Sequence record: MZ726791.1
Source of the DNA: Escherichia phage vB_EcoM_ASO1A
Length of the DNA stretch: 64,000 nt
Reading direction: 5' to 3' (one strand)
Positions within the stretch are counted from its first letter, which is position 1. Each line of letters opens with the position of its first letter. Position numbers and translations under genes: made by a program. The notes below the pieces were generated by a model. That model was given only the letters and a program-made list of their open reading frames with translations, did not search any database and had not been told where the DNA came from. Below are positions 1-64,000 of the stretch, one piece after another.

Positions 1-206
1 ATAATTTTGCTGCAATAGAGAAACGAAGTAAACTCACTGGAAGAAACCATTAAGTGTTGTTCACTAGATTGAGCCATTGCCCTGAAATACATTCCAGTCA
101 AAGCATCATAGTGACTATTCTTTCCAATTGAGGTTATATAGCCATGACTCTTTGCAGTTTGATATAAATCTATAATATCTGCGATTTCTAATTGGGAACT
201 ACACAT
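1..206 (-). CDS. hypothetical protein, N-terminal part only (gene runs off window start)
   Basis: Minus-strand ATG near 206 preceded by AAGAGGA Shine-Dalgarno; open frame continues to position 1. Not in ORF track because truncated. Confidence 0.4.
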   Translation of the reverse strand, partial: MCSSQLEIADIIDLYQTAKSHGYITSIGKNSHYDALTGMYFRAMAQSSEQHLMVSSSEFTSFLYCSKI

Positions 207-447
207 AGATAATCCTCTTGTCTTCTGTAATTTTGAAAGAACAGGTACAGACCAATTTCAGAGGATGAATAGTAGATTAACTCTACCCTTTTTGATTCCT
301 TACAGTGATTGGTATTCTTACCTTTCTTCGGTTTATTTGATTTTCTCATTAAGTCTCCTTTGTAGAACAAGGCAGACCTACAGCTTTAAGTAAGATGGTA
401 CAGTAATCCATACAACAAGTCAAGAACTATTGCAAGTTAAAAAAGTT

Positions 448-476
448 GTTGACAAAGTACTTGACAAGGTGTAGGC
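448..476 (+). promoter_or_regulatory. sigma70-like promoter (TTGACA - 17 nt - TAGGCT) with conserved spacer CTTGACAAGGTG
   Basis: -35/-10 hexamers read directly; same spacer motif recurs near 41327 and 57066. Confidence 0.5.
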
Positions 477-598
477 TTATAAATACTTAGAAGATAACTT
501 AAAAGGTTCCTCTAAAAAGGCTATTTAAACAGATATCTTTCTGGATATCTATCTTTTATCTTAAAAGCCTTTTAAGAGGTCTTATAAGAGGCATACCA

Positions 599-970
599 AT
601 GAAAAACAGAACAAACAAAGGCCAGTTTAAAAAAGGCCAGTCTGGAAACCCATCTGGAAGACCAAAAGGCTCTCGTAACAAAAGCTCACTTGTAAAAGCT
701 CAACTGACCATTGATAATTCTGCTGAGTTTGCTGCAAAGTTGTTTGAGGCGGTTGTTACAAGGGATGCTGCTAAGCTTGCAGAGTTCGGTTTGACGACTG
801 ACGATGTAAACCTGAAGTCGATGATGGAGGCTGGTAAAACCATCATGACTCACTCAGCAGGTGAGATGAAAGCGATTGCAGCAGACACTAAGAAGACCCC
901 TGATAATGGTGGTCAGTCTCAGACAGATAACAAACCAACGTTCTCTGCTGTAGCGACTCTCAAAAAATAA
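599..970 (+). CDS. hypothetical basic protein with N-terminal GNPSGRPKG motif
   Basis: ATG start with AAGAGG SD; 123 aa ORF downstream of promoter. Confidence 0.6.
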   Translation: MKNRTNKGQFKKGQSGNPSGRPKGSRNKSSLVKAQLTIDNSAEFAAKLFEAVVTRDAAKLAEFGLTTDDVNLKSMMEAGKTIMTHSAGEMKAIAADTKKTPDNGGQSQTDNKPTFSAVATLKK

Positions 971-974
971 TTTT

Positions 975-1010
975 AAAAGGTGTTGACAGACTCTACAAAG
1001 TTGCTCTAAA
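975..1010 (+). promoter_or_regulatory. promoter (TTGACA ... TAAAGT) overlapped by ~10-bp inverted repeat TGACAGACT/AGTCTGTCA (operator-like)
   Basis: Hexamers and inverted repeat read directly; lies between two + strand genes. Confidence 0.45.
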
Positions 1011-1051
1011 GTCTGTCACATCAACAAACAAATGAGAGAAGAGAGTAAAAT

Positions 1052-2467
1052 ATGAGCGAATTATTTAAACATGCGCACCTTCATGCAGGTCGAACTGAAA
1101 ATGGTGCTGTAAACCATACTTCATCAATGTCTGCTCTTGTAGACTTTTACAAAGCTGCTGGTTCAAGCCGTAGCAACGTAGAAATCTTACCAGACCTGTT
1201 CTACAAAGCTTTGCGTGAGGATGTTGATGTTGCAGTTCGTATTTTGCTTCATATGCGAGATGTACGAGAAGGTATGGGTGAGCGTAAAGCCTTCAGAACT
1301 GTTTTACTTCAAGCGATTGAAGACAAAGTTTTAGAGCCTACGCAGGTTCTTCGCATTATGGATAAGATTGCAGAACTTGGTCGTTTTGATGACTTCAAAA
1401 TCTTCGTAGGTACTCGTTTCGAGACAGATGCCTTCAAACATCTAGAAGCAGCATTACTAGACCCTGCAACAGCAGGTTTGGCGGCTAAGTGGTTACCACG
1501 AGTCAAACCACGTCATAAGCAGTTTGTAAAACGTTTCTGCAAGTTTGCCAACTTGAGTGAGAAAGAGTACCGCACACTGTTGTCTGCACTATCTGATACA
1601 GTTGAGCAAAAAATCTCTGCTAATGAGTTTGGTAAGATTGACTACAGTAAGATTCCTTCACTTGCTGCTGCACGTTACCAAAAACTGTTTAACCGCAAAG
1701 ATGGAGAACGCTACAAAGCTTACATCGAGTCCTTATCAAAGGGTGAGACTAAGATTAATGCTGGTGCTGTTTACCCATACGATGTAATTAAATCTGTTAA
1801 GCATGGTAATGCAGATGTTGCTAATGAGCAGTGGAAAGCACTACCAAACTGGGTGGCAGAGGGTGAAAACATCTTGTGTATGTCTGATGTTTCAAGCTCA
1901 ATGTCTTGGGTGAATTTTGGTTCAATTACTGCTCTTGATATTGGTGTTTCACTTGCATTGTATGTAGCAGAACGTAATACAGGTTGCTTTAAGAATGAGT
2001 TGATGGTTTATTCAACAAACCCTCACTTCATCGAACTGAGTGGTGATTTACGAAACCGTCATCGTCAGGTGATGCGACACGTTGAATATGGCTCAACTAA
2101 CTTACAAGCAGCTTTTGACCGTATTCTTGAAACAGGTAAAAGAAACAACTTGACTCAGAAAGATATGCCAAGTAAGCTTATCATCTTCTCCGATATGGAG
2201 TTCAATCAGGTTGATGGAGCTAACGGTCGTACAAACTTTGAAGCAATTCGTAGTAAGTACAAAAAAGCTGGATACGAAATGCCTCAACTGGTATTCTGGT
2301 ACTTAGCAAACCGTAATGGTACTTGCGAAGTGTCTGTTAAGGATAACGGTGTAGCAATGGTATCTGGTTTTTCTCCAGCTACTTTAAAAGCTCTGCTTGG
2401 TGGTGAGAAGTTTGACCCAATCAGCGTAATGCTCAAAGCAGTAATGATTGACCGTTATATCTGGTAA
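1052..2467 (+). CDS. von Willebrand factor A (vWA) domain protein with helical N-terminal region (Ro60/DUF2828-like architecture?)
   Basis: 471 aa; MIDAS-like DVSSSM (DxSxS) motif in C-terminal half; GAGAGAAGAGAG SD before ATG. Confidence 0.75.
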   Translation: MSELFKHAHLHAGRTENGAVNHTSSMSALVDFYKAAGSSRSNVEILPDLFYKALREDVDVAVRILLHMRDVREGMGERKAFRTVLLQAIEDKVLEPTQVLRIMDKIAELGRFDDFKIFVGTRFETDAFKHLEAALLDPATAGLAAKWLPRVKPRHKQFVKRFCKFANLSEKEYRTLLSALSDTVEQKISANEFGKIDYSKIPSLAAARYQKLFNRKDGERYKAYIESLSKGETKINAGAVYPYDVIKSVKHGNADVANEQWKALPNWVAEGENILCMSDVSSSMSWVNFGSITALDIGVSLALYVAERNTGCFKNELMVYSTNPHFIELSGDLRNRHRQVMRHVEYGSTNLQAAFDRILETGKRNNLTQKDMPSKLIIFSDMEFNQVDGANGRTNFEAIRSKYKKAGYEMPQLVFWYLANRNGTCEVSVKDNGVAMVSGFSPATLKALLGGEKFDPISVMLKAVMIDRYIW

Positions 2468-2485
2468 AAAGTTTTAAAAAGGGTA

Positions 2486-2520
2486 TTGACAATGTGTTTG
2501 ATACCCTTTAATATGTTCTA
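2486..2520 (+). promoter_or_regulatory. sigma70-like promoter (TTGACA - 17 nt - TAATAT) within inverted repeat GGGTAT...ATACCC
   Basis: Read directly; upstream of tRNA array. Confidence 0.55.
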
Positions 2521-2576
2521 CATAGAAACGAAACGAGAGCTTTTCTAAGATACTGAAAAATATTTTAAAAAAGTTC

Positions 2577-2612
2577 TTGACAATCACTAAAAAATAATGT
2601 TAAAGTGGTTAC
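2577..2612 (+). promoter_or_regulatory. sigma70-like promoter (TTGACA ... TAAAGT) preceding first tRNA
   Basis: Read directly. Confidence 0.45.
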
Positions 2613-2632
2613 ATAGAGTTTGAAAAGTTTAT

Positions 2633-2709
2633 CTCTGTTTAGCTCAGCTTGGTAGAGCGTTCCGTTTGGGGCGGTAAGGCCGGAGGTTCAAGTCCTCCAA
2701 CAGAGACCA
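2633..2709 (+). tRNA. tRNA-Pro (anticodon TGG)
   Basis: Acceptor CTCTGTT/AACAGAG, D-arm GCTCAGCTTGGTAGAGC, T-arm GGAGG-TTCAAGT-CCTCC, CCA encoded. Confidence 0.7.
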
Positions 2710-2716
2710 AATTAAT

Positions 2717-2794
2717 GTTCCAGTAGACAAAATGGTAAAGTCACCACTCTTTCAAAGTGGATATCTGAGGGTTCAAATCCCTTCTGGAACGCCA
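2717..2794 (+). tRNA. tRNA-Glu (anticodon TTC)
   Basis: Acceptor GTTCCAG/CTGGAAC, anticodon stem CCACT/AGTGG loop CTTTCAA, T-arm GAGGG-TTCAAAT-CCCTT, CCA. Confidence 0.7.
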
Positions 2795-2884
2795 GTTTTG
2801 ACAGAAGACCAATTACAGCAAACTTAATCTACTCATCTGACACGAAATCGGACAAAGAAGATATTTGGTCTGGTCATTGAGAAT

Positions 2885-2961
2885 TGCGGGTATAGAGAAA
2901 GGGCGTCTCACATGTCTCATTAGCATGGTATCGGCAGGTTCGACTCCTGCACCCGCCTCCA
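2885..2961 (+). tRNA. tRNA-Met/fMet/Ile2 (anticodon CAT)
   Basis: Anticodon arm CATGT-CTCATTA-GCATG, T-arm GCAGG-TTCGACT-CCTGC, CCA; 1:72 pair mismatched. Confidence 0.6.
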
Positions 2962-3038
2962 ATTTTGCAGAAGACCGTATTCAGCAACAAAATACTTTTT
3001 GCGGATAAAAGAAAAAACACGGTCTGGCAATGTATTAA

Positions 3039-3115
3039 GGTTAGGAAGCACATAAGGTATGTGCGGTCGCCTGTTAAGCGAATGGCACAGGGTTCGAATC
3101 CCTGACTAACCGCCA
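3039..3115 (+). tRNA. tRNA-Asn (anticodon GTT)
   Basis: Acceptor GGTTAGG/ACTAACC, D-stem GCAC/GTGC, anticodon loop CTGTTAA, T-arm CAGGG-TTCGAAT-CCCTG, CCA. Confidence 0.7.
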
Positions 3116-3124
3116 AATTTAAAT

Positions 3125-3212
3125 GTGTCGTTATCCCGTAGATGGTAGCGGTGGGGACTGTAAATCCCTTGTCATTGAGACTCGGTAGGTTCGACTCCTA
3201 CACGGCACACCA
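3125..3212 (+). tRNA. tRNA-Tyr (anticodon GTA), type II with long variable arm
   Basis: Acceptor GTGTCGT/ACGGCAC, anticodon arm GGGGA-CTGTAAA-TCCCT, long variable arm, T-arm GTAGG-TTCGACT-CCTAC, CCA. Confidence 0.65.
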
Positions 3213-3217
3213 ATAAA

Positions 3218-3295
3218 GGTTATGTAGTTTAATTTGGTTAAAATACTCCCCTGTCACGGGAGATGATGAGGGTTCAAATCCCTTCGTAACCGCCA
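3218..3295 (+). tRNA. tRNA-Asp (anticodon GTC)
   Basis: Acceptor GGTTATG/CGTAACC, anticodon arm CTCCC-CTGTCAC-GGGAG, T-arm GAGGG-TTCAAAT-CCCTT, CCA. Confidence 0.65.
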
Positions 3296-3321
3296 ATTTT
3301 GAGAGGGCTATTTAGCCCCTC

Positions 3322-3354
3322 CCTTAAAGGGTTCTTACGAGTATCCTTTAAAGG
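3322..3354 (+). repeat. conserved hairpin element copy A (TTAAAGGG-TTCTTACGAG-TATCCTTTAAAGG)
   Basis: Imperfect palindrome with conserved loop; related copies near 4169, 6671 and 35415. Confidence 0.5.
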
Positions 3355-3356
3355 AG

Positions 3357-3429
3357 CAGAAGACCAAATACAGCAAGAACGTATGAAATTTCAAGCCAAT
3401 TTAATTTTGAAAATTTAAACTTGGTCTGG
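3357..3429 (+). repeat. inter-tRNA spacer unit CAGAAGACC ... GGTCTGG (copy 3 of 4)
   Basis: Same terminal motifs as units at 2802-2873, 2968-3027 and 3443-3574; ends are complementary (AGACC/GGTCT). Confidence 0.45.
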
Positions 3430-3495
3430 CTCAACAAATTTACAGAAGACCGTTTACAGCAAAACTTAAACAATCTATTTCTCCGGTAAAGAAAA

Positions 3496-3560
3496 GGCGA
3501 AGGTTCGATTCCTTCACTCGGCAGATGTCGAGTTGGTGTAATGGTAGCACTTAAGATGAT
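3496..3560 (+). ncRNA. tRNA-like fragments: T-arm hairpin (GAAGG-TTCGATT-CCTTC) + 7-bp acceptor-like hairpin (ACTCGGC/GTCGAGT) + D-arm-like GTGTAATGGTAGCAC; pseudo-tRNA or structured RNA
   Basis: Read directly; elements are in non-canonical order (3' half before 5' half), so no canonical cloverleaf. Confidence 0.3.
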
Positions 3561-3723
3561 AAACAACGGTCTGGTAATTATCTTTGTAGATAAGTTATTA
3601 AGCTTACCTGTGAGTATGCGACCACAAAGGGTGAAAGGGTAAATTCTAGATTTAAACCCAAAAAGGCACATCGCTACAGACCTTAAGCAAGTCTGGGTAG
3701 CTTATCTACAAAGATAATTTAAT

Positions 3724-3798
3724 GGAAGTGTAGCAGAATGGTGATGCGGCAGACTTTTAATCTGACAGGCGATGGGTTCGAATCCCTCCACTTCTACC
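3724..3798 (+). tRNA. tRNA-Lys (anticodon TTT)
   Basis: Acceptor GGAAGTG/CACTTCT, anticodon stem CAGA/TCTG loop CTTTTAA, T-loop TTCGAAT, CCA; T-stem has two weak pairs. Confidence 0.55.
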
Positions 3799-3804
3799 AA
3801 AAAT

Positions 3805-3881
3805 GGTTCAGTCGCAGATAAGGTAATGCAAGGGTTTCATAAGCCCTATGAATGTGGGTTCGATTCCCACCTGAACCTCCA
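3805..3881 (+). tRNA. tRNA-Met/Ile2/fMet (anticodon CAT), second CAT tRNA
   Basis: Acceptor GGTTCAG/CTGAACC, anticodon arm AGGGT-TTCATAA-GCCCT, T-arm GTGGG-TTCGATT-CCCAC, CCA. Confidence 0.65.
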
Positions 3882-3882
3882 A

Positions 3883-3958
3883 GCTGGTATAGTTAAGAAG
3901 GTTATAACACTCCCCTGATAAGGGAACATCGGTGGTTCGATTCCACCTACCAGTACCA
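3883..3958 (+). tRNA. tRNA-Ile (anticodon GAT)
   Basis: Acceptor GCTGGTA/TACCAGT, D-stem GTTA/TAAC, anticodon loop CTGATAA, T-arm GGTGG-TTCGATT-CCACC, CCA. Confidence 0.7.
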
Positions 3959-3973
3959 ATTTCAATAAAGTTG

Positions 3974-4002
3974 TTGACATTGAGATGTGACTACTTTATA
4001 GT
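3974..4002 (+). promoter_or_regulatory. strong sigma70-like promoter (TTGACA - 17 nt - TATAGT) inside tRNA array
   Basis: Read directly; followed by ~200 nt without tRNA or ORF. Confidence 0.6.
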
Positions 4003-4168
4003 AACCTTAGTTTTCGTTGCGTAGCGTCTATTTTGCAAATTTAAAATAAATGCAAACGACAATGTTTTTCTGGCAGTAGCTTGATAGGCTAAACACCAGT
4101 GAGGTCTTCCAATCCCTCATCAAAGAATTTGGCGTACTCGCCCACGGTATGATTAATAAGGTGGGCAT

Positions 4169-4199
4169 CTTTAAGGGCTTTCTAAGAGAGTCTTTAAAG
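4169..4199 (+). repeat. conserved hairpin element copy B (CTTTAAGGGCTTTCTAAGAGAGTCTTTAAAG)
   Basis: Shares AGGG-YTTTCTAAGAGAGTC core and palindromic TTAAAG flanks with copies A and C. Confidence 0.5.
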
Positions 4200-4206
4200 A
4201 TAATTA

Positions 4207-4288
4207 CGGGGCGTATCTCAGCGGTCTTCTAAACCGCCGTTAACCGAGTAAGTGGAGTATGCGGGTTCGAGTCCTGCCGCCTCGACCA
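4207..4288 (+). tRNA. atypical tRNA-like gene, anticodon TCT (Arg) with no canonical D-arm and an extended variable region
   Basis: Acceptor CGGGGCG/CGCCTCG, anticodon arm GCGGT-CTTCTAA-ACCGC, T-arm GCGGG-TTCGAGT-CCTGC, CCA; only 7 nt between acceptor and anticodon stem. Confidence 0.4.
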
Positions 4289-4431
4289 ATTTAGTTAGCA
4301 GATTACTTAGACGACCTAAGCGGGTCTTCCTGTAAGGAGGTGGTCTGTATCTCATGTTTTCCAGAACATGTAAATAATCTGAGAAGGGGCTTTACAGTGT
4401 TGCGAAAATACGGTAAGCTTCGAATTACAGT

Positions 4432-4514
4432 ATGGGACGATGTTAAGACTCTAAGGCATGAGCAACGGCCTCCAAAACCGTTTCAAAGGGGTTCAACTCC
4501 TCCGTCCCATGCCA
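4432..4514 (+). tRNA. tRNA-Trp (anticodon CCA), enlarged D region
   Basis: Acceptor ATGGGAC/GTCCCAT, anticodon stem ACGG/CCGT loop CTCCAAA, T-loop TTCAACT, CCA. Confidence 0.5.
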
Positions 4515-4527
4515 AAGTCTTATTAGG

Positions 4528-4615
4528 GGTAGGTAGCGGCTAATGGTAGCCAAACTGTATTGAAAACAGTTGCCACTGTAGAGATACGGTGAGGGTTCGA
4601 CTCCTTTACTTACCG
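4528..4615 (+). tRNA. tRNA-Ser (anticodon TGA), type II, 3' CCA not encoded
   Basis: Acceptor GGTAGGT/ACTTACC, 3-bp D-stem, anticodon arm ACTGT-ATTGAAA-ACAGT, long variable arm, T-loop TTCGACT. Confidence 0.55.
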
Positions 4616-4769
4616 CCTAATAAGATTTACACCGTCCATGCTTGCTCGCATTTTCGGTTTATCCCTCGTGTATTGTCGTACACTGATAAAGCACCTAGTA
4701 GGTGTCACGGAGAAGAGATAATATCAAGCTCTCCAAAGGTTCTAGTCACCGGATTAAACAAGACTATGC

Positions 4770-4795
4770 AAAGACCTATTTAGGTCTTTTTAGAG
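4770..4795 (+). terminator. rho-independent terminator-like hairpin (AGACCTA/TAGGTCT + T-run)
   Basis: Perfect 7-bp stem followed by TTTTT; ends a ~150 nt non-coding stretch after tRNA-Ser. Confidence 0.5.
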
Positions 4796-4871
4796 GGCTT
4801 CTAAGGTTATTAGTCGCTTGTTGTGGAACCTTGTTGCTCAGGTTCTTAGAAGTTCTCTAAAAAGATTTAAT

Positions 4872-4950
4872 GGGAGATTGACGGCAACTTGGTAGACCTA
4901 TCTCGCTTAGAACGAGATGCTTGAGGGTTCGAATCCCTTGTCTCCTACCA
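4872..4950 (+). tRNA. tRNA with Leu anticodon TAG, Leu-like D-arm but short variable arm
   Basis: Acceptor GGGAGAT/GTCTCCT, anticodon arm TCTCG-CTTAGAA-CGAGA, T-arm GAGGG-TTCGAAT-CCCTT, CCA; D-loop CAACTTGGTAGA. Confidence 0.5.
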
Positions 4951-4957
4951 AATTAAT

Positions 4958-5033
4958 GCAGGTGTAGCAAAATGGTTATGCGGCTGACTCTTAATCAGTA
5001 AGACGATGGGTTCAATTCCCTCCACCTGTACCA
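4958..5033 (+). tRNA. tRNA-Lys (anticodon CTT)
   Basis: Acceptor GCAGGTG/CACCTGT, anticodon stem GCTGA/TCAGT loop CTCTTAA, T-loop TTCAATT, CCA; paralogous to Lys(TTT). Confidence 0.6.
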
Positions 5034-5039
5034 GACATT

Positions 5040-5115
5040 GGGGATGTAGTTTACATGGTTAAAACATAAGTTTTGCAAACTTAAGTACAGGGTTCAATTC
5101 CATGCTTCTCCACCA
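5040..5115 (+). tRNA. tRNA-Ala (anticodon TGC)
   Basis: D-stem GTTT/AAAC, anticodon arm TAAGT-TTTGCAA-ACTTA, T-loop TTCAATT, CCA. Confidence 0.6.
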
Positions 5116-5121
5116 ATTAGT

Positions 5122-5196
5122 GCATCCATAGTTTAAACGGGAAAATTACAGTCTTCCAAACTGAGGTTGAGGGTTCGATTCCCTCTGGATGCTCCA
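5122..5196 (+). tRNA. tRNA-Gly (anticodon TCC)
   Basis: Acceptor GCATCCA/TGGATGC, anticodon stem CAGT/ACTG loop CTTCCAA, T-arm GAGGG-TTCGATT-CCCTC, CCA. Confidence 0.65.
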
Positions 5197-5203
5197 AATT
5201 AAT

Positions 5204-5279
5204 GCTCCTATCGTATAATTGGCTATTACGGTTGCCTTGTAAGCAACTTATCAGGGTTCGAATCCTTGTGGGAGCACCA
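5204..5279 (+). tRNA. tRNA-Thr (anticodon TGT)
   Basis: Acceptor GCTCCTA/TGGGAGC, anticodon arm GTTGC-CTTGTAA-GCAAC, T-arm CAGGG-TTCGAAT-CCTTG, CCA. Confidence 0.7.
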
Positions 5280-5282
5280 ATT

Positions 5283-5372
5283 CAGAGGTCAAGTGAAAGA
5301 CCGCTGGTGTCAACTGAAGACCGTAACAAATTCCACGGAGTTGAGTTAGCGGCACAACTTCAGACCTCTTTC
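5283..5372 (+). ncRNA. candidate structured spacer RNA (long-range stem CAGAGGTC ... GACCTCTG enclosing internal hairpins)
   Basis: Complementary 8-mers ~80 nt apart between tRNA-Thr and tRNA-Val; no ORF, no tRNA fold. Confidence 0.25.
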
Positions 5373-5374
5373 AT

Positions 5375-5449
5375 GCTCGCTTAGTTTATATGGTAAAACA
5401 TCACCCTTACAAGATGAAGAAAAAGGTTCAAGTCCTTTAGTGAGTACCA
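5375..5449 (+). tRNA. tRNA-Val (anticodon TAC)
   Basis: Acceptor GCTCGCT/AGTGAGT, D-stem GTTT/AAAC, anticodon loop CTTACAA, T-arm AAAGG-TTCAAGT-CCTTT, CCA. Confidence 0.65.
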
Positions 5450-5450
5450 T

Positions 5451-5528
5451 GTTCCAGTATCCCAATTGGCAGAGGATGCAAGCTCAAACCTTGTATTAGT
5501 GACGGTTCGAATCCGTCTTGGAACACCA
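5451..5528 (+). tRNA. tRNA with Leu anticodon CAA, short variable arm
   Basis: Acceptor GTTCCAG/TTGGAAC, D-loop CAATTGGCAGA, anticodon stem GCAAG/CTTGT loop CTCAAAC, T-arm GACGG-TTCGAAT-CCGTC, CCA. Confidence 0.5.
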
Positions 5529-5533
5529 ATTTT

Positions 5534-5609
5534 GCAGGATTAGTTCAAATGGATAGAGCAACAGTCTACGAAGCTGTTAATAGGGGTTCGAATCCCTTAT
5601 CCTGCGCCA
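5534..5609 (+). tRNA. tRNA-Arg (anticodon ACG)
   Basis: Acceptor GCAGGAT/ATCCTGC, D-arm GTTC-AAATGGATA-GAGC, anticodon arm ACAGT-CTACGAA-GCTGT, T-arm AGGGG-TTCGAAT-CCCTT, CCA. Confidence 0.7.
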
Positions 5610-5626
5610 GATAAAAAGGTGATACT

Positions 5627-5869
5627 ATGCAAACATTAACAGTAGTTGAACATGAAAACTGTGAGAATATTGAGTTTGTCAGGGTCATTGGTGTTGAACA
5701 CCACATTTTCTTAAAAGTAGGGTACTTATGTGACCCCGCTAGAGTAGAAAGATTTATACGTGATTGTTTTGGTGGTAGACAGCTAAAGAGTGTTATTTTT
5801 GAGACAGTTTTACCAGAAGGTTTAGAAACGAATAATAACATTTATCTCCTTACAAGGATTAGACGATGA
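5627..5869 (+). CDS. hypothetical small protein embedded in tRNA array
   Basis: 80 aa ORF; AAGGTGA SD 7 nt upstream of ATG; directly follows tRNA-Arg. Confidence 0.4.
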   Translation: MQTLTVVEHENCENIEFVRVIGVEHHIFLKVGYLCDPARVERFIRDCFGGRQLKSVIFETVLPEGLETNNNIYLLTRIRR

Positions 5870-6423
5870 GATATTTAAAATATGCTTCATGGATTTTCCT
5901 AGCTTTGCTAGAACCATTAGCAGCAACCTTAGCAGTTATCTTAGCACCTTTCGTAGTTCCATTTTACAGTGAGAAGAAAGGCCACTTACCTTTCGGATTT
6001 AGATGGATGGAGACATATGACAACCCAATTGATGGTGACGAAGGTCATATCGAACGATGGGCTAAGATTAGAAAGATTGGTAAGCTGGGTGTCTACATGC
6101 AGAGAGTCGGATGGCTCTGGAGAAACAAAGCTTATAACTTCTCTTACCATGTATTAGGAAGAGATGTAAAAGATGTTACTAAGTGGAAAGGTAATATCAA
6201 CGTAAGTTCTGACCCTGAAGATAATCAGACAGGTTATCTCCTAATGTGGAACAGTAATGCTTGGGGATTATTCGCTTTTATCCCATCAATTAAAGTCTTT
6301 GGTAAACAATTTTACTGGAGAATTTATATTGGGTGGAAGCTAAAAAGTGTTGTCCCAGAAGAAAGAGCATTCTCAAGGGAAAGAGTTATGTTGGCATTCT
6401 TTATTCATCCACTAAGAAAGTAA
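5866..6423 (+). CDS. hypothetical membrane protein (N-terminal hydrophobic segment, Trp-rich)
   Basis: 185 aa; ATG with AAGGA SD; start overlaps upstream ORF stop (ATGA). Confidence 0.55.
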   Translation: MRYLKYASWIFLALLEPLAATLAVILAPFVVPFYSEKKGHLPFGFRWMETYDNPIDGDEGHIERWAKIRKIGKLGVYMQRVGWLWRNKAYNFSYHVLGRDVKDVTKWKGNINVSSDPEDNQTGYLLMWNSNAWGLFAFIPSIKVFGKQFYWRIYIGWKLKSVVPEERAFSRERVMLAFFIHPLRK

Positions 6424-6431
6424 AGATTTAA

Positions 6432-6507
6432 AGGGGATTAGTTTACAAGGTTAAAACCTCGGTCTTTGAAATCGAAGAAGTTGGTTCAATTCCAACATCC
6501 CCCGCCA
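6432..6507 (+). tRNA. tRNA-Gln (anticodon TTG)
   Basis: D-stem GTTT/AAAC, anticodon arm TCGGT-CTTTGAA-ATCGA, T-arm GTTGG-TTCAATT-CCAAC, CCA; 1:72 mismatch. Confidence 0.6.
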
Positions 6508-6509
6508 AT

Positions 6510-6588
6510 GCTCCATTACTCCAATTGGCAGAGAGGCCAGACTTAAAATCTGTGTTATGTATCGGTTCGAATCCGATATGGAGTACCA
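6510..6588 (+). tRNA. tRNA with Leu anticodon TAA, short variable arm
   Basis: Acceptor GCTCCAT/ATGGAGT, D-loop AATTGGCAGA, anticodon stem CAGA/TCTG loop CTTAAAA, T-arm ATCGG-TTCGAAT-CCGAT, CCA. Confidence 0.5.
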
Positions 6589-6593
6589 AATTT

Positions 6594-6669
6594 AGCGGTA
6601 TAGCATAACTGGCAATGCAACAGTCTCTGAAGCTGTCCTATTAAGGTTCAAATCCTTATGCCGCTGCCA
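6594..6669 (+). tRNA. tRNA-Gln (anticodon CTG)
   Basis: Acceptor AGCGGTA/TGCCGCT, anticodon arm ACAGT-CTCTGAA-GCTGT, T-arm TAAGG-TTCAAAT-CCTTA, CCA. Confidence 0.65.
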
Positions 6670-6670
6670 C

Positions 6671-6701
6671 TTCTAAGGGTTCTTACGAGAGTCCTTAAAT
6701 G
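6671..6701 (+). repeat. conserved hairpin element copy C (TTCTAAGGGTTCTTACGAGAGTCCTTAAATG)
   Basis: Near-identical loop (GGGTTCTTACGAG) to copy A. Confidence 0.5.
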
Positions 6702-6776
6702 TGGCCTTATCATAAATGGTAATGACCCATGCTGTGAACATGGTCTATACGGGTTCAAATCCCGTAGGTCACCCCA
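6701..6776 (+). tRNA. tRNA-His (anticodon GTG)
   Basis: Acceptor GTGGCCT/AGGTCAC, D-stem TCAT/ATGA, anticodon arm CCATG-CTGTGAA-CATGG, T-arm ACGGG-TTCAAAT-CCCGT, CCA; no encoded G-1. Confidence 0.7.
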
Positions 6777-6781
6777 ATTTA

Positions 6782-6858
6782 TAGTCCAAGTAGCTTATAT
6801 GGTTAAAGCGCGTGTCTGAAAAACATGAGAAGAGGGTTCAAATCCCACTGGACTACCA
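6782..6858 (+). tRNA. tRNA-Phe (anticodon GAA), 3' CCA not fully encoded
   Basis: Acceptor TAGTCCA/TGGACTA, D-stem GCTT/AAGC, anticodon arm CGTGT-CTGAAAA-ACATG, T-loop TTCAAAT; odd 8-9 spacing. Confidence 0.55.
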
Positions 6859-6874
6859 ATTTCAAAGGTGCTTA

Positions 6875-7609
6875 ATGAAAGAGATGACAGAACAAGGTAA
6901 GGAGATTTTTAATCTCTTAAAAACCGGTAAAGGGTTTTCTAACCCACTTATTACTGGTGCAGCAGTTCTCGGTGGAACCGTAGCTGCCTCTACATCACTT
7001 GTAAGCTCTATTAGTTCTGTAACAGACCCTACAATGCAGGAGAAACTTGTTGCTGCTGGACTTACAACAGTCCTTCTAAACAGCTTTACAACAAGCCTTA
7101 CAAGCACTACAGCAACTACTAAGACCCTGACAGACTACGGTCAAAAGTCTATTGATGAGTTTTCATCACGTATGCAGGTAGCAAAGGGATATTCCAATGT
7201 TATGAGTGCAGCAGGAGAACAAGTTGGTTGTACACCGTTCAGTGGTATTATGGGTGTTGCTACAGAATATGGTCAAAAAGCTATTGATACAATTAACAGT
7301 ACACTAGAGAGTGTTAACGATGTATTAAGTGACTTACAAGACGCTATTGATGAGGGTCTTGATACTATTTCTGATTTAGCTAATCAGGCTGTTAGTAAGA
7401 TTAATGAAGGTATTTCAAAGATTACAGCTTATGCAGATGAAGTTGTGCAGATGATTGAAGAAGAAGCTGCCCTTATTGCAGAGTACCTTAAAACGAATAT
7501 CAATGGGTTCTTAGCAGGTATCTTACCAGACTGGTTTGACGATGCCTGTAAAACTGGTGTAATTGACACTATTGCAACACCAGAAATGAAGAACGCATTA
7601 CAGAAATAA
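6875..7609 (+). CDS. hypothetical protein (Ala/Ser/Thr-rich N-terminal half, acidic helical C-terminal half)
   Basis: Track ORF 6812-7609 trimmed to in-frame ATG (Met22) with AAAGGTG SD, because the first 45 nt overlap tRNA-Phe. Confidence 0.55.
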   Translation: MKEMTEQGKEIFNLLKTGKGFSNPLITGAAVLGGTVAASTSLVSSISSVTDPTMQEKLVAAGLTTVLLNSFTTSLTSTTATTKTLTDYGQKSIDEFSSRMQVAKGYSNVMSAAGEQVGCTPFSGIMGVATEYGQKAIDTINSTLESVNDVLSDLQDAIDEGLDTISDLANQAVSKINEGISKITAYADEVVQMIEEEAALIAEYLKTNINGFLAGILPDWFDDACKTGVIDTIATPEMKNALQK

Positions 7610-7611
7610 AT

Positions 7612-7704
7612 GGAAGATTAACCCTAAAAGGTAAGGGAGCAGTTTGCTAAACTGCCAGTAGCTGAGAAATCGGTGTACCAGTTCAAGTCTGGTATCTTCC
7701 TCCA
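7612..7704 (+). tRNA. tRNA-Ser (anticodon GCT), type II
   Basis: Acceptor GGAAGAT/ATCTTCC, anticodon arm GCAGT-TTGCTAA-ACTGC, long variable arm, T-arm ACCAG-TTCAAGT-CTGGT, CCA. Confidence 0.7.
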
Positions 7705-7708
7705 ATTT

Positions 7709-7784
7709 GAATCCGTGACAGAAATGGCTATGTGCCTGTCTGCAAAACAGGTTTATAAGGGTTCGAGTCCCTTCGGATTCTCCA
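7709..7784 (+). tRNA. tRNA-Cys (anticodon GCA)
   Basis: Acceptor GAATCCG/CGGATTC, anticodon arm CCTGT-CTGCAAA-ACAGG, T-arm AAGGG-TTCGAGT-CCCTT, CCA. Confidence 0.7.
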
Positions 7785-7821
7785 AGTTATTTTACTCTCT
7801 CTCAATTAAAATAATAATAAT

Positions 7822-7881
7822 GCCCTGCTATAAGTATTCTTCCTTTCGCTACCGAAGAGTATTTTTAGACAGGGCTTTTTT
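7822..7881 (+). terminator. rho-independent terminator ending the tRNA array (GCCCTG ... CAGGGC + T6)
   Basis: Long hairpin followed by TTTTTT immediately after last tRNA. Confidence 0.6.
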
Positions 7882-7946
7882 ACAGAGTTATACTTTATAA
7901 GAAGGCTTATACAGTATGTCTCTGACGTACATTGTGGTTTCTCCTT

Positions 7947-7970
7947 GACGGTCTCTGTGCCGTCTTTTTT
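7947..7970 (+). terminator. second terminator hairpin (GACGG ... CCGTC + T6)
   Basis: Read directly. Confidence 0.5.
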
Positions 7971-8006
7971 AAGGAGAAACATGGTTAATTATTTGGAGAA
8001 AACATA

Positions 8007-8207
8007 ATGAGTGAGACCGTTTATAAAGAACTTTATGAAGCTAACAAAAAGCTAGAATTTATGCAGAATACTATCATGGCAATTGCAGACAGATTGTCTG
8101 TAGCAACAGGTATTGATATTAAAGAAGCATCTATGGATGCACTTCTTGATGCTGTTGATGCAAAGTTCGAAGTTAAGAAAGAAGAGACTGCTACAGACTC
8201 TGAATAA
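8007..8207 (+). CDS. hypothetical small acidic protein (terminase small subunit not excluded)
   Basis: 66 aa, GGAGAAAAC SD; first gene of morphogenesis operon, just upstream of terminase large subunit. Confidence 0.5.
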   Translation: MSETVYKELYEANKKLEFMQNTIMAIADRLSVATGIDIKEASMDALLDAVDAKFEVKKEETATDSE

Positions 8208-8228
8208 TTCTATTTGCGGAGGTGCTTA

Positions 8229-9830
8229 ATGGACTTAAATGCTGTTAAGCAGAAGCGAGTGGAAGATGTTAGGAAAGTCCTAGCTGGAGAGTTGGGGCTT
8301 TCTGATGAAGTAAAAGAAATTATTAAATCATTCGGTAAAGACCCCTCTAAATTCCTTCCAACTCAAATTCTGACTTTATTAAGATACACACCAGACCAAG
8401 TTCGCCTTATCTTTAAATTGATGACTGATAAGAACTATGTAGCCCCTCAGCCGGGTTCTCAAGAGGTCTTTTTAAATACTAATGCTGACTTGGTACTCTA
8501 TGGTGGTGCTGCTGGTGCTGGTAAGACTGCCGCATTGTTAATGGACTCTTTAAGATTTATTGAAGACCCTAACTATAATGCTGTATATTTCCGTCGAAAT
8601 ACAACACAGTTACAAGGTGGTTTATGGCCTGCTGCAAAGAAACTATTTGGTAAGTTTGGTGGGATTCCTCACGAGCAGAAAATGACTATCACATTCCCTT
8701 CTGGGGCAACTATCAAGTTTACCTATCTAGAACTTGAAAAGCACGCTGAAGGTCATCAGGGTATTGAATACTCAGCTATTTACTTTGACGAAGGTACACA
8801 CTTCTCTGCTTCACAGATTTCATACCTACAAACCCGTCTACGTTCTGGTGCTGAAGGTGATTCATACATGAAGATTTCTATGAACCCAGACAGAGACCAC
8901 TTTATTTACGATTGGGTAGAACCTTTCTTAGATGAAGAAGGTTATCCAGACCCTGAAAAGTGTGGTCGTATTCGTTGGTATGTAATGAATGATGGTGTGA
9001 TGGTTTCTGATTGGGAGAGAGACAAGATTCTTGAAATGTTCCCTCTTGAGATTCCTCAAACATACACCTTCATCTCTGGTACAATTGATGATAACCCAAT
9101 TCTTGACTTCTTAGAACCTAAGTACCGTGGTAAGTTGGAAAACAACACTCCTGTAAACGTTGCAAGACTTCGTTTCGGTAACTGGAAGGCTCGTGCAGAA
9201 GGTTCAAATTATTGGCAAAGACAATGGTGTGAAATTGTTGATTCACTCCCAGAAGATGTATTTGATGTTAGAGCATGGGACTTAGCAGCAACTTTACCAT
9301 CTGAGATTAACCCTAATCCAGACTGGACAGCAGGTGTTAAGATGGGTAAATCTAAAAAAGACGGTTGCTATTATATCATTGATGTAGTAAGATTTAGAGA
9401 TAGACCCTCTGGAGTCGAAACACAAATTAATTTGACTGCTGAAAGTGACGGTAAGCGAACTGGTATTTTTATCCCTCAAGACCCAGGCGCTGCTGGTAAA
9501 TCCTACGCAACATCCCTCATCAGGAAACTTGCCGAGAAAGGTTATCGAGCAAGAGCCAAACCAACAAATAAAGATAAAGTTACCCGCTTTGCGGGATTTT
9601 CTGCTGCTTCTGAAGCTGGACTTGTAAAAGTCTTGAGAGGTAGTTGGAATGAAGCTTACTTTCAAGAACTTGAAGGCTTTTGTGGTGACGGTAAAACTAA
9701 AGATGACCAAGTGGATGCTACCAGTGATGCTTTCAACAGTCTTAACGAAGTTAAATTATTCAAGCCACCATCAATGGGTGCTCACACAGATTTAGTGAGA
9801 GGAAACCCATATGAGGGGCTTAGACGTTGA
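8229..9830 (+). CDS. terL: terminase large subunit
   Basis: Walker A-like YGGAAGAGKT; track start 8214 is TTG, moved to ATG with GGAGGTG SD. Confidence 0.85.
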   Translation: MDLNAVKQKRVEDVRKVLAGELGLSDEVKEIIKSFGKDPSKFLPTQILTLLRYTPDQVRLIFKLMTDKNYVAPQPGSQEVFLNTNADLVLYGGAAGAGKTAALLMDSLRFIEDPNYNAVYFRRNTTQLQGGLWPAAKKLFGKFGGIPHEQKMTITFPSGATIKFTYLELEKHAEGHQGIEYSAIYFDEGTHFSASQISYLQTRLRSGAEGDSYMKISMNPDRDHFIYDWVEPFLDEEGYPDPEKCGRIRWYVMNDGVMVSDWERDKILEMFPLEIPQTYTFISGTIDDNPILDFLEPKYRGKLENNTPVNVARLRFGNWKARAEGSNYWQRQWCEIVDSLPEDVFDVRAWDLAATLPSEINPNPDWTAGVKMGKSKKDGCYYIIDVVRFRDRPSGVETQINLTAESDGKRTGIFIPQDPGAAGKSYATSLIRKLAEKGYRARAKPTNKDKVTRFAGFSAASEAGLVKVLRGSWNEAYFQELEGFCGDGKTKDDQVDATSDAFNSLNEVKLFKPPSMGAHTDLVRGNPYEGLRR

Positions 9831-9846
9831 TAGCTAGGTGAGAAGA

Positions 9847-11313
9847 ATGGCAGATATTACAGAAACACAAGAAAGCTTACCACCATTTAGAATGGGTGAA
9901 GTAGGTTCTTTGGGTCTGAAGGTTAAGAATGGAAGAATCTATGAAGAACCTCGTCAGGCACTAAGGTTCCCTGAAAGTATTAAAACTTTCCAATTAATGA
10001 TGCGTGACCCTGCTGTAGCAGCATCTGTAAATATTATTAAGATGTTTGTCAGAAAAGTCAACTGGAGATTCGTACCTCCAAAGGGAAAAGAGCAAGACCC
10101 TAAAATGCTTGAAAGAGCAGACTTCTTTAATTCTTTAATGGATGACATGGAGCATGATTGGGCAGATTTTATTAATTCTGTAATGTCATTCTGCACTTAT
10201 GGGTTTTGTGTTAACGAGAAAGTTTATAAGAAGCGACAGGGTAAAAAAGGAAAGTACCAGTCAAAATTTGATGATGGTCTAATTGGATGGGCTAAATTAC
10301 CAATCAGAAACCAATCAACACTTGATAAGTGGTATTTTGACGAAGACTTTAGAAAAGTTACTGGTGTTAGACAGAATCTGAGAAATGTTTCACATATTGC
10401 TGGAGCAATTAATCTTGGAGAAAGACCACTAACAAGAAAACTTCCACGAGCTAAATTCATGCTGTTTAAGTATGATGATGAATATGGAAACCCAGAAGGT
10501 CGTTCACCATTACTTAATGCCTATGTACCGTGGAAGTATAAAGTTCAGATTGAAGAGTACGAAGCCGTTGGTGTTTCAAGAGACTTGGTAGGTATGCCAA
10601 AGATTGGTTTACCACCAGATTATCTGGATGAAAATGCAGAACCTGAAAAGAAAGCTTTCGTACAATACTGCAAAACTGTTGTTAACGATATGATTGCTAA
10701 TGATAGAGCAGGTTTAATCTGGCCTAGATATATCGACCCAGATACTAAAGAGGATATTTTCGAGTTCTCATTAGTTTCTAGACAGGGTGCTAAAGCATAC
10801 GATACAGGTTCTATTATTGACAGATATTCCAAGCAGATTATGATGGCATTTATGTCAGATGTTCTTGCTATGGGTCAGTCAAAATATGGTTCATTCTCTC
10901 TTGCAGATTCTAAGACAAGCTTACTAGCAATGTCAGTGGATATTCTGCTGAAGCAAATTAAGAACGTAATTAACCGTGATTTAGTTGCACAGACTTATGC
11001 TCTTAATATGTGGGACGATGAAGAACATGTACAAATCACTTATGATGATATCGAAACTCCAGACCTTGAAGCAATTGGTTCTTATATCCAGAAGACTGTT
11101 GCAGTAGGTGCTTTGGAAGTTGACAAAGAGCTATCTAACAAGCTTAGAGAGCATATTGGTCTTCCTCCTGCTGATGAGTCTCAACCAGTATCTGAAAAGC
11201 TTTCTCCAAATAGTCAAAGCCGTTCAGGAGATGGTTATAAGACCGCTGGAGAAGGTACTGCAAAGACACCTTCAGCGAAAGACCCAAGCACAGCAAATAA
11301 GGCAAATAAATAA
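9847..11313 (+). CDS. portal protein (putative)
   Basis: 488 aa directly after terminase; track start 9838 is GTG, moved to ATG; Ser/Lys-rich C-terminus. Confidence 0.65.
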   Translation: MADITETQESLPPFRMGEVGSLGLKVKNGRIYEEPRQALRFPESIKTFQLMMRDPAVAASVNIIKMFVRKVNWRFVPPKGKEQDPKMLERADFFNSLMDDMEHDWADFINSVMSFCTYGFCVNEKVYKKRQGKKGKYQSKFDDGLIGWAKLPIRNQSTLDKWYFDEDFRKVTGVRQNLRNVSHIAGAINLGERPLTRKLPRAKFMLFKYDDEYGNPEGRSPLLNAYVPWKYKVQIEEYEAVGVSRDLVGMPKIGLPPDYLDENAEPEKKAFVQYCKTVVNDMIANDRAGLIWPRYIDPDTKEDIFEFSLVSRQGAKAYDTGSIIDRYSKQIMMAFMSDVLAMGQSKYGSFSLADSKTSLLAMSVDILLKQIKNVINRDLVAQTYALNMWDDEEHVQITYDDIETPDLEAIGSYIQKTVAVGALEVDKELSNKLREHIGLPPADESQPVSEKLSPNSQSRSGDGYKTAGEGTAKTPSAKDPSTANKANK

Positions 11314-11813
11314 TGGCTGAAGTTATCTCTATTTCAAATGCTACACGAGTGCATTCGTATAGAGGTGTTCTTATTATCACTGACAAATTATCTGTAGGGG
11401 CTGGCTCAAGGGTCAGCCTTTCAGGTTATGTAAGTGATGGTGGAACCTCTGACGTTTTCACTATTTGTAGGTTACTTGATGCTCCAATGAGTGGAAAACC
11501 GTTTATTTCAGGAAATTGTAGTGAAATTGTTAAAATTCCATTTGACAGTTCATGCCTTTTGGGTGTAAAGTTATATAACTGCGAGAATAAACGTATCAAT
11601 GTTAATAGCATTGAAGTCGCTTTCATTACCCTCGACACTGCATTTCAATCTCCAATGACAGTTAATAAAGAAACAAACAGACTTGAATACATTTTTTCAC
11701 AAAATGATTACAAAGTACTTGTCAAAGGCAAAGTATATGATATGATTGTAAATGTGGTAGATGAATCTGGTAACCATTCAACAGTCCTTAAACAAAAAGT
11801 AAGGTTTAATTAA
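11313..11813 (+). CDS. hypothetical protein (head module)
   Basis: 166 aa ORF, ATG overlapping portal stop. Confidence 0.5.
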   Translation: MAEVISISNATRVHSYRGVLIITDKLSVGAGSRVSLSGYVSDGGTSDVFTICRLLDAPMSGKPFISGNCSEIVKIPFDSSCLLGVKLYNCENKRINVNSIEVAFITLDTAFQSPMTVNKETNRLEYIFSQNDYKVLVKGKVYDMIVNVVDESGNHSTVLKQKVRFN

Positions 11814-12145
11814 TGGGAACATTAACTATTGATGGTAAGAATAAAATCCTCGCCACGCTAACCCCAACGACTATTATTTTACACAATGTAGACCCAACGG
11901 CAGACCCTACAGCAAATAAGGTTACTCAGCCAGTGGCTATTTATTTTTCTGAACCGGATAATGGCTTAATTGCCTCAGAAGATACAGTTAATATTACTGT
12001 CCCAGCTTCTGCAACGGTCTCACACTATAGCTTGTGGGATGCTAACGATAAATGCGTGGCAACTGGTGCTCTTAGCAAACCTCAATTCTTTGCTGAAGAA
12101 GGTATCTATGTTATCTCTTCAGTCTCTGTAGATTTAAACAAATAG
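11813..12145 (+). CDS. hypothetical protein (head module)
   Basis: 110 aa ORF, start overlaps upstream stop. Confidence 0.5.
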   Translation: MGTLTIDGKNKILATLTPTTIILHNVDPTADPTANKVTQPVAIYFSEPDNGLIASEDTVNITVPASATVSHYSLWDANDKCVATGALSKPQFFAEEGIYVISSVSVDLNK

Positions 12146-12156
12146 GGTGAGTAAAA

Positions 12157-13503
12157 ATGAGTTCGAATATCTTCAGACTTGCTGATAGATTATTCAACCA
12201 ACCTTTACTAGCCACTGAATCATTAGCTCACTCAGCAGCAACTTATGTGAATAACAGATTGCTGGGTGATGTCCAAGCAGCAGTAAACTTTGATAAACCC
12301 AAAGGTGAAGCAAGAAGTCTTTTAAAAGTAAAAGATGACATTGCTATTATTCCTATTATGGGTGGTTTAACCCATCGTATGACATTCATTGATGCAATGT
12401 GTACAGGTGGATTAAGCTCTTATGAAGGTTTGCGTAGAGGCTTTGACGAAGCTTTAGCAGATGAGTCAATCAAGACTATTGTTCTGCACATCGATTCTGG
12501 TGGTGGTGAAGCTTCAGGTTGCTTTGAATTAGCACGTCACATTATGGCTTCAAGAGGCCAAAAGAAAATTATTGCTTATGTAGATGAGTTCGCTTGTTCC
12601 GCTGCATACGCTCTTGCATCTTCTGCTGAAGAAATTATTGCATCACCAGATGCAGATGTTGGTTCTATTGGTGTAATTATGGTTCATCAGGAATTAACTA
12701 AGGCATTTGAAAAGAATGGCGTAACAATTAACGTCATCAAAGCTGGTGAGTTTAAAGGTATGGGTTCACCATTCCAAGCACTCTCAGAAGAAAGCAAAGA
12801 AAGACTTCAAAAGAGAATTAATGATACCTACGCAACCTTTACAGGTTTTGTAGCCGAATCTCGTAATCTCTCTGAAGAAGCTGTAAAGAATACTGAGGCG
12901 AATGTTTATTCTGCTCAGGAAGCTCTTGAACTTGGTTTAATTAACTCAATCATGTCTCAAGATGATTTCTTAAATTACTTACAAGGTTCTGAAGAGGCTC
13001 CTGTAAGTTTAAACGTTAACAATTCAGGTGAAGAAATGACTGAACAAGAAAAGCAAGAACTAGAAGCTTTGCGTCTTCAGGTTGCTCAAATGAAAGCTAA
13101 AGAACAGGAAGCTGCTTTGTCAGATTTGACTAATAAGATTTCTGCTTCTGCTGAAGCTTTTGGATTTGATGCAAAAGAAGCTGCAACGACTATTTTAGGT
13201 GCTGGTCTTGATAACCCTCTGAGTGTTCTGTTTATGAATGCTATGGAAGGTGCTAACCAGAAACTTAATGAAACTATCGCGTCCCATGCTTCTGCAATGG
13301 AAGAAAAAGAATCAGAAATTACCAAGCTGAAAGAAACTGCTGGTGCTGTTCTTGAACATTCCAACGCTATGGAAGAAATGGGTAATGACGGCGAAGCTGA
13401 TTTGGTTGAAGAAGAAAAAGAACCAGCTAAGAATGCTTCCGAAGACACCGCTAAACAACGCAAACTGGCTCTCCAGAATGCTCTAAAATCTCTTATCAAA
13501 TAA
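12157..13503 (+). CDS. prohead protease (S49/SppA-like) fused to acidic coiled-coil scaffold-like C-terminal domain
   Basis: S49 signatures HIDSGGGEASG and ACSAAYALASS...DVGSIGVIM; C-terminal 150 aa Glu/Ala/Lys-rich. Confidence 0.75.
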   Translation: MSSNIFRLADRLFNQPLLATESLAHSAATYVNNRLLGDVQAAVNFDKPKGEARSLLKVKDDIAIIPIMGGLTHRMTFIDAMCTGGLSSYEGLRRGFDEALADESIKTIVLHIDSGGGEASGCFELARHIMASRGQKKIIAYVDEFACSAAYALASSAEEIIASPDADVGSIGVIMVHQELTKAFEKNGVTINVIKAGEFKGMGSPFQALSEESKERLQKRINDTYATFTGFVAESRNLSEEAVKNTEANVYSAQEALELGLINSIMSQDDFLNYLQGSEEAPVSLNVNNSGEEMTEQEKQELEALRLQVAQMKAKEQEAALSDLTNKISASAEAFGFDAKEAATTILGAGLDNPLSVLFMNAMEGANQKLNETIASHASAMEEKESEITKLKETAGAVLEHSNAMEEMGNDGEADLVEEEKEPAKNASEDTAKQRKLALQNALKSLIK

Positions 13504-13514
13504 GGAACACAATA

Positions 13515-13892
13515 ATGGCATATCAAGGTTTTACTAAGTTAGGTAAAAGAGAACCTCTGAATGATATCATTCTTTGGGAACAGGTTACCCCAACAGGCCA
13601 CTCTCGTAAAGAGTATACTCCAAAAGCTTCTACAGAATACCGTGTAGGTGAAGTTCTGAAAGCAGATGGCTCTAAAGTTGCAGCAGGAGAAGAAGCTCAG
13701 GCTGATTCTGTATGTATCGTTAACTTTTATGCAGACCTGCAACTGTCTTACCACGGTCAGTTGAAAGTGGTTGGTATTTACCGCGACGCAGAACTGAAAG
13801 ACATGCTTACTCTTGAGTCAGATGTTAATGCTGATGAAGTCAAGAAAGCACTGGCTGCTAAAGGTATTGATTTCGTACCAACTGGCCTGTAA
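13515..13892 (+). CDS. putative head decoration protein
   Basis: 125 aa ORF between protease-scaffold and capsid genes (lambda gpD-like position); position-based. Confidence 0.4.
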   Translation: MAYQGFTKLGKREPLNDIILWEQVTPTGHSRKEYTPKASTEYRVGEVLKADGSKVAAGEEAQADSVCIVNFYADLQLSYHGQLKVVGIYRDAELKDMLTLESDVNADEVKKALAAKGIDFVPTGL

Positions 13893-13925
13893 TAACAATA
13901 ATAAGACATTCTGGAGAATTTTACA

Positions 13926-15029
13926 ATGTTGACTAATTCTGAAAAAAGCAGATTTTTCCTTGCTGACCTGACTGGTGAAGTCCAGTCTATCCCAAATACT
14001 TATGGGTATATTTCCAACTTAGGTCTGTTCCGTTCAGCACCAATCACCCAAACTACTTTCCTTATGGACTTGACTGATTGGGATGTTAGCTTGCTTGATG
14101 CGGTAGACCGTGATAGCCGTAAAGCAGAGACTAGCGCACCTGAGCGTGTTCGTCAAATCAGCTTCCCAATGATGTACTTCAAAGAAGTTGAAAGCATCAC
14201 TCCTGATGAAATTCAGGGTGTACGTCAGCCAGGCACTGCAAACGAACTGACTACTGAAGCTGTAGTACGTGCTAAGAAGCTGATGAAGATTCGTACCAAG
14301 TTCGATATTACTCGTGAGTTCCTGTTTATGCAAGCTCTGAAGGGTAAAGTTGTTGATGCTCGTGGTACGCTGTATGCTGACCTGTACAAGCAGTTCGACG
14401 TTGAGAAGAAGACTGTTCACTTCGACCTTGACAACCCTAATGCTGACATCGACGCTTCTATTGAAGAACTGCGTATGCACATGGAAGACGAAGCTAAGAC
14501 TGGCACTGTAATCAACGGTGAAGAAATTCACGTAGTTGTTGACCGTGTATTCTTCAGCAAACTGGTTAAGCATCCTAAGATTCGTGACGCTTATCTTGCA
14601 CAGCAGACTCCGCTGGCTTGGCAACAGATTACTGGTTCTCTGAGAACTGGTGGTACTGACGGCGTTCAGGCTCACATGAACACCTTCTACTACGGTGGTG
14701 TTAAGTTTGTCCAGTACAACGGTAAGTTCAAAGACAAGCGTGGTAAGGTTCATACTCTGGTGAGCATTGATGGTGCTGGTGCAGAGGTTGGTGTAGGACA
14801 CGCTTTCCCTAACGTTTCTATGCTTGGTGAAGCAAACAACATCTTCGAAGTGGCTTATGGTCCATGTCCTAAGATGGGTTACGCAAATACACTTGGTCAG
14901 GAACTGTACGTATTCGAATATGAAAAAGACCGTGACGAAGGTATTGACTTCGAAGCTCACTCTTACATGCTGCCATACTGTACTCGTCCTCAGTTGCTGG
15001 TAGATGTTCGTGCTGACGCTAAAGACTAA
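13926..15029 (+). CDS. major capsid protein (putative)
   Basis: 367 aa, GGAGAA SD, follows protease/scaffold and decoration-like genes; no motif confirmation. Confidence 0.6.
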   Translation: MLTNSEKSRFFLADLTGEVQSIPNTYGYISNLGLFRSAPITQTTFLMDLTDWDVSLLDAVDRDSRKAETSAPERVRQISFPMMYFKEVESITPDEIQGVRQPGTANELTTEAVVRAKKLMKIRTKFDITREFLFMQALKGKVVDARGTLYADLYKQFDVEKKTVHFDLDNPNADIDASIEELRMHMEDEAKTGTVINGEEIHVVVDRVFFSKLVKHPKIRDAYLAQQTPLAWQQITGSLRTGGTDGVQAHMNTFYYGGVKFVQYNGKFKDKRGKVHTLVSIDGAGAEVGVGHAFPNVSMLGEANNIFEVAYGPCPKMGYANTLGQELYVFEYEKDRDEGIDFEAHSYMLPYCTRPQLLVDVRADAKD

Positions 15030-15050
15030 TATTCTTAAGGAGGGTTATGA

Positions 15051-15500
15051 ATGTGTTATACAGGCGACCCAGCCAATAACCCTCTTGATAGAGTAAGAAT
15101 CCTCTGCACAGACACCAATAATGATGAAATTCTTATTGAACAGTCTGTGCTAGAGTGGTTCTATCTAGAATCTGGAAAGGATGAAAAGAAAGCAGCCATC
15201 AAAGCTCTTAAATATTTACTCTTTCAAGTAGCCAAGATGGGAGATGAGAAGGTTGGTGGTGTTTATTTACGTAACTCTTCCAGATTCAAATCTCTGAAAG
15301 CTGTTTATGACGACCTTGTTAAAAGCTCTGTTTCAGGACTACCCTATGCAGGTGGTATTAATCAGTGTGACATTGATATGCGTCGTCAGAATCCTTGCTC
15401 TGTCAAGAAATACACAGAATATGGTGATGCTGCCAGATACGAAGGCAGAGATTACTGCAACCGTGTTAATGGCGTATTTATTATCGAGCGAGATGAATAA
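15051..15500 (+). CDS. head-tail joining / head completion protein (putative)
   Basis: 149 aa, AAGGAGGG SD, position after capsid gene. Confidence 0.4.
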   Translation: MCYTGDPANNPLDRVRILCTDTNNDEILIEQSVLEWFYLESGKDEKKAAIKALKYLLFQVAKMGDEKVGGVYLRNSSRFKSLKAVYDDLVKSSVSGLPYAGGINQCDIDMRRQNPCSVKKYTEYGDAARYEGRDYCNRVNGVFIIERDE

Positions 15501-15982
15501 TGGTTAAAAGGGTTATTCACCCCGCTAGAGCAAAATTAGTCGGGGCTATGAAGAACTTGCAAACGGCTAATGCTCAAGTTGGGTATTTTCAAGAACAAGG
15601 TCAACATAGCTCTGGTTTTTCTTATCCTGCTTTAATGTATTTACAAGAAGTTATTGGGGTTCCTTCAGCTTCTGGTAAAGTATATCGTAGGTTGTTTGAA
15701 ATCACTATGATGCTAAACAGACAGACCTTGTTAGAGCAGACTAAGAAGAATCTATATAAGCAACTTAGCAGTCTCAACGTAGACCCCTCAGATACCTTAG
15801 AAGCATTTGCAAAGAATGCTCAAAAGGCAATTAAAAGAGGTTTTGGTAATTCTGCTATCCTCCCTCCTAACGCACCTTCCACAGTCAAGAAAAAAGGCTT
15901 TAATGCACCTCTTGTTGAGACAGGTGACTTAAGGGATAACCTTGCTTATAAAATTTCTACTAAGAAGGGTATTAAGAAATGA
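15500..15982 (+). CDS. head-tail connector protein (putative)
   Basis: 160 aa, overlapping start/stop with neighbours. Confidence 0.4.
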   Translation: MVKRVIHPARAKLVGAMKNLQTANAQVGYFQEQGQHSSGFSYPALMYLQEVIGVPSASGKVYRRLFEITMMLNRQTLLEQTKKNLYKQLSSLNVDPSDTLEAFAKNAQKAIKRGFGNSAILPPNAPSTVKKKGFNAPLVETGDLRDNLAYKISTKKGIKK

Positions 15983-16380
15983 GACTCTTAAACAGACACA
16001 GCTTTGTAGTAAAGCGTAAAGTCTCTGAAGACGGTTATTATAATGATGATGGTGATTGGGTAGCTTCACAAGATATTGTAGAGGTTAACTGTAAAGGTAA
16101 TATCCAGCCATATATCAAAGGTTCTGTAAAGAATGGTACACAGATTGCTTTACCGGAAGGTATTAGACTAACCGATACAAGAATCCTGTATACTACATAT
16201 AAACTTAGAACTTCAGATGATGTAGAGTGGAATGAGTCTGATATTGTTATGATTGATGGTCATGAGTATGAAGTATTTATGACTATGGATTGGTCACAGC
16301 AATTAGCCCATACATCCCATTATGAATATATCATTATTAGAAGGGATAAAATGAATGCAGTTAGAAACAGCAGAACTTGA
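15979..16380 (+). CDS. hypothetical neck/tail completion protein
   Basis: 133 aa, translationally coupled. Confidence 0.4.
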   Translation: MRLLNRHSFVVKRKVSEDGYYNDDGDWVASQDIVEVNCKGNIQPYIKGSVKNGTQIALPEGIRLTDTRILYTTYKLRTSDDVEWNESDIVMIDGHEYEVFMTMDWSQQLAHTSHYEYIIIRRDKMNAVRNSRT

Positions 16381-16954
16381 AAAAGGTCTAGTTAGAACCT
16401 TAGTGGATGTTATTGGTCACAGATTAGCTCGTGATAAAAATAATAGACCAAACGTAATTAGAGCTTACCCTTCTGATAACTCAAATGACAAAGGTTTAAA
16501 ACCTGACCAGCCATTTATTACCGTATATTGTCAAGATGCTGCAACACCTTATGGTTGGGTTCTTGATAAGTTTGTTGAAGATGATGTAGTTTGTTACAGA
16601 ATTGCTTTTCAGATTCCTGTATTAATTACGGTAAATGGTAAAGGTGCTCACAGTATTATGCTTGAGCTTAAACAAAGATTAGAGATGAGTTCAGTCAGAG
16701 ATTTAATCCTTGAAGAAACAGGAGCTACAGTATTAGACACTGGAGCAATCCCTAACGATTACACTTATCTCAATACAGATTTCGAAAATTCTGCGCCTCT
16801 TGTTGTAACTCTTGTAAAAAACTCAGTCCTGAAAGATGAACGTGGAAGTATTATTGAGCGTGTCATTGTTGATGGTGAGTTGGTTTATGAAGAAGGGCAA
16901 GAGCCACCAGAATATACTATCCATCTAGATGTAGACTCCAAAGGGGTAAAATAA
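16355..16954 (+). CDS. hypothetical neck/tail completion protein
   Basis: 199 aa, overlaps upstream gene. Confidence 0.4.
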   Translation: MQLETAELEKGLVRTLVDVIGHRLARDKNNRPNVIRAYPSDNSNDKGLKPDQPFITVYCQDAATPYGWVLDKFVEDDVVCYRIAFQIPVLITVNGKGAHSIMLELKQRLEMSSVRDLILEETGATVLDTGAIPNDYTYLNTDFENSAPLVVTLVKNSVLKDERGSIIERVIVDGELVYEEGQEPPEYTIHLDVDSKGVK

Positions 16955-18307
16955 ATGTGGAATCCAATTGTTAATGTAGATATTACATTGAACACCGCAG
17001 GAACTACAAGAGAAGGTTTTGGTTTGCCACTATTCTTAGCTTCAACAGATAACTTTGAAGAAAGAGTGCGTGGTTATACTTCCTTAACTGAAGTTGCTGA
17101 AGATTTCGATGAGAATACTGCTGCATATAAGGCTGCTAAACAACTTTGGAGTCAGACTCCTAAAGTAACTCAGCTTTATATTGGTAGACGCGCTATGCAG
17201 TACACTGTATCAATTCCTGATGAGGTTACTGAGAGCACGGACTACTCAATTACTGTAGCTGTCGGTGGGGGAATGTCACAACCATTCCAGTACACCTCAC
17301 AAGGTGAAGATACTGCCGAGAATGTATTACAACAGTTTAAAACACAGATTGAAGCTGACCAATCAATTAAAGATAAAGTTTCAGTCAATGTTACTGGTAG
17401 CAACGGTTCTGCCACAATGGTCATCTCCAAAGCTGGTGACAATGATTTCGTGAAGGTAACCACTACAGCACAAACTGTGTCTATTGCAAGCACAACTGCT
17501 GATACAGCGTCAACTGCTCTGGCAGCTATTGAAGCTTATTCTACCGACTGGTATTTCATTGCAGCAGAAGACAGAACTCAACAGTTTGTTTTGGCAATGG
17601 CTTCTGAGATTCAGGCTCGTAAGAAAATCTTCTTCACAGCTAACTCTGATGTAGCAGCACTGCAAGGTACAGAATTAAATAGTGCAAATGATGTTCCAGC
17701 ACAGCTTGCTAAGAGTATGTATACTCGCACAGTTTGCTTGTGGCATCACACAGCGGCAGAAGATTATCCAGAGATGGCATATATTGCTTATGGCGCTCCA
17801 TACGATGCAGGGTCAATTGCTTGGGGTAATGCTCAGTTGACTGGTGTAGCTGCTTCTTTACAGCCAGCTAATAAGAGACCTCTGACAAGCATTCAGAAGT
17901 CAGCTTTAGATGTACGTCACTGTAACTTTATCGACCTTGATGGTGGTGTTCCAGTGGTTCGTAGAGGGATTACTTCTGGTGGGGAATGGATTGATATCGT
18001 CCGTGGTGTTGACTGGTTAGAATCAGACCTGAAAACTTCTCTGAGAGACTTGCTAATTAACCAGAAGGGTGGTAAGATTACTTATGATGATACTGGTATT
18101 ACCCGTATTCGTCAAGTCATTGAAACCTCTCTACAAAGAGCAGTCAACAGAAACTTCCTGTCATCTTACACAGTTAATGTTCCTAAAGCCTCTCAAGTTG
18201 CTTTGGCAGACAAGAAAGCTCGTATCCTGAAAGATGTTACCTTCGCAGGTATCTTAGCAGGGGCTATCTTGGATGTTGACTTGAAAGGTACAGTGGCTTA
18301 CGAATAA
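16955..18307 (+). CDS. tail sheath protein (putative)
   Basis: 450 aa, AAAGGGG SD; followed by a ~150 aa gene, chaperone-like genes and tape measure. Confidence 0.55.
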   Translation: MWNPIVNVDITLNTAGTTREGFGLPLFLASTDNFEERVRGYTSLTEVAEDFDENTAAYKAAKQLWSQTPKVTQLYIGRRAMQYTVSIPDEVTESTDYSITVAVGGGMSQPFQYTSQGEDTAENVLQQFKTQIEADQSIKDKVSVNVTGSNGSATMVISKAGDNDFVKVTTTAQTVSIASTTADTASTALAAIEAYSTDWYFIAAEDRTQQFVLAMASEIQARKKIFFTANSDVAALQGTELNSANDVPAQLAKSMYTRTVCLWHHTAAEDYPEMAYIAYGAPYDAGSIAWGNAQLTGVAASLQPANKRPLTSIQKSALDVRHCNFIDLDGGVPVVRRGITSGGEWIDIVRGVDWLESDLKTSLRDLLINQKGGKITYDDTGITRIRQVIETSLQRAVNRNFLSSYTVNVPKASQVALADKKARILKDVTFAGILAGAILDVDLKGTVAYE

Positions 18308-18322
18308 TAGAGGTAAATTGGA

Positions 18323-18769
18323 ATGGCTATGTATCAGCAATATTCCCCTAAAGACGTTGTATGTAGCTGGAATGGTATTGCCATTGAAGGCTTTGCCCCA
18401 GACTCATTTTTACGTCTACAGAGAACATCACCACTTATCACACCAGTTGTAGGTGCAGGTGGTCAGGTTGCTCTGACAAGAAATGCAGACAAGACAGGTA
18501 CTATTGAGATTGAGCTAATGCAGACTTCTCTCTCTAACCAGATGCTTTCTGCAATTCAAGCTAAACAAGACAACATGGAACTTGAAGAAGATATCTCTTC
18601 TAACTTCGTAATCTACGACCCATCAGGCTCTGTTCTGGCAACTGGTATTAATGCTTGGTTGCAGGAATTACCACAGATTGAACTTGGGCGTGACCAGAAC
18701 TCTAAAACTTGGATTTTTGGTTGTGAGAAGCTAGACTATACTTCAACAATTCCAGCGTCAAGTGTTTAA
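18323..18769 (+). CDS. tail tube protein (putative)
   Basis: 148 aa, follows sheath-like gene; terminator hairpin downstream. Confidence 0.5.
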   Translation: MAMYQQYSPKDVVCSWNGIAIEGFAPDSFLRLQRTSPLITPVVGAGGQVALTRNADKTGTIEIELMQTSLSNQMLSAIQAKQDNMELEEDISSNFVIYDPSGSVLATGINAWLQELPQIELGRDQNSKTWIFGCEKLDYTSTIPASSV

Positions 18770-18782
18770 TAAATCCTATAAG

Positions 18783-18812
18783 GGGGAGACTTTAAAAGGT
18801 CTTCCCCTTTTT
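18783..18812 (+). terminator. rho-independent terminator (GGGGAGAC ... GTCTTCCCC + T-run)
   Basis: Read directly. Confidence 0.6.
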
Positions 18813-18841
18813 TGTTTCTTTTAAAGTATTAAGGAATCACA

Positions 18842-19240
18842 ATGAAAACAGAATCTAGAGTAATTAATGGTAAGAAAGTAAATATCGTTCTGCTTGGGGC
18901 AAGAGATGGTATTAAGATGTCTATGAAGTTGGGTAAAATTGTTGTTCCAACCTTTGCACAGATGCTATCAAGTCTGACTGATAAAGATAAGAAAGAAGCT
19001 CCAATGGTTCCATTTAAAGACCTTGTTGAAGCTTGTTTTGACAGAATTGAAGAAATTAACCTTGAAGAGATGGCTACCTTATTATTTCAAGGGGCAACTG
19101 TTGACGACTTCCCACTTAATATTGATACGTACTTCCAAGCAAACTACGGTGAGTTTATTGATTACTTAGCATTTGCGCTGGAGGCAAACTTCGGAAGTTT
19201 TTTCGAAGCAAGCATTTTCAAAAGCCTAACTTCTCAGTAA
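18842..19240 (+). CDS. tail assembly chaperone (putative)
   Basis: 132 aa directly upstream of tape measure gene. Confidence 0.45.
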   Translation: MKTESRVINGKKVNIVLLGARDGIKMSMKLGKIVVPTFAQMLSSLTDKDKKEAPMVPFKDLVEACFDRIEEINLEEMATLLFQGATVDDFPLNIDTYFQANYGEFIDYLAFALEANFGSFFEASIFKSLTSQ

Positions 19241-19242
19241 AC

Positions 19243-19481
19243 ATGGGTAACACTCTACAGACACCACTAACTGATGCTGCTGTAGAGGCAACCTATGAAG
19301 AAGCAGACGAGATGAAATTTGTGCTTGCTATTTATGGTATGGAAGGGTGTAAAGAAACACTTGACCAACTCTTTGCTATGACATTCTCTGATTTATTATC
19401 ATTGAGACAATTTCTTGAGATTCAGAGGTCGTATAAAGAGGAAATTGCTTACAACGAACTTAGAAGAGCAGGAAAAATGTA

Positions 19482-19482
<1 letters not shown>
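19243..19482 (+). CDS. tail assembly chaperone (putative)
   Basis: 79 aa, stop overlaps tape measure start. Confidence 0.4.
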
Positions 19483-27498
<8,016 letters not shown>

Positions 27499-27500
27499 TA

Positions 27501-28673
27501 ATGGCAGTAGGTGAAATTCAAATTAGTGCCTTGCCTCAAGCAGCCTTACCAATTGACCTTAGTGATATCTTCCATCTTAAGCAGGGTATTGAGGATAAGA
27601 GGTGTACTCTTGAGCAATTACTTGCTCCACACGCAAGCCTAAGAAATAACCCTCATGGTGTTACTAAAACACAAATTGGTTTAGATAATGTTATTAATGC
27701 TCTTCAGTTAGTCGCTGCAAATAACTTATCAGATATTGTTAATGTAGCTGAGGCAAGAGCAAATCTACAGATTATGTCTTCAGAAGAGGTTAATAACCTT
27801 GTCCAGCAACATATCAAGGACAAGAGTAACCCACACAATACAACTAAGGCACAGGTTGGTTTAAGTAATGTTCAGAACTGGACAACATCTAATCTGTATA
27901 ACGAAGATGCAGATAAGTATGCTACAGCAAGAGCAGTAAATAACTTGTACAAGGCTGTTCAGGCTTCTTATCCAGTAGGTACTATCCATCTTTCTATGAA
28001 CTCTGCAAACCCTTCTACATACTTAATTTGTGGAGGTACTTGGGAGTTAGTTTCAAAAGGTAGGGCATTGGTTGGCTATGACTCTGATACAAGACCAGCA
28101 GGTTCTGTATTTGGTGCTTCAACTGTCACTTTGTCAGTTAATAACATGCCTCAACACTCCCACTCTGTGTCTCTTAGCGGTGGTGGTCACACTCATAATG
28201 CAACTGTGTCAATCTCAGTTTTTGATTATGGGGCTAAGACTACAAACTCTTTTGACTATGGGACAAAAGCTACTAACACAACTGGTAACCATACACACAG
28301 TGTGTCAGGTAACACAAGCACCAATGGTACTCACAACCATGATGTGTATCCTAGAGAAAATGATGGTACTGGTAATGCTGTAGCTGACTCTGATGGTGGT
28401 GGTGCAAGAAGGACATCAAGGACTTCTAGTGACGGTGCGCACTCACACAGCTTTAACGTCACATCTGGTGCATCAGGTGACCACAGCCACACGGTTGGTA
28501 TTGGTGCTCACAGCCATACAGTTGGTATTGGTTCACACACGCACAGTGGCACTGTAACAGTTTCTTCTTCTGAACATACACATAGTGGTAATACAAATAG
28601 TGTTGGTGGAGGTCAGGCAGTTAATATTGAGCAGCCATCCTTCGTACTGTATGTATGGCAGAGAACAGCTTAA
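27501..28673 (+). CDS. tail fibre protein with His-x-His repeat tip
   Basis: 390 aa; repeated HSHSV/HTHS/HSHTVGIGAHSHTVGIGSHTHSG motifs; C-terminus ends ...WQRTA like next gene. Confidence 0.7.
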   Translation: MAVGEIQISALPQAALPIDLSDIFHLKQGIEDKRCTLEQLLAPHASLRNNPHGVTKTQIGLDNVINALQLVAANNLSDIVNVAEARANLQIMSSEEVNNLVQQHIKDKSNPHNTTKAQVGLSNVQNWTTSNLYNEDADKYATARAVNNLYKAVQASYPVGTIHLSMNSANPSTYLICGGTWELVSKGRALVGYDSDTRPAGSVFGASTVTLSVNNMPQHSHSVSLSGGGHTHNATVSISVFDYGAKTTNSFDYGTKATNTTGNHTHSVSGNTSTNGTHNHDVYPRENDGTGNAVADSDGGGARRTSRTSSDGAHSHSFNVTSGASGDHSHTVGIGAHSHTVGIGSHTHSGTVTVSSSEHTHSGNTNSVGGGQAVNIEQPSFVLYVWQRTA

Positions 28674-28683
28674 TTTCTTTACA

Positions 28684-28706
28684 GGGGCTATAAAGCCCCT
28701 TTTAAG
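28684..28706 (+). terminator. terminator/attenuator hairpin between the two tail fibre genes (GGGGCT/AGCCCC + TTTT)
   Basis: Read directly. Confidence 0.4.
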
Positions 28707-28719
28707 AGGAAAATATATA

Positions 28720-31074
28720 ATGGCAGATTACAAGTTGAGTGAATTAAACTCAATCGATACAATCCGTTCAGATGACCTTCTTCATGTCAGGGTTAAAAAG
28801 AGACCTGAAATGTTGGGTGATGAAGACCGTCGAATGACCTATCAAGATTTCTTAGCATCTTTCAAGCTTGAAAGATTTGTTCAGATTGCTGGTAGTACTA
28901 TGACGGGTGACTTAGGGATTGTTAAGTTACTCTATGGTGGCAAGGCAGTATTTGACCCAACAGGTTCTTCTGAGATTACTATTGGGGATGTTTTAAAGAC
29001 TTTTAAAATCAACGCAAATGGCCTTAAACTAACTATCGCAGATGCTTCAAGGTCAGCAACTGTTTATCATACTCTGAATAAACCAAGCCCTAATGAACTT
29101 GGTATGAGAACTAATAAAGAGAATGATGCAAGATACTCAAAATTAGCTGTAAATAATACCTTTAGAGGTACTCAAGCTATCCTCTCTGACAATGAAGCGC
29201 TCATTATTAAAAATATCACTCAAGGTGCCCCACTCTATCTTCGTGGTCAAGATGCAGATGGTACTAACAGATGGTATCTAGGTAATGATAATAGGGGCAC
29301 AAATAATCTTGTATTGAAGAATGTAAAGTCTGACGTTTCAATTGCTATTTTAGAGAATTTGGTGACAGTCAACAGAACTCTTCAAATTGCTGGCCAAGTT
29401 CAGCCTTCAAGTTTTGCTAACTTAGATGCTAGGTATTTTACCCAGACAGCAGCTAATCAGAGATTTGCGCAGTTAGCTGGTAATAACACTTTTACTGGTA
29501 CTAACACTTTCTCTAATTTTGTTGCTAAGAAGAATGCTGAAGCCATCACTCTACAAAATGTGGACACTGCCCCCTCTTTATATATTCGAGCAAGAAAGTC
29601 AGATGGGAATTATAAGTGGTACATTGGTAATGACGGTGATGAGAACATTTTAAAAATCTATAACTATCTAACAAAAACACAAGTCTCACTAGGTAACACT
29701 ATTGCCATGAGCAAAACAGTTCAAATTGATGGTCAAGTACAACCTTCTGATTGGACTAACATTGATTCTAGATATATTCCGGCAGCCACTTTGAGTAATC
29801 TCCCTAAACTTAATGTGTCTAATACTTTCACAAATGTGCAAACTATTGTATCTAACAACGAGGGTTTGGTATTAAGGAACTTGACACAGGGGCGGCCACT
29901 ATATATCCGTGGTGTTGATACTGAGAATGTTTCTAGATGGTGGTTAGGTGTAGGTGGTTCAAACTCTAATGTGGTAACACTTAACAACAACTATTCTAAC
30001 ACTAAAATCTCACTTGGTGGCTCATCAGTAATGACTAACAAGAGCTTAGCTATTACTGGTCAAGTACAACCTTCTGACTTCTCTAACTTAGATGCTAGAT
30101 ACTATACCCAAGCTGCCGCAAACGCAAGATATATGCTTGCAAGCATCACTGGTTCGGCTTCTGAAGCAGATGGTGGTGGTGGTGTTGCATGGGATGCAAA
30201 AACAGGTCTTTATAAGGTTACTAACACCACTGGACGGTATTCTTCACTTGTATATCACATGTTTTTAGGGACTGGTTCTACACCGTCTGCACAATTAAAG
30301 TTTTCGTTTAAAAATGGTGGGATGTGGTATAGAGCATCAAGAGATGCCTATGGCTTCGAAGTTAATTGGTCTAAAGTTTACACGGAAGCACAAAAACCAA
30401 CCCCTTCAGAGATTGGTGCATACACTAAAGCTGAAACTGACCAGAAAATTGCAACAGCAATTAGTGACTCTACAGACCTTAATAAAATCTATCCAGTAGG
30501 TATTGTAACGTGGTTTAACAGTAATGTTGACCCTAACACAGCACTACCTGGGTTAACTTGGACGTACCTGAATAATGGTGTTGGTAGAACTATCAGAATC
30601 GCAGCAGCAAACGGTTCAGATGTTGCTACAACTGGTGGTTCAGACTCTGTGACGTTAGCTGTTGGAAACTTACCATCACATACCCATAGTTTCTCTGCTA
30701 CCACTTCATCTTTTGATTATGGTACGAAGAACACTAATAGTACTGGTGCGCACACTCACTCAGTTAGTGGTACTGCTGCAACTTCTGGGCAACACGCACA
30801 CAGAATTTCACAGGGTGACAACGCTAACGTTCCATCAGGTAGGGTCGCATCTTCGAACTCTGCTCAGACTCATGTTGGATGGACTGAAAATGATGGTGCT
30901 CACACCCACTCAGTTAGTGGTACTGCTGCATCTGCTGGGCAACATGCTCACTCTGTAGGCATTGGTGCTCACAGGCACACAGTCAGTGGTAACACTGGTG
31001 GTACAGGTTCTGGGTCAGCATTTAGTGTTACTAACCAGTTCTATAAGTTAATGGCTTGGGTGAGAACTGCTTAA
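28720..31074 (+). CDS. long tail fibre protein with three tandem ~110 aa repeats and HxH-rich tip
   Basis: Track ORF 28585 trimmed to ATG Met46 (AGAGGAAAA SD); repeats containing GQVQPS; HTHS/HAHS motifs; ends ...WVRTA. Confidence 0.7.
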   Translation: MADYKLSELNSIDTIRSDDLLHVRVKKRPEMLGDEDRRMTYQDFLASFKLERFVQIAGSTMTGDLGIVKLLYGGKAVFDPTGSSEITIGDVLKTFKINANGLKLTIADASRSATVYHTLNKPSPNELGMRTNKENDARYSKLAVNNTFRGTQAILSDNEALIIKNITQGAPLYLRGQDADGTNRWYLGNDNRGTNNLVLKNVKSDVSIAILENLVTVNRTLQIAGQVQPSSFANLDARYFTQTAANQRFAQLAGNNTFTGTNTFSNFVAKKNAEAITLQNVDTAPSLYIRARKSDGNYKWYIGNDGDENILKIYNYLTKTQVSLGNTIAMSKTVQIDGQVQPSDWTNIDSRYIPAATLSNLPKLNVSNTFTNVQTIVSNNEGLVLRNLTQGRPLYIRGVDTENVSRWWLGVGGSNSNVVTLNNNYSNTKISLGGSSVMTNKSLAITGQVQPSDFSNLDARYYTQAAANARYMLASITGSASEADGGGGVAWDAKTGLYKVTNTTGRYSSLVYHMFLGTGSTPSAQLKFSFKNGGMWYRASRDAYGFEVNWSKVYTEAQKPTPSEIGAYTKAETDQKIATAISDSTDLNKIYPVGIVTWFNSNVDPNTALPGLTWTYLNNGVGRTIRIAAANGSDVATTGGSDSVTLAVGNLPSHTHSFSATTSSFDYGTKNTNSTGAHTHSVSGTAATSGQHAHRISQGDNANVPSGRVASSNSAQTHVGWTENDGAHTHSVSGTAASAGQHAHSVGIGAHRHTVSGNTGGTGSGSAFSVTNQFYKLMAWVRTA

Positions 31075-31153
31075 TCCCTTGTTGACTGATTGTTAAGATG
31101 GTGTTAATATTCTTTATGGGTATTCTCACCATCTTGGCTGATGAGGTGATTAA

Positions 31154-31348
31154 ATGCCTACAATCCTAGCAATTCTTCTAAAAAATCTAGGTAGCTTCTT
31201 CTGGAAACTCATTTTATCCCTTCTAAGTGAATACATGATTGAGAAAGTGTTCTTTAAGCTTGCAAGATACCTTGCGAGTAAAACAGACACACCTATTGAT
31301 GATGAGTTCGTAGATAACTTAGAAAAAGCTTTTAAGGGGGAGAAATAA
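31154..31348 (+). CDS. small hydrophobic protein (holin-like?)
   Basis: 64 aa, GAGGTGA SD, N-terminal hydrophobic segment. Confidence 0.4.
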   Translation: MPTILAILLKNLGSFFWKLILSLLSEYMIEKVFFKLARYLASKTDTPIDDEFVDNLEKAFKGEK

Positions 31349-31720
31349 ATGAAGTGGCTAGAGGAAGCTTTTAAAAATAATATTGGTGCAATTGTAGTTG
31401 GTATTTTTAGTGTTATTGGGATGTATACCACGATGCAAGTTTCAAGTGGTAAACAAGAAGTGTCTGTCACAACAAAGTTACAGCAGTTGGATAATTATTC
31501 CAAAAGTAACTATTCAGCTATTCGTGATTTACAGTCTGACATGAGACTGATTCAGCTAGGGATGGAGAACCAGAAAGTTCAGTTAGAGAATGTTAAGGGT
31601 GAAAACGCAAAACTTACCAAAACTCTTGATAAATTCTCTGACAGTGTGAACAATCTGGCTCAATCAGTATCAGCCCTCCAAGCTATTACTGAGAAGAACA
31701 CAAAGAATACTGAAAAATAA
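31349..31720 (+). CDS. membrane-anchored coiled-coil protein (spanin-like?)
   Basis: 123 aa; N-terminal hydrophobic helix then coiled-coil; AAGGGGGAG SD. Confidence 0.4.
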   Translation: MKWLEEAFKNNIGAIVVGIFSVIGMYTTMQVSSGKQEVSVTTKLQQLDNYSKSNYSAIRDLQSDMRLIQLGMENQKVQLENVKGENAKLTKTLDKFSDSVNNLAQSVSALQAITEKNTKNTEK

Positions 31721-31726
31721 AGTTTA

Positions 31727-31760
31727 AGGCTCCTTTTTACGGGAGCCTTTTTTGTTTTAC
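31727..31760. terminator. bidirectional rho-independent terminator at convergent gene boundary
   Basis: GGCTCC ... GGAGCC hairpin flanked by T-runs on both strands. Confidence 0.6.
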
Positions 31761-32656
31761 TTACCTACTGACAGAGGTGCTTCAATCTTCCCTGCATGTT
31801 GGTAGTTGTTAATGCCACCAATAAAATCACTTGCAGTAAGGTGTTTTAAATCACTTAGAGTGTTAAGCTGCACACCAATCTCAAAAGTAGGTGCATGGAA
31901 CTCTTCATTATTCATCAGTTCATAAACCTGTTTCATATGGTTCTGATAAATCTGAGTATCTCCAAAGACGCCTATCAAGTACCGTGGAGTGTATCCAGTC
32001 ATCTTGCAAAGAACTTCCAGAATAAAACCATAAGATGCAATGTTAAATGGAAGTCCTAAAAAGGTGTCTACAGAACGTTGATACCATTGTAAGTCAACTT
32101 CACCTTCGTTAGTGATATAAATCTGAAACAGAACATGACAAGGTGCTAAAGCCATTGAGTTAGCTGCAATATCTGCTGCATTCCAAGCATTAACAAGCAT
32201 GTAACGGTCTGTGATATCACCTTTCATCTTCGTTACTAAGGTCTCTAACTGGTCTACAACACAACCATTATGACCTTCAAAGTTTCTCCACTGAACCCCG
32301 TAGATTCTCCCACCTGCATCCTCTAACCAGTCTTGTTCAGAAGAATAGTTAGAGCTTAACCAGCGTTTAAAATCATCTGACCAGATAGTCCAACGTTCTC
32401 CATCATTTTCACCCCAAGTGCGATAACGGAGTTCACCAAGCTTATTCTCGCCATTCAGGAACCATAAAGCTTCCCCAATAACTTGCCGTGTAAACACCTG
32501 TTTAGATGTTAAGAGCGGGAAACCAGTTCGCATATCAAAACGAAACTGAGGTGGAGCAAATGCAGAGATAACATCTCCAGTTCGTGTAGTACGCAGTTCA
32601 CCAACGGATAAAACATGGTTCAGGATATTTTTGTAACTTGAATCTGCTTGTGACAT
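31757..32656 (-). CDS. thyA: thymidylate synthase
   Basis: ThyA motifs ALAPCH, YQRSVDTFLGLPFNIASY, GDTQIYQNH (Asn retained); adjacent DHFR. Confidence 0.85.
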   Translation of the reverse strand: MSQADSSYKNILNHVLSVGELRTTRTGDVISAFAPPQFRFDMRTGFPLLTSKQVFTRQVIGEALWFLNGENKLGELRYRTWGENDGERWTIWSDDFKRWLSSNYSSEQDWLEDAGGRIYGVQWRNFEGHNGCVVDQLETLVTKMKGDITDRYMLVNAWNAADIAANSMALAPCHVLFQIYITNEGEVDLQWYQRSVDTFLGLPFNIASYGFILEVLCKMTGYTPRYLIGVFGDTQIYQNHMKQVYELMNNEEFHAPTFEIGVQLNTLSDLKHLTASDFIGGINNYQHAGKIEAPLSVGK

Positions 32657-32657
32657 A

Positions 32658-33203
32658 TCAAAAGTGTCCTTTTACTTGTGGAACATAGATTTCAAAGGTT
32701 GCTTTACCATCTACTGATGGTTTTGACTGAATCTTAGCGAAAATTTGACGGTCATGCAACTTATCAAAGAAATTCTCAAAAGGTAGATGCACAGTTGCCT
32801 CTTCAGTAACTTCATGGAAAACTGTATGGAACACTACATCAGCATACGGTAAAGCACTGACAAGAATACCTACACCACCAATTACGAAGACGTCTTCTTC
32901 AATATTACTATCAAGATACTTTAAAAATGCTCCAAAAGAATCTTGATGAGCCTTAGCAAACATAACATCATCTTTGGTGAAGTCCATACCATAATAAGGC
33001 ACAGAATTTGTTAAGATGAGGTTTGTACGTTCTGGTAAAGGTTTACTGCCCAGAGTCTTATAAGTCTCGTTACCCATAACTACTAAGTTGTCTTTAGTAA
33101 GTCTCTTAAACTCTTGCATATCCTGTTTATGTCGAGGCCACGGCATACCAGTTGGAGTACCAAACTCCCCATTTTCACCACTTGCAAAGATTAATTTAAT
33201 CAT
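32658..33203 (-). CDS. folA: dihydrofolate reductase
   Basis: 181 aa; N-terminal GMPWPRHKQDMQEFKRLT...VVMGNETYKTLG...PLPER.NLILT pattern. Confidence 0.8.
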   Translation of the reverse strand: MIKLIFASGENGEFGTPTGMPWPRHKQDMQEFKRLTKDNLVVMGNETYKTLGSKPLPERTNLILTNSVPYYGMDFTKDDVMFAKAHQDSFGAFLKYLDSNIEEDVFVIGGVGILVSALPYADVVFHTVFHEVTEEATVHLPFENFFDKLHDRQIFAKIQSKPSVDGKATFEIYVPQVKGHF

Positions 33204-33460
33204 TTTGTAAATCCTTTCTTAATAAACCAGTTGATAACATTCTTCACAGCTTTATTGCTATGGTAGATTAAGTGTGGCGTAGGTTGGTATGAACCATAAG
33301 CCCAGAAAGCAATGATTTCATTACATCCTGTACACCTTGTACTCTCTTCAGCAATATGACCGTTGGCTATTTCACTTACCTCACCTTGTAAGTCTGTACA
33401 CCCACAATGTGGACATCGGATAGGTGTTCCATCAGACTCATAGCAGTGTTCAATTTTCAT
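33200..33460 (-). CDS. hypothetical Cys-rich small protein (zinc-ribbon-like)
   Basis: 86 aa with CPHCGC ... CTGC. Confidence 0.5.
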   Translation of the reverse strand: MKIEHCYESDGTPIRCPHCGCTDLQGEVSEIANGHIAEESTRCTGCNEIIAFWAYGSYQPTPHLIYHSNKAVKNVINWFIKKGFTK

Positions 33461-33976
33461 TTATTTAACCTCAAAAACTGGCTCAAGAACCAATATAAAG
33501 TCTACACAGTCATCTTCTTCATCCAGAATACCATCAAAGTTCTTAGGAACGAAGTCGAAGAGGCTCATAACAAAACAGTCAGAAGTGACCTTGATAGTTC
33601 CTCCCATGTTCTCTACAGTCAACACTGTACGACTTTCTTTTACCTCCCTCAGAAGATTACCCACAAAGTCATCTAAGAAGTACTTCATCAGTGACTTAAA
33701 ACCTTTAGGGTAATCTGTACCAGAGTATGTTTCAATCTGAGGCACAAGCTTAACATTTATACTAGTCTTTGTTAAGAACGTGTTAGAGAACATGCTATCA
33801 GGTAACTTACAAACAGTCTTTCCAGTATCTTCATGTTCAATCTCAACAAAACCAGCTTCGTCGCCACATGTAACTATTTTAAAAGATGCTTCATTCTCAT
33901 ACTGTGAAGCCATAAACTTTTTAAGCATCTCTTTAAGGAAATCTGCATGAGCATCTTGTAAGTAGATATCAATCAT
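33461..33976 (-). CDS. hypothetical protein
   Basis: 171 aa ORF in tightly packed operon. Confidence 0.5.
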   Translation of the reverse strand: MIDIYLQDAHADFLKEMLKKFMASQYENEASFKIVTCGDEAGFVEIEHEDTGKTVCKLPDSMFSNTFLTKTSINVKLVPQIETYSGTDYPKGFKSLMKYFLDDFVGNLLREVKESRTVLTVENMGGTIKVTSDCFVMSLFDFVPKNFDGILDEEDDCVDFILVLEPVFEVK

Positions 33977-33989
33977 AGTTAATCACCTA

Positions 33990-34349
33990 TTATGGGAACA
34001 GACACTTGATGTCATCGTTTTTAAAAACAAAACTTGTGTAGTTGTGACCATCAACATCCAGCCAAACAGCCTGAACATCTACACCATCAAGATTTTGGTA
34101 AAGCTCTTTGATGAAGTGGTCTTTTACAATCTTACTGCTAGTTGTTTCCAACTTAATGTTCGAGATTGCTGAACCAACAGCCATATAGCCCATGACACGT
34201 TTCTTCTCAGTATGCTTAATCTTACCATCTTTGTAAGCCATAATGAGATTGGAGAGAATCTTCACACCATAATACTTTTCAAGGTGAGTAGGTGCACCAT
34301 AAAAGCCTAATGCGAAATTTTCAGAGTGGATAATGTTTTCACGTTTCAT
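33990..34349 (-). CDS. hypothetical protein
   Basis: 119 aa ORF. Confidence 0.5.
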   Translation of the reverse strand: MKRENIIHSENFALGFYGAPTHLEKYYGVKILSNLIMAYKDGKIKHTEKKRVMGYMAVGSAISNIKLETTSSKIVKDHFIKELYQNLDGVDVQAVWLDVDGHNYTSFVFKNDDIKCLFP

Positions 34350-34350
34350 A

Positions 34351-34650
34351 TTAGTCTGCCAACCTTAAATTAAAATTAACACCAAATTTTTCACATACTT
34401 CCAACATATACTCAAGAGAGACATTCCCAGTGAGGTGGATTATGTTGGATACACGAGCTTGAGAGATGCCACAAATTTTAGCGACTTGCTCTTGAGAAAG
34501 ACCTCTGGATTTAATCTCTCTCTTAAAACGATGTGCAACGAAGTCTCTCATTTCGTCTACATCCATTGGACAAATATAACTCTCCATTTCAGCCTCTCTA
34601 TCAGCCTCCCAATCATCTTGTGGGGCATAAGGGTCAAAAACCTCATTCAT
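34351..34650 (-). CDS. HTH (XRE/Cro-like) domain protein, putative transcriptional regulator
   Basis: C-terminal GLSQEQVAKICGISQARVSNI helix-turn-helix; track start is TTG, moved to ATG (MNEVF) with GGAAG SD. Confidence 0.55.
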   Translation of the reverse strand: MNEVFDPYAPQDDWEADREAEMESYICPMDVDEMRDFVAHRFKREIKSRGLSQEQVAKICGISQARVSNIIHLTGNVSLEYMLEVCEKFGVNFNLRLAD

Positions 34651-34855
34651 CTTTCTTCTTCCGTTTGCGTGAAGTGTCAATCAATGAATCTATGTTTGTA
34701 GCCCTAACCTTTTCACGTTCATCATTAAGATAATCATCAAGAGCCTTTTCAATCTGTGAATCATCTTGACAGATGACTGTAAAGACTGTAAAGCCGTCTG
34801 TATCGTCAATTATCTTACCATAACCGCTTCTGGGATGTAACTTTTTAAGAGCCAT
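34643..34855 (-). CDS. hypothetical small protein
   Basis: 70 aa ORF. Confidence 0.4.
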   Translation of the reverse strand: MALKKLHPRSGYGKIIDDTDGFTVFTVICQDDSQIEKALDDYLNDEREKVRATNIDSLIDTSRKRKKKDE

Positions 34856-34856
34856 A

Positions 34857-35240
34857 TCAAATACCTGTGCAGCTTCTGTTTTCTAAGAAATACTCCACAC
34901 CATACATAGCTTTTTGCATCAAATCTTCTTTAAACTGGATACGGTGGTTGAGCATCGCCTGTACATCAATATCATCACGGTGTTTCTCTTTAATGTTTGC
35001 AGATTGCAGGAAATACTCTGCAAGAACACGATACTGGTAGTCAGTTACCTTATCAGTCATCTCTGTTAAAGACTCTTCAGAGATTGGTTTAAGTAGTTCA
35101 CCATTAGCTAGAGCAACACCTTTTACAATCTGGCAAGTATCCTCTGGGACACCTGATAAGTTCACATTTGGCAGTTCTGTTGCATTAACTGGTAAACTCA
35201 TTGCCATAACCATTGCAGCAGCTAATAAAATCTTTTTCAT
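34857..35240 (-). CDS. secreted protein with signal peptide
   Basis: N-terminal MKKILLAAAMVMAMSLPVNA-TE signal peptide; track start is GTG, moved to ATG after GAGGTG SD. Confidence 0.55.
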   Translation of the reverse strand: MKKILLAAAMVMAMSLPVNATELPNVNLSGVPEDTCQIVKGVALANGELLKPISEESLTEMTDKVTDYQYRVLAEYFLQSANIKEKHRDDIDVQAMLNHRIQFKEDLMQKAMYGVEYFLENRSCTGI

Positions 35241-35414
35241 AAACACCTCAAAGTTATATTAAATTTTGTATGACGTTGAGTATAAAAATAAGCTATAACA
35301 CCTGAACTGTCAACAGATTTTATAGCTTATTTGGCAGATTTTTTATAAGGCTACTGCCATCCTTCCATACCAAACCATACAAGACATAGCCATACCCGAC
35401 CTCACCCTACCGGA

Positions 35415-35453
35415 CATCACTTAAAAACCCTCTTAGAAGACTCTTAAGTGATG
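35415..35453. repeat. conserved hairpin element copy E (10-bp inverted repeat CATCACTTAA/TTAAGTGATG enclosing CCCTCTTAGAAGACTC)
   Basis: Core related to the hairpin family in the tRNA array; sits in a 420-nt intergenic region. Confidence 0.4.
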
Positions 35454-35477
35454 CTGGTGAGTACCCGTTGGTTTATG

Positions 35478-35510
35478 CTGCTCAGTATACTCACCAAATT
35501 TTCTATGTCA
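35478..35510 (-). promoter_or_regulatory. sigma70-like promoter on minus strand (TTGACA - 16 nt - TATACT)
   Basis: Reverse complement read directly; drives downstream minus-strand genes. Confidence 0.5.
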
Positions 35511-35518
35511 ACAACTTT

Positions 35519-35665
35519 TTATAAAAAAGTTCTGATAGCTATATGTGTCACGAAACAAAAGATTGTAAACAAGACACCCATTGCAAAAGATGTGTCCAAA
35601 AGCTTACTTGCAACGTATGACAATACAAAGACAACCAGTATAAACAGAATGACTGTACTGAACAT
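35519..35665 (-). CDS. small two-helix membrane peptide (about 48 aa, not in ORF track)
   Basis: Minus-strand ATG just after ligase stop; translation strongly hydrophobic. Confidence 0.3.
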   Translation of the reverse strand: MFSTVILFILVVFVLSYVASKLLDTSFAMGVLFTIFCFVTHIAIRTFL

Positions 35666-35668
35666 AGT

Positions 35669-36772
35669 TTATTCATAATCCCTAATAACTAGCCCTACAG
35701 GAAACTGTAAAGAACCCTTACGAGTCATCTTCTGGAACTGAACAGTTAAAGGCTTCCCGATAAACTCTTCAGGATGTTCAGCAAGATACTGTTTCTTCTC
35801 GTGTGTAGTTTTCCATGAAACATCTACAAAGACGTTAGGAAGAGTCTCTACAACGAACTTACCATGACCACGCTTATCGGTCTTTACACCAGTCACTTTA
35901 AACTCTTCAGTGTGCATCTTCTTGTGCTTAATCAAGAAGTATGAACGGTGACCACACTCATAGAAGGAGTCTTCAGCAATTGAACGGTACATTGCACCTT
36001 CAAACTTAGCTTCAACCCACTTATCATGGGCTTCGTCAAACGCTTCCCAAGAATTTACACGACGAGACTTAACAGGGACAACTTTACAGCCATCTCTAAA
36101 GTCATTCAATGGTGAAGTCTCAATAATATCTCTACGCTCAGGCCACGTCTTAGTACTGTCACAGATATCATACCAGTAAAACTTAAGTAAGTGTCTGTCA
36201 GGATTGTCTTCATTTTTAATCATAGAGACGATATCTTCTAAGTCCCACCCATGAGCATAAATCTCTCCATCAAATTCATCAACATCTTTGTGGAGCCTTA
36301 ACATTGTCATAATGTCAGGTATTAGTTCAGTAGGGATTTTATAAACAGTATTCTCACGAGAGTATGCTGTAAATACGCTACCAATGCTTAAGTGTCTTGA
36401 AATTCTACAACGGACACCATCAAGTTTTGGTTGAGCATCAGCAGGAAACTTCAGATACTTTGCATGACTAACCTTTGCAGCATCATGAGCAAGCTGTACA
36501 CCTACCTTCTCAGTATTCTGTGCAGACTCTTTTGTGTAAGCATAACCTTTGCGGTCAACTTGTTTCTTGTACTTAGCAGAAACTTCAAAGAGAGCTTGCT
36601 GTTCAGCGTTACGCTCATTCTTTTTACCGATGTTTTTAGGCTCTGCTGTGTACTCTTCAAACATCATCTTACCATTTTCTTTACCATAGGTTGTAATAAC
36701 TTTGTCACCTACAGCAACACATGACCAGACATTGAAAGAGCCATCTTTATTTTGTTTGTACAGTATTGTCAT
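35669..36772 (-). CDS. ATP-dependent DNA ligase
   Basis: Motif I PKLDGVR (KxDG); track ORF trimmed to ATG Met13 preceded by GAGGA SD. Confidence 0.8.
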   Translation of the reverse strand: MTILYKQNKDGSFNVWSCVAVGDKVITTYGKENGKMMFEEYTAEPKNIGKKNERNAEQQALFEVSAKYKKQVDRKGYAYTKESAQNTEKVGVQLAHDAAKVSHAKYLKFPADAQPKLDGVRCRISRHLSIGSVFTAYSRENTVYKIPTELIPDIMTMLRLHKDVDEFDGEIYAHGWDLEDIVSMIKNEDNPDRHLLKFYWYDICDSTKTWPERRDIIETSPLNDFRDGCKVVPVKSRRVNSWEAFDEAHDKWVEAKFEGAMYRSIAEDSFYECGHRSYFLIKHKKMHTEEFKVTGVKTDKRGHGKFVVETLPNVFVDVSWKTTHEKKQYLAEHPEEFIGKPLTVQFQKMTRKGSLQFPVGLVIRDYE

Positions 36773-36773
36773 T

Positions 36774-36965
36774 TTATTCCTCTGAGTGATACCAAGTATT
36801 GCAAGCATTACATGCGTAAAGCTCTAAGTCATTTTTATCTGGTTTATGAAAACAGTTTGCTCCACAGTGGCAACGAAACGGCTTTCCACCAACTGTCAGG
36901 ATGAAGGATTGAACCTTTCCATCAGGAGTTCGTACAGCATTTTCACGGTTATCTTCTTTGCTCAT
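36774..36965 (-). CDS. small Cys-rich zinc-ribbon protein
   Basis: 63 aa with CHCGANC ... CNAC. Confidence 0.45.
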   Translation of the reverse strand: MSKEDNRENAVRTPDGKVQSFILTVGGKPFRCHCGANCFHKPDKNDLELYACNACNTWYHSEE

Positions 36966-37168
36966 TTTCTCTTACCACCAATTTCCACGTCGATAACCTG
37001 AACACCGACAGCAACATCAAACTTGTGAGTAATACTCTCCACAGTGTAAGTCCAACCATCAATACTAACCCGTTCACCCTCTCGTGGTACTATTGGGTTT
37101 TGTTGAGCCACGGTTGCAGTGGAATAAACAACATCGTAGCAATAGATATAGTTGACTAGAATTTGCAT
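36962..37168 (-). CDS. hypothetical small protein
   Basis: Track ORF 36962-37267 trimmed to internal ATG to remove overlap with upstream lipoprotein gene; start uncertain. Confidence 0.35.
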   Translation of the reverse strand: MQILVNYIYCYDVVYSTATVAQQNPIVPREGERVSIDGWTYTVESITHKFDVAVGVQVIDVEIGGKRK

Positions 37169-37169
37169 A

Positions 37170-37436
37170 TCAGTACCCTCCATCAATAACAGTAGTGTGA
37201 GATTGGCCATTTTTGCCATATCTATAAGATGTTGTTGTTTGAGAGTTGGGGCATCTGACAACAACAATATCCCTGCTTATAGCATCACCATTGAGTTTGT
37301 AGATTTTGCAGTCTTGCATCTCTGGAGGGAGGCTGTAAGAGGCATCTTTGTTTTCATAAGATGGGTTACAGCCAGCCAGAAAAATTACTCCAAGTGCAAC
37401 CATTACTTTCACACAACTCTTAACCTTATTGTTCAC
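37170..37436 (-). CDS. putative lipoprotein
   Basis: Signal peptide with lipobox LAGC (MNNKVKSCVKVMVALGVIFLAGC). Confidence 0.55.
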   Translation of the reverse strand: MNNKVKSCVKVMVALGVIFLAGCNPSYENKDASYSLPPEMQDCKIYKLNGDAISRDIVVVRCPNSQTTTSYRYGKNGQSHTTVIDGGY

Positions 37437-37567
37437 GATAGTCTACCTCTCTGTATGTTTTAAATAGTGAGTGATGAGTTCTGGTAATTCACTACGTTTA
37501 ACGTTTGAACGAATAAGTGTCCAGTCAAAACCTTTACCAACCCTTCCCCAGAGACTGTACATTCTCT

Positions 37568-37801
37568 TCATAGCAACTCCAGAATATCAATACGCTCACC
37601 TTTGAGTACTCCAGTACGGTCTTTTGCAATCTTGCCTTCAACAATAAGAATGTGTGCAGACCTTAAAGTGTCGCTGTTAAAGGTTTTTACGAACCTACTA
37701 GGCATGACTACAATGCACATCTCCTGAATCAGCTCTGGAGTGTAGCAGTTATCATGAAGTTGCTGAATAACATCTGCAAGTGTCATTTTTGATGTCTCCA
37801 A
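37568..37801 (-). CDS. hypothetical protein
   Basis: 77 aa ORF. Confidence 0.4.
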   Translation of the reverse strand: METSKMTLADVIQQLHDNCYTPELIQEMCIVVMPSRFVKTFNSDTLRSAHILIVEGKIAKDRTGVLKGERIDILELL

Positions 37802-37992
37802 TATTCAATGTCTATAAGTTCTTGTGCAATGCTTTTAAGGTTACTTTTAAGGAAAACTTTCTCACCACCAGACAGGGAGGTATTATCAATGAGTCTGTTC
37901 ATTCTCTCAAACAACTTCTGCTTACGATTCTTGATAGTCTCCTTTGAAGCACCTTTCATCATTGCTGCATGAGTTCTTCCACGGTGGCTCAT
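37783..37992 (-). CDS. hypothetical basic protein
   Basis: 69 aa ORF. Confidence 0.4.
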   Translation of the reverse strand: MSHRGRTHAAMMKGASKETIKNRKQKLFERMNRLIDNTSLSGGEKVFLKSNLKSIAQELIDIEYWRHQK

Positions 37993-38043
37993 AAACCCTC
38001 CTATACAAGATATAGTATAAGGTACTCTTCCCTGAGCACCTTG

Positions 38044-38559
38044 TCAACTTAGTTTTGCAAACTCTCCGTGGAGTTTAATAGCAGCTTCACAGTAAGCTTT
38101 ATGGGCTTCTTCTTCTGTTGTGTACGTCCCTATATGTATAGTCTTACCATTATGGTTAATCTGGGCTATCCACTTACCAGACTTGCTTCTACTTGTACCT
38201 TTTAAGTTTTTTGATGTTCTGGGTTGTCTCCTATTAGACATGTTCTGCTCTTTTGTGGCCTCTCTTAGATTGTCCCAAGCGTTATTCAAACCATCCCCAT
38301 CTTTGTGGTCAATGTGTTTATCAGGCCACTTACCTGTCATCCAGAACCAAGCAATTCGGTGATTACCTGTCCTGTATCCTAAAATCTGTGTGTGCATATA
38401 CACACCAGACCTTGTGCGCTTAATTGCTCCGGCTTGGCTTCCAATGACCACCCTACTACTATGTGGAGGTCTGCCAATCCATGTTAAGACCCCTGTTTCG
38501 GGGTCATAATCTAACCAAGACTTTAACTGTTCATGTGTGAATCCACAATCTCTCATCAA
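38044..38559 (-). CDS. HNH homing endonuclease with AP2-like DNA-binding domain
   Basis: HIDHKDGDGLNNAWDNLR (HNH) and YDPETGVLTW N-terminal motif shared with two paralogs; abuts the DNA polymerase gene. Confidence 0.75.
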   Translation of the reverse strand: MMRDCGFTHEQLKSWLDYDPETGVLTWIGRPPHSSRVVIGSQAGAIKRTRSGVYMHTQILGYRTGNHRIAWFWMTGKWPDKHIDHKDGDGLNNAWDNLREATKEQNMSNRRQPRTSKNLKGTSRSKSGKWIAQINHNGKTIHIGTYTTEEEAHKAYCEAAIKLHGEFAKLS

Positions 38560-41255
38560 TGTACCTCATACCAGCTTTTACCAACCTTACCAGTACCAGT
38601 TACCAGTGTTTCACTCTTTAGTCCTAAGTTCTTAGAGGCTTGCCCGTAATACCAATCAGTGACAGCCTTCACCTCTGCCGTCATACTTTCTGGACATTCC
38701 CAACTCGTCTCATCGTGATAGGAGCACAATAAACGAGCACCTATAGCTGGTTTGCGACCGTTCAACTTCATCAAACCTTCGTCAATCATACGACGGCAAG
38801 CAAGGTTAATTGCCTCGTTCTGAATCTGACTTTCCGAACCCATAAGCAAATAATTCAACAACTTATGTGGAGATTTACACCACAACCAAGCTCCAGCAAC
38901 CTTTACAAAACCCCCTTTAGAGATTGCAGCAGTCTTACCAAACACCTCTTCAAGTGCCTTTTTAGTTGCTTTGTAGTCAGCTTCCAAGTCATCTAGCAGC
39001 TTCTTAATTTTAGGCAAACGAATAAAGTAAGTCTGTTTAGTCAGTGCACCTTCCTGAGTAGTTGCAGCTTTAATCGTCTTAGCAAACTTCTCATCACCTG
39101 CACCGAACAGCAGTGCATAGATACCATTCTTAGCTTTCTTACGGCCTTTGCTAATCTCATGGAGAAGGTTCTCATCCTGAGTAGCTCGACAAGTCAAGAT
39201 ATCCTGCTCATCATTCAAGCTAAAGTAAATACTGTTCAATGTATGTGCATCAGTCCCTGAATAGACAACGTACAGGTCATTCTCAGAGTCATAGCGAAGG
39301 TACTTATCAATCTCTGGGTTCAGGTACTCATCAAAATGTTTGCAGTAATAGCGTCCATCTTCTTGACGAATGAACTCAATTTCTTCTTTACCTTGCGTTA
39401 CCGCTTTGGTGAAGTCTTTATCACCCATAAAGTTACAAAGAAGAACTAGCTGGGCTGAGTTCATATCTACAGAGACAACGTTAGTACCTTCCTCACAAAT
39501 CCATACTGCCCTCATTGGTTCTCCATAGACAGCAGCACCAGACGGTACGTTTACAATACCATACTGTGTCATACGTCCAGTTGAAGTACCAAACACCATT
39601 GCACCAGCACTAAGGCGACCATCAGGACGAATCTGGTTAAGCCAACCTTTTTCATCATCCTTTGAGTTCTCAATAGTTCTGCGTCGGTGCATCAAAGTAT
39701 AGTACTTAGCAATCTTCTGTCCAAGCTCACCTTCAATCGTATCATAAGATGATTCAGTAAGTTTTGGTGAAGTACGGATTAAGCAAGGTTCAAGCAAATC
39801 TGTGTATTTCTTCACAGACCAGTTATGCTCGATGTACTGTACACCTTCATGTTCAACATAACTCAAACCACACCGCTCAACCATTTCCTGCCACTTAGGA
39901 TGCTTTGTAATCATCTTTTTATTGTCTTTGAAACGACAAACTTTGACAGGGCGACCGTCTGAGTCTTTCTTGTAGTTCCAGTCATCTGGAATCCAACCAA
40001 CTGATTTCAAGTAGTCTTTTACAACTGCTACCTGAGTCATACGAGAAACTTCAAACTCAATTGGTGTATATGGTGCATCAATCAATCCTGTGTAGCGACT
40101 TGACTCAAGTTCAAAGTGGTTAACAACGTGGCTGTTATAGTACTTCACAGTTTTGACTGTTTTTACTGGCTTCCAGTCTTTGCATTTCTTACCAATCTTT
40201 GCATTCAACTCATTGCAAATTGCACGAGCATCCTTCATTGCTACAAAACCTTCCTTGTACTCTTCACCAGTTACAGAGTTGGTTGGTGTGTAGCAATTTC
40301 TCTTTTCAATGTTAAAAATCTTTGTAGTTGGCTTACCAAACGGTTTGATTTCGTATGTCTGCATCTCACCGTTACGTACCTGTTGACGATACTTTGTCTT
40401 AGGGTACTTGGTAATTCTCTTCAGTCCATCTGCATGACCGAACGCTTCAACATACTCATTCCAAGCTTTTGCAAACTCTTCTCCAGTGACTTTACCTTTG
40501 GTCTTAATAGTTGGAGGAAGATGTGGTTCAACCTCTGAAGCAAGCTCATTAGTCAACTTGTCAAGTTCCTTTACATGGAACTCCATAAGCTCTTTATCAG
40601 CTTTCCAACCATTGATAGCTTGTTGACTCATCCAGAAAGATGTTTCTTTAGCTCGCATGTAGGTTTCATAAGTGTCTATGCCACACTTCTTAAGCTTGAG
40701 ATACTCATTATCAAGTGCCCGTTTAGTTTTGGCGTTAATACGGATATCTTCTACAACACGAGTGAAGATTTCTGCATTCCACACACCCCAATGTTCAATC
40801 TCTGGTTTACGAACACCAACACGAGCACCCCATGCAGCCAAGCCATGAGCACCTTTATAACCCTTTGGAGTTGGTCTATCCATCCACTGAACACGAGACT
40901 GGATAAGAGAATCCTGAAAGAAATTACTCCACGGCTTACACTTTGGATTATCAAAGTTCCATAAATCCGGTGCAATGTGATTGAAAACCCACCAGTCATA
41001 ACCTAGACCATTATGAATGCAAAGACGTTTTGCCTTTAACGCAAACTCAATACCTTCACGTAAGCCACCCTTAATGTACTTGGTATACTTGTGACCGAGG
41101 ATAGGCTCATCTGTAAAGACCCATACAGGTGGCTCTTCATCGTCAGATTTATAGTCTGCGAAAGCCATTACGTGCACTTTAGTGAACTCAAGGAGTAAAC
41201 CATCAGTTTCTGTATCACCAACTAAATGTAAGTTTTTAAAATCTACGTTTTCCAT
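38556..41255 (-). CDS. DNA polymerase, family A (Pol I-like) with 3'-5' exonuclease domain
   Basis: Exo I motif DTETDGL near N-terminus; ~900 aa; start set to Met11 with AGGGAG SD. Confidence 0.85.
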   Translation of the reverse strand: MENVDFKNLHLVGDTETDGLLLEFTKVHVMAFADYKSDDEEPPVWVFTDEPILGHKYTKYIKGGLREGIEFALKAKRLCIHNGLGYDWWVFNHIAPDLWNFDNPKCKPWSNFFQDSLIQSRVQWMDRPTPKGYKGAHGLAAWGARVGVRKPEIEHWGVWNAEIFTRVVEDIRINAKTKRALDNEYLKLKKCGIDTYETYMRAKETSFWMSQQAINGWKADKELMEFHVKELDKLTNELASEVEPHLPPTIKTKGKVTGEEFAKAWNEYVEAFGHADGLKRITKYPKTKYRQQVRNGEMQTYEIKPFGKPTTKIFNIEKRNCYTPTNSVTGEEYKEGFVAMKDARAICNELNAKIGKKCKDWKPVKTVKTVKYYNSHVVNHFELESSRYTGLIDAPYTPIEFEVSRMTQVAVVKDYLKSVGWIPDDWNYKKDSDGRPVKVCRFKDNKKMITKHPKWQEMVERCGLSYVEHEGVQYIEHNWSVKKYTDLLEPCLIRTSPKLTESSYDTIEGELGQKIAKYYTLMHRRRTIENSKDDEKGWLNQIRPDGRLSAGAMVFGTSTGRMTQYGIVNVPSGAAVYGEPMRAVWICEEGTNVVSVDMNSAQLVLLCNFMGDKDFTKAVTQGKEEIEFIRQEDGRYYCKHFDEYLNPEIDKYLRYDSENDLYVVYSGTDAHTLNSIYFSLNDEQDILTCRATQDENLLHEISKGRKKAKNGIYALLFGAGDEKFAKTIKAATTQEGALTKQTYFIRLPKIKKLLDDLEADYKATKKALEEVFGKTAAISKGGFVKVAGAWLWCKSPHKLLNYLLMGSESQIQNEAINLACRRMIDEGLMKLNGRKPAIGARLLCSYHDETSWECPESMTAEVKAVTDWYYGQASKNLGLKSETLVTGTGKVGKSWYEVH

Positions 41256-41314
41256 TTTTACTCCCTCTAAAATCATTAACCTCATACATTACTGCAAAAA
41301 ATTATAAAAAGCAA

Positions 41315-41344
41315 GTTGACAATGCACTTGACAAGGTGTTAATC
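41315..41344 (+). promoter_or_regulatory. sigma70-like promoter (TTGACA - 18 nt - TAATCT) with conserved spacer CTTGACAAGGTG
   Basis: Read directly in divergent intergenic region 41256-41512. Confidence 0.5.
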
Positions 41345-41512
41345 TTTGCGAAGTGGGTTTTTACTTAAAAGGTTACTTAACAGTTTAACTATACAGATAC
41401 TTTAAAAGTCTTAAAAGATTATTTAATAGCTTTTAAAAAGCTTTAAAGTATAACGTATAGAATACGTTAAGATAAAAGATTAAAACTTAATAGTTACTTA
41501 AAAGAGGCTTAC

Positions 41513-41935
41513 ATGCAGAAAATGTTTGTTCACCCAGACATAGCTGACTTTGTTAGAGCTTTGCAAAAGTTGGAAGAACTTGACATTGCTGCTCAACGGG
41601 AATATGCTCACCATCACAGGAGAATGGTTGATATACAACATGAAATAGAGTTGTCTGAAAACTATGAAGATGACTTAAAATGCTCTGTATTTGAGCATAT
41701 GAAAGATGTTGCTACAGCGAGACGTAAAGCTAAAGACACAGTTGCTTTACTAGATTCTCTTAAAAAGAGGTTGCAAAGTGGTACAGACCTGTGTAATCTA
41801 GCGTCACTGATTAACGATGTTGAAACTTCTTGGGATAGGCACTATTATCCACGTTCTGAAAAGACACTTGACTTTTCTTCATCCGAAAACTTAAAATGTT
41901 CTAGAAAGAAACTTAACCAACTGAGAGAGAAATAA
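41513..41935 (+). CDS. hypothetical early protein
   Basis: 140 aa, AAAGAGG SD. Confidence 0.55.
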   Translation: MQKMFVHPDIADFVRALQKLEELDIAAQREYAHHHRRMVDIQHEIELSENYEDDLKCSVFEHMKDVATARRKAKDTVALLDSLKKRLQSGTDLCNLASLINDVETSWDRHYYPRSEKTLDFSSSENLKCSRKKLNQLREK

Positions 41936-41936
41936 T

Positions 41937-42737
41937 ATGAATATCGATGTAGAAAAGATGCTTGAAGAGAAAGGTATTGACGAAGCATTTTTAATCAATG
42001 CCGTAGAAAGCATGGCTATGATTCTTCGTGGTAACAACTACACAGAACAGTTTATGCCTGCAAGCTATAACTTGCCTGAAGACAAGTCTGATAACGGTGC
42101 TTTTGCAGAACAGGTTAACATGATGCTTTGCGACAAAACACTTGCTTTAGCATCTATCGTTGTAGGTGTTGATGCCCTTGCAGAGTTCATTTTTTATGAG
42201 ATGCAGAAAAATGATTATATTGCCATGACCACTGAAGAAAAAGACTTGCTACTACTCGCAGGTAACGATGAACTAATTGACCTGTTAATTTCATCAACTA
42301 GTGCTGTTATGGCTGCTCTTGAGAAGCGCATGGAAGAAAAACTTTCACGATATGAAAAACTTGATTGGGGTGTAGAAGAATTAAACCCACGAATCAAAGA
42401 AATTATCCAGCAAACTAAAGAGTCTTTGGAAGAAGCTGTTGAAAATGACTCTGTAGCTGATATAGAACCTCTTCAGGTGAAAGTTGCACTGATGATTCCA
42501 GCTATCTCTACGATGATGAATATCGTTGCACTAATCCAACTTTCACAGATGATGGGTGTAAGTATTGAGTTCATTGAAGAGATGACTGGTGGCGTTAGTA
42601 TGCAAGCAATAAATGATGTTTTGGTGAACATTGGTGCTTCAATCATTGAAGAGAAACTACGCATTAACTTCGGTGATGATTTTGTGAAGCAAATCTCAGC
42701 TATGGCTGAAAAAGAGTATGCTGAGCAACTGCACTAA
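41937..42737 (+). CDS. hypothetical highly acidic early protein
   Basis: 266 aa, Glu/Asp-rich; terminator-like hairpin downstream. Confidence 0.55.
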   Translation: MNIDVEKMLEEKGIDEAFLINAVESMAMILRGNNYTEQFMPASYNLPEDKSDNGAFAEQVNMMLCDKTLALASIVVGVDALAEFIFYEMQKNDYIAMTTEEKDLLLLAGNDELIDLLISSTSAVMAALEKRMEEKLSRYEKLDWGVEELNPRIKEIIQQTKESLEEAVENDSVADIEPLQVKVALMIPAISTMMNIVALIQLSQMMGVSIEFIEEMTGGVSMQAINDVLVNIGASIIEEKLRINFGDDFVKQISAMAEKEYAEQLH

Positions 42738-42798
42738 GTCTTTATAAATCTTACAAGCCTCCTTAGTTGGGGGCTTTTTAGTAATTAATGGAGATAAA

Positions 42799-43542
42799 AT
42801 GAGTAATATTATCGCATTTACTGGAAAGGCACGTTCTGGAAAAGACACCTCATGTTCTATTGTGAAGAACATCTTAGAGGATGAGCACGGCTACAATGTT
42901 GCTGTAATGGCCTTTGCAGACAACCTTAAACTGTCTGCATCAAAGATATTTGACCTGACTTGGAATGACCTGTATGGTGAAACTAAAGAGACTCCACAGG
43001 TATTTGACTTGTCATATCCTGAACTGATGTTTAAAGTTACGGAAGCTATGGAGTTCACCTTCAGAGATGAACGTTACCATATGGACTTCAAGCTTATGTC
43101 AGAGTTAACCGGACGATTAATCATGGAGCTTAAGAAGGTTGCTAAACCAACTCTATTGACACGTCTGGGGTTTAGCAAAAAGTATAAATTCTCATCAAGA
43201 CAAATTCAACAGATTTGGGGCACTGAAGTTGTCCGTAAAGTAATGGGAGACAAGTTCTGGTCTAAAGACCTTGAAAAAAGAATGGTTAGATTCTATGAAA
43301 GTTGCTCACTTAGAAATCAATATGGTTTTGTCTTAATCAGTGATTTAAGATTTGACTCTGAAGCTGAGTGGCTGAGTAGATTTGCACACCAAACTATTGA
43401 AGTAAAAAGAGACAATGTGGATAAGATTTCATCACACGTTTCAGAAAATGGGCTATCCACCAAATATGAGCGTGACATTATTCATAATAATGGTACTCTT
43501 ACAGACCTTGAGAACAAGCTAAGAGCCATCATTAAAGTTTAA
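42799..43542 (+). CDS. deoxynucleoside monophosphate kinase (T4 gp1-like)
   Basis: P-loop FTGKARSGKDT resembles T4 dNMP kinase SGVKRSGKDT. Confidence 0.7.
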   Translation: MSNIIAFTGKARSGKDTSCSIVKNILEDEHGYNVAVMAFADNLKLSASKIFDLTWNDLYGETKETPQVFDLSYPELMFKVTEAMEFTFRDERYHMDFKLMSELTGRLIMELKKVAKPTLLTRLGFSKKYKFSSRQIQQIWGTEVVRKVMGDKFWSKDLEKRMVRFYESCSLRNQYGFVLISDLRFDSEAEWLSRFAHQTIEVKRDNVDKISSHVSENGLSTKYERDIIHNNGTLTDLENKLRAIIKV

Positions 43543-43550
43543 AAGAGAGA

Positions 43551-43751
43551 ATGAAGATGAGAGTAAAAGACAATTTTAAAGTTATTGACCACCGTTTAGT
43601 GGAACTCTCATCTCTTTCCAATGAGGTAATGATTGAACGTCTTAAGAGAGTTGAATCACGAAGGAAAGAGATTGCAGATGAAATTCATGAACTGGACAAG
43701 ATTGAAAATGGATTGAAGGCAGAACTACAACGAAGAGGTGCTAATGTCTAA
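43551..43751 (+). CDS. hypothetical small protein
   Basis: 66 aa. Confidence 0.4.
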   Translation: MKMRVKDNFKVIDHRLVELSSLSNEVMIERLKRVESRRKEIADEIHELDKIENGLKAELQRRGANV

Positions 43752-45729
43752 AGGTCGTAAATTGAAAGAGGCTGGTCAGTTTGTTGGTCATTGTGCATGT
43801 CCACGTTGTGGTTCATCAGATGCTGGTTCAATCTATCATCATGACGATGATTCTTATTCGATGACTTGCTTTAGTTGTAACAAAGGTTTCCCAGAGTGGG
43901 ATTTTGATAAAGGACAAATCGTGAGCACTTATTCTACTGGTTCAGACAATAAAAACCGTACTTTCCGTGGGATGGATTTAGACGATGTAAAAGACAACCT
44001 TGAAGCAATGGACTTAAAGGACAGGAAGATTCCTGCAAAAGTTCTTGAGCGTTTGGGTATCAAGGTTGACATTGATAGTGACGGTGAAATTGATGCGCAT
44101 TTCTACCCAACTTACAAACGCAATGAAGATGGCAAGCTAGAGCATGTTGGCTACCGTGTTCGTCACCGTTACCCAGAAGACCATCCAAAAGAGCACCTAC
44201 GCGGTAAGTTAAAAGACTTTTCTGGTGGTGTTGGAGATATTAAAGGTGAACTGGCAATGTTCGGTTCATGGATTGCTCCAGAAGGTGGTAACCGCCTATT
44301 CATCTGGGAAGGTGAGATGGAATGTGCGACAGCAATCTATATGACTTCTCTTGCGATTAAGGACAAGTCTCGTCGTAAGAATTACTGTCACGTATCTGTT
44401 CCATCAGGTGCAAACATCAAGTCTATCAAAGATAACTATCAGTACATTACATCATTTGATGAAATTTACTTGTGCTTTGATAACGATGAAGCAGGTGCTA
44501 AAGCCACTAAAGAGGCTGCTGGTATCCTACCTATTGAGAAGGTTCGTTTATTCCAGTATCCAGAAGGTGTAAAAGACCTTAATGAATGGTGGACAAAGTT
44601 CTATAAAGAGAAAGATACAGTTCTGGAAGGATTTAAGCAGCGTATCTACAATGCACCTCGTTACTGCCCTGCTGGTATCAAGAACTTTGCAGACGGTTTT
44701 GATGCAATGAAGAATCGTGGTCAGATTCCATTGATTCCTTTTCCAGAATCTTTCGGAGACTTGAACAGGCTAACTTACGGTGGTTATGGTTTAGGTGAGA
44801 TTACGACTATTGCAGCACCATCTTCAGTAGGTAAGTCAGCTTACACTCGTGAGATGATTTATTCAGCTTGGAAAGAAACTGATTATAATATCGGTGTAAT
44901 TCCTGTAGAAGATACCTATGAAGAGTTGATGGAAATGCTCTGTGCAATCCACCTGAGCAAACAGATTTCTGAGATTCCTTATGATGAACGGGATTGGGAT
45001 GAATTAAAGGGAGCACACGCAGAGCTTTCAAAAGGTCGTCGCATCCATATCGTTGACCATCAAGGGGCGATTGACCAAGATAACCTGCTGGAGTTTGTTG
45101 ACTATCTTGTTAACAGTTTAGACTGTAAGATTATTATTCTTGACCCTATTACATTGGCTCTGTCACGTTCTGATACGGATGAAGAGGAAGTCTTGTCTGA
45201 ACTATTGCGTCGTTGCAAACGCTACCAGTATGCACAGGTAAACGTTTGTCACGTTCGTAAGAGTGCAGGTGGTCAGAAAGCTAACTCTGAAGGTGGAGAT
45301 ATCTCTGAAGAGGATATTAAGGGTTCTGGTGCGTATTTCCAGATTTCCATGAACAACATTCTGTTAATGCGTAACAAGGTTGACCCAGACCCTGTTAAGA
45401 AAAACTTGACAAAAATCAAGTTAACTAAGTGTCGTCGTCATGGTAAGTCAACAGGTATTGCTGGTCATACTTGGTACAATCCAGACACAGGACGTCTTAT
45501 CAAAGCTTCTGGATGTGGTGTTGACATTGATGGTGCAGCAGAAAATATTCGTCAACAGTTTGGTATTGGTGAAGCTGAAGACCATTATGACGATTCCCTA
45601 CCACATTATGAGGATGAAGTATTTGACCGTGAAACTGGTGAAGTTTATACTGAAGAACAACGTCAAAGTTCAACAATTCCACCAGTCGTAAGTGAGGATG
45701 CAGATGACTGCCCATTCGAAACTGAGTGA
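43744..45729 (+). CDS. DNA primase-helicase (T7 gp4-like)
   Basis: N-terminal zinc ribbon CACPRCGSSD ... CFSC, Walker A in C-terminal half; track start GTG moved to ATG. Confidence 0.8.
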   Translation: MSKGRKLKEAGQFVGHCACPRCGSSDAGSIYHHDDDSYSMTCFSCNKGFPEWDFDKGQIVSTYSTGSDNKNRTFRGMDLDDVKDNLEAMDLKDRKIPAKVLERLGIKVDIDSDGEIDAHFYPTYKRNEDGKLEHVGYRVRHRYPEDHPKEHLRGKLKDFSGGVGDIKGELAMFGSWIAPEGGNRLFIWEGEMECATAIYMTSLAIKDKSRRKNYCHVSVPSGANIKSIKDNYQYITSFDEIYLCFDNDEAGAKATKEAAGILPIEKVRLFQYPEGVKDLNEWWTKFYKEKDTVLEGFKQRIYNAPRYCPAGIKNFADGFDAMKNRGQIPLIPFPESFGDLNRLTYGGYGLGEITTIAAPSSVGKSAYTREMIYSAWKETDYNIGVIPVEDTYEELMEMLCAIHLSKQISEIPYDERDWDELKGAHAELSKGRRIHIVDHQGAIDQDNLLEFVDYLVNSLDCKIIILDPITLALSRSDTDEEEVLSELLRRCKRYQYAQVNVCHVRKSAGGQKANSEGGDISEEDIKGSGAYFQISMNNILLMRNKVDPDPVKKNLTKIKLTKCRRHGKSTGIAGHTWYNPDTGRLIKASGCGVDIDGAAENIRQQFGIGEAEDHYDDSLPHYEDEVFDRETGEVYTEEQRQSSTIPPVVSEDADDCPFETE

Positions 45730-45981
45730 TAGTTACAGAAGAGAGGGGTTCACACCCTTCTTTGAAGAAAAAAGTTTAAATGAATTTCAGGAAGAGTGTT
45801 TGACAAAGGTTGATAGGTTCTATAGAATGCTCTACATGAAATGTGATGGGGGTGTTGAGGTAGAAGAAAAGTTCCATCACAGTATGATAACAGTCACTAT
45901 TACTATACCTCGACATAATATTGGTTGGCTGTTTATAATTAAAGAAAATGTGTTTGAATATCAAGTATATCGGAGAATATC

Positions 45982-46131
45982 ATGAAACACTCTAAAGCAT
46001 TTGAACAAGTTTTTGGGGATTCCTTAAAAGCCACTGCTGGTAAACCAGCAAAATACTATGAAGAGAAGCGTGTAAGAACTGGAAAAACTGCACGTAAAGC
46101 AGCTTCTAAAGATAAGCACAACTTCCAGTAA
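45982..46131 (+). CDS. small basic protein (about 49 aa, not in ORF track)
   Basis: ATG-initiated ORF MKHSKAFEQVFGDSLKATAGKPAKYYEEKRVRTGKTARKAASKDKHNFQ. Confidence 0.3.
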   Translation: MKHSKAFEQVFGDSLKATAGKPAKYYEEKRVRTGKTARKAASKDKHNFQ

Positions 46132-46203
46132 TTAATGTTTGACAATAGAGTATCAACAAATTAGAATTGGTACTCTTCATAAATTGAGATAGAGGTTTAA
46201 ATA

Positions 46204-47061
46204 ATGTCTAAAGTTGTTAAAATGAAAGCTCCGGTAGAGAAGTACAATGGTACTGAACGTCAAACTCTGCGTTACCTTCTGAAAGATGTTTGGTTTTATT
46301 ACCTGAACACTTCACCACGTCCGGGAAAAGGTAAATCCATTGATAAGAAATTCCCAGGCAAAGACTGCAACTACAGTGTTTCAATTCTGGCAGAAGATGG
46401 TAACAAGCTGTTTAAAGAGTTTACTAAGTCTAAGAAAAACCCAGAAGGTTGGGATAAAGTTACTACTGAAGCAGTTGATGCAGATGACTTCGAAGAGAAG
46501 TTTGGTTGTAAACCACCTTTTGAAGCAGACACTTACTACATCTTGAAAGTAAGTCGTGCAGCAGCTTATAAAGATGGTGCTGTATGGACAGCTAAACAGT
46601 CATTCCCTGTGATGCTGATTGAAGAAGTAAATGGTAAGCGTGTAGCTGTTAAACAGCCGATGAAGAAAATCAAAGCTCAAGCATCTGATAAACATGAAGA
46701 TGACAAGAACTATGATGTAATTCATCCAGATATTGCAGTCGGTAACGGTTCTTTTGGTAGTGTGATTCTTTCTACTCACTTCTACACTTTTGAGAACAAT
46801 GTTCTGACAAAACCTATTCAGGAACAGTTTATCATTGATACTCTTGTACCTTACACTGGTGGTAACGGTGCTAATGGTGAACCTGAACTGGATGAAGATG
46901 AACTGGCTATGCTTGGTCTTGATGGTGTTGAAGATAACGGTGAAATCACTGAAGAAGACGCAACAGACCATAAACCTTCGAATGCTTCTGATGATGGTGA
47001 CGATGAAGACTTGCCAGACCCAGATGACGAAGAAGATGAAGACTTCGATACAGAAGACTAA
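46204..47061 (+). CDS. single-stranded DNA-binding protein (putative)
   Basis: 285 aa with strongly acidic C-terminal tail (DDGDDEDLPDPDDEEDEDFDTED); located between primase-helicase and exonuclease. Confidence 0.55.
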   Translation: MSKVVKMKAPVEKYNGTERQTLRYLLKDVWFYYLNTSPRPGKGKSIDKKFPGKDCNYSVSILAEDGNKLFKEFTKSKKNPEGWDKVTTEAVDADDFEEKFGCKPPFEADTYYILKVSRAAAYKDGAVWTAKQSFPVMLIEEVNGKRVAVKQPMKKIKAQASDKHEDDKNYDVIHPDIAVGNGSFGSVILSTHFYTFENNVLTKPIQEQFIIDTLVPYTGGNGANGEPELDEDELAMLGLDGVEDNGEITEEDATDHKPSNASDDGDDEDLPDPDDEEDEDFDTED

Positions 47062-47123
47062 TCTCTAAAAGTTACTTTAAAGCCCTGTACTCAGTATGGG
47101 GCTTTTTCATATGGAGAGCCATA

Positions 47124-48170
47124 ATGGAGAAGTACACATTAACAAAACTTCCCGATTCAGTTACACATGTTTTTATTGACTCTGACAGTATTGCCTACAA
47201 AGGTGCTTGTGTAGTTGAGAAAGCAAAATATAAATATGTCAATAAACTCACAGCAGAAGAATCTGAGCCATTTGATAATGCGAAAGATGCTGCAAGATGG
47301 TTAGCAGACCAGAGAATCCTTGTGGAAGAACTTGGCCTGACATTTGATGAAGATGAATGGGAAAGACAGACTTGGAAAGAAGCTAAGAGTGAAAAAGAAG
47401 CTATCATGGCTACTCAACAGGTGCTTCAGGAATGGCTTAAGGTTGTTGGGAAAGAAAGAACTTGGGTAGGTTATTTAACAGAGAAAGGTGTACATAAACA
47501 TAAAGACATTAAAGGTCTTGAGCACCAATATCAAGGTAACCGTAAAGATGCTGTCACACCAACACACTTAGTTGCTTGTCGTGAGTATCTTCTGTCAAGA
47601 CCAGAGTTCAAATTGATTCTTGATGGATTTGAAGCTGACTCTATCGTTATTGCTAAAGCTGAAAAGATGGGAAAAAAGGCTGCCTTGATGAGTATTGATA
47701 AAGACCTTCGCCAAGCTGAAGGGACTTACTGCATTGATATGACCTATGAAAAGTCGCCTTTGATTTTTATTGCTGATAACAACGTTGGTGAAATTTGGGA
47801 TTGTCCAATAAAATCGACACCAAAAGCTAAGAAGGCAGTTGGGGTAGGTTTTAAATTTCTTTGTTACCAAGCTGTGGCTGGTGATAATGCTGATAATTAT
47901 TTTGGTTTAAAGGGCGTTGGTAAGGCTACTGTAATGAAAGCCCTTGAAGGTAAAACTACTTATAAAGAGTGTCTTGATGCTATCTATGAACTTTATGCTA
48001 AGAAAGAGTCCTATACTTATGTCTCGTGGGATGGTCAAACAATTACCAGAACACCTTTAGAGTTAATGCAGCAACACTTTTTCTTAGCTTATCAGGAAAG
48101 AAACAAGAAAGACGATTTCACTTTTGATAAGTATGGGTGGACACCAAATGTTAACTCAACAAACTCTTAA
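47124..48170 (+). CDS. 5'-3' exonuclease / flap endonuclease
   Basis: FEADSIVIAKAEK region and helix-hairpin-helix-like FGLKGVGKATVMKAL. Confidence 0.65.
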   Translation: MEKYTLTKLPDSVTHVFIDSDSIAYKGACVVEKAKYKYVNKLTAEESEPFDNAKDAARWLADQRILVEELGLTFDEDEWERQTWKEAKSEKEAIMATQQVLQEWLKVVGKERTWVGYLTEKGVHKHKDIKGLEHQYQGNRKDAVTPTHLVACREYLLSRPEFKLILDGFEADSIVIAKAEKMGKKAALMSIDKDLRQAEGTYCIDMTYEKSPLIFIADNNVGEIWDCPIKSTPKAKKAVGVGFKFLCYQAVAGDNADNYFGLKGVGKATVMKALEGKTTYKECLDAIYELYAKKESYTYVSWDGQTITRTPLELMQQHFFLAYQERNKKDDFTFDKYGWTPNVNSTNS

Positions 48171-48648
48171 AGAATACCTGCACTATGACCCCGAAACAGG
48201 GGTCTTTACTTGGTTAGTTGGTAGAAAAGGTAAGGCCAAAGCTGGCTCAGTAGCAGGTCTTAAACATCATAGTGGTTATATCTATATAAAACTCTTCGGA
48301 AAAAGATATGCAGCACACAGACTGGCATTCTTGTATATGAAAGGATACCTCCCAAAATTTGTTGACCACAAAAATGGTATCAGGCACGACAACTGGTTCG
48401 ACAATTTGAGAGAGTGTAGCAGGTCAGACAACAACTGCAATGCAGTCAAAAGAAAAGATAATAAGTCTGGTGTGAAGGGTGTATATTACCACAAGCAAAG
48501 AGGTAGATGGGCTGCACAAGTCAAGCATAATAAAGTATGCTACCATCTAGGTTTATTTGACTCTATCACTGAGGCTGAATCAGTTGTCAAAAAGAAAAGA
48601 GAAGAACTCCATAGAGAGTTTACAAATCACGGAGAAGCTCATGAATGA
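48148..48648 (+). CDS. HNH homing endonuclease with AP2-like domain (paralog 2)
   Basis: YDPETGVFTW motif; VDHKNGIRHDNWFDNLRECSRSDN; track start TTG at 48124 moved to in-frame ATG. Confidence 0.7.
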   Translation: MLTQQTLKEYLHYDPETGVFTWLVGRKGKAKAGSVAGLKHHSGYIYIKLFGKRYAAHRLAFLYMKGYLPKFVDHKNGIRHDNWFDNLRECSRSDNNCNAVKRKDNKSGVKGVYYHKQRGRWAAQVKHNKVCYHLGLFDSITEAESVVKKKREELHREFTNHGEAHE

Positions 48649-49145
48649 TTAAAGTTAAAGGTTTTGGGAGTTGCCCCACTTATGGTCACTGGATTTCACT
48701 ATGTGGTGAAGTTGACCCAGCAAAGCACTTTGGTTTTGTCTACCTAGTGTACTGCAAAAAGACTGGACAGTACTATTTGGGTAAGAAACAGCTTAACAGT
48801 GTGACAAAAAGAAAAGTTGCTGGGAAGACTCGGAAGAAGGTAGTCACTAAGGAGAGTGATTGGATGACTTACGAAACCTCTTCTGAGTATATTAAAAAAG
48901 ATATTGAAAGCTTTGGAAAAGAATCTTTTGATTTTTACATTATTCAAACCTACTACACAAAAGGTGGTCTAGTTTATGGTGAAGCAAACCTTCAACATAA
49001 ATTCGATGTAATGACAAAAAGGATTGACTCTAAGCTCAGACTCTTCTACAATGCCAATATTGCAGCAATTAAGTTTATTACTAAAGAAACTTATGAAGAT
49101 GCTGAAAAAAGAATCCATAAGGTAATGAAAGCAAACTGTGCTTGA
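48645..49145 (+). CDS. GIY-YIG-like homing endonuclease (putative)
   Basis: FVYLVYCKKTGQYYLGKK matches GIY-(10 aa)-YIG spacing; tandem with HNH gene. Confidence 0.5.
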   Translation: MIKVKGFGSCPTYGHWISLCGEVDPAKHFGFVYLVYCKKTGQYYLGKKQLNSVTKRKVAGKTRKKVVTKESDWMTYETSSEYIKKDIESFGKESFDFYIIQTYYTKGGLVYGEANLQHKFDVMTKRIDSKLRLFYNANIAAIKFITKETYEDAEKRIHKVMKANCA

Positions 49146-49166
49146 TAACTATTGAGAGAGAATAAA

Positions 49167-49415
49167 ATGTTTAACAAAAGTAAAGCTGTGAGTCATGTAG
49201 CAAAAGTTGATAGCAAGATTGAAGAACTTGAGCACATTCTTGCAAATGCCAGAGAGTCAATAATTAAAGAGGTTGAAGCTGTTGAATCTCAAATGCAGCA
49301 CCTAATGCTTAAACGTCAAGAGCTACGTGAGCATCTGGAATATATTGAAACACGAGAGCTAAAGGTTAACAGATATTTTAAGGAGTCAGAATGTTTAACT
49401 CAAGAGAATCAGTAA
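49167..49415 (+). CDS. hypothetical coiled-coil protein
   Basis: Track start TTG at 49152 moved to ATG after GAGAGAG SD. Confidence 0.45.
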   Translation: MFNKSKAVSHVAKVDSKIEELEHILANARESIIKEVEAVESQMQHLMLKRQELREHLEYIETRELKVNRYFKESECLTQENQ

Positions 49416-50146
49416 AAAACTGGAATCTTCGTTGTGGAAACACTCAAAAGCAACCCTACAGCAATGAGTATTGGGAATCTTTGAAATCTCAATCTCTATG
49501 TATGCTTGAAGAAGCAAAAGAGCTTGTAAAAGCAATTGAAGAGAAAGACCCCATTGAGACACTGGATGCTCAGGCAGATTTGCAATATGTTCTTGACGGT
49601 TTGATTTACCTGTCACAACATGACCATAATGGTGCTATGGAAGCTGTTTGCCATAACAATGACCTAAAATACACAGACAACTATGAAGAAGCTTTAAAAC
49701 GTCTTGCAGATATCGAGAAGCGTACTGGTCAAGAGTGTATCATCAGAATGTCAGTAGTTGATGGCAAAGAATGGTATGCAATTGTTCGTGCAGCCGATGG
49801 GAAGATTATGAAGCAATCTAATCTCCCTAAAGTTCAGCTTGGTGAATACATTGTAGAACTTGAAAGCCAAGAACTTTTTGTGGTAGTATCTGAGACATGC
49901 GTTATCTGCAAAGGTATTGTATGTAGCTTAAAGGATTTGGGTGTAGATGGTTTTGTAGAAGTTAATCCAATTACCTCTAAAGCAGATAAAGATTTCTGTA
50001 AAGAGAATGGACTATGGATTGCAGATATTGTCTACTATGATGGTGAGCAGTTCCATGTAACCTCATACCCAAAACTGAATTATGATGCTAATAACCTGAA
50101 GTGCTGGTTAAAAGGGGTTGGTTATAATGGATTCACAGAACATTAA
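49391..50146 (+). CDS. hypothetical protein with possible MazG-like N-terminal domain
   Basis: 251 aa; EEAKELVKAIEEKD ... DLQYVLDGL resembles MazG-type motifs (weak); AGGAG SD. Confidence 0.45.
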   Translation: MFNSRESVKNWNLRCGNTQKQPYSNEYWESLKSQSLCMLEEAKELVKAIEEKDPIETLDAQADLQYVLDGLIYLSQHDHNGAMEAVCHNNDLKYTDNYEEALKRLADIEKRTGQECIIRMSVVDGKEWYAIVRAADGKIMKQSNLPKVQLGEYIVELESQELFVVVSETCVICKGIVCSLKDLGVDGFVEVNPITSKADKDFCKENGLWIADIVYYDGEQFHVTSYPKLNYDANNLKCWLKGVGYNGFTEH

Positions 50147-50450
50147 TAAAGAAGGTGTGGCTCAGAAGAGCCACTTCTCAAACTACAATATCTCTATGAC
50201 GGTGTTTATGAATGACCCGTTACTTGAGAAGTATGGTGAGACTCCAGATACACTTCTGGATAATGAACAAGTTTTAAAAGCAGTTCTGTACAAATACGGG
50301 ATTGATATTGAGAAAGAGTATTCTTTTGAAATCTGTCAACACAGGAATGCTTTTGGTAAAGTTGTAATGGCTCCACTCTTCATGGGTGTAGAAAGAACTG
50401 ACTATGGTTGGTTATATCTAAAAAGAAACTTGGAGAAATACCGTGTCTAA
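50127..50450 (+). CDS. hypothetical protein
   Basis: Track start TTG at 50118 moved to ATG (MDSQN) after AAAGGGG. Confidence 0.4.
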   Translation: MDSQNINKEGVAQKSHFSNYNISMTVFMNDPLLEKYGETPDTLLDNEQVLKAVLYKYGIDIEKEYSFEICQHRNAFGKVVMAPLFMGVERTDYGWLYLKRNLEKYRV

Positions 50451-50775
50451 AGCAAAAAAGCTATCTTATGATGACATTATCTCAGGTGCTAAATTAGGTG
50501 TTGATAGTATCGGACAAGATGTTAAGCACGGGGACACAGTCATGTACTGTGACGACAGAAGAGGCAGAAGTGCAATCTTGTTTGGAAGAGTTGTGTGCAA
50601 GATGCGAGGTAATTACGTTGTTGAAGACATGAATGTGGATGTCACAAAACAGCTTGAAATAATTATGAATAGTAATATATCATGGTTCGTGAATTGTATG
50701 CACACCTCTTCAGTCACAAAGGTAAGTGATAAGTTTTACGATATGTGGCAGAATGAGCAAATTTTCAAGATTTAA
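50443..50775 (+). CDS. hypothetical protein
   Basis: 110 aa, GTG start with GGAG upstream. Confidence 0.4.
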   Translation: MSKAKKLSYDDIISGAKLGVDSIGQDVKHGDTVMYCDDRRGRSAILFGRVVCKMRGNYVVEDMNVDVTKQLEIIMNSNISWFVNCMHTSSVTKVSDKFYDMWQNEQIFKI

Positions 50776-50780
50776 ACTAG

Positions 50781-50810
50781 GGAGCCTCTTCGGAGGCTCT
50801 TTTCATCTGT
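50781..50810 (+). terminator. rho-independent terminator (GGAGCCTC-TTCG-GAGGCTC + T-run)
   Basis: Read directly. Confidence 0.65.
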
Positions 50811-50821
50811 AGGATTCAAAA

Positions 50822-53056
50822 ATGATTAAGACAATTAAAAAATCAAACGGTACAGTAGTAAGCTTTGACCCAGAAAGACTGAATAAGTGGGCATCATGGG
50901 CAGATAAGCGTGGAATCATCTGGTCAGAAGTCACTATGGAAGCCATGAAACGTGTCTATGAAGGTTGCACTACAAAAGAGATGCACCAAGCTATGATTGA
51001 TGTTTGTGTTGATAAACAAACTCAAGAGTACTCAGACATGGCTGGACGGCTACTTCTAGGAATTATCTACAAAGAAGCCTTTGGAGGCTTTACTAAGGTT
51101 CCTACGCTGGTTACCTTCGTTAAAAATATGGAGAGAGCAGGACTTTGGGAGAAGATGGATTACTCACAGGAAGAGCTTGAATACCTGCAAGGTTACATCG
51201 TGCACTCAAAAGATATCTCTTACGGTTATGCAGTCTTGAAACAGTTCAGAGACAAGTATGGTATCCGTGATATTAAAACGGGAAGACTTTTTGAGTCACC
51301 ACAATTTATGTTTATGGGTATGGCTATGAAAGCCTTTGAGAAGCAACCAAAGCACCGTAGACTGCAAGATGTTATCAAGCTGTACACTTACCTATCTGAC
51401 CTGAAGATTAACGCTCCTACGCCTTATTTAAACGGTTTGAGGGCAACTAAATCAGGTTATGCGTCATGCTGCTTGATTAAGGCAAACGATACTGCTGAAT
51501 CACTTGGTATTGCTGCAAAGGTTGCTTATGATATGACTACAAAGCAAGCTGGTATCGGTATGCTGATGGAGACTCGCACTATTGGTGATGGTATCCGTCA
51601 AAACACTATCGAACACATGGGTAAACTGCCTTATTACAAGCTTGTACGTTCATCTGTAGAGGCAAACAAACAGAAGAGTCGTGGTGGTTCAGCTAATAAC
51701 TTCTACACTGCTCTAGACCCGCAGATTGAAGATTTACTGCGTTTGAAGCACCCTACAACGGTTCCTTCTAAACGTATTAATGAGATGGACTACTCATTCG
51801 GCACAAACGATTATTTCTGGCAGTGTGTTCAGTATGATACAGATTGGTTGCTATTCTCTTACAAAGATGCACCAAAACTCTATGACATGTTCTACACAGC
51901 ATCTGCTGATGAGTTTGCTATGGCAGTTGGTCACGCAGTACATTCAGGAGTTAAGCACAGACGAGTCAAGGCTCGTGAAATTGCTAAGCTGTTTATTCAA
52001 CAGCGTTATGCTACAGGTCGTGTGTATCCATTCTTCACTAACAACGCAAACACACATACACCATTTAAAGAACCATTGAAGATGTCAAATCTTTGTATGG
52101 AAATTGTGTTGCCAGTGTATGGTTTTGAGAAAGAGACAGACCTTTACAGAGACGATGCTGTGAAAGAGGATGGTGAGGTGGCTCTTTGCTTCCTAGCTAG
52201 TTTGGTTGCAGGGAGAATTTCAGAAGATGAATACGCTGACGTTGCTTATTATGCTCTTGCAATGGTTGACTCCGTTATTGACCTTATGGATTATCCGTAT
52301 CCATCGATGCGCAACCATGTTCAGAAGCGTCGTTCTGTTGGGATTGGCCTTACAAATGTGGCTCATTACCTTGCGAAGAACTACGTGAACTACTCTTCAC
52401 GAGCAGGTAAAACGAAACTTCATGAACTGGCAGAGATGCACTCTTACTATCTGCATGAAGCCTCTCTGAGACTTGCTAAAGAGCGTGGCGTTCCAGAGTA
52501 CATGAAGTTCACTAAGTATCCTGAAGGCTGGGTTCCTCCAAAGACAGCTAACAAGAAGATTGATGAAAAGCATGATGCAAAACTACGATATGATTGGGAT
52601 GACTTAGCACAACGTATCAAAGAAAATGGTGGAATCCGAAACTCTGTATTAGAAGCTTACATGCCTAATGAGAGTTCTTCACTGGCAACTAATACGACAA
52701 ATGGCTTGTACCCAATTCGTGACTTTATTTTAACTAAAAAGTCTGCAACTGGTAACGTGCTGTTTATTGTTCCAGATTATGAAGAGTTGAAGTATGTATA
52801 TGAAATTGCTTGGGGTATTGACACCTTTGACCTGATTGATTGTTATGCAATTGTTCAAAAGTTCACTGGTCAAGCTATCTCTTCAGATTTCTATGTTGAC
52901 TACGCAAAAGCTAAGAAGGTATCATTGGCTCAAGCTTTGAAGTACATGATTTATGCCAACTCGGTAGGTATGAAAACCATGTACTACCTTAACAGTCGCA
53001 TTGGTGTAGGTAAATCTGCACTGCAAGATGCTTATTGCGAGGGTTGTGGTGTTTAG
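50822..53056 (+). CDS. nrdA: ribonucleoside-diphosphate reductase large subunit (class Ia)
   Basis: 744 aa, N-terminal ATP-cone-like region, C-terminal CEGCGV tail; followed by nrdB and glutaredoxin. Confidence 0.85.
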   Translation: MIKTIKKSNGTVVSFDPERLNKWASWADKRGIIWSEVTMEAMKRVYEGCTTKEMHQAMIDVCVDKQTQEYSDMAGRLLLGIIYKEAFGGFTKVPTLVTFVKNMERAGLWEKMDYSQEELEYLQGYIVHSKDISYGYAVLKQFRDKYGIRDIKTGRLFESPQFMFMGMAMKAFEKQPKHRRLQDVIKLYTYLSDLKINAPTPYLNGLRATKSGYASCCLIKANDTAESLGIAAKVAYDMTTKQAGIGMLMETRTIGDGIRQNTIEHMGKLPYYKLVRSSVEANKQKSRGGSANNFYTALDPQIEDLLRLKHPTTVPSKRINEMDYSFGTNDYFWQCVQYDTDWLLFSYKDAPKLYDMFYTASADEFAMAVGHAVHSGVKHRRVKAREIAKLFIQQRYATGRVYPFFTNNANTHTPFKEPLKMSNLCMEIVLPVYGFEKETDLYRDDAVKEDGEVALCFLASLVAGRISEDEYADVAYYALAMVDSVIDLMDYPYPSMRNHVQKRRSVGIGLTNVAHYLAKNYVNYSSRAGKTKLHELAEMHSYYLHEASLRLAKERGVPEYMKFTKYPEGWVPPKTANKKIDEKHDAKLRYDWDDLAQRIKENGGIRNSVLEAYMPNESSSLATNTTNGLYPIRDFILTKKSATGNVLFIVPDYEELKYVYEIAWGIDTFDLIDCYAIVQKFTGQAISSDFYVDYAKAKKVSLAQALKYMIYANSVGMKTMYYLNSRIGVGKSALQDAYCEGCGV

Positions 53057-53111
53057 TTTTAATAACTATGAGGGTCGTAAAAGACCCTCTAAAAATAACT
53101 TTGGAGAGACC

Positions 53112-53369
53112 ATGAAAGATTTAATAGAAAAACATGAGCGACCAATATACTTGCTCTACAAACCCCGCAAAACATTGTACTATGTGAGCAGCACAGGTAT
53201 CATGATAAAGCAGAATGATGACTTATGGGTCACTGGAGCCTCTTACATCTCTACAGCAGATGGTAAAATCTACGCAAGACCTTATGAGATGTTTAACAAA
53301 GAAAATTGGGAAGTTTTAGACAGAAAACAAGCCTTAGAAATGATAAAGAAAGGAGAAATCACGCTATGA
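53112..53369 (+). CDS. hypothetical small protein between nrdA and nrdB
   Basis: Track ORF 53028 trimmed to ATG Met29; stop overlaps nrdB start (ATGA). Confidence 0.4.
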   Translation: MKDLIEKHERPIYLLYKPRKTLYYVSSTGIMIKQNDDLWVTGASYISTADGKIYARPYEMFNKENWEVLDRKQALEMIKKGEITL

Positions 53370-54439
53370 TTAACCAGCACCCAATCTTTTTAGGTGGTGA
53401 GAGAAAAACTTTTGACTCACTTAATAAACACTACCCAAAAATCTTTGAACTTTATAAACAACAAAAAGCACAAGACTGGTCAGAAGATGAGTTCCCTTTT
53501 GAACAATCACGTCTTGATTTTGAGAGTGTCCCAGCATCAATGTCAGGTGTAATGCTTGAGATTCTTAAGTGGCAGTGGGAAGCAGATACTCAAGTTGCTA
53601 AGAGCTTGGCATTTGCCTTTGCACCATTTATCTCTGATGACATCTATGCAACTGCAATTATGAAGCAGTCTGAGATTGAAAACCTACATGCCCTTACTTA
53701 CTCAGAGATTGTAAGGCAATGTATTAAAAACCCTGAAACAATCTTAGATGAGATTAACCAGAATGTTGCTGTGCAAGACCGATTAAAAACTGTGAATCGT
53801 GTTCTTGAAGAATTACTGGATGAAGGTATAAACTATCGTCTGAGTTATGTGCGTGATTCACTTCTGGACAAAGACCCTTTACACTTCCATAAAGTGATTC
53901 TAAAAGGTCTATTTGCAGTGACTGCACTTGAAGGTATATCTTTTATGGCATCCTTTGCATGCACTTTTGCACTTGATGCTCAAGATAAATTTCAGGGTAT
54001 TGCTCAAGCTGTGCAGAAGATTATGCTTGATGAAATCCTTCACACTAAAATTGATATTGAAGTTTTAAAAGAAACTTTAAGAGATGATGAGTGGCAGAAA
54101 GCTTTTCAACAAATTCTTCCAGAGATTAAAGTAATCTTAGATGAAGTAGTTGAAAGTGAAGAGAAATGGTCGTATTATATCTTCTCCGAAGGACGTGCTG
54201 TAGTTGGCTTAAATACAAAGCTTCTTCATGAGTGGGTTTACTATAATGCTGCCCCACTGTATGATATGTTTGGCATTCCCAGAGATTTTGTAGCTCCTAA
54301 AGAACCACCTTTGAAGTACATGATTAAGAAGATGGAAATTGATAAAGAGCAGAATGCTAATCAGGAACAACAGAATGGCGCGTACCTATTGAATACTGTT
54401 GTAGATGATTTGAATAGTGGATTTTTAGAGGTTCCTTAA
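53366..54439 (+). CDS. nrdB: ribonucleoside-diphosphate reductase small subunit (class Ia)
   Basis: Track ORF 53306 trimmed to ATG (MINQHP) after AAGGAGAAA; ~357 aa. Confidence 0.8.
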   Translation: MINQHPIFLGGERKTFDSLNKHYPKIFELYKQQKAQDWSEDEFPFEQSRLDFESVPASMSGVMLEILKWQWEADTQVAKSLAFAFAPFISDDIYATAIMKQSEIENLHALTYSEIVRQCIKNPETILDEINQNVAVQDRLKTVNRVLEELLDEGINYRLSYVRDSLLDKDPLHFHKVILKGLFAVTALEGISFMASFACTFALDAQDKFQGIAQAVQKIMLDEILHTKIDIEVLKETLRDDEWQKAFQQILPEIKVILDEVVESEEKWSYYIFSEGRAVVGLNTKLLHEWVYYNAAPLYDMFGIPRDFVAPKEPPLKYMIKKMEIDKEQNANQEQQNGAYLLNTVVDDLNSGFLEVP

Positions 54440-54681
54440 TGACTTATGTAATTTACTCCAAAACTGGATGCCCTCAGTGCGAGACTGCAAAGAATTTTGC
54501 AAAAGCTCGTGGTATTGACCATGTTGTGAGAATGTTAGGGCAGGACTATGAACTATCAGACCTGATTGATATTGCACAGATGCCAGTTCGTCAGATGCCA
54601 TTCATCATGAAAACTGATGGGCAAAACCTAAAACATGTTGGTACGCTACAGAATTTTATGGCAGAGGTGAATAATGCTTAA
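54439..54681 (+). CDS. glutaredoxin / NrdH-like redoxin
   Basis: 80 aa with CPQC active-site motif. Confidence 0.75.
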   Translation: MTYVIYSKTGCPQCETAKNFAKARGIDHVVRMLGQDYELSDLIDIAQMPVRQMPFIMKTDGQNLKHVGTLQNFMAEVNNA

Positions 54682-54880
54682 ACGCATTTGGGAAGGTTTG
54701 GTTGTTGATGCACCAGCTATTGTGATTGGTATGCTTATCGTTAACCTATTTACTGACTTTGAACAAGGTTCATTGTTTGGAGCCATGTTACTATGGGTTA
54801 TCTTCGAAATATTAGAGATACAGTTAGGTATCACTGAAAAACTAAGAGAACTCTTTGCGAAGTTTTCTAAAAAGATTTAA
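54674..54880 (+). CDS. small membrane protein
   Basis: 68 aa, hydrophobic. Confidence 0.4.
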   Translation: MLKRIWEGLVVDAPAIVIGMLIVNLFTDFEQGSLFGAMLLWVIFEILEIQLGITEKLRELFAKFSKKI

Positions 54881-54884
54881 AATG

Positions 54885-54912
54885 AAAGGGTCTCTTCGGA
54901 GACCTTTTTAGC
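54885..54912 (+). terminator. rho-independent terminator (GGTCTC-TTCG-GAGACC + T-run)
   Basis: Read directly. Confidence 0.6.
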
Positions 54913-54928
54913 ATGTAAAGGGGCAATA

Positions 54929-57073
54929 ATGAACAAAGTACAGATTATTAAAAAGAATGGCTCACTTGAAGAACCTGATATCAAAAAAGTTTTAGCAGCA
55001 GTCACAAAGTCAGCTAACAGAGTTGGTTATAAAGAGCTTCCACCAGATGTTACTCAAGCTCTTGAGTCAGCATTTATGAGGATTCTGGTAAAGTCCACTA
55101 AGCAGAATAATTTGCTAATTTCGGTAAATGATATTCACAGTATTGTTGAGGGTGCTTTGGCAGAAGTCAATCACGAGATTTATGAGTCTTACTCAACATA
55201 TAGAAATTACCGTAAAGAGGTTGCTCAAAATTGGGATGAACTCTACCAGAAGACTAAAGATACACTCTTCTTAGGTGACCGAGAAAACGCTAATTTTGAC
55301 AGCAGTTTAATTTCTACAAAAGGTTCAATTATTCGTGGTTATCTGACTAAAGAAATCTTTAAACAGTACCATTTAACACCAGAGGAACTTGAAGCCATTG
55401 AAAAAGGGTTTATCTACATCCATGATTTAAGAGACCTAATTTTTGGTGGTATCAACTGTTGCCTGTTTGACATTGGTAAAGTCCTGAAAGGTGGCTTTGA
55501 AATGTCTGGCATCGAATATTGTGAACCGAAGTCTGTACTGTCAGCCTTACAGGTTATTGGTGATGTAGTTCTTTCAGCAACTGCACAGCAATTTGGTGGC
55601 TTTACTTTAGCAGAGATTGATAAGGTACTTGTACCGTATGCTAAGAAGTCTCTACACTATCATGCTGAGAAAGCAGCATCTTATGGTATTCCTAAAGAAC
55701 ATTACCACAATTATGTCATGGAGCAGCTACAGATTGAACTGACTCAGGGTTTCCAGTCACTTGAAATGAAACTAAACACTGTACCTTGTAGTCGTGGGGA
55801 TTTTGCATTCACAACTTTGACATTCGGGTTACTTGACTCAGATATGTCCAATGAAGATAACCGACTGCAATACATGATTGCAAGTACTCTCCTAGATGTT
55901 CGTATGAATGGACAAGGTAAGAGCAAGAAGCCTGTTGTATTCCCTAAACTGGTTTATATTTATGACCAGAAGAGACACGATGAGAATATCTGTCAAGGCC
56001 ACCTGTACAGTAAAGCTATTGAGTGTTGCTCTAAAGCAATGTATCCAGACTTCTTAAGTGTATCTGGTCATGGTGCTGTAGCAGAGGCTTTTGAGCGTTC
56101 TGGTAAGGTTATTTCACCAATGGGTTGCAGAGCTTTCTTGTCTCCATATCTTAATGAGGATGGGGAAGAGTTCTACGTTGGTCGTGCTAACATTGGTGCT
56201 GTATCTTTGAACTTACCAATGATTTACCAGTATTCTAAAGAGAATGGATTAGACTTCTGGACAGAACTTGATAAATATCTCGAAATGATTCGTAGCTTCC
56301 ATAAGAAACGCTACGAAATGATTGCTAATATGCCAGCAAGTTCTAACCCTCTTGCATTCACACAAGGTGGTCTGTACAAAGGAACTAAGAAACCTACTGA
56401 CAAGGTTGGTTGGGATATTGTGAAGTCCTTCACAGCTTCTTTTGGTGTTACTGCGCTTGATGAGTTGTCTGTTCTTGCTGAAGGTAAACGACTTCATGAA
56501 GTTGGAAGCTATAGTTTTGCATATGATGTTCTGGCATACATCAACATGAAAACCGAAGAGTTTAAAAATGAAGATGGCTTCTTATATGCCGTCTATGGTA
56601 CTCCAGCAGAATCACTATGTGGGACTCAGCTAAAACAGTTCAGAGATATGTTTGGGGTTATCAAAGGTGTTTCCGATAAGGAATACTTTACAAACAGTTT
56701 CCATATGAATGTTGCAGCAGACATCTCGCCATTTGAGAAGCAGGACTTAGAAGAGCCATTCTTCCATATCTGTAGAGGCGGTAGAATCCAGTATGTAAGA
56801 GTAGCTAACCCAGAAAACTTAACAGCACTTAAAAGTTGTATTACAAGAGGGATGTTGAAAGGTTTCTATCAGGGGCTTAACTTTGACTTAGCAATCTGTG
56901 AACATTGTGGTAACAGACCAAAGGCTGATGTTGAAGAATGTGAGGTTTGCCATTCACATGATATCTCTGTGATTAACAGGGTGTGTGGGTATCTTGGATG
57001 GACTAAGATTAAAGGTGAATCCCGAATGAACGATGCAAAAATCGCTGAGATTCGTGATAGAGTCTCTATGTAA
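54929..57073 (+). CDS. nrdD: anaerobic ribonucleoside-triphosphate reductase (class III)
   Basis: 714 aa; C-terminal zinc ribbon CEHCG ... CEVCHSH and glycyl-radical region RVCGYLG. Confidence 0.85.
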   Translation: MNKVQIIKKNGSLEEPDIKKVLAAVTKSANRVGYKELPPDVTQALESAFMRILVKSTKQNNLLISVNDIHSIVEGALAEVNHEIYESYSTYRNYRKEVAQNWDELYQKTKDTLFLGDRENANFDSSLISTKGSIIRGYLTKEIFKQYHLTPEELEAIEKGFIYIHDLRDLIFGGINCCLFDIGKVLKGGFEMSGIEYCEPKSVLSALQVIGDVVLSATAQQFGGFTLAEIDKVLVPYAKKSLHYHAEKAASYGIPKEHYHNYVMEQLQIELTQGFQSLEMKLNTVPCSRGDFAFTTLTFGLLDSDMSNEDNRLQYMIASTLLDVRMNGQGKSKKPVVFPKLVYIYDQKRHDENICQGHLYSKAIECCSKAMYPDFLSVSGHGAVAEAFERSGKVISPMGCRAFLSPYLNEDGEEFYVGRANIGAVSLNLPMIYQYSKENGLDFWTELDKYLEMIRSFHKKRYEMIANMPASSNPLAFTQGGLYKGTKKPTDKVGWDIVKSFTASFGVTALDELSVLAEGKRLHEVGSYSFAYDVLAYINMKTEEFKNEDGFLYAVYGTPAESLCGTQLKQFRDMFGVIKGVSDKEYFTNSFHMNVAADISPFEKQDLEEPFFHICRGGRIQYVRVANPENLTALKSCITRGMLKGFYQGLNFDLAICEHCGNRPKADVEECEVCHSHDISVINRVCGYLGWTKIKGESRMNDAKIAEIRDRVSM

Positions 57074-57125
57074 AACTTGACAAGGTGATGTGGGTCTTGA
57101 TAGGCTTACATCACCTTTTTTTTTT
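57067..57125 (+). promoter_or_regulatory. promoter (TTGACA - 18 nt - TAGGCT) superimposed on terminator hairpin (GGTGATGT ... ACATCACC + T11)
   Basis: Read directly after nrdD stop. Confidence 0.5.
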
Positions 57126-57232
57126 TATTGGATGTTAGATATGGCAGAGAACATCATTGGCCTATTCATAGGTTCTGTCTTACTAGGGTTCTTTTTAGGA
57201 CTCTCTTATTGTGAATTAAGAGGCAAGTTAAA

Positions 57233-57433
57233 ATGTTTAAAATATCAAAATCGTTGATATACATTCTCCACATTCTAATCTTCTTCTTTGGGGTTAGTGT
57301 TATGGTATGGGGTTTTTCAGACCCACAGTGGAGTTTATCATATCATGGTCAGATGGATTTATGGTCATGCTTCAAACCATTTTTAGGGTTAGCCATAGCA
57401 TTCAGTGTATTGCCAACTAAGGTGAAATTATGA
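57233..57433 (+). CDS. small membrane protein
   Basis: 66 aa, AAGAGG SD, hydrophobic. Confidence 0.45.
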   Translation: MFKISKSLIYILHILIFFFGVSVMVWGFSDPQWSLSYHGQMDLWSCFKPFLGLAIAFSVLPTKVKL

Positions 57434-57825
57434 TTAAGTTGAACAAAAAACAGTTAGAGTGGATTAAAGATTATGCCTCAGAGTGCGGCTCTTGCGAAAA
57501 GAATCACGTAAGATATTCAACATTCCATGCGACCTTCACATTGTACATCAGCGACAACGTTCTAAGTGATTCCGTAGAAGATGGTGTAGCGTTACCTAAT
57601 GAATTACTTGACAAATTAGCTGTAGTTACTGGAACGTGGAGTGAAGAAGATGGTCACGAACTATCTGACAATGTTGTCTTCTACAGTCTTGAAAATATTA
57701 TGAATCCAGAGTACATTATGTTAATGACTTGTGCACAAGACTGTGTGCCATTACAAAACTTCATTAAAGAGCATTGTGAAGAGTTTATTACTAAACAGGT
57801 TCCTTGTCAGGTGGTGTTTGAATGA
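57430..57825 (+). CDS. hypothetical protein
   Basis: 131 aa, coupled. Confidence 0.45.
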   Translation: MIKLNKKQLEWIKDYASECGSCEKNHVRYSTFHATFTLYISDNVLSDSVEDGVALPNELLDKLAVVTGTWSEEDGHELSDNVVFYSLENIMNPEYIMLMTCAQDCVPLQNFIKEHCEEFITKQVPCQVVFE

Positions 57826-58121
57826 GTAAAACAATTCGAAGAAAAGGTTTAAAGAACGTTCACGGACTCTATGAGTGGAGGAATGAGGTACGTAACAGAG
57901 AAAATGCTTCAGATGTCTACTTCCATTCTGATATGATGTCCAGAAAAGGTGGCTCTTATGACTTTACAAGTCAGCCTTGTAGAGAGATTAAGCAGGCTAC
58001 TAAACGTCTTACAAGAACACAAATCAGTCAGCTTTCTAAGACATCCTTCTTAGATGAAGATTTTGACATTGACAGCAAGTCTCCAAAGAAAGCTGCTCAG
58101 AGCACTTATATGTATTGGTGA
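57822..58121 (+). CDS. hypothetical protein
   Basis: 99 aa, coupled. Confidence 0.45.
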   Translation: MSKTIRRKGLKNVHGLYEWRNEVRNRENASDVYFHSDMMSRKGGSYDFTSQPCREIKQATKRLTRTQISQLSKTSFLDEDFDIDSKSPKKAAQSTYMYW

Positions 58122-58130
58122 GGTAACTAG

Positions 58131-58616
58131 ATGAATTACATGGAGATTAGACCATTTGACACAGCTAATGGTGAAGGGGTTCGTGTAAGCCTCTTCGTAG
58201 CTGGTTGTAAACATCACTGTGAAGGCTGCTTTAACAGGGAGTCTTGGAAGTTTAATGCTGGTAAAGAGTTCACTTATGCAAACCTCTATGGCATCATTAA
58301 ATTAATGGATGATAATGCCGTCAGTGGGTTGTCAATACTTGGTGGAGAACCTCTGGATGATAGAAATATTCAAGAGGTTACCAACATATGCAAACGTATT
58401 AAAACCGTTTACCCAGAAAAATCTATCTGGCTATGGACAGGTTTTCAGTTACACGAAAAAATTCACCTAGATGTGATGAAATATGTTGACGTGGTGATTG
58501 ATGGTAAGTATGATTCATCTAAACCAACAGTTAAACCATATCGTGGTTCTGATAACCAAAACCTCTGGAGAAAAGAGTATGGATGGCAAGGCGATTGTCA
58601 ATGGAGAGCCGAGTAA
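58131..58616 (+). CDS. nrdG: anaerobic ribonucleotide reductase activating protein (radical SAM)
   Basis: 161 aa; AGCKHHCEGCFN cysteine cluster. Confidence 0.75.
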   Translation: MNYMEIRPFDTANGEGVRVSLFVAGCKHHCEGCFNRESWKFNAGKEFTYANLYGIIKLMDDNAVSGLSILGGEPLDDRNIQEVTNICKRIKTVYPEKSIWLWTGFQLHEKIHLDVMKYVDVVIDGKYDSSKPTVKPYRGSDNQNLWRKEYGWQGDCQWRAE

Positions 58617-58740
58617 GTCTCGTCGTAAAGTAGGTTATCGGTAAAGGGCACTTTACAATGTTCTACAGAACAAACTTAACCGTTTGTGTCACTGAAAAAG
58701 AACTTAAAACATTTTGTGAAAAGATTGAGAGAGATATGAA

Positions 58741-58998
58741 ATGGGACTCTGGAATAGTTTTAAATCAAAAGTAAAAGCAGCACTAGCTTCATTAGGTATG
58801 CTCACTGGTGTTGATGTGACTCACCTTATGCAGAACTTCAATATGGATGAGAAGCTGGCTAATGAGATTATGAAAAGTATCTATGTAGGCCGTGGTAAAG
58901 GTGGTAAGAAACAAGCCCACCGTCCGTCTGGTGCAGCAGCTATTAAACGAGCAGCTAAGAAAGCTCGTAACCGTAAACGTAATAAGAAGGCTAAATAA
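58741..58998 (+). CDS. hypothetical protein with basic C-terminal tail
   Basis: 85 aa. Confidence 0.4.
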   Translation: MGLWNSFKSKVKAALASLGMLTGVDVTHLMQNFNMDEKLANEIMKSIYVGRGKGGKKQAHRPSGAAAIKRAAKKARNRKRNKKAK

Positions 58999-59000
58999 TC

Positions 59001-59321
59001 ATGAGCAAAGTTTATAACACTCGCAAATTACAGATTTTCGTACTGTGCCAGTTTATGGCTAAAGAATATAACTTCTACTATTGCGGCACAGGTTTTATTA
59101 GCGACGATGATGGTTCATACCTACCATTTAAAGAAGCTGTGAAGCTCTTTAATGAAGAGAAAAGCTCTAAGAAAGATATTGAAAAGGTTAAGCTAACCTA
59201 CAGCAAGAAAGATAAGAAGATTATCTGCCTAGATAACTTTGTGAAAGTTACTGGAGAAGCAAAAGAGTTTATGGATGAGAGTGAGATTTCATTCACAAGC
59301 ATCTTGAAAGTAGCTCAGTAA
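59001..59321 (+). CDS. hypothetical protein
   Basis: 106 aa; terminator hairpin downstream (GGGAAC ... GTTCCC + T-run, about 59335-59368). Confidence 0.45.
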   Translation: MSKVYNTRKLQIFVLCQFMAKEYNFYYCGTGFISDDDGSYLPFKEAVKLFNEEKSSKKDIEKVKLTYSKKDKKIICLDNFVKVTGEAKEFMDESEISFTSILKVAQ

Positions 59322-59371
59322 ACAGATACTATAAGGGAACTGTAAAGGTTCCCTTTTATTTTGGAGATGAT

Positions 59372-59887
59372 ATGTATCTGTCAAACCTAAAACGTTCTGC
59401 TGCAATGTCAGTTCTAAGACTCAGCTTTGATGAGCGTCAAGAGTTTATAGACTCCCACAAATATGACCCTTCAAATTCTAATCACATGGTTCTTTGGAAT
59501 CGTGATAACTTCCGTGAAAGAGCACTTGTCCGTTATTACCCACACTACACAATAGATAACCTGTATGAATGGTGTGTTGTGAAGAACACCATTGCAACAC
59601 TGAACAATCTTTGCAGGTATACGGGTAAGCAAACATTTACATTAGGTCATCACAAACCTGTTACAAAAGGTGGTGAACATCACTGTGCAAACTGGTTTAT
59701 CCAAACTAAAACTGATAACCAGAAGCAAGGAGATAGCCTCCTAAGTATCCCCAAGATGACCTATGAAGAGCAAGAGAAATATATCAAAAATAATATGCCA
59801 GATGTGCTTGACAACAACTATACAGATTTGGCAATATCTCTCCTGTTGAAGTTCGAGACAGTTTATAGGGCAACTTATAATGGCTAA
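59372..59887 (+). CDS. HNH-motif protein (putative nuclease)
   Basis: GHHKPVTKGGEHHCANWF...DN resembles HNH core; GGAGATGA SD. Confidence 0.4.
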   Translation: MYLSNLKRSAAMSVLRLSFDERQEFIDSHKYDPSNSNHMVLWNRDNFRERALVRYYPHYTIDNLYEWCVVKNTIATLNNLCRYTGKQTFTLGHHKPVTKGGEHHCANWFIQTKTDNQKQGDSLLSIPKMTYEEQEKYIKNNMPDVLDNNYTDLAISLLLKFETVYRATYNG

Positions 59888-60158
59888 AGAAAAGTGGGAG
59901 ATTTTACCATTAGTCAGTGAAGGAGGTAATGGTTGTGAAATGTACATGATACGTGGTCATGTTCCAGAGCCAATTGCACTTGAGATGGTAAACAACTTTA
60001 CAGATGGTTCTTACAAAGACTTAGGCGAACCAACTGTCAAGCAACAATGGGTAAAGCCTGTACCAGACAGCACAGGTAACTGTAGTGTACTTTACCACGT
60101 TGTAGACCCTGTAAAATGCAAATCTGCAATGGCAGTAACAAACGTAACTTTTGATTGA
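59880..60158 (+). CDS. hypothetical protein
   Basis: 92 aa. Confidence 0.4.
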   Translation: MAKEKWEILPLVSEGGNGCEMYMIRGHVPEPIALEMVNNFTDGSYKDLGEPTVKQQWVKPVPDSTGNCSVLYHVVDPVKCKSAMAVTNVTFD

Positions 60159-60169
60159 GAGAGAAAACT

Positions 60170-61051
60170 ATGAAAACATCTATCCGTGTCACAATTCATT
60201 CACCGACTAAAGGAACTCATGAAGAAGAGTTTAACATCATCCAATTCCCTTCTGGTGAGATTGGTGGCCACTTTTCACAAGAGCTTGTTGATTTTACTGC
60301 TTATGCAGCATCATCTATTAACAATGTGGTTATGATTGTAAAGGGTTATGACAAAGACACACTGTTTGCTGTGGCACTGGCTAAAGAAGCAATTGACGAT
60401 TTAGTTCCTCATGATTATGCCCTGAAGACTGTCATTTTTTACTACTTGCCAAATGCACGATACGACCGTCACATGTTTAAAGGCGACGCAGCAGCTTTAA
60501 AGGTTTTTGCTAAACAGGTAAATGCAATGGGATTTGGTGCAGTCTGTGCAGTTGACCCTCACAGTTACGTTCCAGATAACCTGTTTAACTGCTTCCAGAG
60601 TATTCCTCAAAAGGAGATTGCAGTCCACTATGCAAATGACCCACTGGTTGATTACTTAGTAGCCCCAGATGCAGGTGCTGCTAAGAAGGTTGCAGAGACC
60701 GCTAAAGAGGTGGGTAAACCATATATCACAATGTCTAAAGTACGCAACCTTAAGACTGGTGAAATTACTGGTATGCGAATCCTTGATGATGTTGATTTGA
60801 CAGATAAAACCGTCATGATTCTGGATGATATCTGTGATGGTGGTCGAACCTTCATAGAAGCAGCGAAACATCTTCGTGAAGCAGGTGCAAAACGTGTGGA
60901 ACTTTATGTAACACATGGTATCTTCTCTAAAGATGTTGAAAACCTTCTTGACAATGGTATCGACCATATTTACACTACAAACTCTTTAGGTGAAGCTAAA
61001 GACCGTGGCTTAACACATTATAGTCAAGTTACTGTAGCAAATTTGGATTAG
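60170..61051 (+). CDS. ribose-phosphate pyrophosphokinase (PRPP synthetase)-family protein; possible ADPR-pyrophosphate synthetase
   Basis: PRPP-binding loop TVMILDDICDGGRTF; track start TTG at 60155 moved to ATG after GAGAGAGAAA. Confidence 0.7.
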   Translation: MKTSIRVTIHSPTKGTHEEEFNIIQFPSGEIGGHFSQELVDFTAYAASSINNVVMIVKGYDKDTLFAVALAKEAIDDLVPHDYALKTVIFYYLPNARYDRHMFKGDAAALKVFAKQVNAMGFGAVCAVDPHSYVPDNLFNCFQSIPQKEIAVHYANDPLVDYLVAPDAGAAKKVAETAKEVGKPYITMSKVRNLKTGEITGMRILDDVDLTDKTVMILDDICDGGRTFIEAAKHLREAGAKRVELYVTHGIFSKDVENLLDNGIDHIYTTNSLGEAKDRGLTHYSQVTVANLD

Positions 61052-61059
61052 GTATTAAA

Positions 61060-61551
61060 ATGGATAAGGGTTACTTCGAAAAATACCTAATATACGAACC
61101 AGAGACAGGTTTACTAATTTGGAAAGTAACCCTTTGCAATACCGCTATTGCTGGTAACGTTGCTGGCACAAGGTCTAAGAAGGGTTATATCCAAGTTCAG
61201 ATAAATAAGAAAAGGTACTATGCGCATAATATCGCATGGATTCTATCTGGAGGTGATATACCAAGTGGATATGAGATAGACCACATAGACCTTGACAAAA
61301 CAAATAATAGGCTGGAAAACTTAAGACTGAGTACAAAGTCACAAAACCAAAGGAATAGAGGTCTACAAAAGAACAATAAAACTGGCGTGAAGGGCGTAAG
61401 TGTGTGTCCACAGACAGGTCTTTATAAGGCAAGGGTGATGCTTTATCATAAAGAATACTTTTGCGGAAGATTTAAAACGCTAGAAGAAGCTAAAGAAGCT
61501 GTAATTAGAAAACGAATAGAACTTCATGGTAAGTTTGCAAGACATAACTAA
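61060..61551 (+). CDS. HNH homing endonuclease with AP2-like domain (paralog 3)
   Basis: YEPETGLLIW, HIDLDKTNNRLENLR; inserted between the PRPP-synthetase-like and NAMPT-like genes. Confidence 0.7.
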   Translation: MDKGYFEKYLIYEPETGLLIWKVTLCNTAIAGNVAGTRSKKGYIQVQINKKRYYAHNIAWILSGGDIPSGYEIDHIDLDKTNNRLENLRLSTKSQNQRNRGLQKNNKTGVKGVSVCPQTGLYKARVMLYHKEYFCGRFKTLEEAKEAVIRKRIELHGKFARHN

Positions 61552-61568
61552 TAGAGAGAGACATTAAT

Positions 61569-63350
61569 ATGAGTAAATCACTTTACGCAGTACCAGCAGG
61601 TCTTAATGCAGATGCTTACAAGTCATCACATATATATCAGTATCCAGATGCTACACAGTATCTTATGCTGAACCTGACACCACGTAGCGACAAATGGTTT
61701 AACAGCCCCTTAGCAATTGACGGTGTAGTAGCTTTTGGTATTCAACGTTTTGTTAAAGATTACTTGATAGACCACTGGAATGCCACTTTCTTTGAACGTG
61801 ATAAAAAAGAAGCAATTGACGAAATCTTAGAAGTCATGAATGGTGTTCTGGGTAAAGATGCTATAGGTCGAGAGCATTGGGAAGCACTTCACGACTTAGG
61901 CTATCTACCAGTTGAAGTATACGCTGTAGAAGAAGGCACAGTTGTCCCTATGCGTGTTCCGATGATTGTTTTCCAGAACACTGTTTCAGGTTTCCATTGG
62001 GTAGCAGGTTATCTGGAAGATGCTTTCTCTGCTGAGATTTGGAAGGCTTGTACCATTGCAACTATTGCATTGCACTACAAACGTATCTGTAAGAAGTGGG
62101 CTGACCTTACTTGTGACAACGACTTGCATTTACCTTATCAGTGCCATGACTTTGCTATGCGTGGTATGTCCGGCTTTACTGATGACGCATTTAACGCTGT
62201 AGGCCACTTAACCAGCTTTAAAGGAACTGATAGCTTTCCTGCTGTGTATACGGCTAAACGAATCTATGGACAGTCCTACCCAATCTCTGATATTGGTAGC
62301 TCTGTACCAGCCACTGAGCACTCTGTAATGTGTGCAAACATTGCTTGGGAAGGTGGTAATGAGTTGATTGAAGAAGAAAGACGCTTTAAAGGTGAGTTAC
62401 AAACCTTCCGTCGTTTCTTAACAGAAACTTACCCAACGGGTATTGCAAGTATTGTTTCAGATACTTATAACTTCTGGAGAACTGTGTCAGTTATATTACC
62501 AGAACTTCGTAAAGAGATTATGGAACGTGATGGTAAACTGGTAATTCGTCCTGACTCTGGAGACCCTGTACATATTGTCACAGGATACAAAGCAATCCAT
62601 TTAGAGTGTGCTAAAAAGGCTTATTACGAACACCTAAGTAAGCTGGAAGCCAGCGACACAATGTTGAATGCTGTTCTGAACATGAAGCTTGAAAACATCA
62701 ATTATGGTATTGCTGGATGGCTACTGTCAGAAGGCTACGAAATGGTTGTTGACAGAGAAGACTTTGAAGTTGCTGATACAGTGCTGTTGAAAAACGCTTA
62801 TATGGTTGGTTCTGCAAACGTTGTAACACGTCCTGTAGCTGAGATTGATGGAGCTATTAAGACACTGTACAACATCTTTGGAGGAACTATTAACTCTAAA
62901 GGTTTTAAGGTACTGGATGAGCACATTGGCCTTATCTATGGCGACTCTATCACGCTGGAACGTGCAAACGAAATCCTGAAGCGTCTGTATGAAATGGGTT
63001 TTGCAAGCTCTAACGTAGTGTTTGGCGTAGGCTCTTACACTTACCAGTACATGACTCGTGACACCTTTGCATTTGCTGTTAAAGCAACTCTTGCAAGCAT
63101 TGGTGGTAAAGAGATTATGCTTGCAAAAGACCCTAAAACAGATAGTGGTGTTAAGAAGTCTGCTTTTGGTGGTGTAGCACCTATGTGGGATGGTGATAAG
63201 TTGAAAGCTGTAGATGGCTATGGATTCCAGAGCTTTGCAGATGTACTTGAACATCCAGCTTGTGCTTTACGTTTAGTCTTTAGCGACTCTGAGCAGTTCG
63301 GTTACACAACGCTTGGTGATATTCGAAATAATATTGACAAGCAGCTTTAA
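61569..63350 (+). CDS. nicotinamide phosphoribosyltransferase (NAMPT/NadV)-family protein
   Basis: 593 aa; call rests on overall family resemblance (not a single motif) and on adjacency to the PRPP-synthetase-like gene. Confidence 0.7.
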   Translation: MSKSLYAVPAGLNADAYKSSHIYQYPDATQYLMLNLTPRSDKWFNSPLAIDGVVAFGIQRFVKDYLIDHWNATFFERDKKEAIDEILEVMNGVLGKDAIGREHWEALHDLGYLPVEVYAVEEGTVVPMRVPMIVFQNTVSGFHWVAGYLEDAFSAEIWKACTIATIALHYKRICKKWADLTCDNDLHLPYQCHDFAMRGMSGFTDDAFNAVGHLTSFKGTDSFPAVYTAKRIYGQSYPISDIGSSVPATEHSVMCANIAWEGGNELIEEERRFKGELQTFRRFLTETYPTGIASIVSDTYNFWRTVSVILPELRKEIMERDGKLVIRPDSGDPVHIVTGYKAIHLECAKKAYYEHLSKLEASDTMLNAVLNMKLENINYGIAGWLLSEGYEMVVDREDFEVADTVLLKNAYMVGSANVVTRPVAEIDGAIKTLYNIFGGTINSKGFKVLDEHIGLIYGDSITLERANEILKRLYEMGFASSNVVFGVGSYTYQYMTRDTFAFAVKATLASIGGKEIMLAKDPKTDSGVKKSAFGGVAPMWDGDKLKAVDGYGFQSFADVLEHPACALRLVFSDSEQFGYTTLGDIRNNIDKQL

Positions 63351-63359
63351 AAGTATATG

Positions 63360-63392
63360 ATAAGAGGCTCCTACGGGAGCCTTTTTAATTTC
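63360..63392 (+). terminator. rho-independent terminator (GGCTCC-TAC-GGGAGCC + T-run)
   Basis: Read directly. Confidence 0.65.
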
Positions 63393-63403
63393 TGGAGAAA
63401 ACT

Positions 63404-63739
63404 ATGAAAATCAAAGAAATGAACATCAACATTGTCTTAGAAGAACGTTGGGAGAACATCAAGAAGACTGAAGATGGTCATAAGTTCCTCAACAAAATTT
63501 TAGTAGCAGCTAAAGAAGAACTGACTGGAAAGGTTGCAGCAGCAATCACAATAAAGGTTTGTGTAAAAGGTCTTCCACAACATCACCAGTTTGCGCTTGA
63601 CGAGTTTAAAAAAAGCTTCTACAATCCAAACAAACAGATGCTTGAAAGTAACTTTGCAGTATCTACAAGTATCGTTCATGACAGAAGCTTTATCCTTTAC
63701 AAAAACATGAGAGGTGAGTCATGCAAGCATATTGGATAG
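63404..63739 (+). CDS. hypothetical protein
   Basis: 111 aa, GGAGAAAA SD. Confidence 0.5.
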   Translation: MKIKEMNINIVLEERWENIKKTEDGHKFLNKILVAAKEELTGKVAAAITIKVCVKGLPQHHQFALDEFKKSFYNPNKQMLESNFAVSTSIVHDRSFILYKNMRGESCKHIG

Positions 63740-63897
63740 AAATTTTACTGTCACTTGGTAGTGTAGCAATATTTGTTTGCCTTCTTTGTAAGTACTTTGC
63801 AGAACACAAAAAGTGTGACTACTGTAACGGAGAAGGGTATACAAGAGCAGGTTGTTGCCCTATTTGTGGTGGTTCTGGTAAAATGTTTAATAAGTAA
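63721..63897 (+). CDS. small membrane-anchored double zinc-finger peptide (about 58 aa, not in ORF track)
   Basis: N-terminal hydrophobic helix then CDYCNGEG and CPICGGSG (DnaJ-type CxxCxGxG repeats). Confidence 0.35.
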   Translation: MQAYWIEILLSLGSVAIFVCLLCKYFAEHKKCDYCNGEGYTRAGCCPICGGSGKMFNK

Positions 63898-63925
63898 TTT
63901 AACAGTAAACTAAGAGGAAAGTATT

Positions 63926-64000
63926 ATGCGCATGGTAAATGACCACGCAGAAGTGATTAAGAGTTCAACTTCTTTAGAGACGTCTCAAGCACAGATTACA
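63926..64000 (+). CDS. hypothetical protein, N-terminal fragment (runs off window end)
   Basis: ATG after AAGAGGAAAG SD; open to end of window. Confidence 0.35.
   Translation, partial: MRMVNDHAEVIKSSTSLETSQAQIT

Follow-up and report, generated by a model that had tools for sequence, protein, structure and literature searches.

What do the two genes between the DNA polymerase and dNMP kinase genes of Felix O1-like phages contribute to infection, and from which signals are they transcribed? The question was addressed in Escherichia phage vB_EcoM_ASO1A (MZ726791.1), of which a stretch of 64,000 nucleotides, referred to here as the window, was analyzed. The original prediction, made from the sequence of this stretch, described a divergent early control region with a strong promoter, followed by two unknown, first-expressed genes, the second of which was suspected to be a DNA-mimic anti-restriction protein. 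The phage group of the window is Felixounavirus, and positions 41000 to 43600 are 100% identical to phage vB_EcoM_ASO1B. All of the predicted anatomy was borne out, namely the minus-strand polymerase gene, the intergenic region, orf140, orf266, and the replication genes. The features on which the argument draws are as follows.

449 to 471, plus strand: second tandem promoter motif, TTGACAAnnnnCTTGACAAGGTG, an exact match, upstream of a DUF5681 gene, a 471-aa gene, and 25 tRNA genes
38556 to 41255, minus strand: family A DNA polymerase gene (Pfam DNA_pol_A, phrog_17), heading the leftward operon
41256 to 41512: intergenic control region, 257 bp, AT-rich and conserved at the nucleotide level across Ounavirinae genera
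41316 to 41345, plus strand: putative rightward sigma70-type promoter with tandem TTGACA −35 elements (41316 to 41321 and 41328 to 41333) and an extended −10
41364 to 41504: six CTT(W2-5)AAG motifs, starting at 41364, 41400, 41410, 41430, 41441, and 41497
41388 to 41414, minus strand: candidate leftward (polymerase) promoter, −10 TATAGT at 41393 to 41388, weak −35
41451 to 41469: perfect 8-bp palindrome, TAACGTAT-AGA-ATACGTTA
41513 to 41935, plus strand: orf140 (Felix O1 gp97, Bas63 gp48, Sf14 gp73)
41937 to 42737, plus strand: orf266 (Felix O1 gp98, Bas63 gp49, Sf14 gp74)
42755 to 42779, plus strand: intrinsic terminator closing the orf140-orf266 unit, stem AAGCCTCC/GGGGGCTT, loop TTAGTT, then a T-run
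42799 to 43542, plus strand: dNMP kinase gene (Pfam DNMK)
ending at 43751, plus strand: small ORF orf66, about 65 aa
43738 to 45729, plus strand: primase-helicase gene (Pfam Toprim_2, DnaB_C)

The polymerase ORF extends to 41285, while the start in most relatives corresponds to 41255 (MENVDFK), with GAGGGAG located 6 nt upstream. From these sequence features 41255 is probably the start, which would set the limits of the intergenic region at 41256 and 41512. Both orf140 and orf266 are real genes, being conserved in more than 250 phage records with dN/dS of 0.02 to 0.17 within the genus, and the start codon of orf266 lies 1 nt past the stop codon of orf140. The terminator that follows them was found by a terminator scan, is annotated in MZ726792.1, and occurs at the same place in phage Michonne. 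The order of the replication genes downstream of orf266 (42799 to 45729) is kept in the lineages L010, L012, and L016, and the order polymerase, intergenic region, orf266 homolog, dNMP kinase, small ORF, and primase-helicase is kept even at 21 to 28% identity. The Felix O1 (gp97/gp98, Felix01p180/p181), Bas63, and Sf14 genes are direct orthologs in the same slot between polymerase and dNMP kinase; their labels vary by record between "hypothetical" and "minor tail protein," and their published function is limited to RT-PCR timing and pooled knockout scores. The prediction that the intergenic region is a divergent control point, with the polymerase operon on one side and the replication block on the other, was supported, and such a point had already been assumed in the Felix O1 genome paper, which proposed a divergent promoter region between genes 96 and 97 (PMC3185647).

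The intergenic region is 75.5% AT and holds the most AT-rich 200 bp of the window. Its sequence is better conserved than the neighboring genes for orf140, orf266, and dNMP kinase, with an identity to Mooglevirus and Suspvirus of 81 to 86% versus 53 to 59% for orf266 and 60 to 69% for the dNMP kinase, and in 135 of 258 records the identity reaches 99% or more. The rightward promoter is putatively of the sigma70 type: its −35 is perfect and duplicated, its −10 has three of six consensus matches, and the site is conserved across lineages. An A-rich tract lies upstream, and the −10 takes the form TG-n-TAATCT (41337 to 41345, with TAATCT at 41340 to 41345) at a spacing of 18 nt; it retains the key bases −12T, −11A, and −7T and is weak. 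The promoter block is near-invariant in L016, where the orf266 homolog is 28% identical, and recognizable in L010, so that it is conserved in lineages in which orf266 identity is only 21 to 28%. Its annotation in MZ726792.1 is by similarity only. A candidate promoter is present, as predicted, and is conserved, but calling it strong was an overstatement, as the −10 is weak and a simple scan with a strict consensus did not list the 41316 site. Its strength is deduced from conservation, together with the position of its sole paralogue at the head of the tRNA operon. The exact 23-nt tandem TTGACA motif has two copies only in the genome, no further copy being found elsewhere within 2 mismatches. 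The copy at 449 can be aligned with the 41316 region over about 110 nt, and the tRNA genes downstream of it occupy 2633 to 7784.

The candidate leftward promoter, CTATACAG, is annotated in GenBank by similarity only; Felixounavirus, Suspvirus, and Mooglevirus all conserve its sequence, and L010 and L016 carry variants of it. It is located within the leader of the rightward transcript, an arrangement in which the two promoters would be convergent and not back to back. The CTT(W2-5)AAG motifs are clustered, with 6 of the 47 copies of the 64 kb sitting within 140 bp and several spaced about 10 to 11 or 20 bp apart, and similar arrays were seen in the matching intergenic regions of L010, L016, and Erwinia phage Coenus. 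The palindrome was found by a repeat search, and its symmetry is kept via paired changes in Suspvirus and Mooglevirus in an alignment judged by eye; this covariation is weak evidence because it covers three lineages only. A search for structured RNA in the intergenic region and leader gave no credible match in Rfam, and the z-score of the predicted fold (−1.46) was not significant. The region probably also carries regulator binding sites or an origin function.

As predicted, neither of the first two genes has a known function: scans of Pfam, NCBIfam, and PADLOC gave nothing above threshold for either protein, PHROGs gave a family name only, and sequence-profile searches of the PDB gave no match. 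The orf140 product is a very conserved helical hairpin to which no role is assigned. The orf266 product (266 aa) has 49 acidic and 20 basic residues (D+E 18.4%, K+R 7.5%), a pI of 4.2, and a net charge of −29, or −0.109 per residue. This is the most negative charge per residue among the 56 ORFs of the window with at least 120 aa, and the D+E content is the second highest; the description as very Asp/Glu-rich holds to that extent, but it is overstated when compared with the 29% D+E of the T7 DNA mimic Ocr. Across the family, pI ranges from 4.2 to 4.8, D+E from 13 to 18%, and net charge from −0.05 to −0.11 per residue, and an acidic residue in at least 6 of 7 lineages is seen in only 10 columns of the alignment, versus 7 basic columns.

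The orf266 family is tiny and restricted to Ounavirinae, and the gene and its position are kept in all 258 Felixounavirus, Suspvirus, and Mooglevirus records, with dN/dS of 0.13 to 0.17. It is the fastest-evolving gene of the block: between Felixounavirus and Mooglevirus the amino acid identity is 38% for orf266 and 62% for orf140, versus 93% for the almost invariant polymerase. The predicted fold is all-helical and the model is confident, with no match in the PDB or among viral structure models, and a profile search against 1.84 billion cluster representatives returned 10 clusters, all of them the family itself. Structure prediction, which had been proposed as a check on DNA mimicry, gave a helical fold with no similarity to solved DNA mimics. 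It was concluded that the orf266 product is soluble and moderately acidic and that it folds into a helical bundle for which no relative is known.

In those Erwinia phages that have retained these replication genes, no homolog of orf266 was detected. Acidic helical proteins without detectable homology sit in its slot there; hhalign of the orf266 family against the two such proteins of Erwinia phage Coenus gave a probability of at most 0.6%, and homology to them is undetected at the sequence level. A single-stranded DNA-binding protein (SSB) was considered for orf266 and dropped because the protein is all-helical and a 285-aa ORF at 46204 has a T7 gp2.5-like acidic C-terminal tail, making that ORF the SSB-like candidate.

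Fitness scores for the orf266 ortholog of Bas63, g49, were available from published pooled knockouts, and statements on Bas63 genes here apply to the part of that data set, a subset of hosts, that was covered. The g49 knockout scored +0.97 to +1.12 on S17, +0.42, +0.85, and +0.48 on EcoKI+ MG1655, and about 0 to +1.4 on the TerY-P, AVAST4, and Sir2-HerA hosts. The scores on BW25113 (−1.04, +0.71, and −0.26) were noisy and near or below zero, so a mild general fitness role is possible. In comparison, the polymerase, the primase-helicase, and g55 scored −0.5 to −3.1. Within these data g47 (the polymerase ortholog), g52, and g55 are essential, as is g35, a separate putative regulator, while g49 is dispensable in laboratory E. 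coli, as are the dNMP kinase gene and g51. From the covered hosts and the virion data discussed below, the orf266 product is not a tail protein, and it is not an essential subunit of the replisome. The predicted role in host takeover or anti-defense survives in part, since an accessory role fits the dispensability in Bas63, but its specific form, anti-restriction by DNA mimicry, is unsupported.

The timing of expression has been reported for Felix O1 by end-point RT-PCR, in which ORFs 96 to 99 and 101 all peak at 25 min. ORFs 97 and 98 therefore peak with the polymerase and primase-helicase rather than in the 5-min class, and the description of orf140 and orf266 as first-expressed genes is correct only in part. 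No RNA-seq study of Felixounavirus infection was found in the literature.

The explanation that we favor, although with a confidence somewhat short of even, takes the locus to be the standard central control region of Felix O1-like phages joined to a two-gene accessory unit in which orf266 encodes a non-structural protein that binds a partner protein. Host sigma70 RNA polymerase would start at the conserved promoter (41316 to 41345), and the transcript would cross an AT-rich leader of about 160 nt before reaching orf140 and orf266. Most transcripts probably end at the terminator, and read-through would supply the dNMP kinase, the primase-helicase, and the later replication genes. The orf266 protein is probably an accessory made in bulk alongside the replication gene products and may act stoichiometrically; its composition, expression context, and evolutionary rate suggest that it binds a basic surface of its partner. 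As a partner, a variable host factor would be likelier than the phage replisome, given that loss of the gene is neutral and that orf266 evolves faster than any other gene of a block with an almost invariant polymerase. The strict conservation of orf266 in the 258 records counts against this explanation, since core functions show such conservation more often than anti-host accessory genes do.

The closest model for such an action might be the class II replication cluster of T7, which contains the non-essential host-inhibitor genes gp2, gp5.5, gp5.9, and gp1.2, all with small and some with acidic products, among the genes for polymerase, primase-helicase, nucleotide kinase, and exonuclease. These inhibitors bind host RNA polymerase, H-NS, RecBCD, and dGTPase and are dispensable in standard hosts. 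They have no homology to orf266, which is much larger, and the analogy may serve as a lead rather than as a test.

A less likely but serious alternative is that orf266 encodes a non-essential accessory of a T7-like replisome or of nucleotide supply, either as an adaptor for the polymerase, primase-helicase, SSB-like protein, or dNMP kinase or as a helicase-loading or origin factor at the AT-rich region. This would account for the strict synteny with polymerase, dNMP kinase, and primase-helicase down to 21% identity, for a temporal class that is that of the replication genes, and for the status of orf266 as a core gene in three genera. It is also consistent with the dispensability of the neighboring dNMP kinase and g51 in the covered Bas63 data and with the possible mild defect on BW25113. 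However, orf266 evolves far faster than its putative partners (38% identity versus 93% for the polymerase), and the g49 knockout was as fit as those of known non-essential genes on S17 and MG1655. Moreover, Erwinia phages with the same replication genes have no detectable homolog, and no known replication domain was found in Pfam, NCBIfam, or PHROGs.

That orf140, orf266, or both encode transcription-timing factors, acting on host RNA polymerase or on the intergenic motifs to control the replication and tRNA operons, is doubtful. In favor of this proposal, the Felix O1 paper did not find an RNA polymerase modifier and stated that temporal control was unknown (PMC3185647). The two operons have a promoter cassette of about 110 nt in common, the CTT(W)AAG arrays are conserved, and orf140 is extremely conserved, its ortholog having no entry in the covered Bas63 knockout sheets. 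Conversely, L010 keeps the promoter and arrays but lacks orf140 at this position, the orf266 ortholog is dispensable on the covered hosts, neither protein has a recognizable DNA-binding or sigma-related domain, and an essential putative regulator is already present in Bas63 as g35.

The DNA mimicry that had been predicted, in which orf266 would block restriction-modification or BREX in the manner of Ocr or ArdA, was found to be improbable. The resemblance to T7 Ocr (gp0.3) is genuine in that both proteins are acidic, helical, non-structural, and dispensable on permissive laboratory hosts, orf266 is the second gene past the rightward promoter, and all family members are acidic. Ocr, however, has 34 acidic and 6 basic residues in a monomer of 116 aa (29% D+E, 5% basic) and a net charge of about −0.24 per residue (PMC3439906). 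The charge density of orf266 is under half of this and varies within the family, and few positions are conserved as acidic. Neither sequence nor fold matched any solved DNA mimic, although mimics fold so diversely that a missing fold match is not decisive. In the same pooled assay and over the hosts covered, the T7 ocr (gene 0.3) knockout was depleted on EcoKI+ MG1655, where ocr is more essential, and the g49 knockout was not. Bas63 is also sensitive to several restriction-modification systems although it carries the gene, has a separate Lar homolog (gene 32), and does not count g49 among the validated counter-defense genes of its screen.

The label "minor tail protein," used in PHROGs and in most GenBank records, is almost certainly wrong. 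The full-length match to PHROG 4251 (phrog_4251; E = 2.5e−144) makes orf266 a member of that sequence family, but the family name has no backing from virion proteomics, cryo-EM, or genetics, and the only structural opening is one helical density at the tip of the Bas63 puncture apparatus that has no gene assigned in the part of the cryo-EM account covered. The label is at odds with three virion studies and with knockout data: the ortholog is absent from the 17 Felix O1 virion proteins identified by shotgun mass spectrometry (PMC3185647) and from the Sf14 virion list (Table 1 of that study), is not mentioned as a structural product in the covered part of the Bas63 account, and is fit when knocked out, whereas Bas63 tail and baseplate genes score −1 to −4 in the hosts covered. 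In addition, orf266 has no similarity to any characterized tail protein and is encoded in the replication module, between polymerase and dNMP kinase. A Hoc-like decoration protein was likewise rejected, since the one of Bas63, whose gene lies over 10 kb away from the structural module, has Ig-like domains in the portion of the account covered and orf266 is all-helical.

These findings call for an annotation correction, as more than 150 phage records name the orf266 gene "minor tail protein" and PHROGs propagates the label, and the phages concerned, Felixounaviruses, are in wide diagnostic and therapeutic use. The promoter cassette common to the replication and tRNA operons is a directly testable regulatory target. 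If orf266 binds a host factor, as the favored explanation would have it, it would represent a new fold among phage host-interference proteins. A bolder pair of proposals, which we regard as unlikely but worth stating, is that the orf266 family comprises acidic inhibitors with a new fold, directed against a host DNA-binding protein, nuclease, or defense system that K-12 laboratory strains lack, and that the near-invariant tandem TTGACA cassette and the CTT(W)AAG arrays form a shared operator or origin element switching on the replication and tRNA operons. Were the first of these true, the slot between orf140 and the dNMP kinase gene would be a counter-defense locus of the Ounavirinae.

The locus has been annotated before now, and a divergent-promoter role was already proposed for it in the Felix O1 genome paper (PMC3185647). 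Window 41000-43600 was 100% identical to the Felixounavirus phage vB_EcoM_ASO1B (MZ726792.1) and 90-98% identical to more than 200 further Felix O1-like phages. Coordinates were offset from those of MZ726792.1 by 23856 around window 599 but by 25494 around window 41000, so that collinearity is incomplete and the window may derive from a near relative; the two records differ by a 1638-bp indel that falls between window positions 2467 and 41000. The features concerned are as follows.

425-601, plus strand: second tandem TTGACA cassette (downstream features at 599-970, 1052-2467 and 2633-7784)
38044-38559, minus strand: HNH-AP2 homing endonuclease gene, directly downstream of the polymerase gene
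start probably at 41255, ORF open to 41285, minus strand: family A DNA polymerase gene
41513-41935, plus strand: orf140
41937-42737, plus strand: orf266
46204-47061, plus strand: 285-aa ORF, phrog_3877 (a family of unknown function)

The plus-strand order was orf140, orf266, an intrinsic terminator, dNMP kinase, a small ORF of ~65 aa and primase-helicase. The intergenic limits 41256-41512 of the original prediction were borne out, since 41255 is the polymerase start used by most relatives and is preceded by GAGGGAG 6 nt upstream. An AGAGG ribosome-binding site precedes orf140, and its stop is separated by 1 nt from the start codon of orf266; in Mooglevirus the two genes overlap. Both are under purifying selection (dN/dS of 0.02-0.17 within the genus). 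The homing endonuclease is missing from the same site in EcSzw-2 and UAB_Phi87, and the polymerase of PC79-13 is annotated as two pieces with an extra ORF between them, which suggests mobile-element traffic in and around this gene.

The control region between the polymerase gene and orf140 contains the most AT-rich 200 bp in the 64-kb window (75.5% AT). Its identity to Mooglevirus and Suspvirus (81-86%) exceeded that of the adjoining orf140 (68-77%), orf266 (53-59%) and dNMP kinase (60-69%), and a 361-bp query spanning it was at least 99% identical in 135 of the 258 matching phage records. Within the core sequence, AAGTTGACAAnnnnCTTGACAAGGTGTTAATCTTTGCGAAGTGGGTTT, the -35 at 41316-21 is perfect, another TTGACA follows 12 nt further downstream, and TG-n-TAATCT stands at a spacing of 18 nt. 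To call the predicted promoter strong was an overstatement: the -35 is perfect and duplicated within a conserved block, but the -10 is weak, for which reason the site was not listed by a simple consensus promoter scan, and its GenBank annotation is by similarity only. The tandem-TTGACA block was nearly invariant in one metagenomic contig (L016) where the orf266 homolog is just 28% identical, and recognisable in a further sequence (L010) where it is 21-22% identical. The sole candidate polymerase promoter, TATAGT at 41393-88, sits within the rightward leader, and the two candidate promoters would therefore face each other. A structured leader RNA was supported by neither an Rfam search nor folding of the control-region leader.

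Genome-wide there are two exact copies of the 23-nt tandem motif, one in the 41316 region and one at window 449, and they could be aligned over ~110 nt. The latter heads a DUF5681 gene, a 471-aa DUF2828/Ro60-like gene and then a cluster of 25 tRNA genes. In the PhageMaP screen of pooled Bas63 knockouts, the counterpart of the DUF5681 gene by gene order (g129) scores as essential, and that of the DUF2828/Ro60-like gene (g130) counters the ppl defence system. The promoter that the control region appears to share with the tRNA operon lends indirect support to strong, early use of the 41316 candidate. A third exact CTTGACAAGGTG was found at 57076-57130 (plus strand), running directly into the hairpin GGTGATGT...ACATCACC and then a T10 run, so that a terminator overlaps the -35-like box.

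Downstream of the tandem-TTGACA block, 6 of the 47 CTT(W2-5)AAG motifs in 64 kb lie within 140 bp, and comparable arrays were present in L010, L016 and one Erwinia phage. A perfect 8-bp palindrome at 41451-69 appears to keep its symmetry in other genera via paired changes. In Felixounavirus, synonymous divergence was very low across ~41120-41935 (polymerase 5' end, intergenic region and orf140), with dS of 0.02-0.16 (the orf140 value) versus 0.2-0.6 in the flanks (polymerase, orf266). This island stops exactly at the orf140/orf266 junction and could reflect either constraint on the nucleotide sequence itself, as from an origin or a regulatory element, or a sweep by recombination.

The orf140 gene was conserved at 99% identity or more across 202 records, its range reaching Erwinia, Pectobacterium and Yersinia phages; in L010 it was missing at the position next to the control region. 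Its predicted model is a long helical hairpin (pLDDT 72.5) for which the fold search returned generic matches only. Its Bas63 ortholog, gene 48, had no fitness value in the PhageMaP sheets for S17, MG1655, BW25113, TerY-P, AVAST4 and Sir2-HerA, which could stem from a gap in the design of the library or from knockouts that could not be recovered.

With 18.4% D+E against 7.5% K+R, the orf266 protein has a pI of 4.2 and carries a net charge of -29; per residue, it is the most negatively charged of the 56 ORFs in the window that are 120 aa or longer. The acidity first described as very Asp/Glu-rich is real, yet moderate when set against Ocr, whose 116 residues include 34 that are acidic and 6 that are basic (PMC3439906). 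Homologs were acidic throughout (pI 4.2-4.8; lowest D+E of 13.4% in the most distant), and the conserved alignment columns were 58 hydrophobic, 10 acidic and 7 basic. A profile search of 1.84 billion cluster representatives gave 10 clusters, every one in Felix O1-like context, and sequence profiles found no relative in PDB, Pfam or NCBIfam. The fold is an orphan, modelled confidently as all-helical (pLDDT 89.8, pTM 0.88; 11-sequence alignment). In Erwinia phage Coenus (L013 3952-5359), two acidic helical proteins (187 aa, pI 4.5; 283 aa, pI 4.4) lie between the orf140 homolog and dNMP kinase; homology to orf266 was undetected, and they may represent functional replacement or extreme divergence.

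The label "minor tail protein" for orf266 was rejected, as its orthologs are missing from the virion lists. The 17 proteins of the Felix O1 virion shotgun proteome do not include gp98 (PMC3185647), the Sf14 virion table (gp20 and gp29-55) does not include gp74, and gp49 is not among the gene products named in the parts consulted of the Bas63 cryo-EM study, which describes at least 23. The same parts note several Felixounavirus annotations as wrong; one small helical density without assigned protein at the puncture tip is a minor caveat to this non-structural assignment.

The 285-aa ORF has a highly acidic C-terminal end (...DDGDDEDLPDPDDEEDEDFDTED), which resembles that of gp2.5, the single-strand DNA-binding protein of T7, and is probably the phage SSB. 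By gene order it corresponds to Bas63 g55, an essential gene to which PhageMaP gives the label "DNA helicase/primase*".

By RT-PCR in Felix O1, ORFs 96, 97, 98, 99 and 101 belong to the 25-min peak class. Knockouts of Bas63 gene 49, the orf266 ortholog, gave PhageMaP fitness values of +0.98, +0.97 and +1.12 on S17, +0.42, +0.85 and +0.48 on MG1655, -1.04 (high variance), +0.71 and -0.26 on BW25113, and about 0 to +1.4 on TerY-P, AVAST4 and Sir2-HerA hosts; the gene is dispensable, compared with clearly negative values for polymerase, primase-helicase and gene 55. Gene 49 is not included in the ten validated counter-defence gene-system pairs of this screen, and Bas63 carries a Lar homolog (gene 32). 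Bas63 is sensitive to several RM systems.

We propose that orf266 probably acts as an abundant factor, made together with the replication genes, that binds a protein partner; this partner is more likely to be a variable protein of the host than the replisome. It is the fastest-evolving gene of the block (Mooglevirus amino-acid identity of 38% versus 93% for polymerase). The main rival is that it is a non-essential accessory of the replisome or nucleotide supply; it has stayed beside polymerase, dNMP kinase and primase-helicase in all lineages found. The DNA-mimic anti-restriction role originally predicted is unlikely, given the moderate acidity and the positive fitness of the gene 49 knockout on MG1655, a host whose type I system is intact and on which the same assay shows an increased need for T7 gene 0.3 (ocr). 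To the earlier picture of this locus in Felix O1-like phages, the present analysis adds a promoter cassette present in two copies, conserved arrays of motifs, a correction to the tail-protein label and evidence against DNA mimicry by orf266.

Follow-up and report, generated by a model that had tools for sequence, protein, structure and literature searches.

What separates the gene of the anaerobic ribonucleotide reductase (RNR), nrdD, from that of its activase, nrdG, in a Felix O1-like coliphage, and does this separation uncouple the two? On the T4 map both genes are presumably adjacent; in the window analysed here, a stretch of 64,000 nucleotides from Escherichia phage vB_EcoM_ASO1A (MZ726791.1), nrdG lies well downstream, as the initial annotation had noted, with 1,057 nt from the nrdD stop to the nrdG start. 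That annotation explained the gap by an inserted three-gene cassette with its own promoter. Its gene calls, unit structure and terminator stand; the cassette is not supported. We consider it probable that the region is a conserved Ounavirinae nucleotide-reduction module, in which the nrdD-nrdG interval is old and opens with a hairpin terminator containing a predicted promoter.

The phage is a Felixounavirus with vB_EcoM_ASO1B as its closest relative (100% identity over the RNR region); 245 phage records match 80% or more of this region. The cluster consists of the standard, previously annotated nucleotide-reduction genes of a Felix O1-like coliphage and is, as such, an ordinary finding. An nrdABDG plus glutaredoxin cluster has been described for Felix O1 (PMC3185647); Felix O1 (ORF112-121) and wV8 (gp125-130) share its gene content and order, the small ORFs of the nrdD-nrdG interval included, at 93-97% DNA identity, and this layout is annotated in more than 200 further public genomes. 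Pfam and NCBIfam matches confirmed nrdA, nrdB, a CPQC glutaredoxin, nrdD and nrdG as genuine where they had been placed. Hairpin terminators would split the module, which is encoded on the + strand, into three blocks: nrdA to a 68-aa ORF (orf68); nrdD alone; and four small ORFs (orf38, orfA, orfB and orfC) with nrdG and two or three further small ORFs.

Upstream of the first block, a terminator-like hairpin can be read in the sequence (GAGCCTC-TTCG-GAGGCTC and T4, 50782-50803), which is annotated in ASO1B as a rho-independent terminator and equals t111 in the Felix O1 listing (PMC3185647 Table 2). The nrdA gene (50822-53056; counterpart of Felix O1 ORF112) encodes the 744-aa large subunit of a class Ia RNR (PF02867, E 2e-90; PF00317, E 3e-14), with a weak ATP-cone match below cutoff. 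Between nrdA and nrdB lies an 85-aa ORF of phrog_2652 (53112-53369), for which a start at 53028 (113 aa) had been proposed; this is probably too long and 53112 most likely the start, because the PHROG profile matches only residues 29-113 and the Felix O1 counterpart, ORF113, measures 258 nt. There follow nrdB (53366-54439), encoding the 357-aa class Ia small subunit (PF00268, E 2e-34; in agreement with the ASO1B annotation), and an 80-aa glutaredoxin (54439-54681; PF00462, 29.9 bits, cutoff 22.9; phrog_22 thioredoxin domain), whose CPQC active site is legible in the translation. The hydrophobic orf68 (54674-54880; phrog_4532) corresponds to Felix O1 ORF116, an annotated membrane protein, and is kept as far as SUSP2 (69% DNA identity).

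Ahead of nrdD, a promoter scan and the sequence revealed a promoter-like TTGCGA-17-TAAAAT abutting a terminator-like hairpin GGTCTC-TTCG-GAGACC with T5 (54855-54909; hairpin 54889-54909), a site corresponding to P117 and t116 of Felix O1 (PMC3185647). The uninterrupted nrdD gene (54929-57073) encodes a class III anaerobic RNR of 714 aa (PF13597, E 5e-114) with ATP-cone (E 7e-12) and Gly_radical domains, and its translation shows a glycyl-radical motif, RVCGY, and four cysteines (Cys4) at the C-terminus. The nrdG gene (58131-58616) encodes the radical-SAM activase of NrdD, 161 aa long and with a CX3CX2C motif (TIGR02491, 198 bits, cutoff 126; PF13353, E 4e-43). Beyond nrdG (58741-59355) are two small ORFs of 85 and 106 aa and a terminator hairpin (59333-59355; t124 of Felix O1, PMC3185647), which probably closes a unit that may begin at position 57075.

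How is transcription organized at the start of the nrdD-nrdG interval? Based on sequence, folding and cross-genus conservation, we identified a composite element (57075-57126) made of the 13-mer ACTTGACAAGGTG with a -35-like TTGACA (57077-57082), a hairpin of 16 pairs (57082-57117), an extended -10-like TGaTAGGCT in the loop and 3' arm (57098-57106), and a T11 tract (57116-57126). The strong hairpin terminator initially proposed after nrdD was confirmed (16 pairs and 11 T): the calculated folding energy of -27.1 kcal/mol (z = -4.7) was equalled by no shuffle. The T-tract counts 11 in the window; most relatives have T5-T6, and the ASO1B record shows T13. Across three genera, TTGACA, TGaTAGGCT and the hairpin are conserved, with 92-95% identity in the element and 74-81% in the flanking DNA. 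Pairing is retained in 97.9% of cells, with seven wobble-compatible G-U/A-U switches and a single compensatory pair; the covariation thus rests on few independent events, this count being reached by 166 of 500 shuffles. The pattern TTGACA-N15-TGnTAnnnT occurs 3 times versus 0.14 expected, and ACTTGACAAGGTG has exactly three + strand copies in the window. The other two copies lie at A-rich intergenic promoter-like sites with tandem TTGACA, of which one is located at a divergent early region and one is also followed by TAGGCTTA.

From these features, it is plausible that the terminator has a promoter built in: in the candidate, the -35 is perfect, the spacer measures 18 nt and the -10 is extended by TG. 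We propose that the 16-bp hairpin terminator contains a sigma-70-like promoter, TTGACA-N15-TGaTAGGCT, and that RNA initiated about 7 nt past the -10, being devoid of the hairpin's 5' arm, would escape termination. The element would then stop or attenuate transcripts coming from nrdD and restart transcription for the small ORFs and nrdG. Phages ESCO50, GEC_vB_B1 and Si3, in which the small ORFs are missing, retain the hairpin directly before nrdG; here nrdG starts about 20 nt past the T-tract and must therefore be expressed through or from the element.

Alternatively, the hairpin could serve only as a terminator or as an RNA 3'-end stabiliser or processing site, with a non-functional TTGACA...TAGGCT and with nrdG and the small ORFs reached by read-through from upstream. 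We tend to doubt this reading but take it seriously: the hairpin with its T-tract is strong, the G-U/A-U switches point to RNA-level selection on the + strand, and the -10 is poor. A simple promoter scan made no call at the element because TAGGCT fits just 3 of 6 consensus positions, and the ASO1B annotators placed no promoter there but a weak one inside orfA. End-point RT-PCR in Felix O1 assigned nrdD (ORF117) and nrdG (ORF121) to one temporal class, the signal being strongest at 60 min (PMC3185647 Table 3), which also counts weakly against any decoupling. However, the loop and the 3' arm carrying the -10 are nearly invariant (loop and -10 hexamer unchanged in all 15 different variants), in contrast to the variable 5' arm, TTGACA is invariant save in one variant, and the exact 13-mer is common to the two other promoter-like sites, including the one also followed by TAGGCTTA. 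Moreover, a 16-bp hairpin with T5-T11 before nrdG, as in the phages without the small ORFs, would starve nrdG unless it were leaky or transcription restarted. Conservation of the loop could also have other causes, e.g. RNA processing at this site or recognition by the homing endonuclease that inserts next to it. The same Felix O1 assay, which is end-point and semi-quantitative, gave a peak at 25 min for orfB (ORF120) versus 60 min for nrdG (PMC3185647), a difference that misfits a simple single operon; our literature search found no Felixounavirus transcriptome study.

The closest known counterparts of a promoter-containing terminator are the PeSL (promoter-early stem-loop) elements of the T4-type phages RB49 and phi1 (Arbiol et al. 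2010, PMC2839356). Like PeSL, the element appears to combine a sigma-70-like promoter with a terminator stem-loop between -35 and -10 that overlaps the -10. Its setting is also shared: it fills the gap separating a stop codon from the following SD/ATG, and the region around it is hyperplastic with many small ORFans; nrdD is itself named among the PeSL-associated genes (PMC2839356). Unlike PeSL, which form a family of dispersed repeats on either side of each ORFan, it is single and conserved; only the 13-mer is found again (3 sites in the window), and deletions occur via TATTGG microhomology and not by recombination between two elements. It also has no AT-rich upstream block, as it abuts the nrdD stop codon, it belongs to a different phage subfamily, and its promoter and terminator are predicted from sequence.

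The interval itself holds not three small ORFs, as first described, but four conserved ones. The overlooked orf38 (57141-57257), a single-pass membrane peptide of 38 aa, equals wV8 gp126 and Felix O1 ORF118 and was left unannotated in ASO1B; most of its substitutions among relatives affect the third codon position (13, 32 and 96 at positions one, two and three), a bias present in all ORFs of the interval. It is followed by orfA (57233-57433; 66-aa membrane protein, phrog_11929, wV8 gp127), found only in Felixounavirus, the 131-aa ORFan orfB (57430-57825; phrog_4382), which in three genera is conserved next to nrdG on its upstream side, and the 99-aa basic ORFan orfC (57822-58121; phrog_1774), with a weak DUF5499 match below cutoff. 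From orf38 through nrdG, the five genes overlap or abut without gaps (25 nt for orf38/orfA, ATGA for orfA/orfB and orfB/orfC), and the nrdG Shine-Dalgarno GAGG overlaps the orfC stop codon; nrdG is thus packed with the small ORFs and not insulated by them. Homology and fold searches with the small ORFs detected nothing beyond phage families, and we regard them as accessory genes that the phage can dispense with, without assignable function; two encode membrane peptides.

Could orfB, and possibly other small ORFs, be a working accessory of the anaerobic reductase, e.g. a helper of NrdG activation or a protection of NrdD? Such a role would explain why orfB stays beside nrdG, almost always directly upstream and abutting or overlapping it in three genera, and purifying selection (332 synonymous versus 116 non-synonymous codon differences) is in line with it. 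We nevertheless consider it improbable: nrdD and nrdG are intact in phages without orfB, and NrdD and NrdG work without it in T4-type phages and bacteria. OrfB has only one invariant cysteine, which makes a conserved metal or Fe-S site unlikely, and searches for families, defence systems and folds gave no match (AF2 pLDDT 69 for the predicted structure); a deep homology search gave 4 hits only, the family being confined to Ounavirinae.

Did a mobile small-ORF cassette with its own promoter enter this lineage between nrdD and nrdG, once neighbours, and uncouple nrdG? Interval content does differ among relatives, the nrdD-nrdG gap is only 64-67 nt in ESCO50 and SP4 SHa-2019, and the 987-bp block is bounded by 6-bp direct repeats, TATTGG. 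However, the nrdD/small-ORF/nrdG arrangement is largely shared: orfB is the gene directly before nrdG in three genera (Felixounavirus, Suspvirus and Mooglevirus; 40-56% identity), SUSP2, Mordin and further Suspvirus/Mooglevirus-like loci included, and is present in ~248 records versus ~257 related phage records with a close nrdG (~9 without orfB). The orfC gene has been lost repeatedly: Felix O1 has no intact copy and an orfB-nrdG gap of 59 nt, whereas the window and wV8 keep it. Relatives of the L006 type carry the remnants ATGAGTAAAACAATT...ATTGGTGA, and L018 and L021 an in-frame MSKTIRRKGLKNV/YMYW fusion; these 5' and 3' remnants of orfC imply two different deletions. ESCO50, GEC_vB_B1 and Si3 are without all 987 bp between two TATTGG repeats, with the junction exactly between those at 57126-57131 and 58113-58118, and since the ESCO50 junction contains the last orfC codons, it derives from an orfC-bearing genome. 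The hairpin/promoter-like element remains in these 'empty' genomes and thus is not part of any cassette, and the G+C of the block (0.373) is not unusual for the window. Cross-genus conservation and the orfC remnants largely refute the insertion, which we regard as very improbable.

More distant relatives carry still more ORFs at this place: ten separate nrdD from nrdG in Yersinia phage P778, and many small ones follow nrdD in Pectobacterium phage Wc4, for which no nrdG is annotated. Distant orfC homologues lie in both stretches. Within the series, ASO1B-type genomes have the fullest interval, and their relatives show progressive deletions as well as inserted homing endonuclease genes. An HNH endonuclease stands directly after the nrdD stop codon (with a MobE-like annotation in phage Barry) or splits nrdD in relatives (PMC4837284). 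The T4 nrd region likewise contains free-standing homing endonucleases, with mobE between nrdA and nrdB, and the I-TevII intron in nrdD (PMC2988022); as in T4, both RNR classes are phage-encoded and RNR genes are homing endonuclease hot spots, but the RNR region of the window has neither endonuclease gene nor intron.

In summary, the nrdD-nrdG interval is, as far as sequence comparison tells, an old, variable and hyperplastic site that accommodates small accessory genes, and not the product of a recent insertion, and any transcriptional break between nrdD and nrdG belongs to the hairpin and not to the small ORFs. Within this module, class Ia NrdA/NrdB with the phage's own glutaredoxin would serve aerobic growth, and anaerobic growth in the gut would fall to class III NrdD, activated by NrdG.

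Is the stretch between nrdD and nrdG an inserted cassette of three genes, as the initial annotation proposed? We compared the synteny of 38 related loci, of which 29 came from IMG/VR and the remainder from GenBank phage records, and found the insertion unsupported. The distance from nrdD to nrdG is 1,057 nt, and the conserved count of open reading frames in this interval is four, not three; the one that was missed encodes a 38-aa membrane peptide (orf38, 57141-57257) and precedes orfA (57233-57433), orfB (57430-57825) and orfC (57822-58121). OrfB (131 aa) lies directly 5' of nrdG at 40-56% identity in three genera, Felixounavirus, Suspvirus (SUSP2) and Mooglevirus (Mordin), and tblastn recovered it in about 248 records, against about 257 with a close nrdG. 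OrfA (66 aa) was found in Felixounavirus only, and orfC (99 aa) is intact in 88 Felixounavirus records.

Relatives that lack orfC fall into classes defined by what was left behind. One class retains the first five codons of orfC and the final two, with a short filler between them, and in a second codon 13 is fused in frame to the last four codons; judged by their sequences, these remnants are two independent deletions. A third class comprises ESCO50 together with Si3 and GEC_vB_B1, the last two of which also contain an additional HNH gene; it has lost the whole block that lies between a TATTGG hexamer at 57126-57131 and another at 58113-58118. Since the 3' end of orfC forms part of this junction, the ancestor would have been a genome like that of the window. 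Deletion junctions in the relatives either carry the TATTGG microhomology or are irregular, and a search for long repeats flanking the interval found none, only the 6-bp TATTGG repeat. In more distant relatives the equivalent position contains even more ORFs: phage P778 has ten between nrdD and nrdG, an orfC homologue among them, and Wc4, in which nrdG is not annotated, holds many small ORFs 3' of nrdD, again including an orfC homologue. The occurrence of orfB across genera, the orfC remnants, the TATTGG junction and the P778 and Wc4 arrangements together argue that the window shows the fullest, older state. On this comparison, the interval is a long-standing variable stretch, and the genomes in which nrdD and nrdG adjoin are derived.

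A mobile cassette or moron is recognized by its absence, at a clean empty site, from relatives both close and distant, with presence the derived state, and by a promoter and terminator of its own. Here, orfB occurs in three genera, the empty-site genomes read as derived deletions whose junction includes the 3' end of orfC, and no pair of promoter and terminator belongs to the ORFs: no terminator is present between orfC and nrdG, and the hairpin/promoter element that had been assigned to the cassette stays behind in cassette-less genomes.

This element directly follows the nrdD stop codon, and its sequence ACTTGACAAGGTGRTGTRGGTCTTGATAGGCTTRCATCACC with the adjoining T-tract has this position in each of the three genera; in loci with an inserted homing endonuclease gene, the element comes after that gene and not after nrdD. 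Judged by this distribution, it is independent of the ORFs 3' of it. It consists of a + strand hairpin at 57082-57117 (16 pairs and a T11 tail; -27.1 kcal/mol, z = -4.7), a -35-like TTGACA at 57077-57082 and an extended -10-like TGaTAGGCT at 57098-57106, both on the + strand and both recognized as sequence matches. Across genera the element is 92-95% identical, compared with 74-81% in the neighbouring DNA. Over 15 distinct variants, pairing is kept in 97.9% of cells, with one compensatory G-C to A-U change and seven G-U/A-U switches, and the variation is confined to the 5' arm, while the loop and the 3' arm are almost invariant. Such wobble switches suggest that the + strand RNA is under selection, which would be expected of a terminator for rightward transcripts. 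The TGaTAGGCT motif falls in the invariant part, 18 nt 3' of TTGACA, which is itself invariant save in one variant, and the window has three occurrences of the extended -10 promoter pattern, where 0.14 would be expected. If transcription began a few bases past TAGGCT, the RNA would be missing the hairpin's 5' arm and would escape termination. About 20 nt separate the T-tract from the start of nrdG in cassette-less phages, so that nrdG expression must either pass through the element or start at it. A combined terminator and promoter is therefore a plausible and reasonable reading of the element.

The T-tract itself varies in length, with T11 in the window, T13 in ASO1B (phage vB_EcoM_ASO1B, the closest relative) and T5-T7 in every other relative examined; the long tract may be a genuine homopolymer expansion or a sequencing artefact. 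In seven of the loci (L003, L007, L008, L017, L025, L028 and L033) an HNH homing endonuclease gene is inserted precisely after the nrdD stop codon and ahead of the hairpin, for example at 112-920 of L003, and the inserted gene has ATGTA(A/G) duplicated on both sides. The HNH gene after nrdD is annotated as MobE-like in phage Barry. In GEC_vB_B1 a second HNH gene splits nrdD, as one likewise does in UAB_Phi87 (PMC4837284); the window has neither a post-nrdD HNH gene nor an HNH-split nrdD.

The closest described analogue of the nrdD element is the PeSL of the T4-type phages RB49 and phi1 (PMC2839356), with which it shares, at the level of sequence, sigma-70-like -35 and -10 motifs with a stem-loop between or overlapping them. 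PeSLs, however, form a repeated family whose recombining copies flank single ORFans, and no second copy of the hairpin element was found in the window, where the hairpin core gives partial intragenic matches at chance level. A dispersed PeSL-like repeat family was rejected, and because the element is not a dispersed repeat here, we do not place it in the PeSL family.

Only a 13-mer, ACTTGACAAGGTG, recurs. It has exactly three copies in the window, to which the rest of the ASO1B record adds none: one at 57075 in the element and two, at 459 and 41326, without a hairpin. The sites around the latter two (449-480 and 41316-41350) are A-rich and intergenic, with tandem TTGACA boxes 12 nt apart; one lies in the divergent region thought to start early transcription, and at the other of the two intergenic sites TAGGCTTA likewise comes after the 13-mer. 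Both share the exact ACTTGACAAGGTG and a downstream ACTTAAAAGGTT motif, and CTTGaCAAG is palindromic. Probably these two sites act as major early promoters, or else a regulator binds there; for the equivalent divergent region of Felix O1, Whichard et al. reported that they had found no obvious promoter. Elsewhere in the window, promoter-like sites of the TTGACA type overlap hairpins or adjoin them at 983-1030, 2486-2520, 31082-31140 and 63334-63390, and the ASO1B annotation lists several neighbouring promoter/terminator pairs. This pattern suggests that composite promoter/stem-loop punctuation could be general in this genome.

From orf38 to nrdG, five genes overlap or abut: one pair shares 25 nt, two pairs overlap as ATGA, and the Shine-Dalgarno sequence of nrdG sits on the orfC stop codon. 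From the element onward, no hairpin was found before 59333. This tight packing, together with the lack of a hairpin before 59333, suggests a single putative transcription unit from the element to the terminator at 59333. Further terminator-like hairpins lie upstream of nrdA and upstream of nrdD, which leaves nrdD alone between two hairpins. It had been proposed that the insertion might uncouple nrdG from nrdD. By end-point RT-PCR in Felix O1, nrdA, nrdB, grx and orfB are maximal at 25 min, and nrdD and nrdG are both maximal at 60 min (PMC3185647, Table 3); this shared peak, weak as it is as evidence, does not suggest uncoupling. A literature search for transcriptome or transcription start site data from Felixounavirus found no relevant paper.

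The reductase genes themselves, nrdA, nrdB, glutaredoxin, nrdD and nrdG, were borne out by Pfam and NCBIfam at the positions first assigned to them. NrdD has the catalytic domain (PF13597, E 5e-114) and the glycyl-radical domain (PF01228, E 1.5e-4), and its translation holds the RVCGY glycyl-radical motif and a C-terminal Cys4 zinc site, CEHC...CEVC. NrdG reaches the TIGR02491 equivalog with 198 bits (cutoff 126.1) and PF13353 with E 4e-43, and carries the CX3CX2C radical-SAM cluster motif as CKHHCEGC. The pair is a class III (anaerobic) ribonucleotide reductase. NrdA, with barrel and all-alpha large-subunit domains (PF02867, E 2e-90; PF00317, E 3e-14), and NrdB, a ferritin-like small subunit (PF00268, E 2e-34), are a class Ia ribonucleotide reductase; the N-terminal ATP-cone of NrdA (overall activity site, PF03477) scores 20.5 bits, under the cutoff of 25.8. 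The glutaredoxin has the thioredoxin-fold domain (PF00462, 29.9 bits, cutoff 22.9) and a CxxC active site that reads CPQC instead of the usual CPYC; it reached no NCBIfam equivalog cutoff, and its subfamily is Grx or NrdH-like. The start of the small ORF between nrdA and nrdB is probably at 53112 and not where it was initially placed. Both the cluster and the small ORFs within it were known beforehand from the Felix O1 and wV8 records and from the literature.

All four small ORFs of the interval show coding-type divergence, and none matched families of known function, defence-system models or solved structures. Orf38, a single-pass membrane peptide (MAENIIGLFIGSVLLGFFLGLSYCELRGKLKCLKYQNR), corresponds to wV8 gp126 and Felix O1 ORF118; it differs among relatives mostly at third codon positions and is unannotated in ASO1B and several other records. 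Three loci (L026, L027 and L031) have a different small hydrophobic ORF in its slot. For orfC, we found just a sub-threshold DUF5499 match and an insignificant PDB sequence match. OrfB hit ORFan families only in Pfam, PHROGs, NCBIfam and PADLOC, and close relatives only in a word-indexed search. An exhaustive, profile-free HMMER search of 1.84 billion representatives returned four matches: a near-identical Felixounavirus copy (93%), a 134-aa protein at 37% identity, which seems to be a genuine distant homologue, and two large multi-stretch proteins, which appear spurious; this search found no orfB family outside these phages. The AlphaFold2 model of orfB (pLDDT 69) gave nothing below E 0.09 against the PDB in Foldseek, with TM at most 0.36, and an Fe-S or zinc protein was rejected, as only one Cys is invariant. 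Could orfB be a non-essential accessory of the anaerobic reductase, for instance tuning NrdG activation, with the hairpin and 13-mer forming a regulated terminator/promoter switch to set the ratio of NrdD to NrdG? An accessory role draws its sole support from gene adjacency, and we consider this combined scheme quite improbable.

The stretch 50822-58616 is 100% identical to ASO1B (MZ726792.1; Felixounavirus, Ounavirinae), and a coverage of at least 80% is reached by 245 phage records, mostly at 90-97% identity. The gene cluster is already known, and it belongs to a phage genus that has been well sampled. The window and the ASO1B record are not one and the same: they agree across the nrd region but differ in the T-tract and in 30000-52000. 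The latter stretch aligns with 53871-77494 of MZ726792.1 in five pieces, not colinearly, at 98.3% identity, and ASO1B has about 1.6 kb extra there, which may be the endonuclease genes ASO1B_105/106 (HNH, GIY-YIG). Because of this lack of colinearity and the 98.3% identity with a difference of about 1.6 kb, the window, as read from the alignment, derives from a mosaic relative of ASO1B. Public records assigned to unrelated hosts, GU169904.1 (Staphylococcus phage SA1), MG065664.1 (Campylobacter phage A132) and protein P0087 (Methanobrevibacter gottschalkii), contain sequence of the Felix O1 type that is 93-96% identical; contamination or chimerism of these entries is the most likely explanation. 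At 60155-61051 and beyond, 3' of the nrd unit, the ASO1B annotation places PRPP synthetase, an HNH endonuclease and nicotinamide phosphoribosyltransferase, the NAD-salvage module already known from Felix O1.

How transcription gets past the many terminators of Felix O1 was left open (PMC3185647), and a putative conserved promoter within a terminator hairpin would offer a testable answer. As natural deletions remove them, all four small ORFs are dispensable for a viable phage, and this deletion series is useful for engineering Felix O1-type therapeutic phages.

Follow-up and report, generated by a model that had tools for sequence, protein, structure and literature searches.

The DNA analysed here, called the window below, is a stretch of 64,000 nucleotides from Escherichia phage vB_EcoM_ASO1A (MZ726791.1), a Felix O1-like coliphage of the genus Felixounavirus. 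Three co-oriented genes lie on its + strand between positions 60170 and 63350 and encode a Prs-family protein, an HNH endonuclease and a NAMPT-family protein, in the arrangement that the initial annotation had described. These genes and the features discussed with them are the following.

59333-59355, + strand: terminator-like hairpin (9-bp stem and T-run, from a consensus scan), which closes off the preceding unit and probably sets the 5' limit of the adps-namat transcription unit
59372-59887, + strand: conserved ORF of 171 aa (phrog_3500, 8e-93; ortholog of bas63_0077), inside the same hairpin-bounded unit as adps
59880-60158, + strand: conserved ORF of 92 aa (phrog_4726, 6e-60; ortholog of bas63_0078), the nearest upstream neighbour of adps
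60170-61051, + strand: adps, Prs-family gene for a predicted ADP-ribose pyrophosphate synthetase (293 aa from ATG)
61042-61552, + strand: HNH cassette, delimited by four-way alignment junctions and present here and in Felix O1
61060-61551, + strand: gene for a free-standing HNH endonuclease (163 aa, HNH_3 with an AP2-like tail)
61569-63350, + strand: namat, NAMPT-family gene for a predicted nicotinamide ADP-ribose transferase (593 aa)
61569-61703, + strand: first 45 namat codons, a tract divergent from HNH-minus alleles and matching HNH-plus Felix O1
62592-62849, + strand: inserted subdomain of Namat (residues ~342-427), just past the catalytic RPDSGD strand
63362-63385, + strand: terminator-like hairpin (10-bp stem and T-run), the likely 3' end of the unit

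Positions 59300 to 64000 are 100% identical to Escherichia phage vB_EcoM_ASO1B (MZ726792), and BLAST comparison of the first 50 kb of the window to the same record gave identities of 98.9% and 97.4%. The window phage is a close relative of ASO1B that is identical to it only across the region of interest. The products of the window adps and namat ORFs are the same sequences as MZ726792_00147 and MZ726792_00149, which are listed by Osterman et al. (bioRxiv 10.1101/2024.02.11.579819) as a Namat-associated Adps homolog (Table S1) and as an 'Adps-associated' Namat (Table S2), respectively. The same study reported the genetic discovery of NARP1 (NAD+ reconstitution pathway 1) in genes 79-80 of the Felixounavirus Bas63. 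Bas63 (JohannRWettstein; bas63_0079 and bas63_0080) belongs to the same genus and shares with the window the order nrdD, nrdG, small ORFs, adps, namat, small ORFs and rIIA.

The adps reading frame could be extended to a TTG at 60155, and the start at 60170 agrees with the deposited annotation and with the Bas63 start. Its product matched the profiles Pribosyltran (2e-11), Pribosyl_synth (5e-10), TIGR01251 (2e-36) and phrog_619 (5e-97), and carries FPSGE at residues 26-30, RYDR at 97-100, DPHS at 129-132 and the catalytic loop SKVRN at 189-193. The PRPP-binding loop MILDDICDGGRTF noted in the initial annotation was found within the ribose-phosphate loop LDDICDGGRTF (residues 218-228). A second claim, that the Prs-like protein lacks the canonical ATP-binding flexible loop and so favours a non-canonical substrate, had to be abandoned. 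The alignment to E. coli Prs is gapless across the catalytic flexible loop, K190 corresponds to K162 of SPbetaL1 Adps and K197 of B. subtilis Prs, and the catalytic Arg is also kept. The pyrophosphate donor of Adps is ATP, so that loss of ATP-binding elements is neither expected nor an argument for an ADP-ribose substrate. For the same family of residues, conservation of the canonical Prs motifs, which had been proposed as a sign against the ADPR-based pathway, does not discriminate between the two functions, since these motifs are equally kept in characterised Adps proteins. GHKQRN of SPbetaL1 Adps aligns with the SKVRN of the window protein, in which RYDR, DPHS and DDICDGGRT are conserved.

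The window Adps exceeded the cut-off solely in the broad subfamily model TIGR01251 (125.5 vs 113) and fell far below the cut-off of all canonical class I Prs equivalog models (e.g., NF002320, 91 vs 297); its loop reads SKVRNLKTGEI, as opposed to the canonical Prs DKRRPRANVSQ, so that neither the equivalog score nor the KRRPRxN-type loop of canonical Prs was observed. In phmmer comparisons it scored 508 bits with Bas63 Adps, 134 with a Pseudomonas-phage Adps, 88.5 with SPbetaL1 Adps and 47.9 with E. coli Prs. These scores and the Table S1 listing suggest that the protein groups with the phage Adps clade, not with cellular Prs. It has the same length as Bas63 gp79 and all of its motifs, with 226 of 293 residues identical (77%). 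The N-terminal half is only 65.8% identical in amino acids to the tested Bas63 allele, so that a function for this half is predicted from conserved motifs and from the placement in the Adps clade. We found neither a literature definition of the Adps residues behind a preference for ADP-ribose over ribose-5-phosphate nor a structural paper on Adps.

The namat product matched NAPRTase (1.8e-34), NAMPT_N (1.3e-5), NF006629 (1.6e-140) and phrog_448 (1.7e-201), and is identical to Bas63 gp80, also of 593 aa and with the same inserted subdomain, at 579 of 593 positions (98%). The published selectivity clamp for ADPR-pyrophosphate (ADPR-PP) pairs two aromatics of the SCH helix with one stacking residue from the SCL loop, all of which can be recognised in the window sequence. 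In the SCH helix GSYTYQY (488-494), Y490 and Y494 correspond to F392 and Y396, for which human NAMPT has G and K, and the SCL loop TPRSDKW (37-43) contributes K42 and W43, a loop of the Bas63 type ('Lys then fourth-residue stacker') in which K-W stands instead of the stacking Arg of SPbetaL1. The catalytic His, H251 in ATEHS (248-252), and R327 in RPDSGD (327-332), equivalent to SPbetaL1 R306 and human R311, are both invariant in the Namat alignment. A structure-prediction comparison, as the initial annotation had proposed, gave an AF2 model with a pLDDT of 91.7 and the Namat crystals 9w5x and 9w5w as best structural matches (TM 0.95). The gene begins 518 bp beyond the stop codon of adps, from which a single gene separates it, within the ten-gene criterion of Osterman et al.

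The NARP1 of SPbetaL1 (Adps WIT26982.1; Namat 9W5W and 9W5X, PMC12774641) has the same two-enzyme architecture, with conservation of the catalytic Adps Lys, the Namat His and Arg and the aromatic clamp helix GS[FY]TYQY, at identities of 31% for Adps and ~38% for Namat. SPbetaL1 Namat lacks both insertions seen in the window protein (residues ~258-272 and ~342-427).

With a probability of about 0.9, the locus is the NARP1 (Adps plus Namat) operon, here in a Felix O1-like coliphage, and its two enzyme genes flank a selfish HNH gene. This bears out the earlier proposal that a homing endonuclease interrupts two genes for NAD+ reconstitution from ADPR. The evidence presented here consists of gene content, orthology to Bas63 and the ASO1B listing, conserved catalytic and specificity residues including the clamp, the absence of a detectable NMNAT, and endonuclease polymorphism and mosaicism; the enzymology comes from published work on the SPbetaL1 proteins and the counter-defence phenotype from that on Bas63. 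By analogy with these homologs, the window phage's own proteins would be expected to perform the same chemistry and counter-defence. A host SIR2-, TIR- or SEFIR-type NADase would split NAD+ into ADP-ribose and nicotinamide, Adps would move the pyrophosphate of ATP onto the free ribose of ADP-ribose, yielding ADPR-PP, and on Namat nicotinamide would displace the pyrophosphate of ADPR-PP to give NAD+, with no NMN intermediate and no NMN adenylyltransferase. The HNH gene would have no part in this chemistry. Both reactions (ADPR and ATP to ADPR-PP; ADPR-PP and nicotinamide to NAD+) have been demonstrated in vitro with the SPbetaL1 enzymes, ADPR-PP has been detected in Bas63-infected cells, and NARP1 rescue from defence has been reported for Bas63 (SIR2-HerA), FADO (DSR2) and SPbetaL1 (type I Thoeris and others).

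The initial annotation had seen no NMNAT in the window and advised a genome search for NMNAT and Nudix genes; screens that covered both the window and the complete ASO1B record detected none in either, although a strongly diverged NMNAT could have been missed. Motif searches for H/TxGH, ISSTxxR and the Nudix box gave 0 matches in 326 six-frame segments, the lowest E in phmmer searches with NadD and NadR was 1.2 (Prs positive control, 5e-14), and no NMNAT or Nudix gene is annotated in the ASO1B genome. This sets the locus apart from NARP2 of Vibrio phage KVP40 (NadV and the Nudix-NMNAT NatV), in which a phage NAMPT-family enzyme likewise restores NAD+. NARP2 uses PRPP and depends on an NMN adenylyltransferase of the phage, which may or may not carry a Nudix domain, whereas none was found here and the window Namat falls in the Adps-associated clade.

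The same observations bear on plain PRPP-dependent salvage, an improbable alternative in which the Prs-like protein would make PRPP from ribose-5-phosphate, the NAMPT-like protein would make NMN and host NadR or PncC-NadD would complete NAD+. Ordinary names for the pair are given by generic family models and by the deposited annotations (ribose-phosphate diphosphokinase and nicotinate/nicotinamide phosphoribosyltransferase), and every Prs catalytic motif is conserved in Adps. Additionally, SPbetaL1 Namat can convert PRPP to NMN in vitro if no ADPR-PP is supplied, so that some classical activity is possible for the window Namat. However, the SPbetaL1 homologs use ADPR and ADPR-PP, and their Namat yields only NAD+ when given both donors. 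The window Adps scores nearer to Adps than to E. coli Prs, the window Namat carries an aromatic clamp that is absent from bona fide Nampt, and no phage NMNAT was detected in the window or the ASO1B record, all of which argue for the NARP1 reading.

The unit is probably bounded by the two hairpins, the first of which is annotated as a rho-independent terminator in the ASO1B record (identical there) and the second of which begins 12 nt past the namat stop. Gaps of 8 nt (adps to HNH) and 17 nt (HNH to namat) separate the genes, and the consensus scan returned no strong terminator in the adps-HNH-namat interior. On the basis of gene spacing and consensus scans, the three genes most likely share one transcript. 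Upstream, the 171-aa ORF has a weak HNH-like motif (phrog_2214, 2e-6), and the 92-aa ORF had no Pfam match at E<=10.

The HNH-minus relatives Bas63 and HY02 have, in place of the cassette, a spacer of 45 bp that can form a GGGGC/GCCCC hairpin (-11.5 kcal/mol, z -2.4). The cassette has displaced this spacer without damage to either ORF or to the ribosome-binding stretch of namat. The junctions were set by a four-way alignment, as pairwise MAFFT alignment misplaced the gap. Such an insertion of a 0.5-kb foreign gene between two genes otherwise only 45 bp apart, which rewrites the final three adps codons, could in principle have uncoupled or crippled the operon and left the pair as a decaying remnant. 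We consider this even less probable than salvage. The two enzymes keep all catalytic residues and their full lengths of 293 and 593 aa, the values seen in HNH-minus phages, the scan showed no strong internal terminator, the GAGAGAGA stretch is kept ahead of the namat ATG, the arrangement recurs in 61 records including Felix O1, and Namat is 97-98% identical across HNH-plus and HNH-minus phages.

The middle gene encodes a free-standing HNH homing endonuclease, with putative cleavage and homing activity. The initial annotation had called it an HNH-AP2 protein, of which the HNH part is well supported (HNH_3, 8.7e-20, residues 53-98, 46 of 46 profile positions; phrog_99, 3e-68). The AP2 part is sub-threshold (E 0.0041, 17.8 bits vs a Pfam cut-off of 33.3) despite near-full profile coverage, residues 108-157 corresponding to profile positions 1-53 of 54. 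A sequence search against solved structures gave noise and no relative. Two paralogs lie elsewhere in the window beside unrelated genes, and the protein is identical at 163 of 163 residues to p237 of Salmonella phage Felix O1, whose Felix01p236, p237 and p239 (prs, HNH, nadV) show the identical three-gene arrangement and for which six homing endonucleases have been reported (PMC4837284). The least probable of the alternatives, a functional third component comparable to Adpp, the Macro-domain ADPR-1''-phosphatase of NARP1-AP, or to RyDEP, a glycosidase with a RyR domain, has precedents in the Adps-phosphatase-Namat order of Vibrio phage Gary and ~15% of NARP1 phages and in RyDEP within the NARP1 operon of phage DyoEdafos, but is countered by the HNH_3 nuclease nature and paralogs of the protein, by its absence from three quarters of near-identical operons including that of Bas63, whose NARP1 works without it, and by the lack, even at E<=10, of any Macro or RyR Pfam match to the HNH gene and to the ORFs at 59001, 59372, 59880 and 63404 (by HMMER, less sensitive than the HHpred of the published screen).

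The distribution of the HNH gene is that of a selfish mobile cassette, which sits harmlessly between adps and namat. It occurs in 61 records, compared to 234 adps-bearing phage records, with one copy each, and abuts adps in all 11 records with both positions listed. Free-standing HNH endonucleases of T4-like and Felix O1-like phages (e.g., T4 mob) show the same intergenic insertion between conserved genes, fixed-site presence/absence polymorphism, divergent flanks and paralogs elsewhere in the genome. Here, the nucleotide divergence of namat codons 1-45 from HY02 and Bas63 is 18.5%, compared to 4.0-4.6% in the rest of the gene, and that from Felix O1 is 3.0%. This tract, which falls into two allele classes across 253 records, is a candidate co-conversion tract and/or endonuclease target-site region. 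A strict two-way association of the HNH gene with the namat 5' allele was considered and rejected: all listed HNH-plus phages carry the HNH-plus-type allele, but some HNH-minus phages, such as SPJ41, carry this flank as well, and the association is one-directional. About 1 kb with the HNH gene at its centre is 96-100% identical in nucleotides to Felix O1, whereas identity falls to 66-78% in the 5' half of adps, which shows that the cassette with its flanks and the remainder of adps have different histories.

NARP1 occurs in ~4% of sequenced phages, comprises two reactions not previously described, and lets phages defeat NAD+-depleting defences that include SIR2-HerA/Nezha, type I Thoeris and DSR2, among others. 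The system in the window is already published and was found in the same genus, and as a system it is not new. What the window adds is a homing endonuclease that lies between adps and namat in roughly one in four Felix O1-like phage records and leaves the operon undisrupted, cassette-associated mosaicism in an anti-defence locus, and a pointer to an uncharacterised Ounavirinae Namat subdomain beyond the reach of the SPbetaL1 structural work. Only two side observations are new, this subdomain and two divergent forms of the Adps N-terminal half among phages. Tentatively, Felix O1-type NARP1 may be more than a simple copy of the SPbetaL1 system, having a Namat subdomain of its own and HNH homing into this anti-defence operon that may shuffle the divergent Adps N-terminal forms between phages, a view that we regard as doubtful.

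The inserted Namat subdomain comprises ~85 residues, is lineage-specific and confidently folded in the predicted structure, and had no recognisable structural relative. An intein was considered and rejected, as 85 aa is too short and the Cys/Ser start and His-Asn end are missing. In the same tentative view, the subdomain would fold autonomously and could have a regulatory role, serve as a docking site for Adps so that labile ADPR-PP is channelled, or let the enzyme accept further substrates; it is kept across Ounavirinae-like phages down to 45% identity.

Three closely packed open reading frames (ORFs) with the same orientation occupy positions 60170-63350 of the window, and they are preceded by two small ORFs that are conserved across the Felixounaviruses compared. 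The resulting five-gene unit lies between terminator-like hairpins:

59333-59355, terminator-like hairpin, one end of the unit
59372-59887, small conserved ORF (phrog_3500, weak HNH-like motif)
59880-60158, small conserved ORF (phrog_4726)
60170-61051, + strand, adps, the Prs-like gene (293 aa)
61060-61551, + strand, HNH gene (163 aa)
61569-63350, + strand, namat, the NAMPT-like gene (593 aa)
63362-63385, terminator-like hairpin, other end of the unit

The HNH gene is flanked by gaps of 8 and 17 nt, no strong internal terminator was found, and we infer that the genes are co-transcribed. Family scans left no doubt about the membership of the three larger genes. The Prs-like protein matched Pribosyltran (2e-11), Pribosyl_synth (5e-10), TIGR01251 (2e-36) and phrog_619 (5e-97), the middle protein HNH_3 (8.7e-20), and the NAMPT-like protein NAPRTase (1.8e-34), NF006629 (1.6e-140) and phrog_448 (1.7e-201). 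The gene trio described in the initial annotation was thus confirmed by ORFs and family scans, and the PRPP-binding loop quoted there is LDDICDGGRTF, residues 218-228 of the Prs-like protein. Of the HNH-AP2 label given to the middle gene, the HNH part held; the AP2 match in the protein tail was sub-threshold (E 0.0041, 17.8 bits against a cut-off of 33.3), although it covered the full length of the profile where such a domain is expected.

The Prs-like/NAMPT-like pair is NAD+ reconstitution pathway 1 (NARP1), a system already known and published, consisting of Adps (ADP-ribose pyrophosphate synthetase) and Namat (nicotinamide ADP-ribose transferase). NARP1 was found through deletion of genes 79-80 in the Felixounavirus Bas63 (JohannRWettstein), which resulted in sensitivity to SIR2-HerA (Osterman et al., bioRxiv 10.1101/2024.02.11.579819). 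In the same study, NAD+ was partly regained during wild-type Bas63 infection, and a new metabolite, ADPR-pyrophosphate (ADPR-PP), was detected in infected cells. Purified Adps of Bacillus phage SpbetaL1 pyrophosphorylated ADP-ribose, and purified SpbetaL1 Namat produced NAD+ from ADPR-PP and nicotinamide, with ADPR-PP preferred over PRPP (bioRxiv 10.1101/2024.02.11.579819). The supplementary tables of that work list MZ726792_00147 as a Namat-associated Adps homolog and MZ726792_00149 as an "Adps-associated" Namat. The window ORFs match the sequences printed for both entries, and the exact sequence of this pair is already catalogued in published NARP1 tables. The arrangement is also syntenic with NARP1 of Bas63, whose Namat is identical to that of the window at 579 of 593 residues and whose Adps at 226 of 293. 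Altogether, the published listing, the Bas63 orthology and the Namat clamp residues described below support the ADPR-based NAD+ reconstitution proposed initially.

The tabulated entries belong to Escherichia phage vB_EcoM_ASO1B (MZ726792; Ounavirinae, Felixounavirus), which is 100% identical to the window across 59300-64000 and encodes identical Prs-like, HNH and NAMPT-like proteins; at least 80% of this region is covered in 197 phage records. Outside it, identity is only 97.4-98.9%, with indels (98.9% over 1-25000; 97.4%, in seven alignment pieces, over 25001-50000), for which reason the window appears to represent a distinct, mosaic close relative of ASO1B and not the identical genome.

The catalytic core described for SpbetaL1 Namat includes a His and R306; its clamp helix (SCH) carries F392 and Y396, where human NAMPT has G and K, and its clamp loop (SCL) carries R40, replaced in Bas63-type proteins by Lys followed by a stacking residue (PMC12774641). 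Window Namat has the core residues H251 and R327, Y490 and Y494 in the clamp helix (GSYTYQY), and K42 and W43 in the clamp loop (TPRSDKW). An AlphaFold2 model built from a 28-sequence alignment (pLDDT 91.7, pTM 0.90) matched the Namat crystals 9w5x and 9w5w best (TM 0.95 on target); HdNadV and human NAMPT, which are genuine Nampt enzymes, ranked below them, so that the suggested structural comparison also came out on the Namat side.

Relative to SpbetaL1 Namat and bacterial forms of ~496 aa, window Namat contains two insertions, at ~258-272 and ~342-427. The larger directly follows the catalytic RPDSGD strand and is present in all Ounavirinae-like phage homologs of ~582-610 aa, down to 45% identity. 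It is predicted to form a compact alpha/beta subdomain (pLDDT 92-96 in the full model) and to fold when predicted alone (pLDDT 86.9, pTM 0.76). Other phage lineages carry unrelated insertions in the same loop; the word "insertion" is absent from the Namat structure paper (PMC12774641).

Window Adps was aligned with the Bas63, SpbetaL1 and Pseudomonas-phage Adps proteins and with E. coli Prs. It retains the FxxGE flag region, RxDR (97-100), the DPHS histidine, the DD...G.T ribose-phosphate loop and a gap-free catalytic loop, in which K190 (SKVRN) aligns with SpbetaL1 K162, a residue whose mutation abolished activity (bioRxiv 10.1101/2024.02.11.579819). Contrary to the initial supposition, the flexible loop is therefore present, which is expected since Adps uses ATP. 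With the sequence SKVRNLKTGEI it departs from DKRRPRANVSQ, the consensus of bacterial class I enzymes, and is similar to the loops of other Adps proteins and of those archaeal Prs that were the best PDB matches of window Adps. The phmmer scores of window Adps fell from 508 bits for Bas63 Adps to 134 for the Pseudomonas-phage protein, 88.5 for SpbetaL1 Adps and 47.9 for E. coli Prs. Our literature search found no study defining the Adps residues that select ADP-ribose.

At least two forms of Adps exist, with strongly divergent N-terminal halves (window 60170-60700, the adps 5' half). Amino-acid identity to the window in this half is 65.8-66.4% for Bas63 and Felix O1 and 96.6% for phage HY02; the Namat proteins beside these divergent forms are 97-98% identical throughout. 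The experimentally tested Bas63 form belongs to the other class than that of the window.

Ordinary salvage, in which the pair would supply PRPP and NMN, is left little room as the main function, because no NMNAT or Nudix gene was detected and because of the Bas63 delta-pncC delta-nadR result. No such gene is annotated in the whole ASO1B genome, and a six-frame screen for H/TxGH, ISSTxxR and Nudix-box signatures gave 0 matches. The lack of an NMNAT noted earlier for the window was borne out by phmmer searches of every window and ASO1B ORF with NadD and NadR of E. coli as queries (best E 1.2), in which a Prs query, as positive control, retrieved adps at 5e-14. SpbetaL1 Namat can nevertheless form NMN from PRPP in vitro, and some classical, NMN-forming activity may accompany NAD+ reconstitution.

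The HNH gene was rejected as a pathway component, as its protein has no signal for the Macro or RyR domains of Adpp and RyDEP, accessory proteins known from NARP1, and Bas63 NARP1 functions without it. The small ORFs at 59372-59887 and 59880-60158, which lie between the same terminator-like hairpins as adps and namat, also gave no Macro or RyR signal with HMMER.

Instead, the middle gene has the hallmarks of a homing endonuclease of the free-standing type, and its flanks would reflect co-conversion or target-site divergence. This reading rests on its distribution, junctions, mosaic identity, flank alleles and paralogs. While adps was found in 234 records of the phage collection, the HNH segment was found in only 61, in single copy each, and abutted adps in 11 of the 11 records with both positions listed. 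Felix O1 carries it at the same junction; in Bas63 and HY02 only a 45-bp spacer separates adps from namat. The cassette extends over about 61042-61552 and alters the three codons at the end of adps (VANLD versus VATID or VANLD variants); the GAGAGAGA stretch 5' of the namat ATG is retained. Compared with Felix O1, the profile is mosaic: the adps 5' half is 66-78% identical, identity rises to 96-100% across the ~1 kb centred on the HNH gene, and the two HNH proteins agree at 163 of 163 residues. Against phages without the cassette, namat codons 1-45 show 18.5% nucleotide divergence (11 synonymous and 6 non-synonymous codon changes), and the rest of the gene 4.0-4.6%. This 5' allele falls into two classes, with 99 records at or above 90% identity and 154 below; every listed cassette-bearing phage belongs to the first, as do some without the cassette. 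Presence or absence at one site and mosaic flanks thus support the proposed splitting of the pair by a homing endonuclease. Two paralogs of the HNH gene were identified in the window:

48088-48645, + strand, HNH ORF (phmmer 2e-28)
38047-38565, - strand, HNH ORF (phmmer 1e-20)

The former adjoins exodeoxyribonuclease and GIY-YIG genes and the latter the DNA polymerase gene. Six homing endonucleases have been reported in Felix O1 (PMC4837284).

Salmonella phage SPJ41 (ON868915) lacks the cassette, has a 45-nt spacer and carries a namat 5' allele (94.7% identical) otherwise typical of cassette-bearing phages, a pattern compatible with precise cassette loss or a cleavage-resistant allele. The spacer of Bas63 and HY02 contains a hairpin, GGGGC-TTRAAA-GCCCC (-11.5 kcal/mol, z -2.4), conserved with a following ATTTTG at 13638-13653 of the Bas63 locus (L002) and 3892-3907 of the HY02 locus (L007). 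It is gone from the window, where the cassette takes its place, and might serve as an attenuator, affect RNA stability or form part of the site targeted by the endonuclease. In the same 10-kb neighbourhood, nrdD is a second site where an endonuclease gene is present in one phage and absent from another: nrdD is one uninterrupted ORF of 714 aa in the window (54929-57073) and is annotated in Bas63 (L002 6631-9517) as two pieces with the homing-endonuclease gene bas63_0068 between them.
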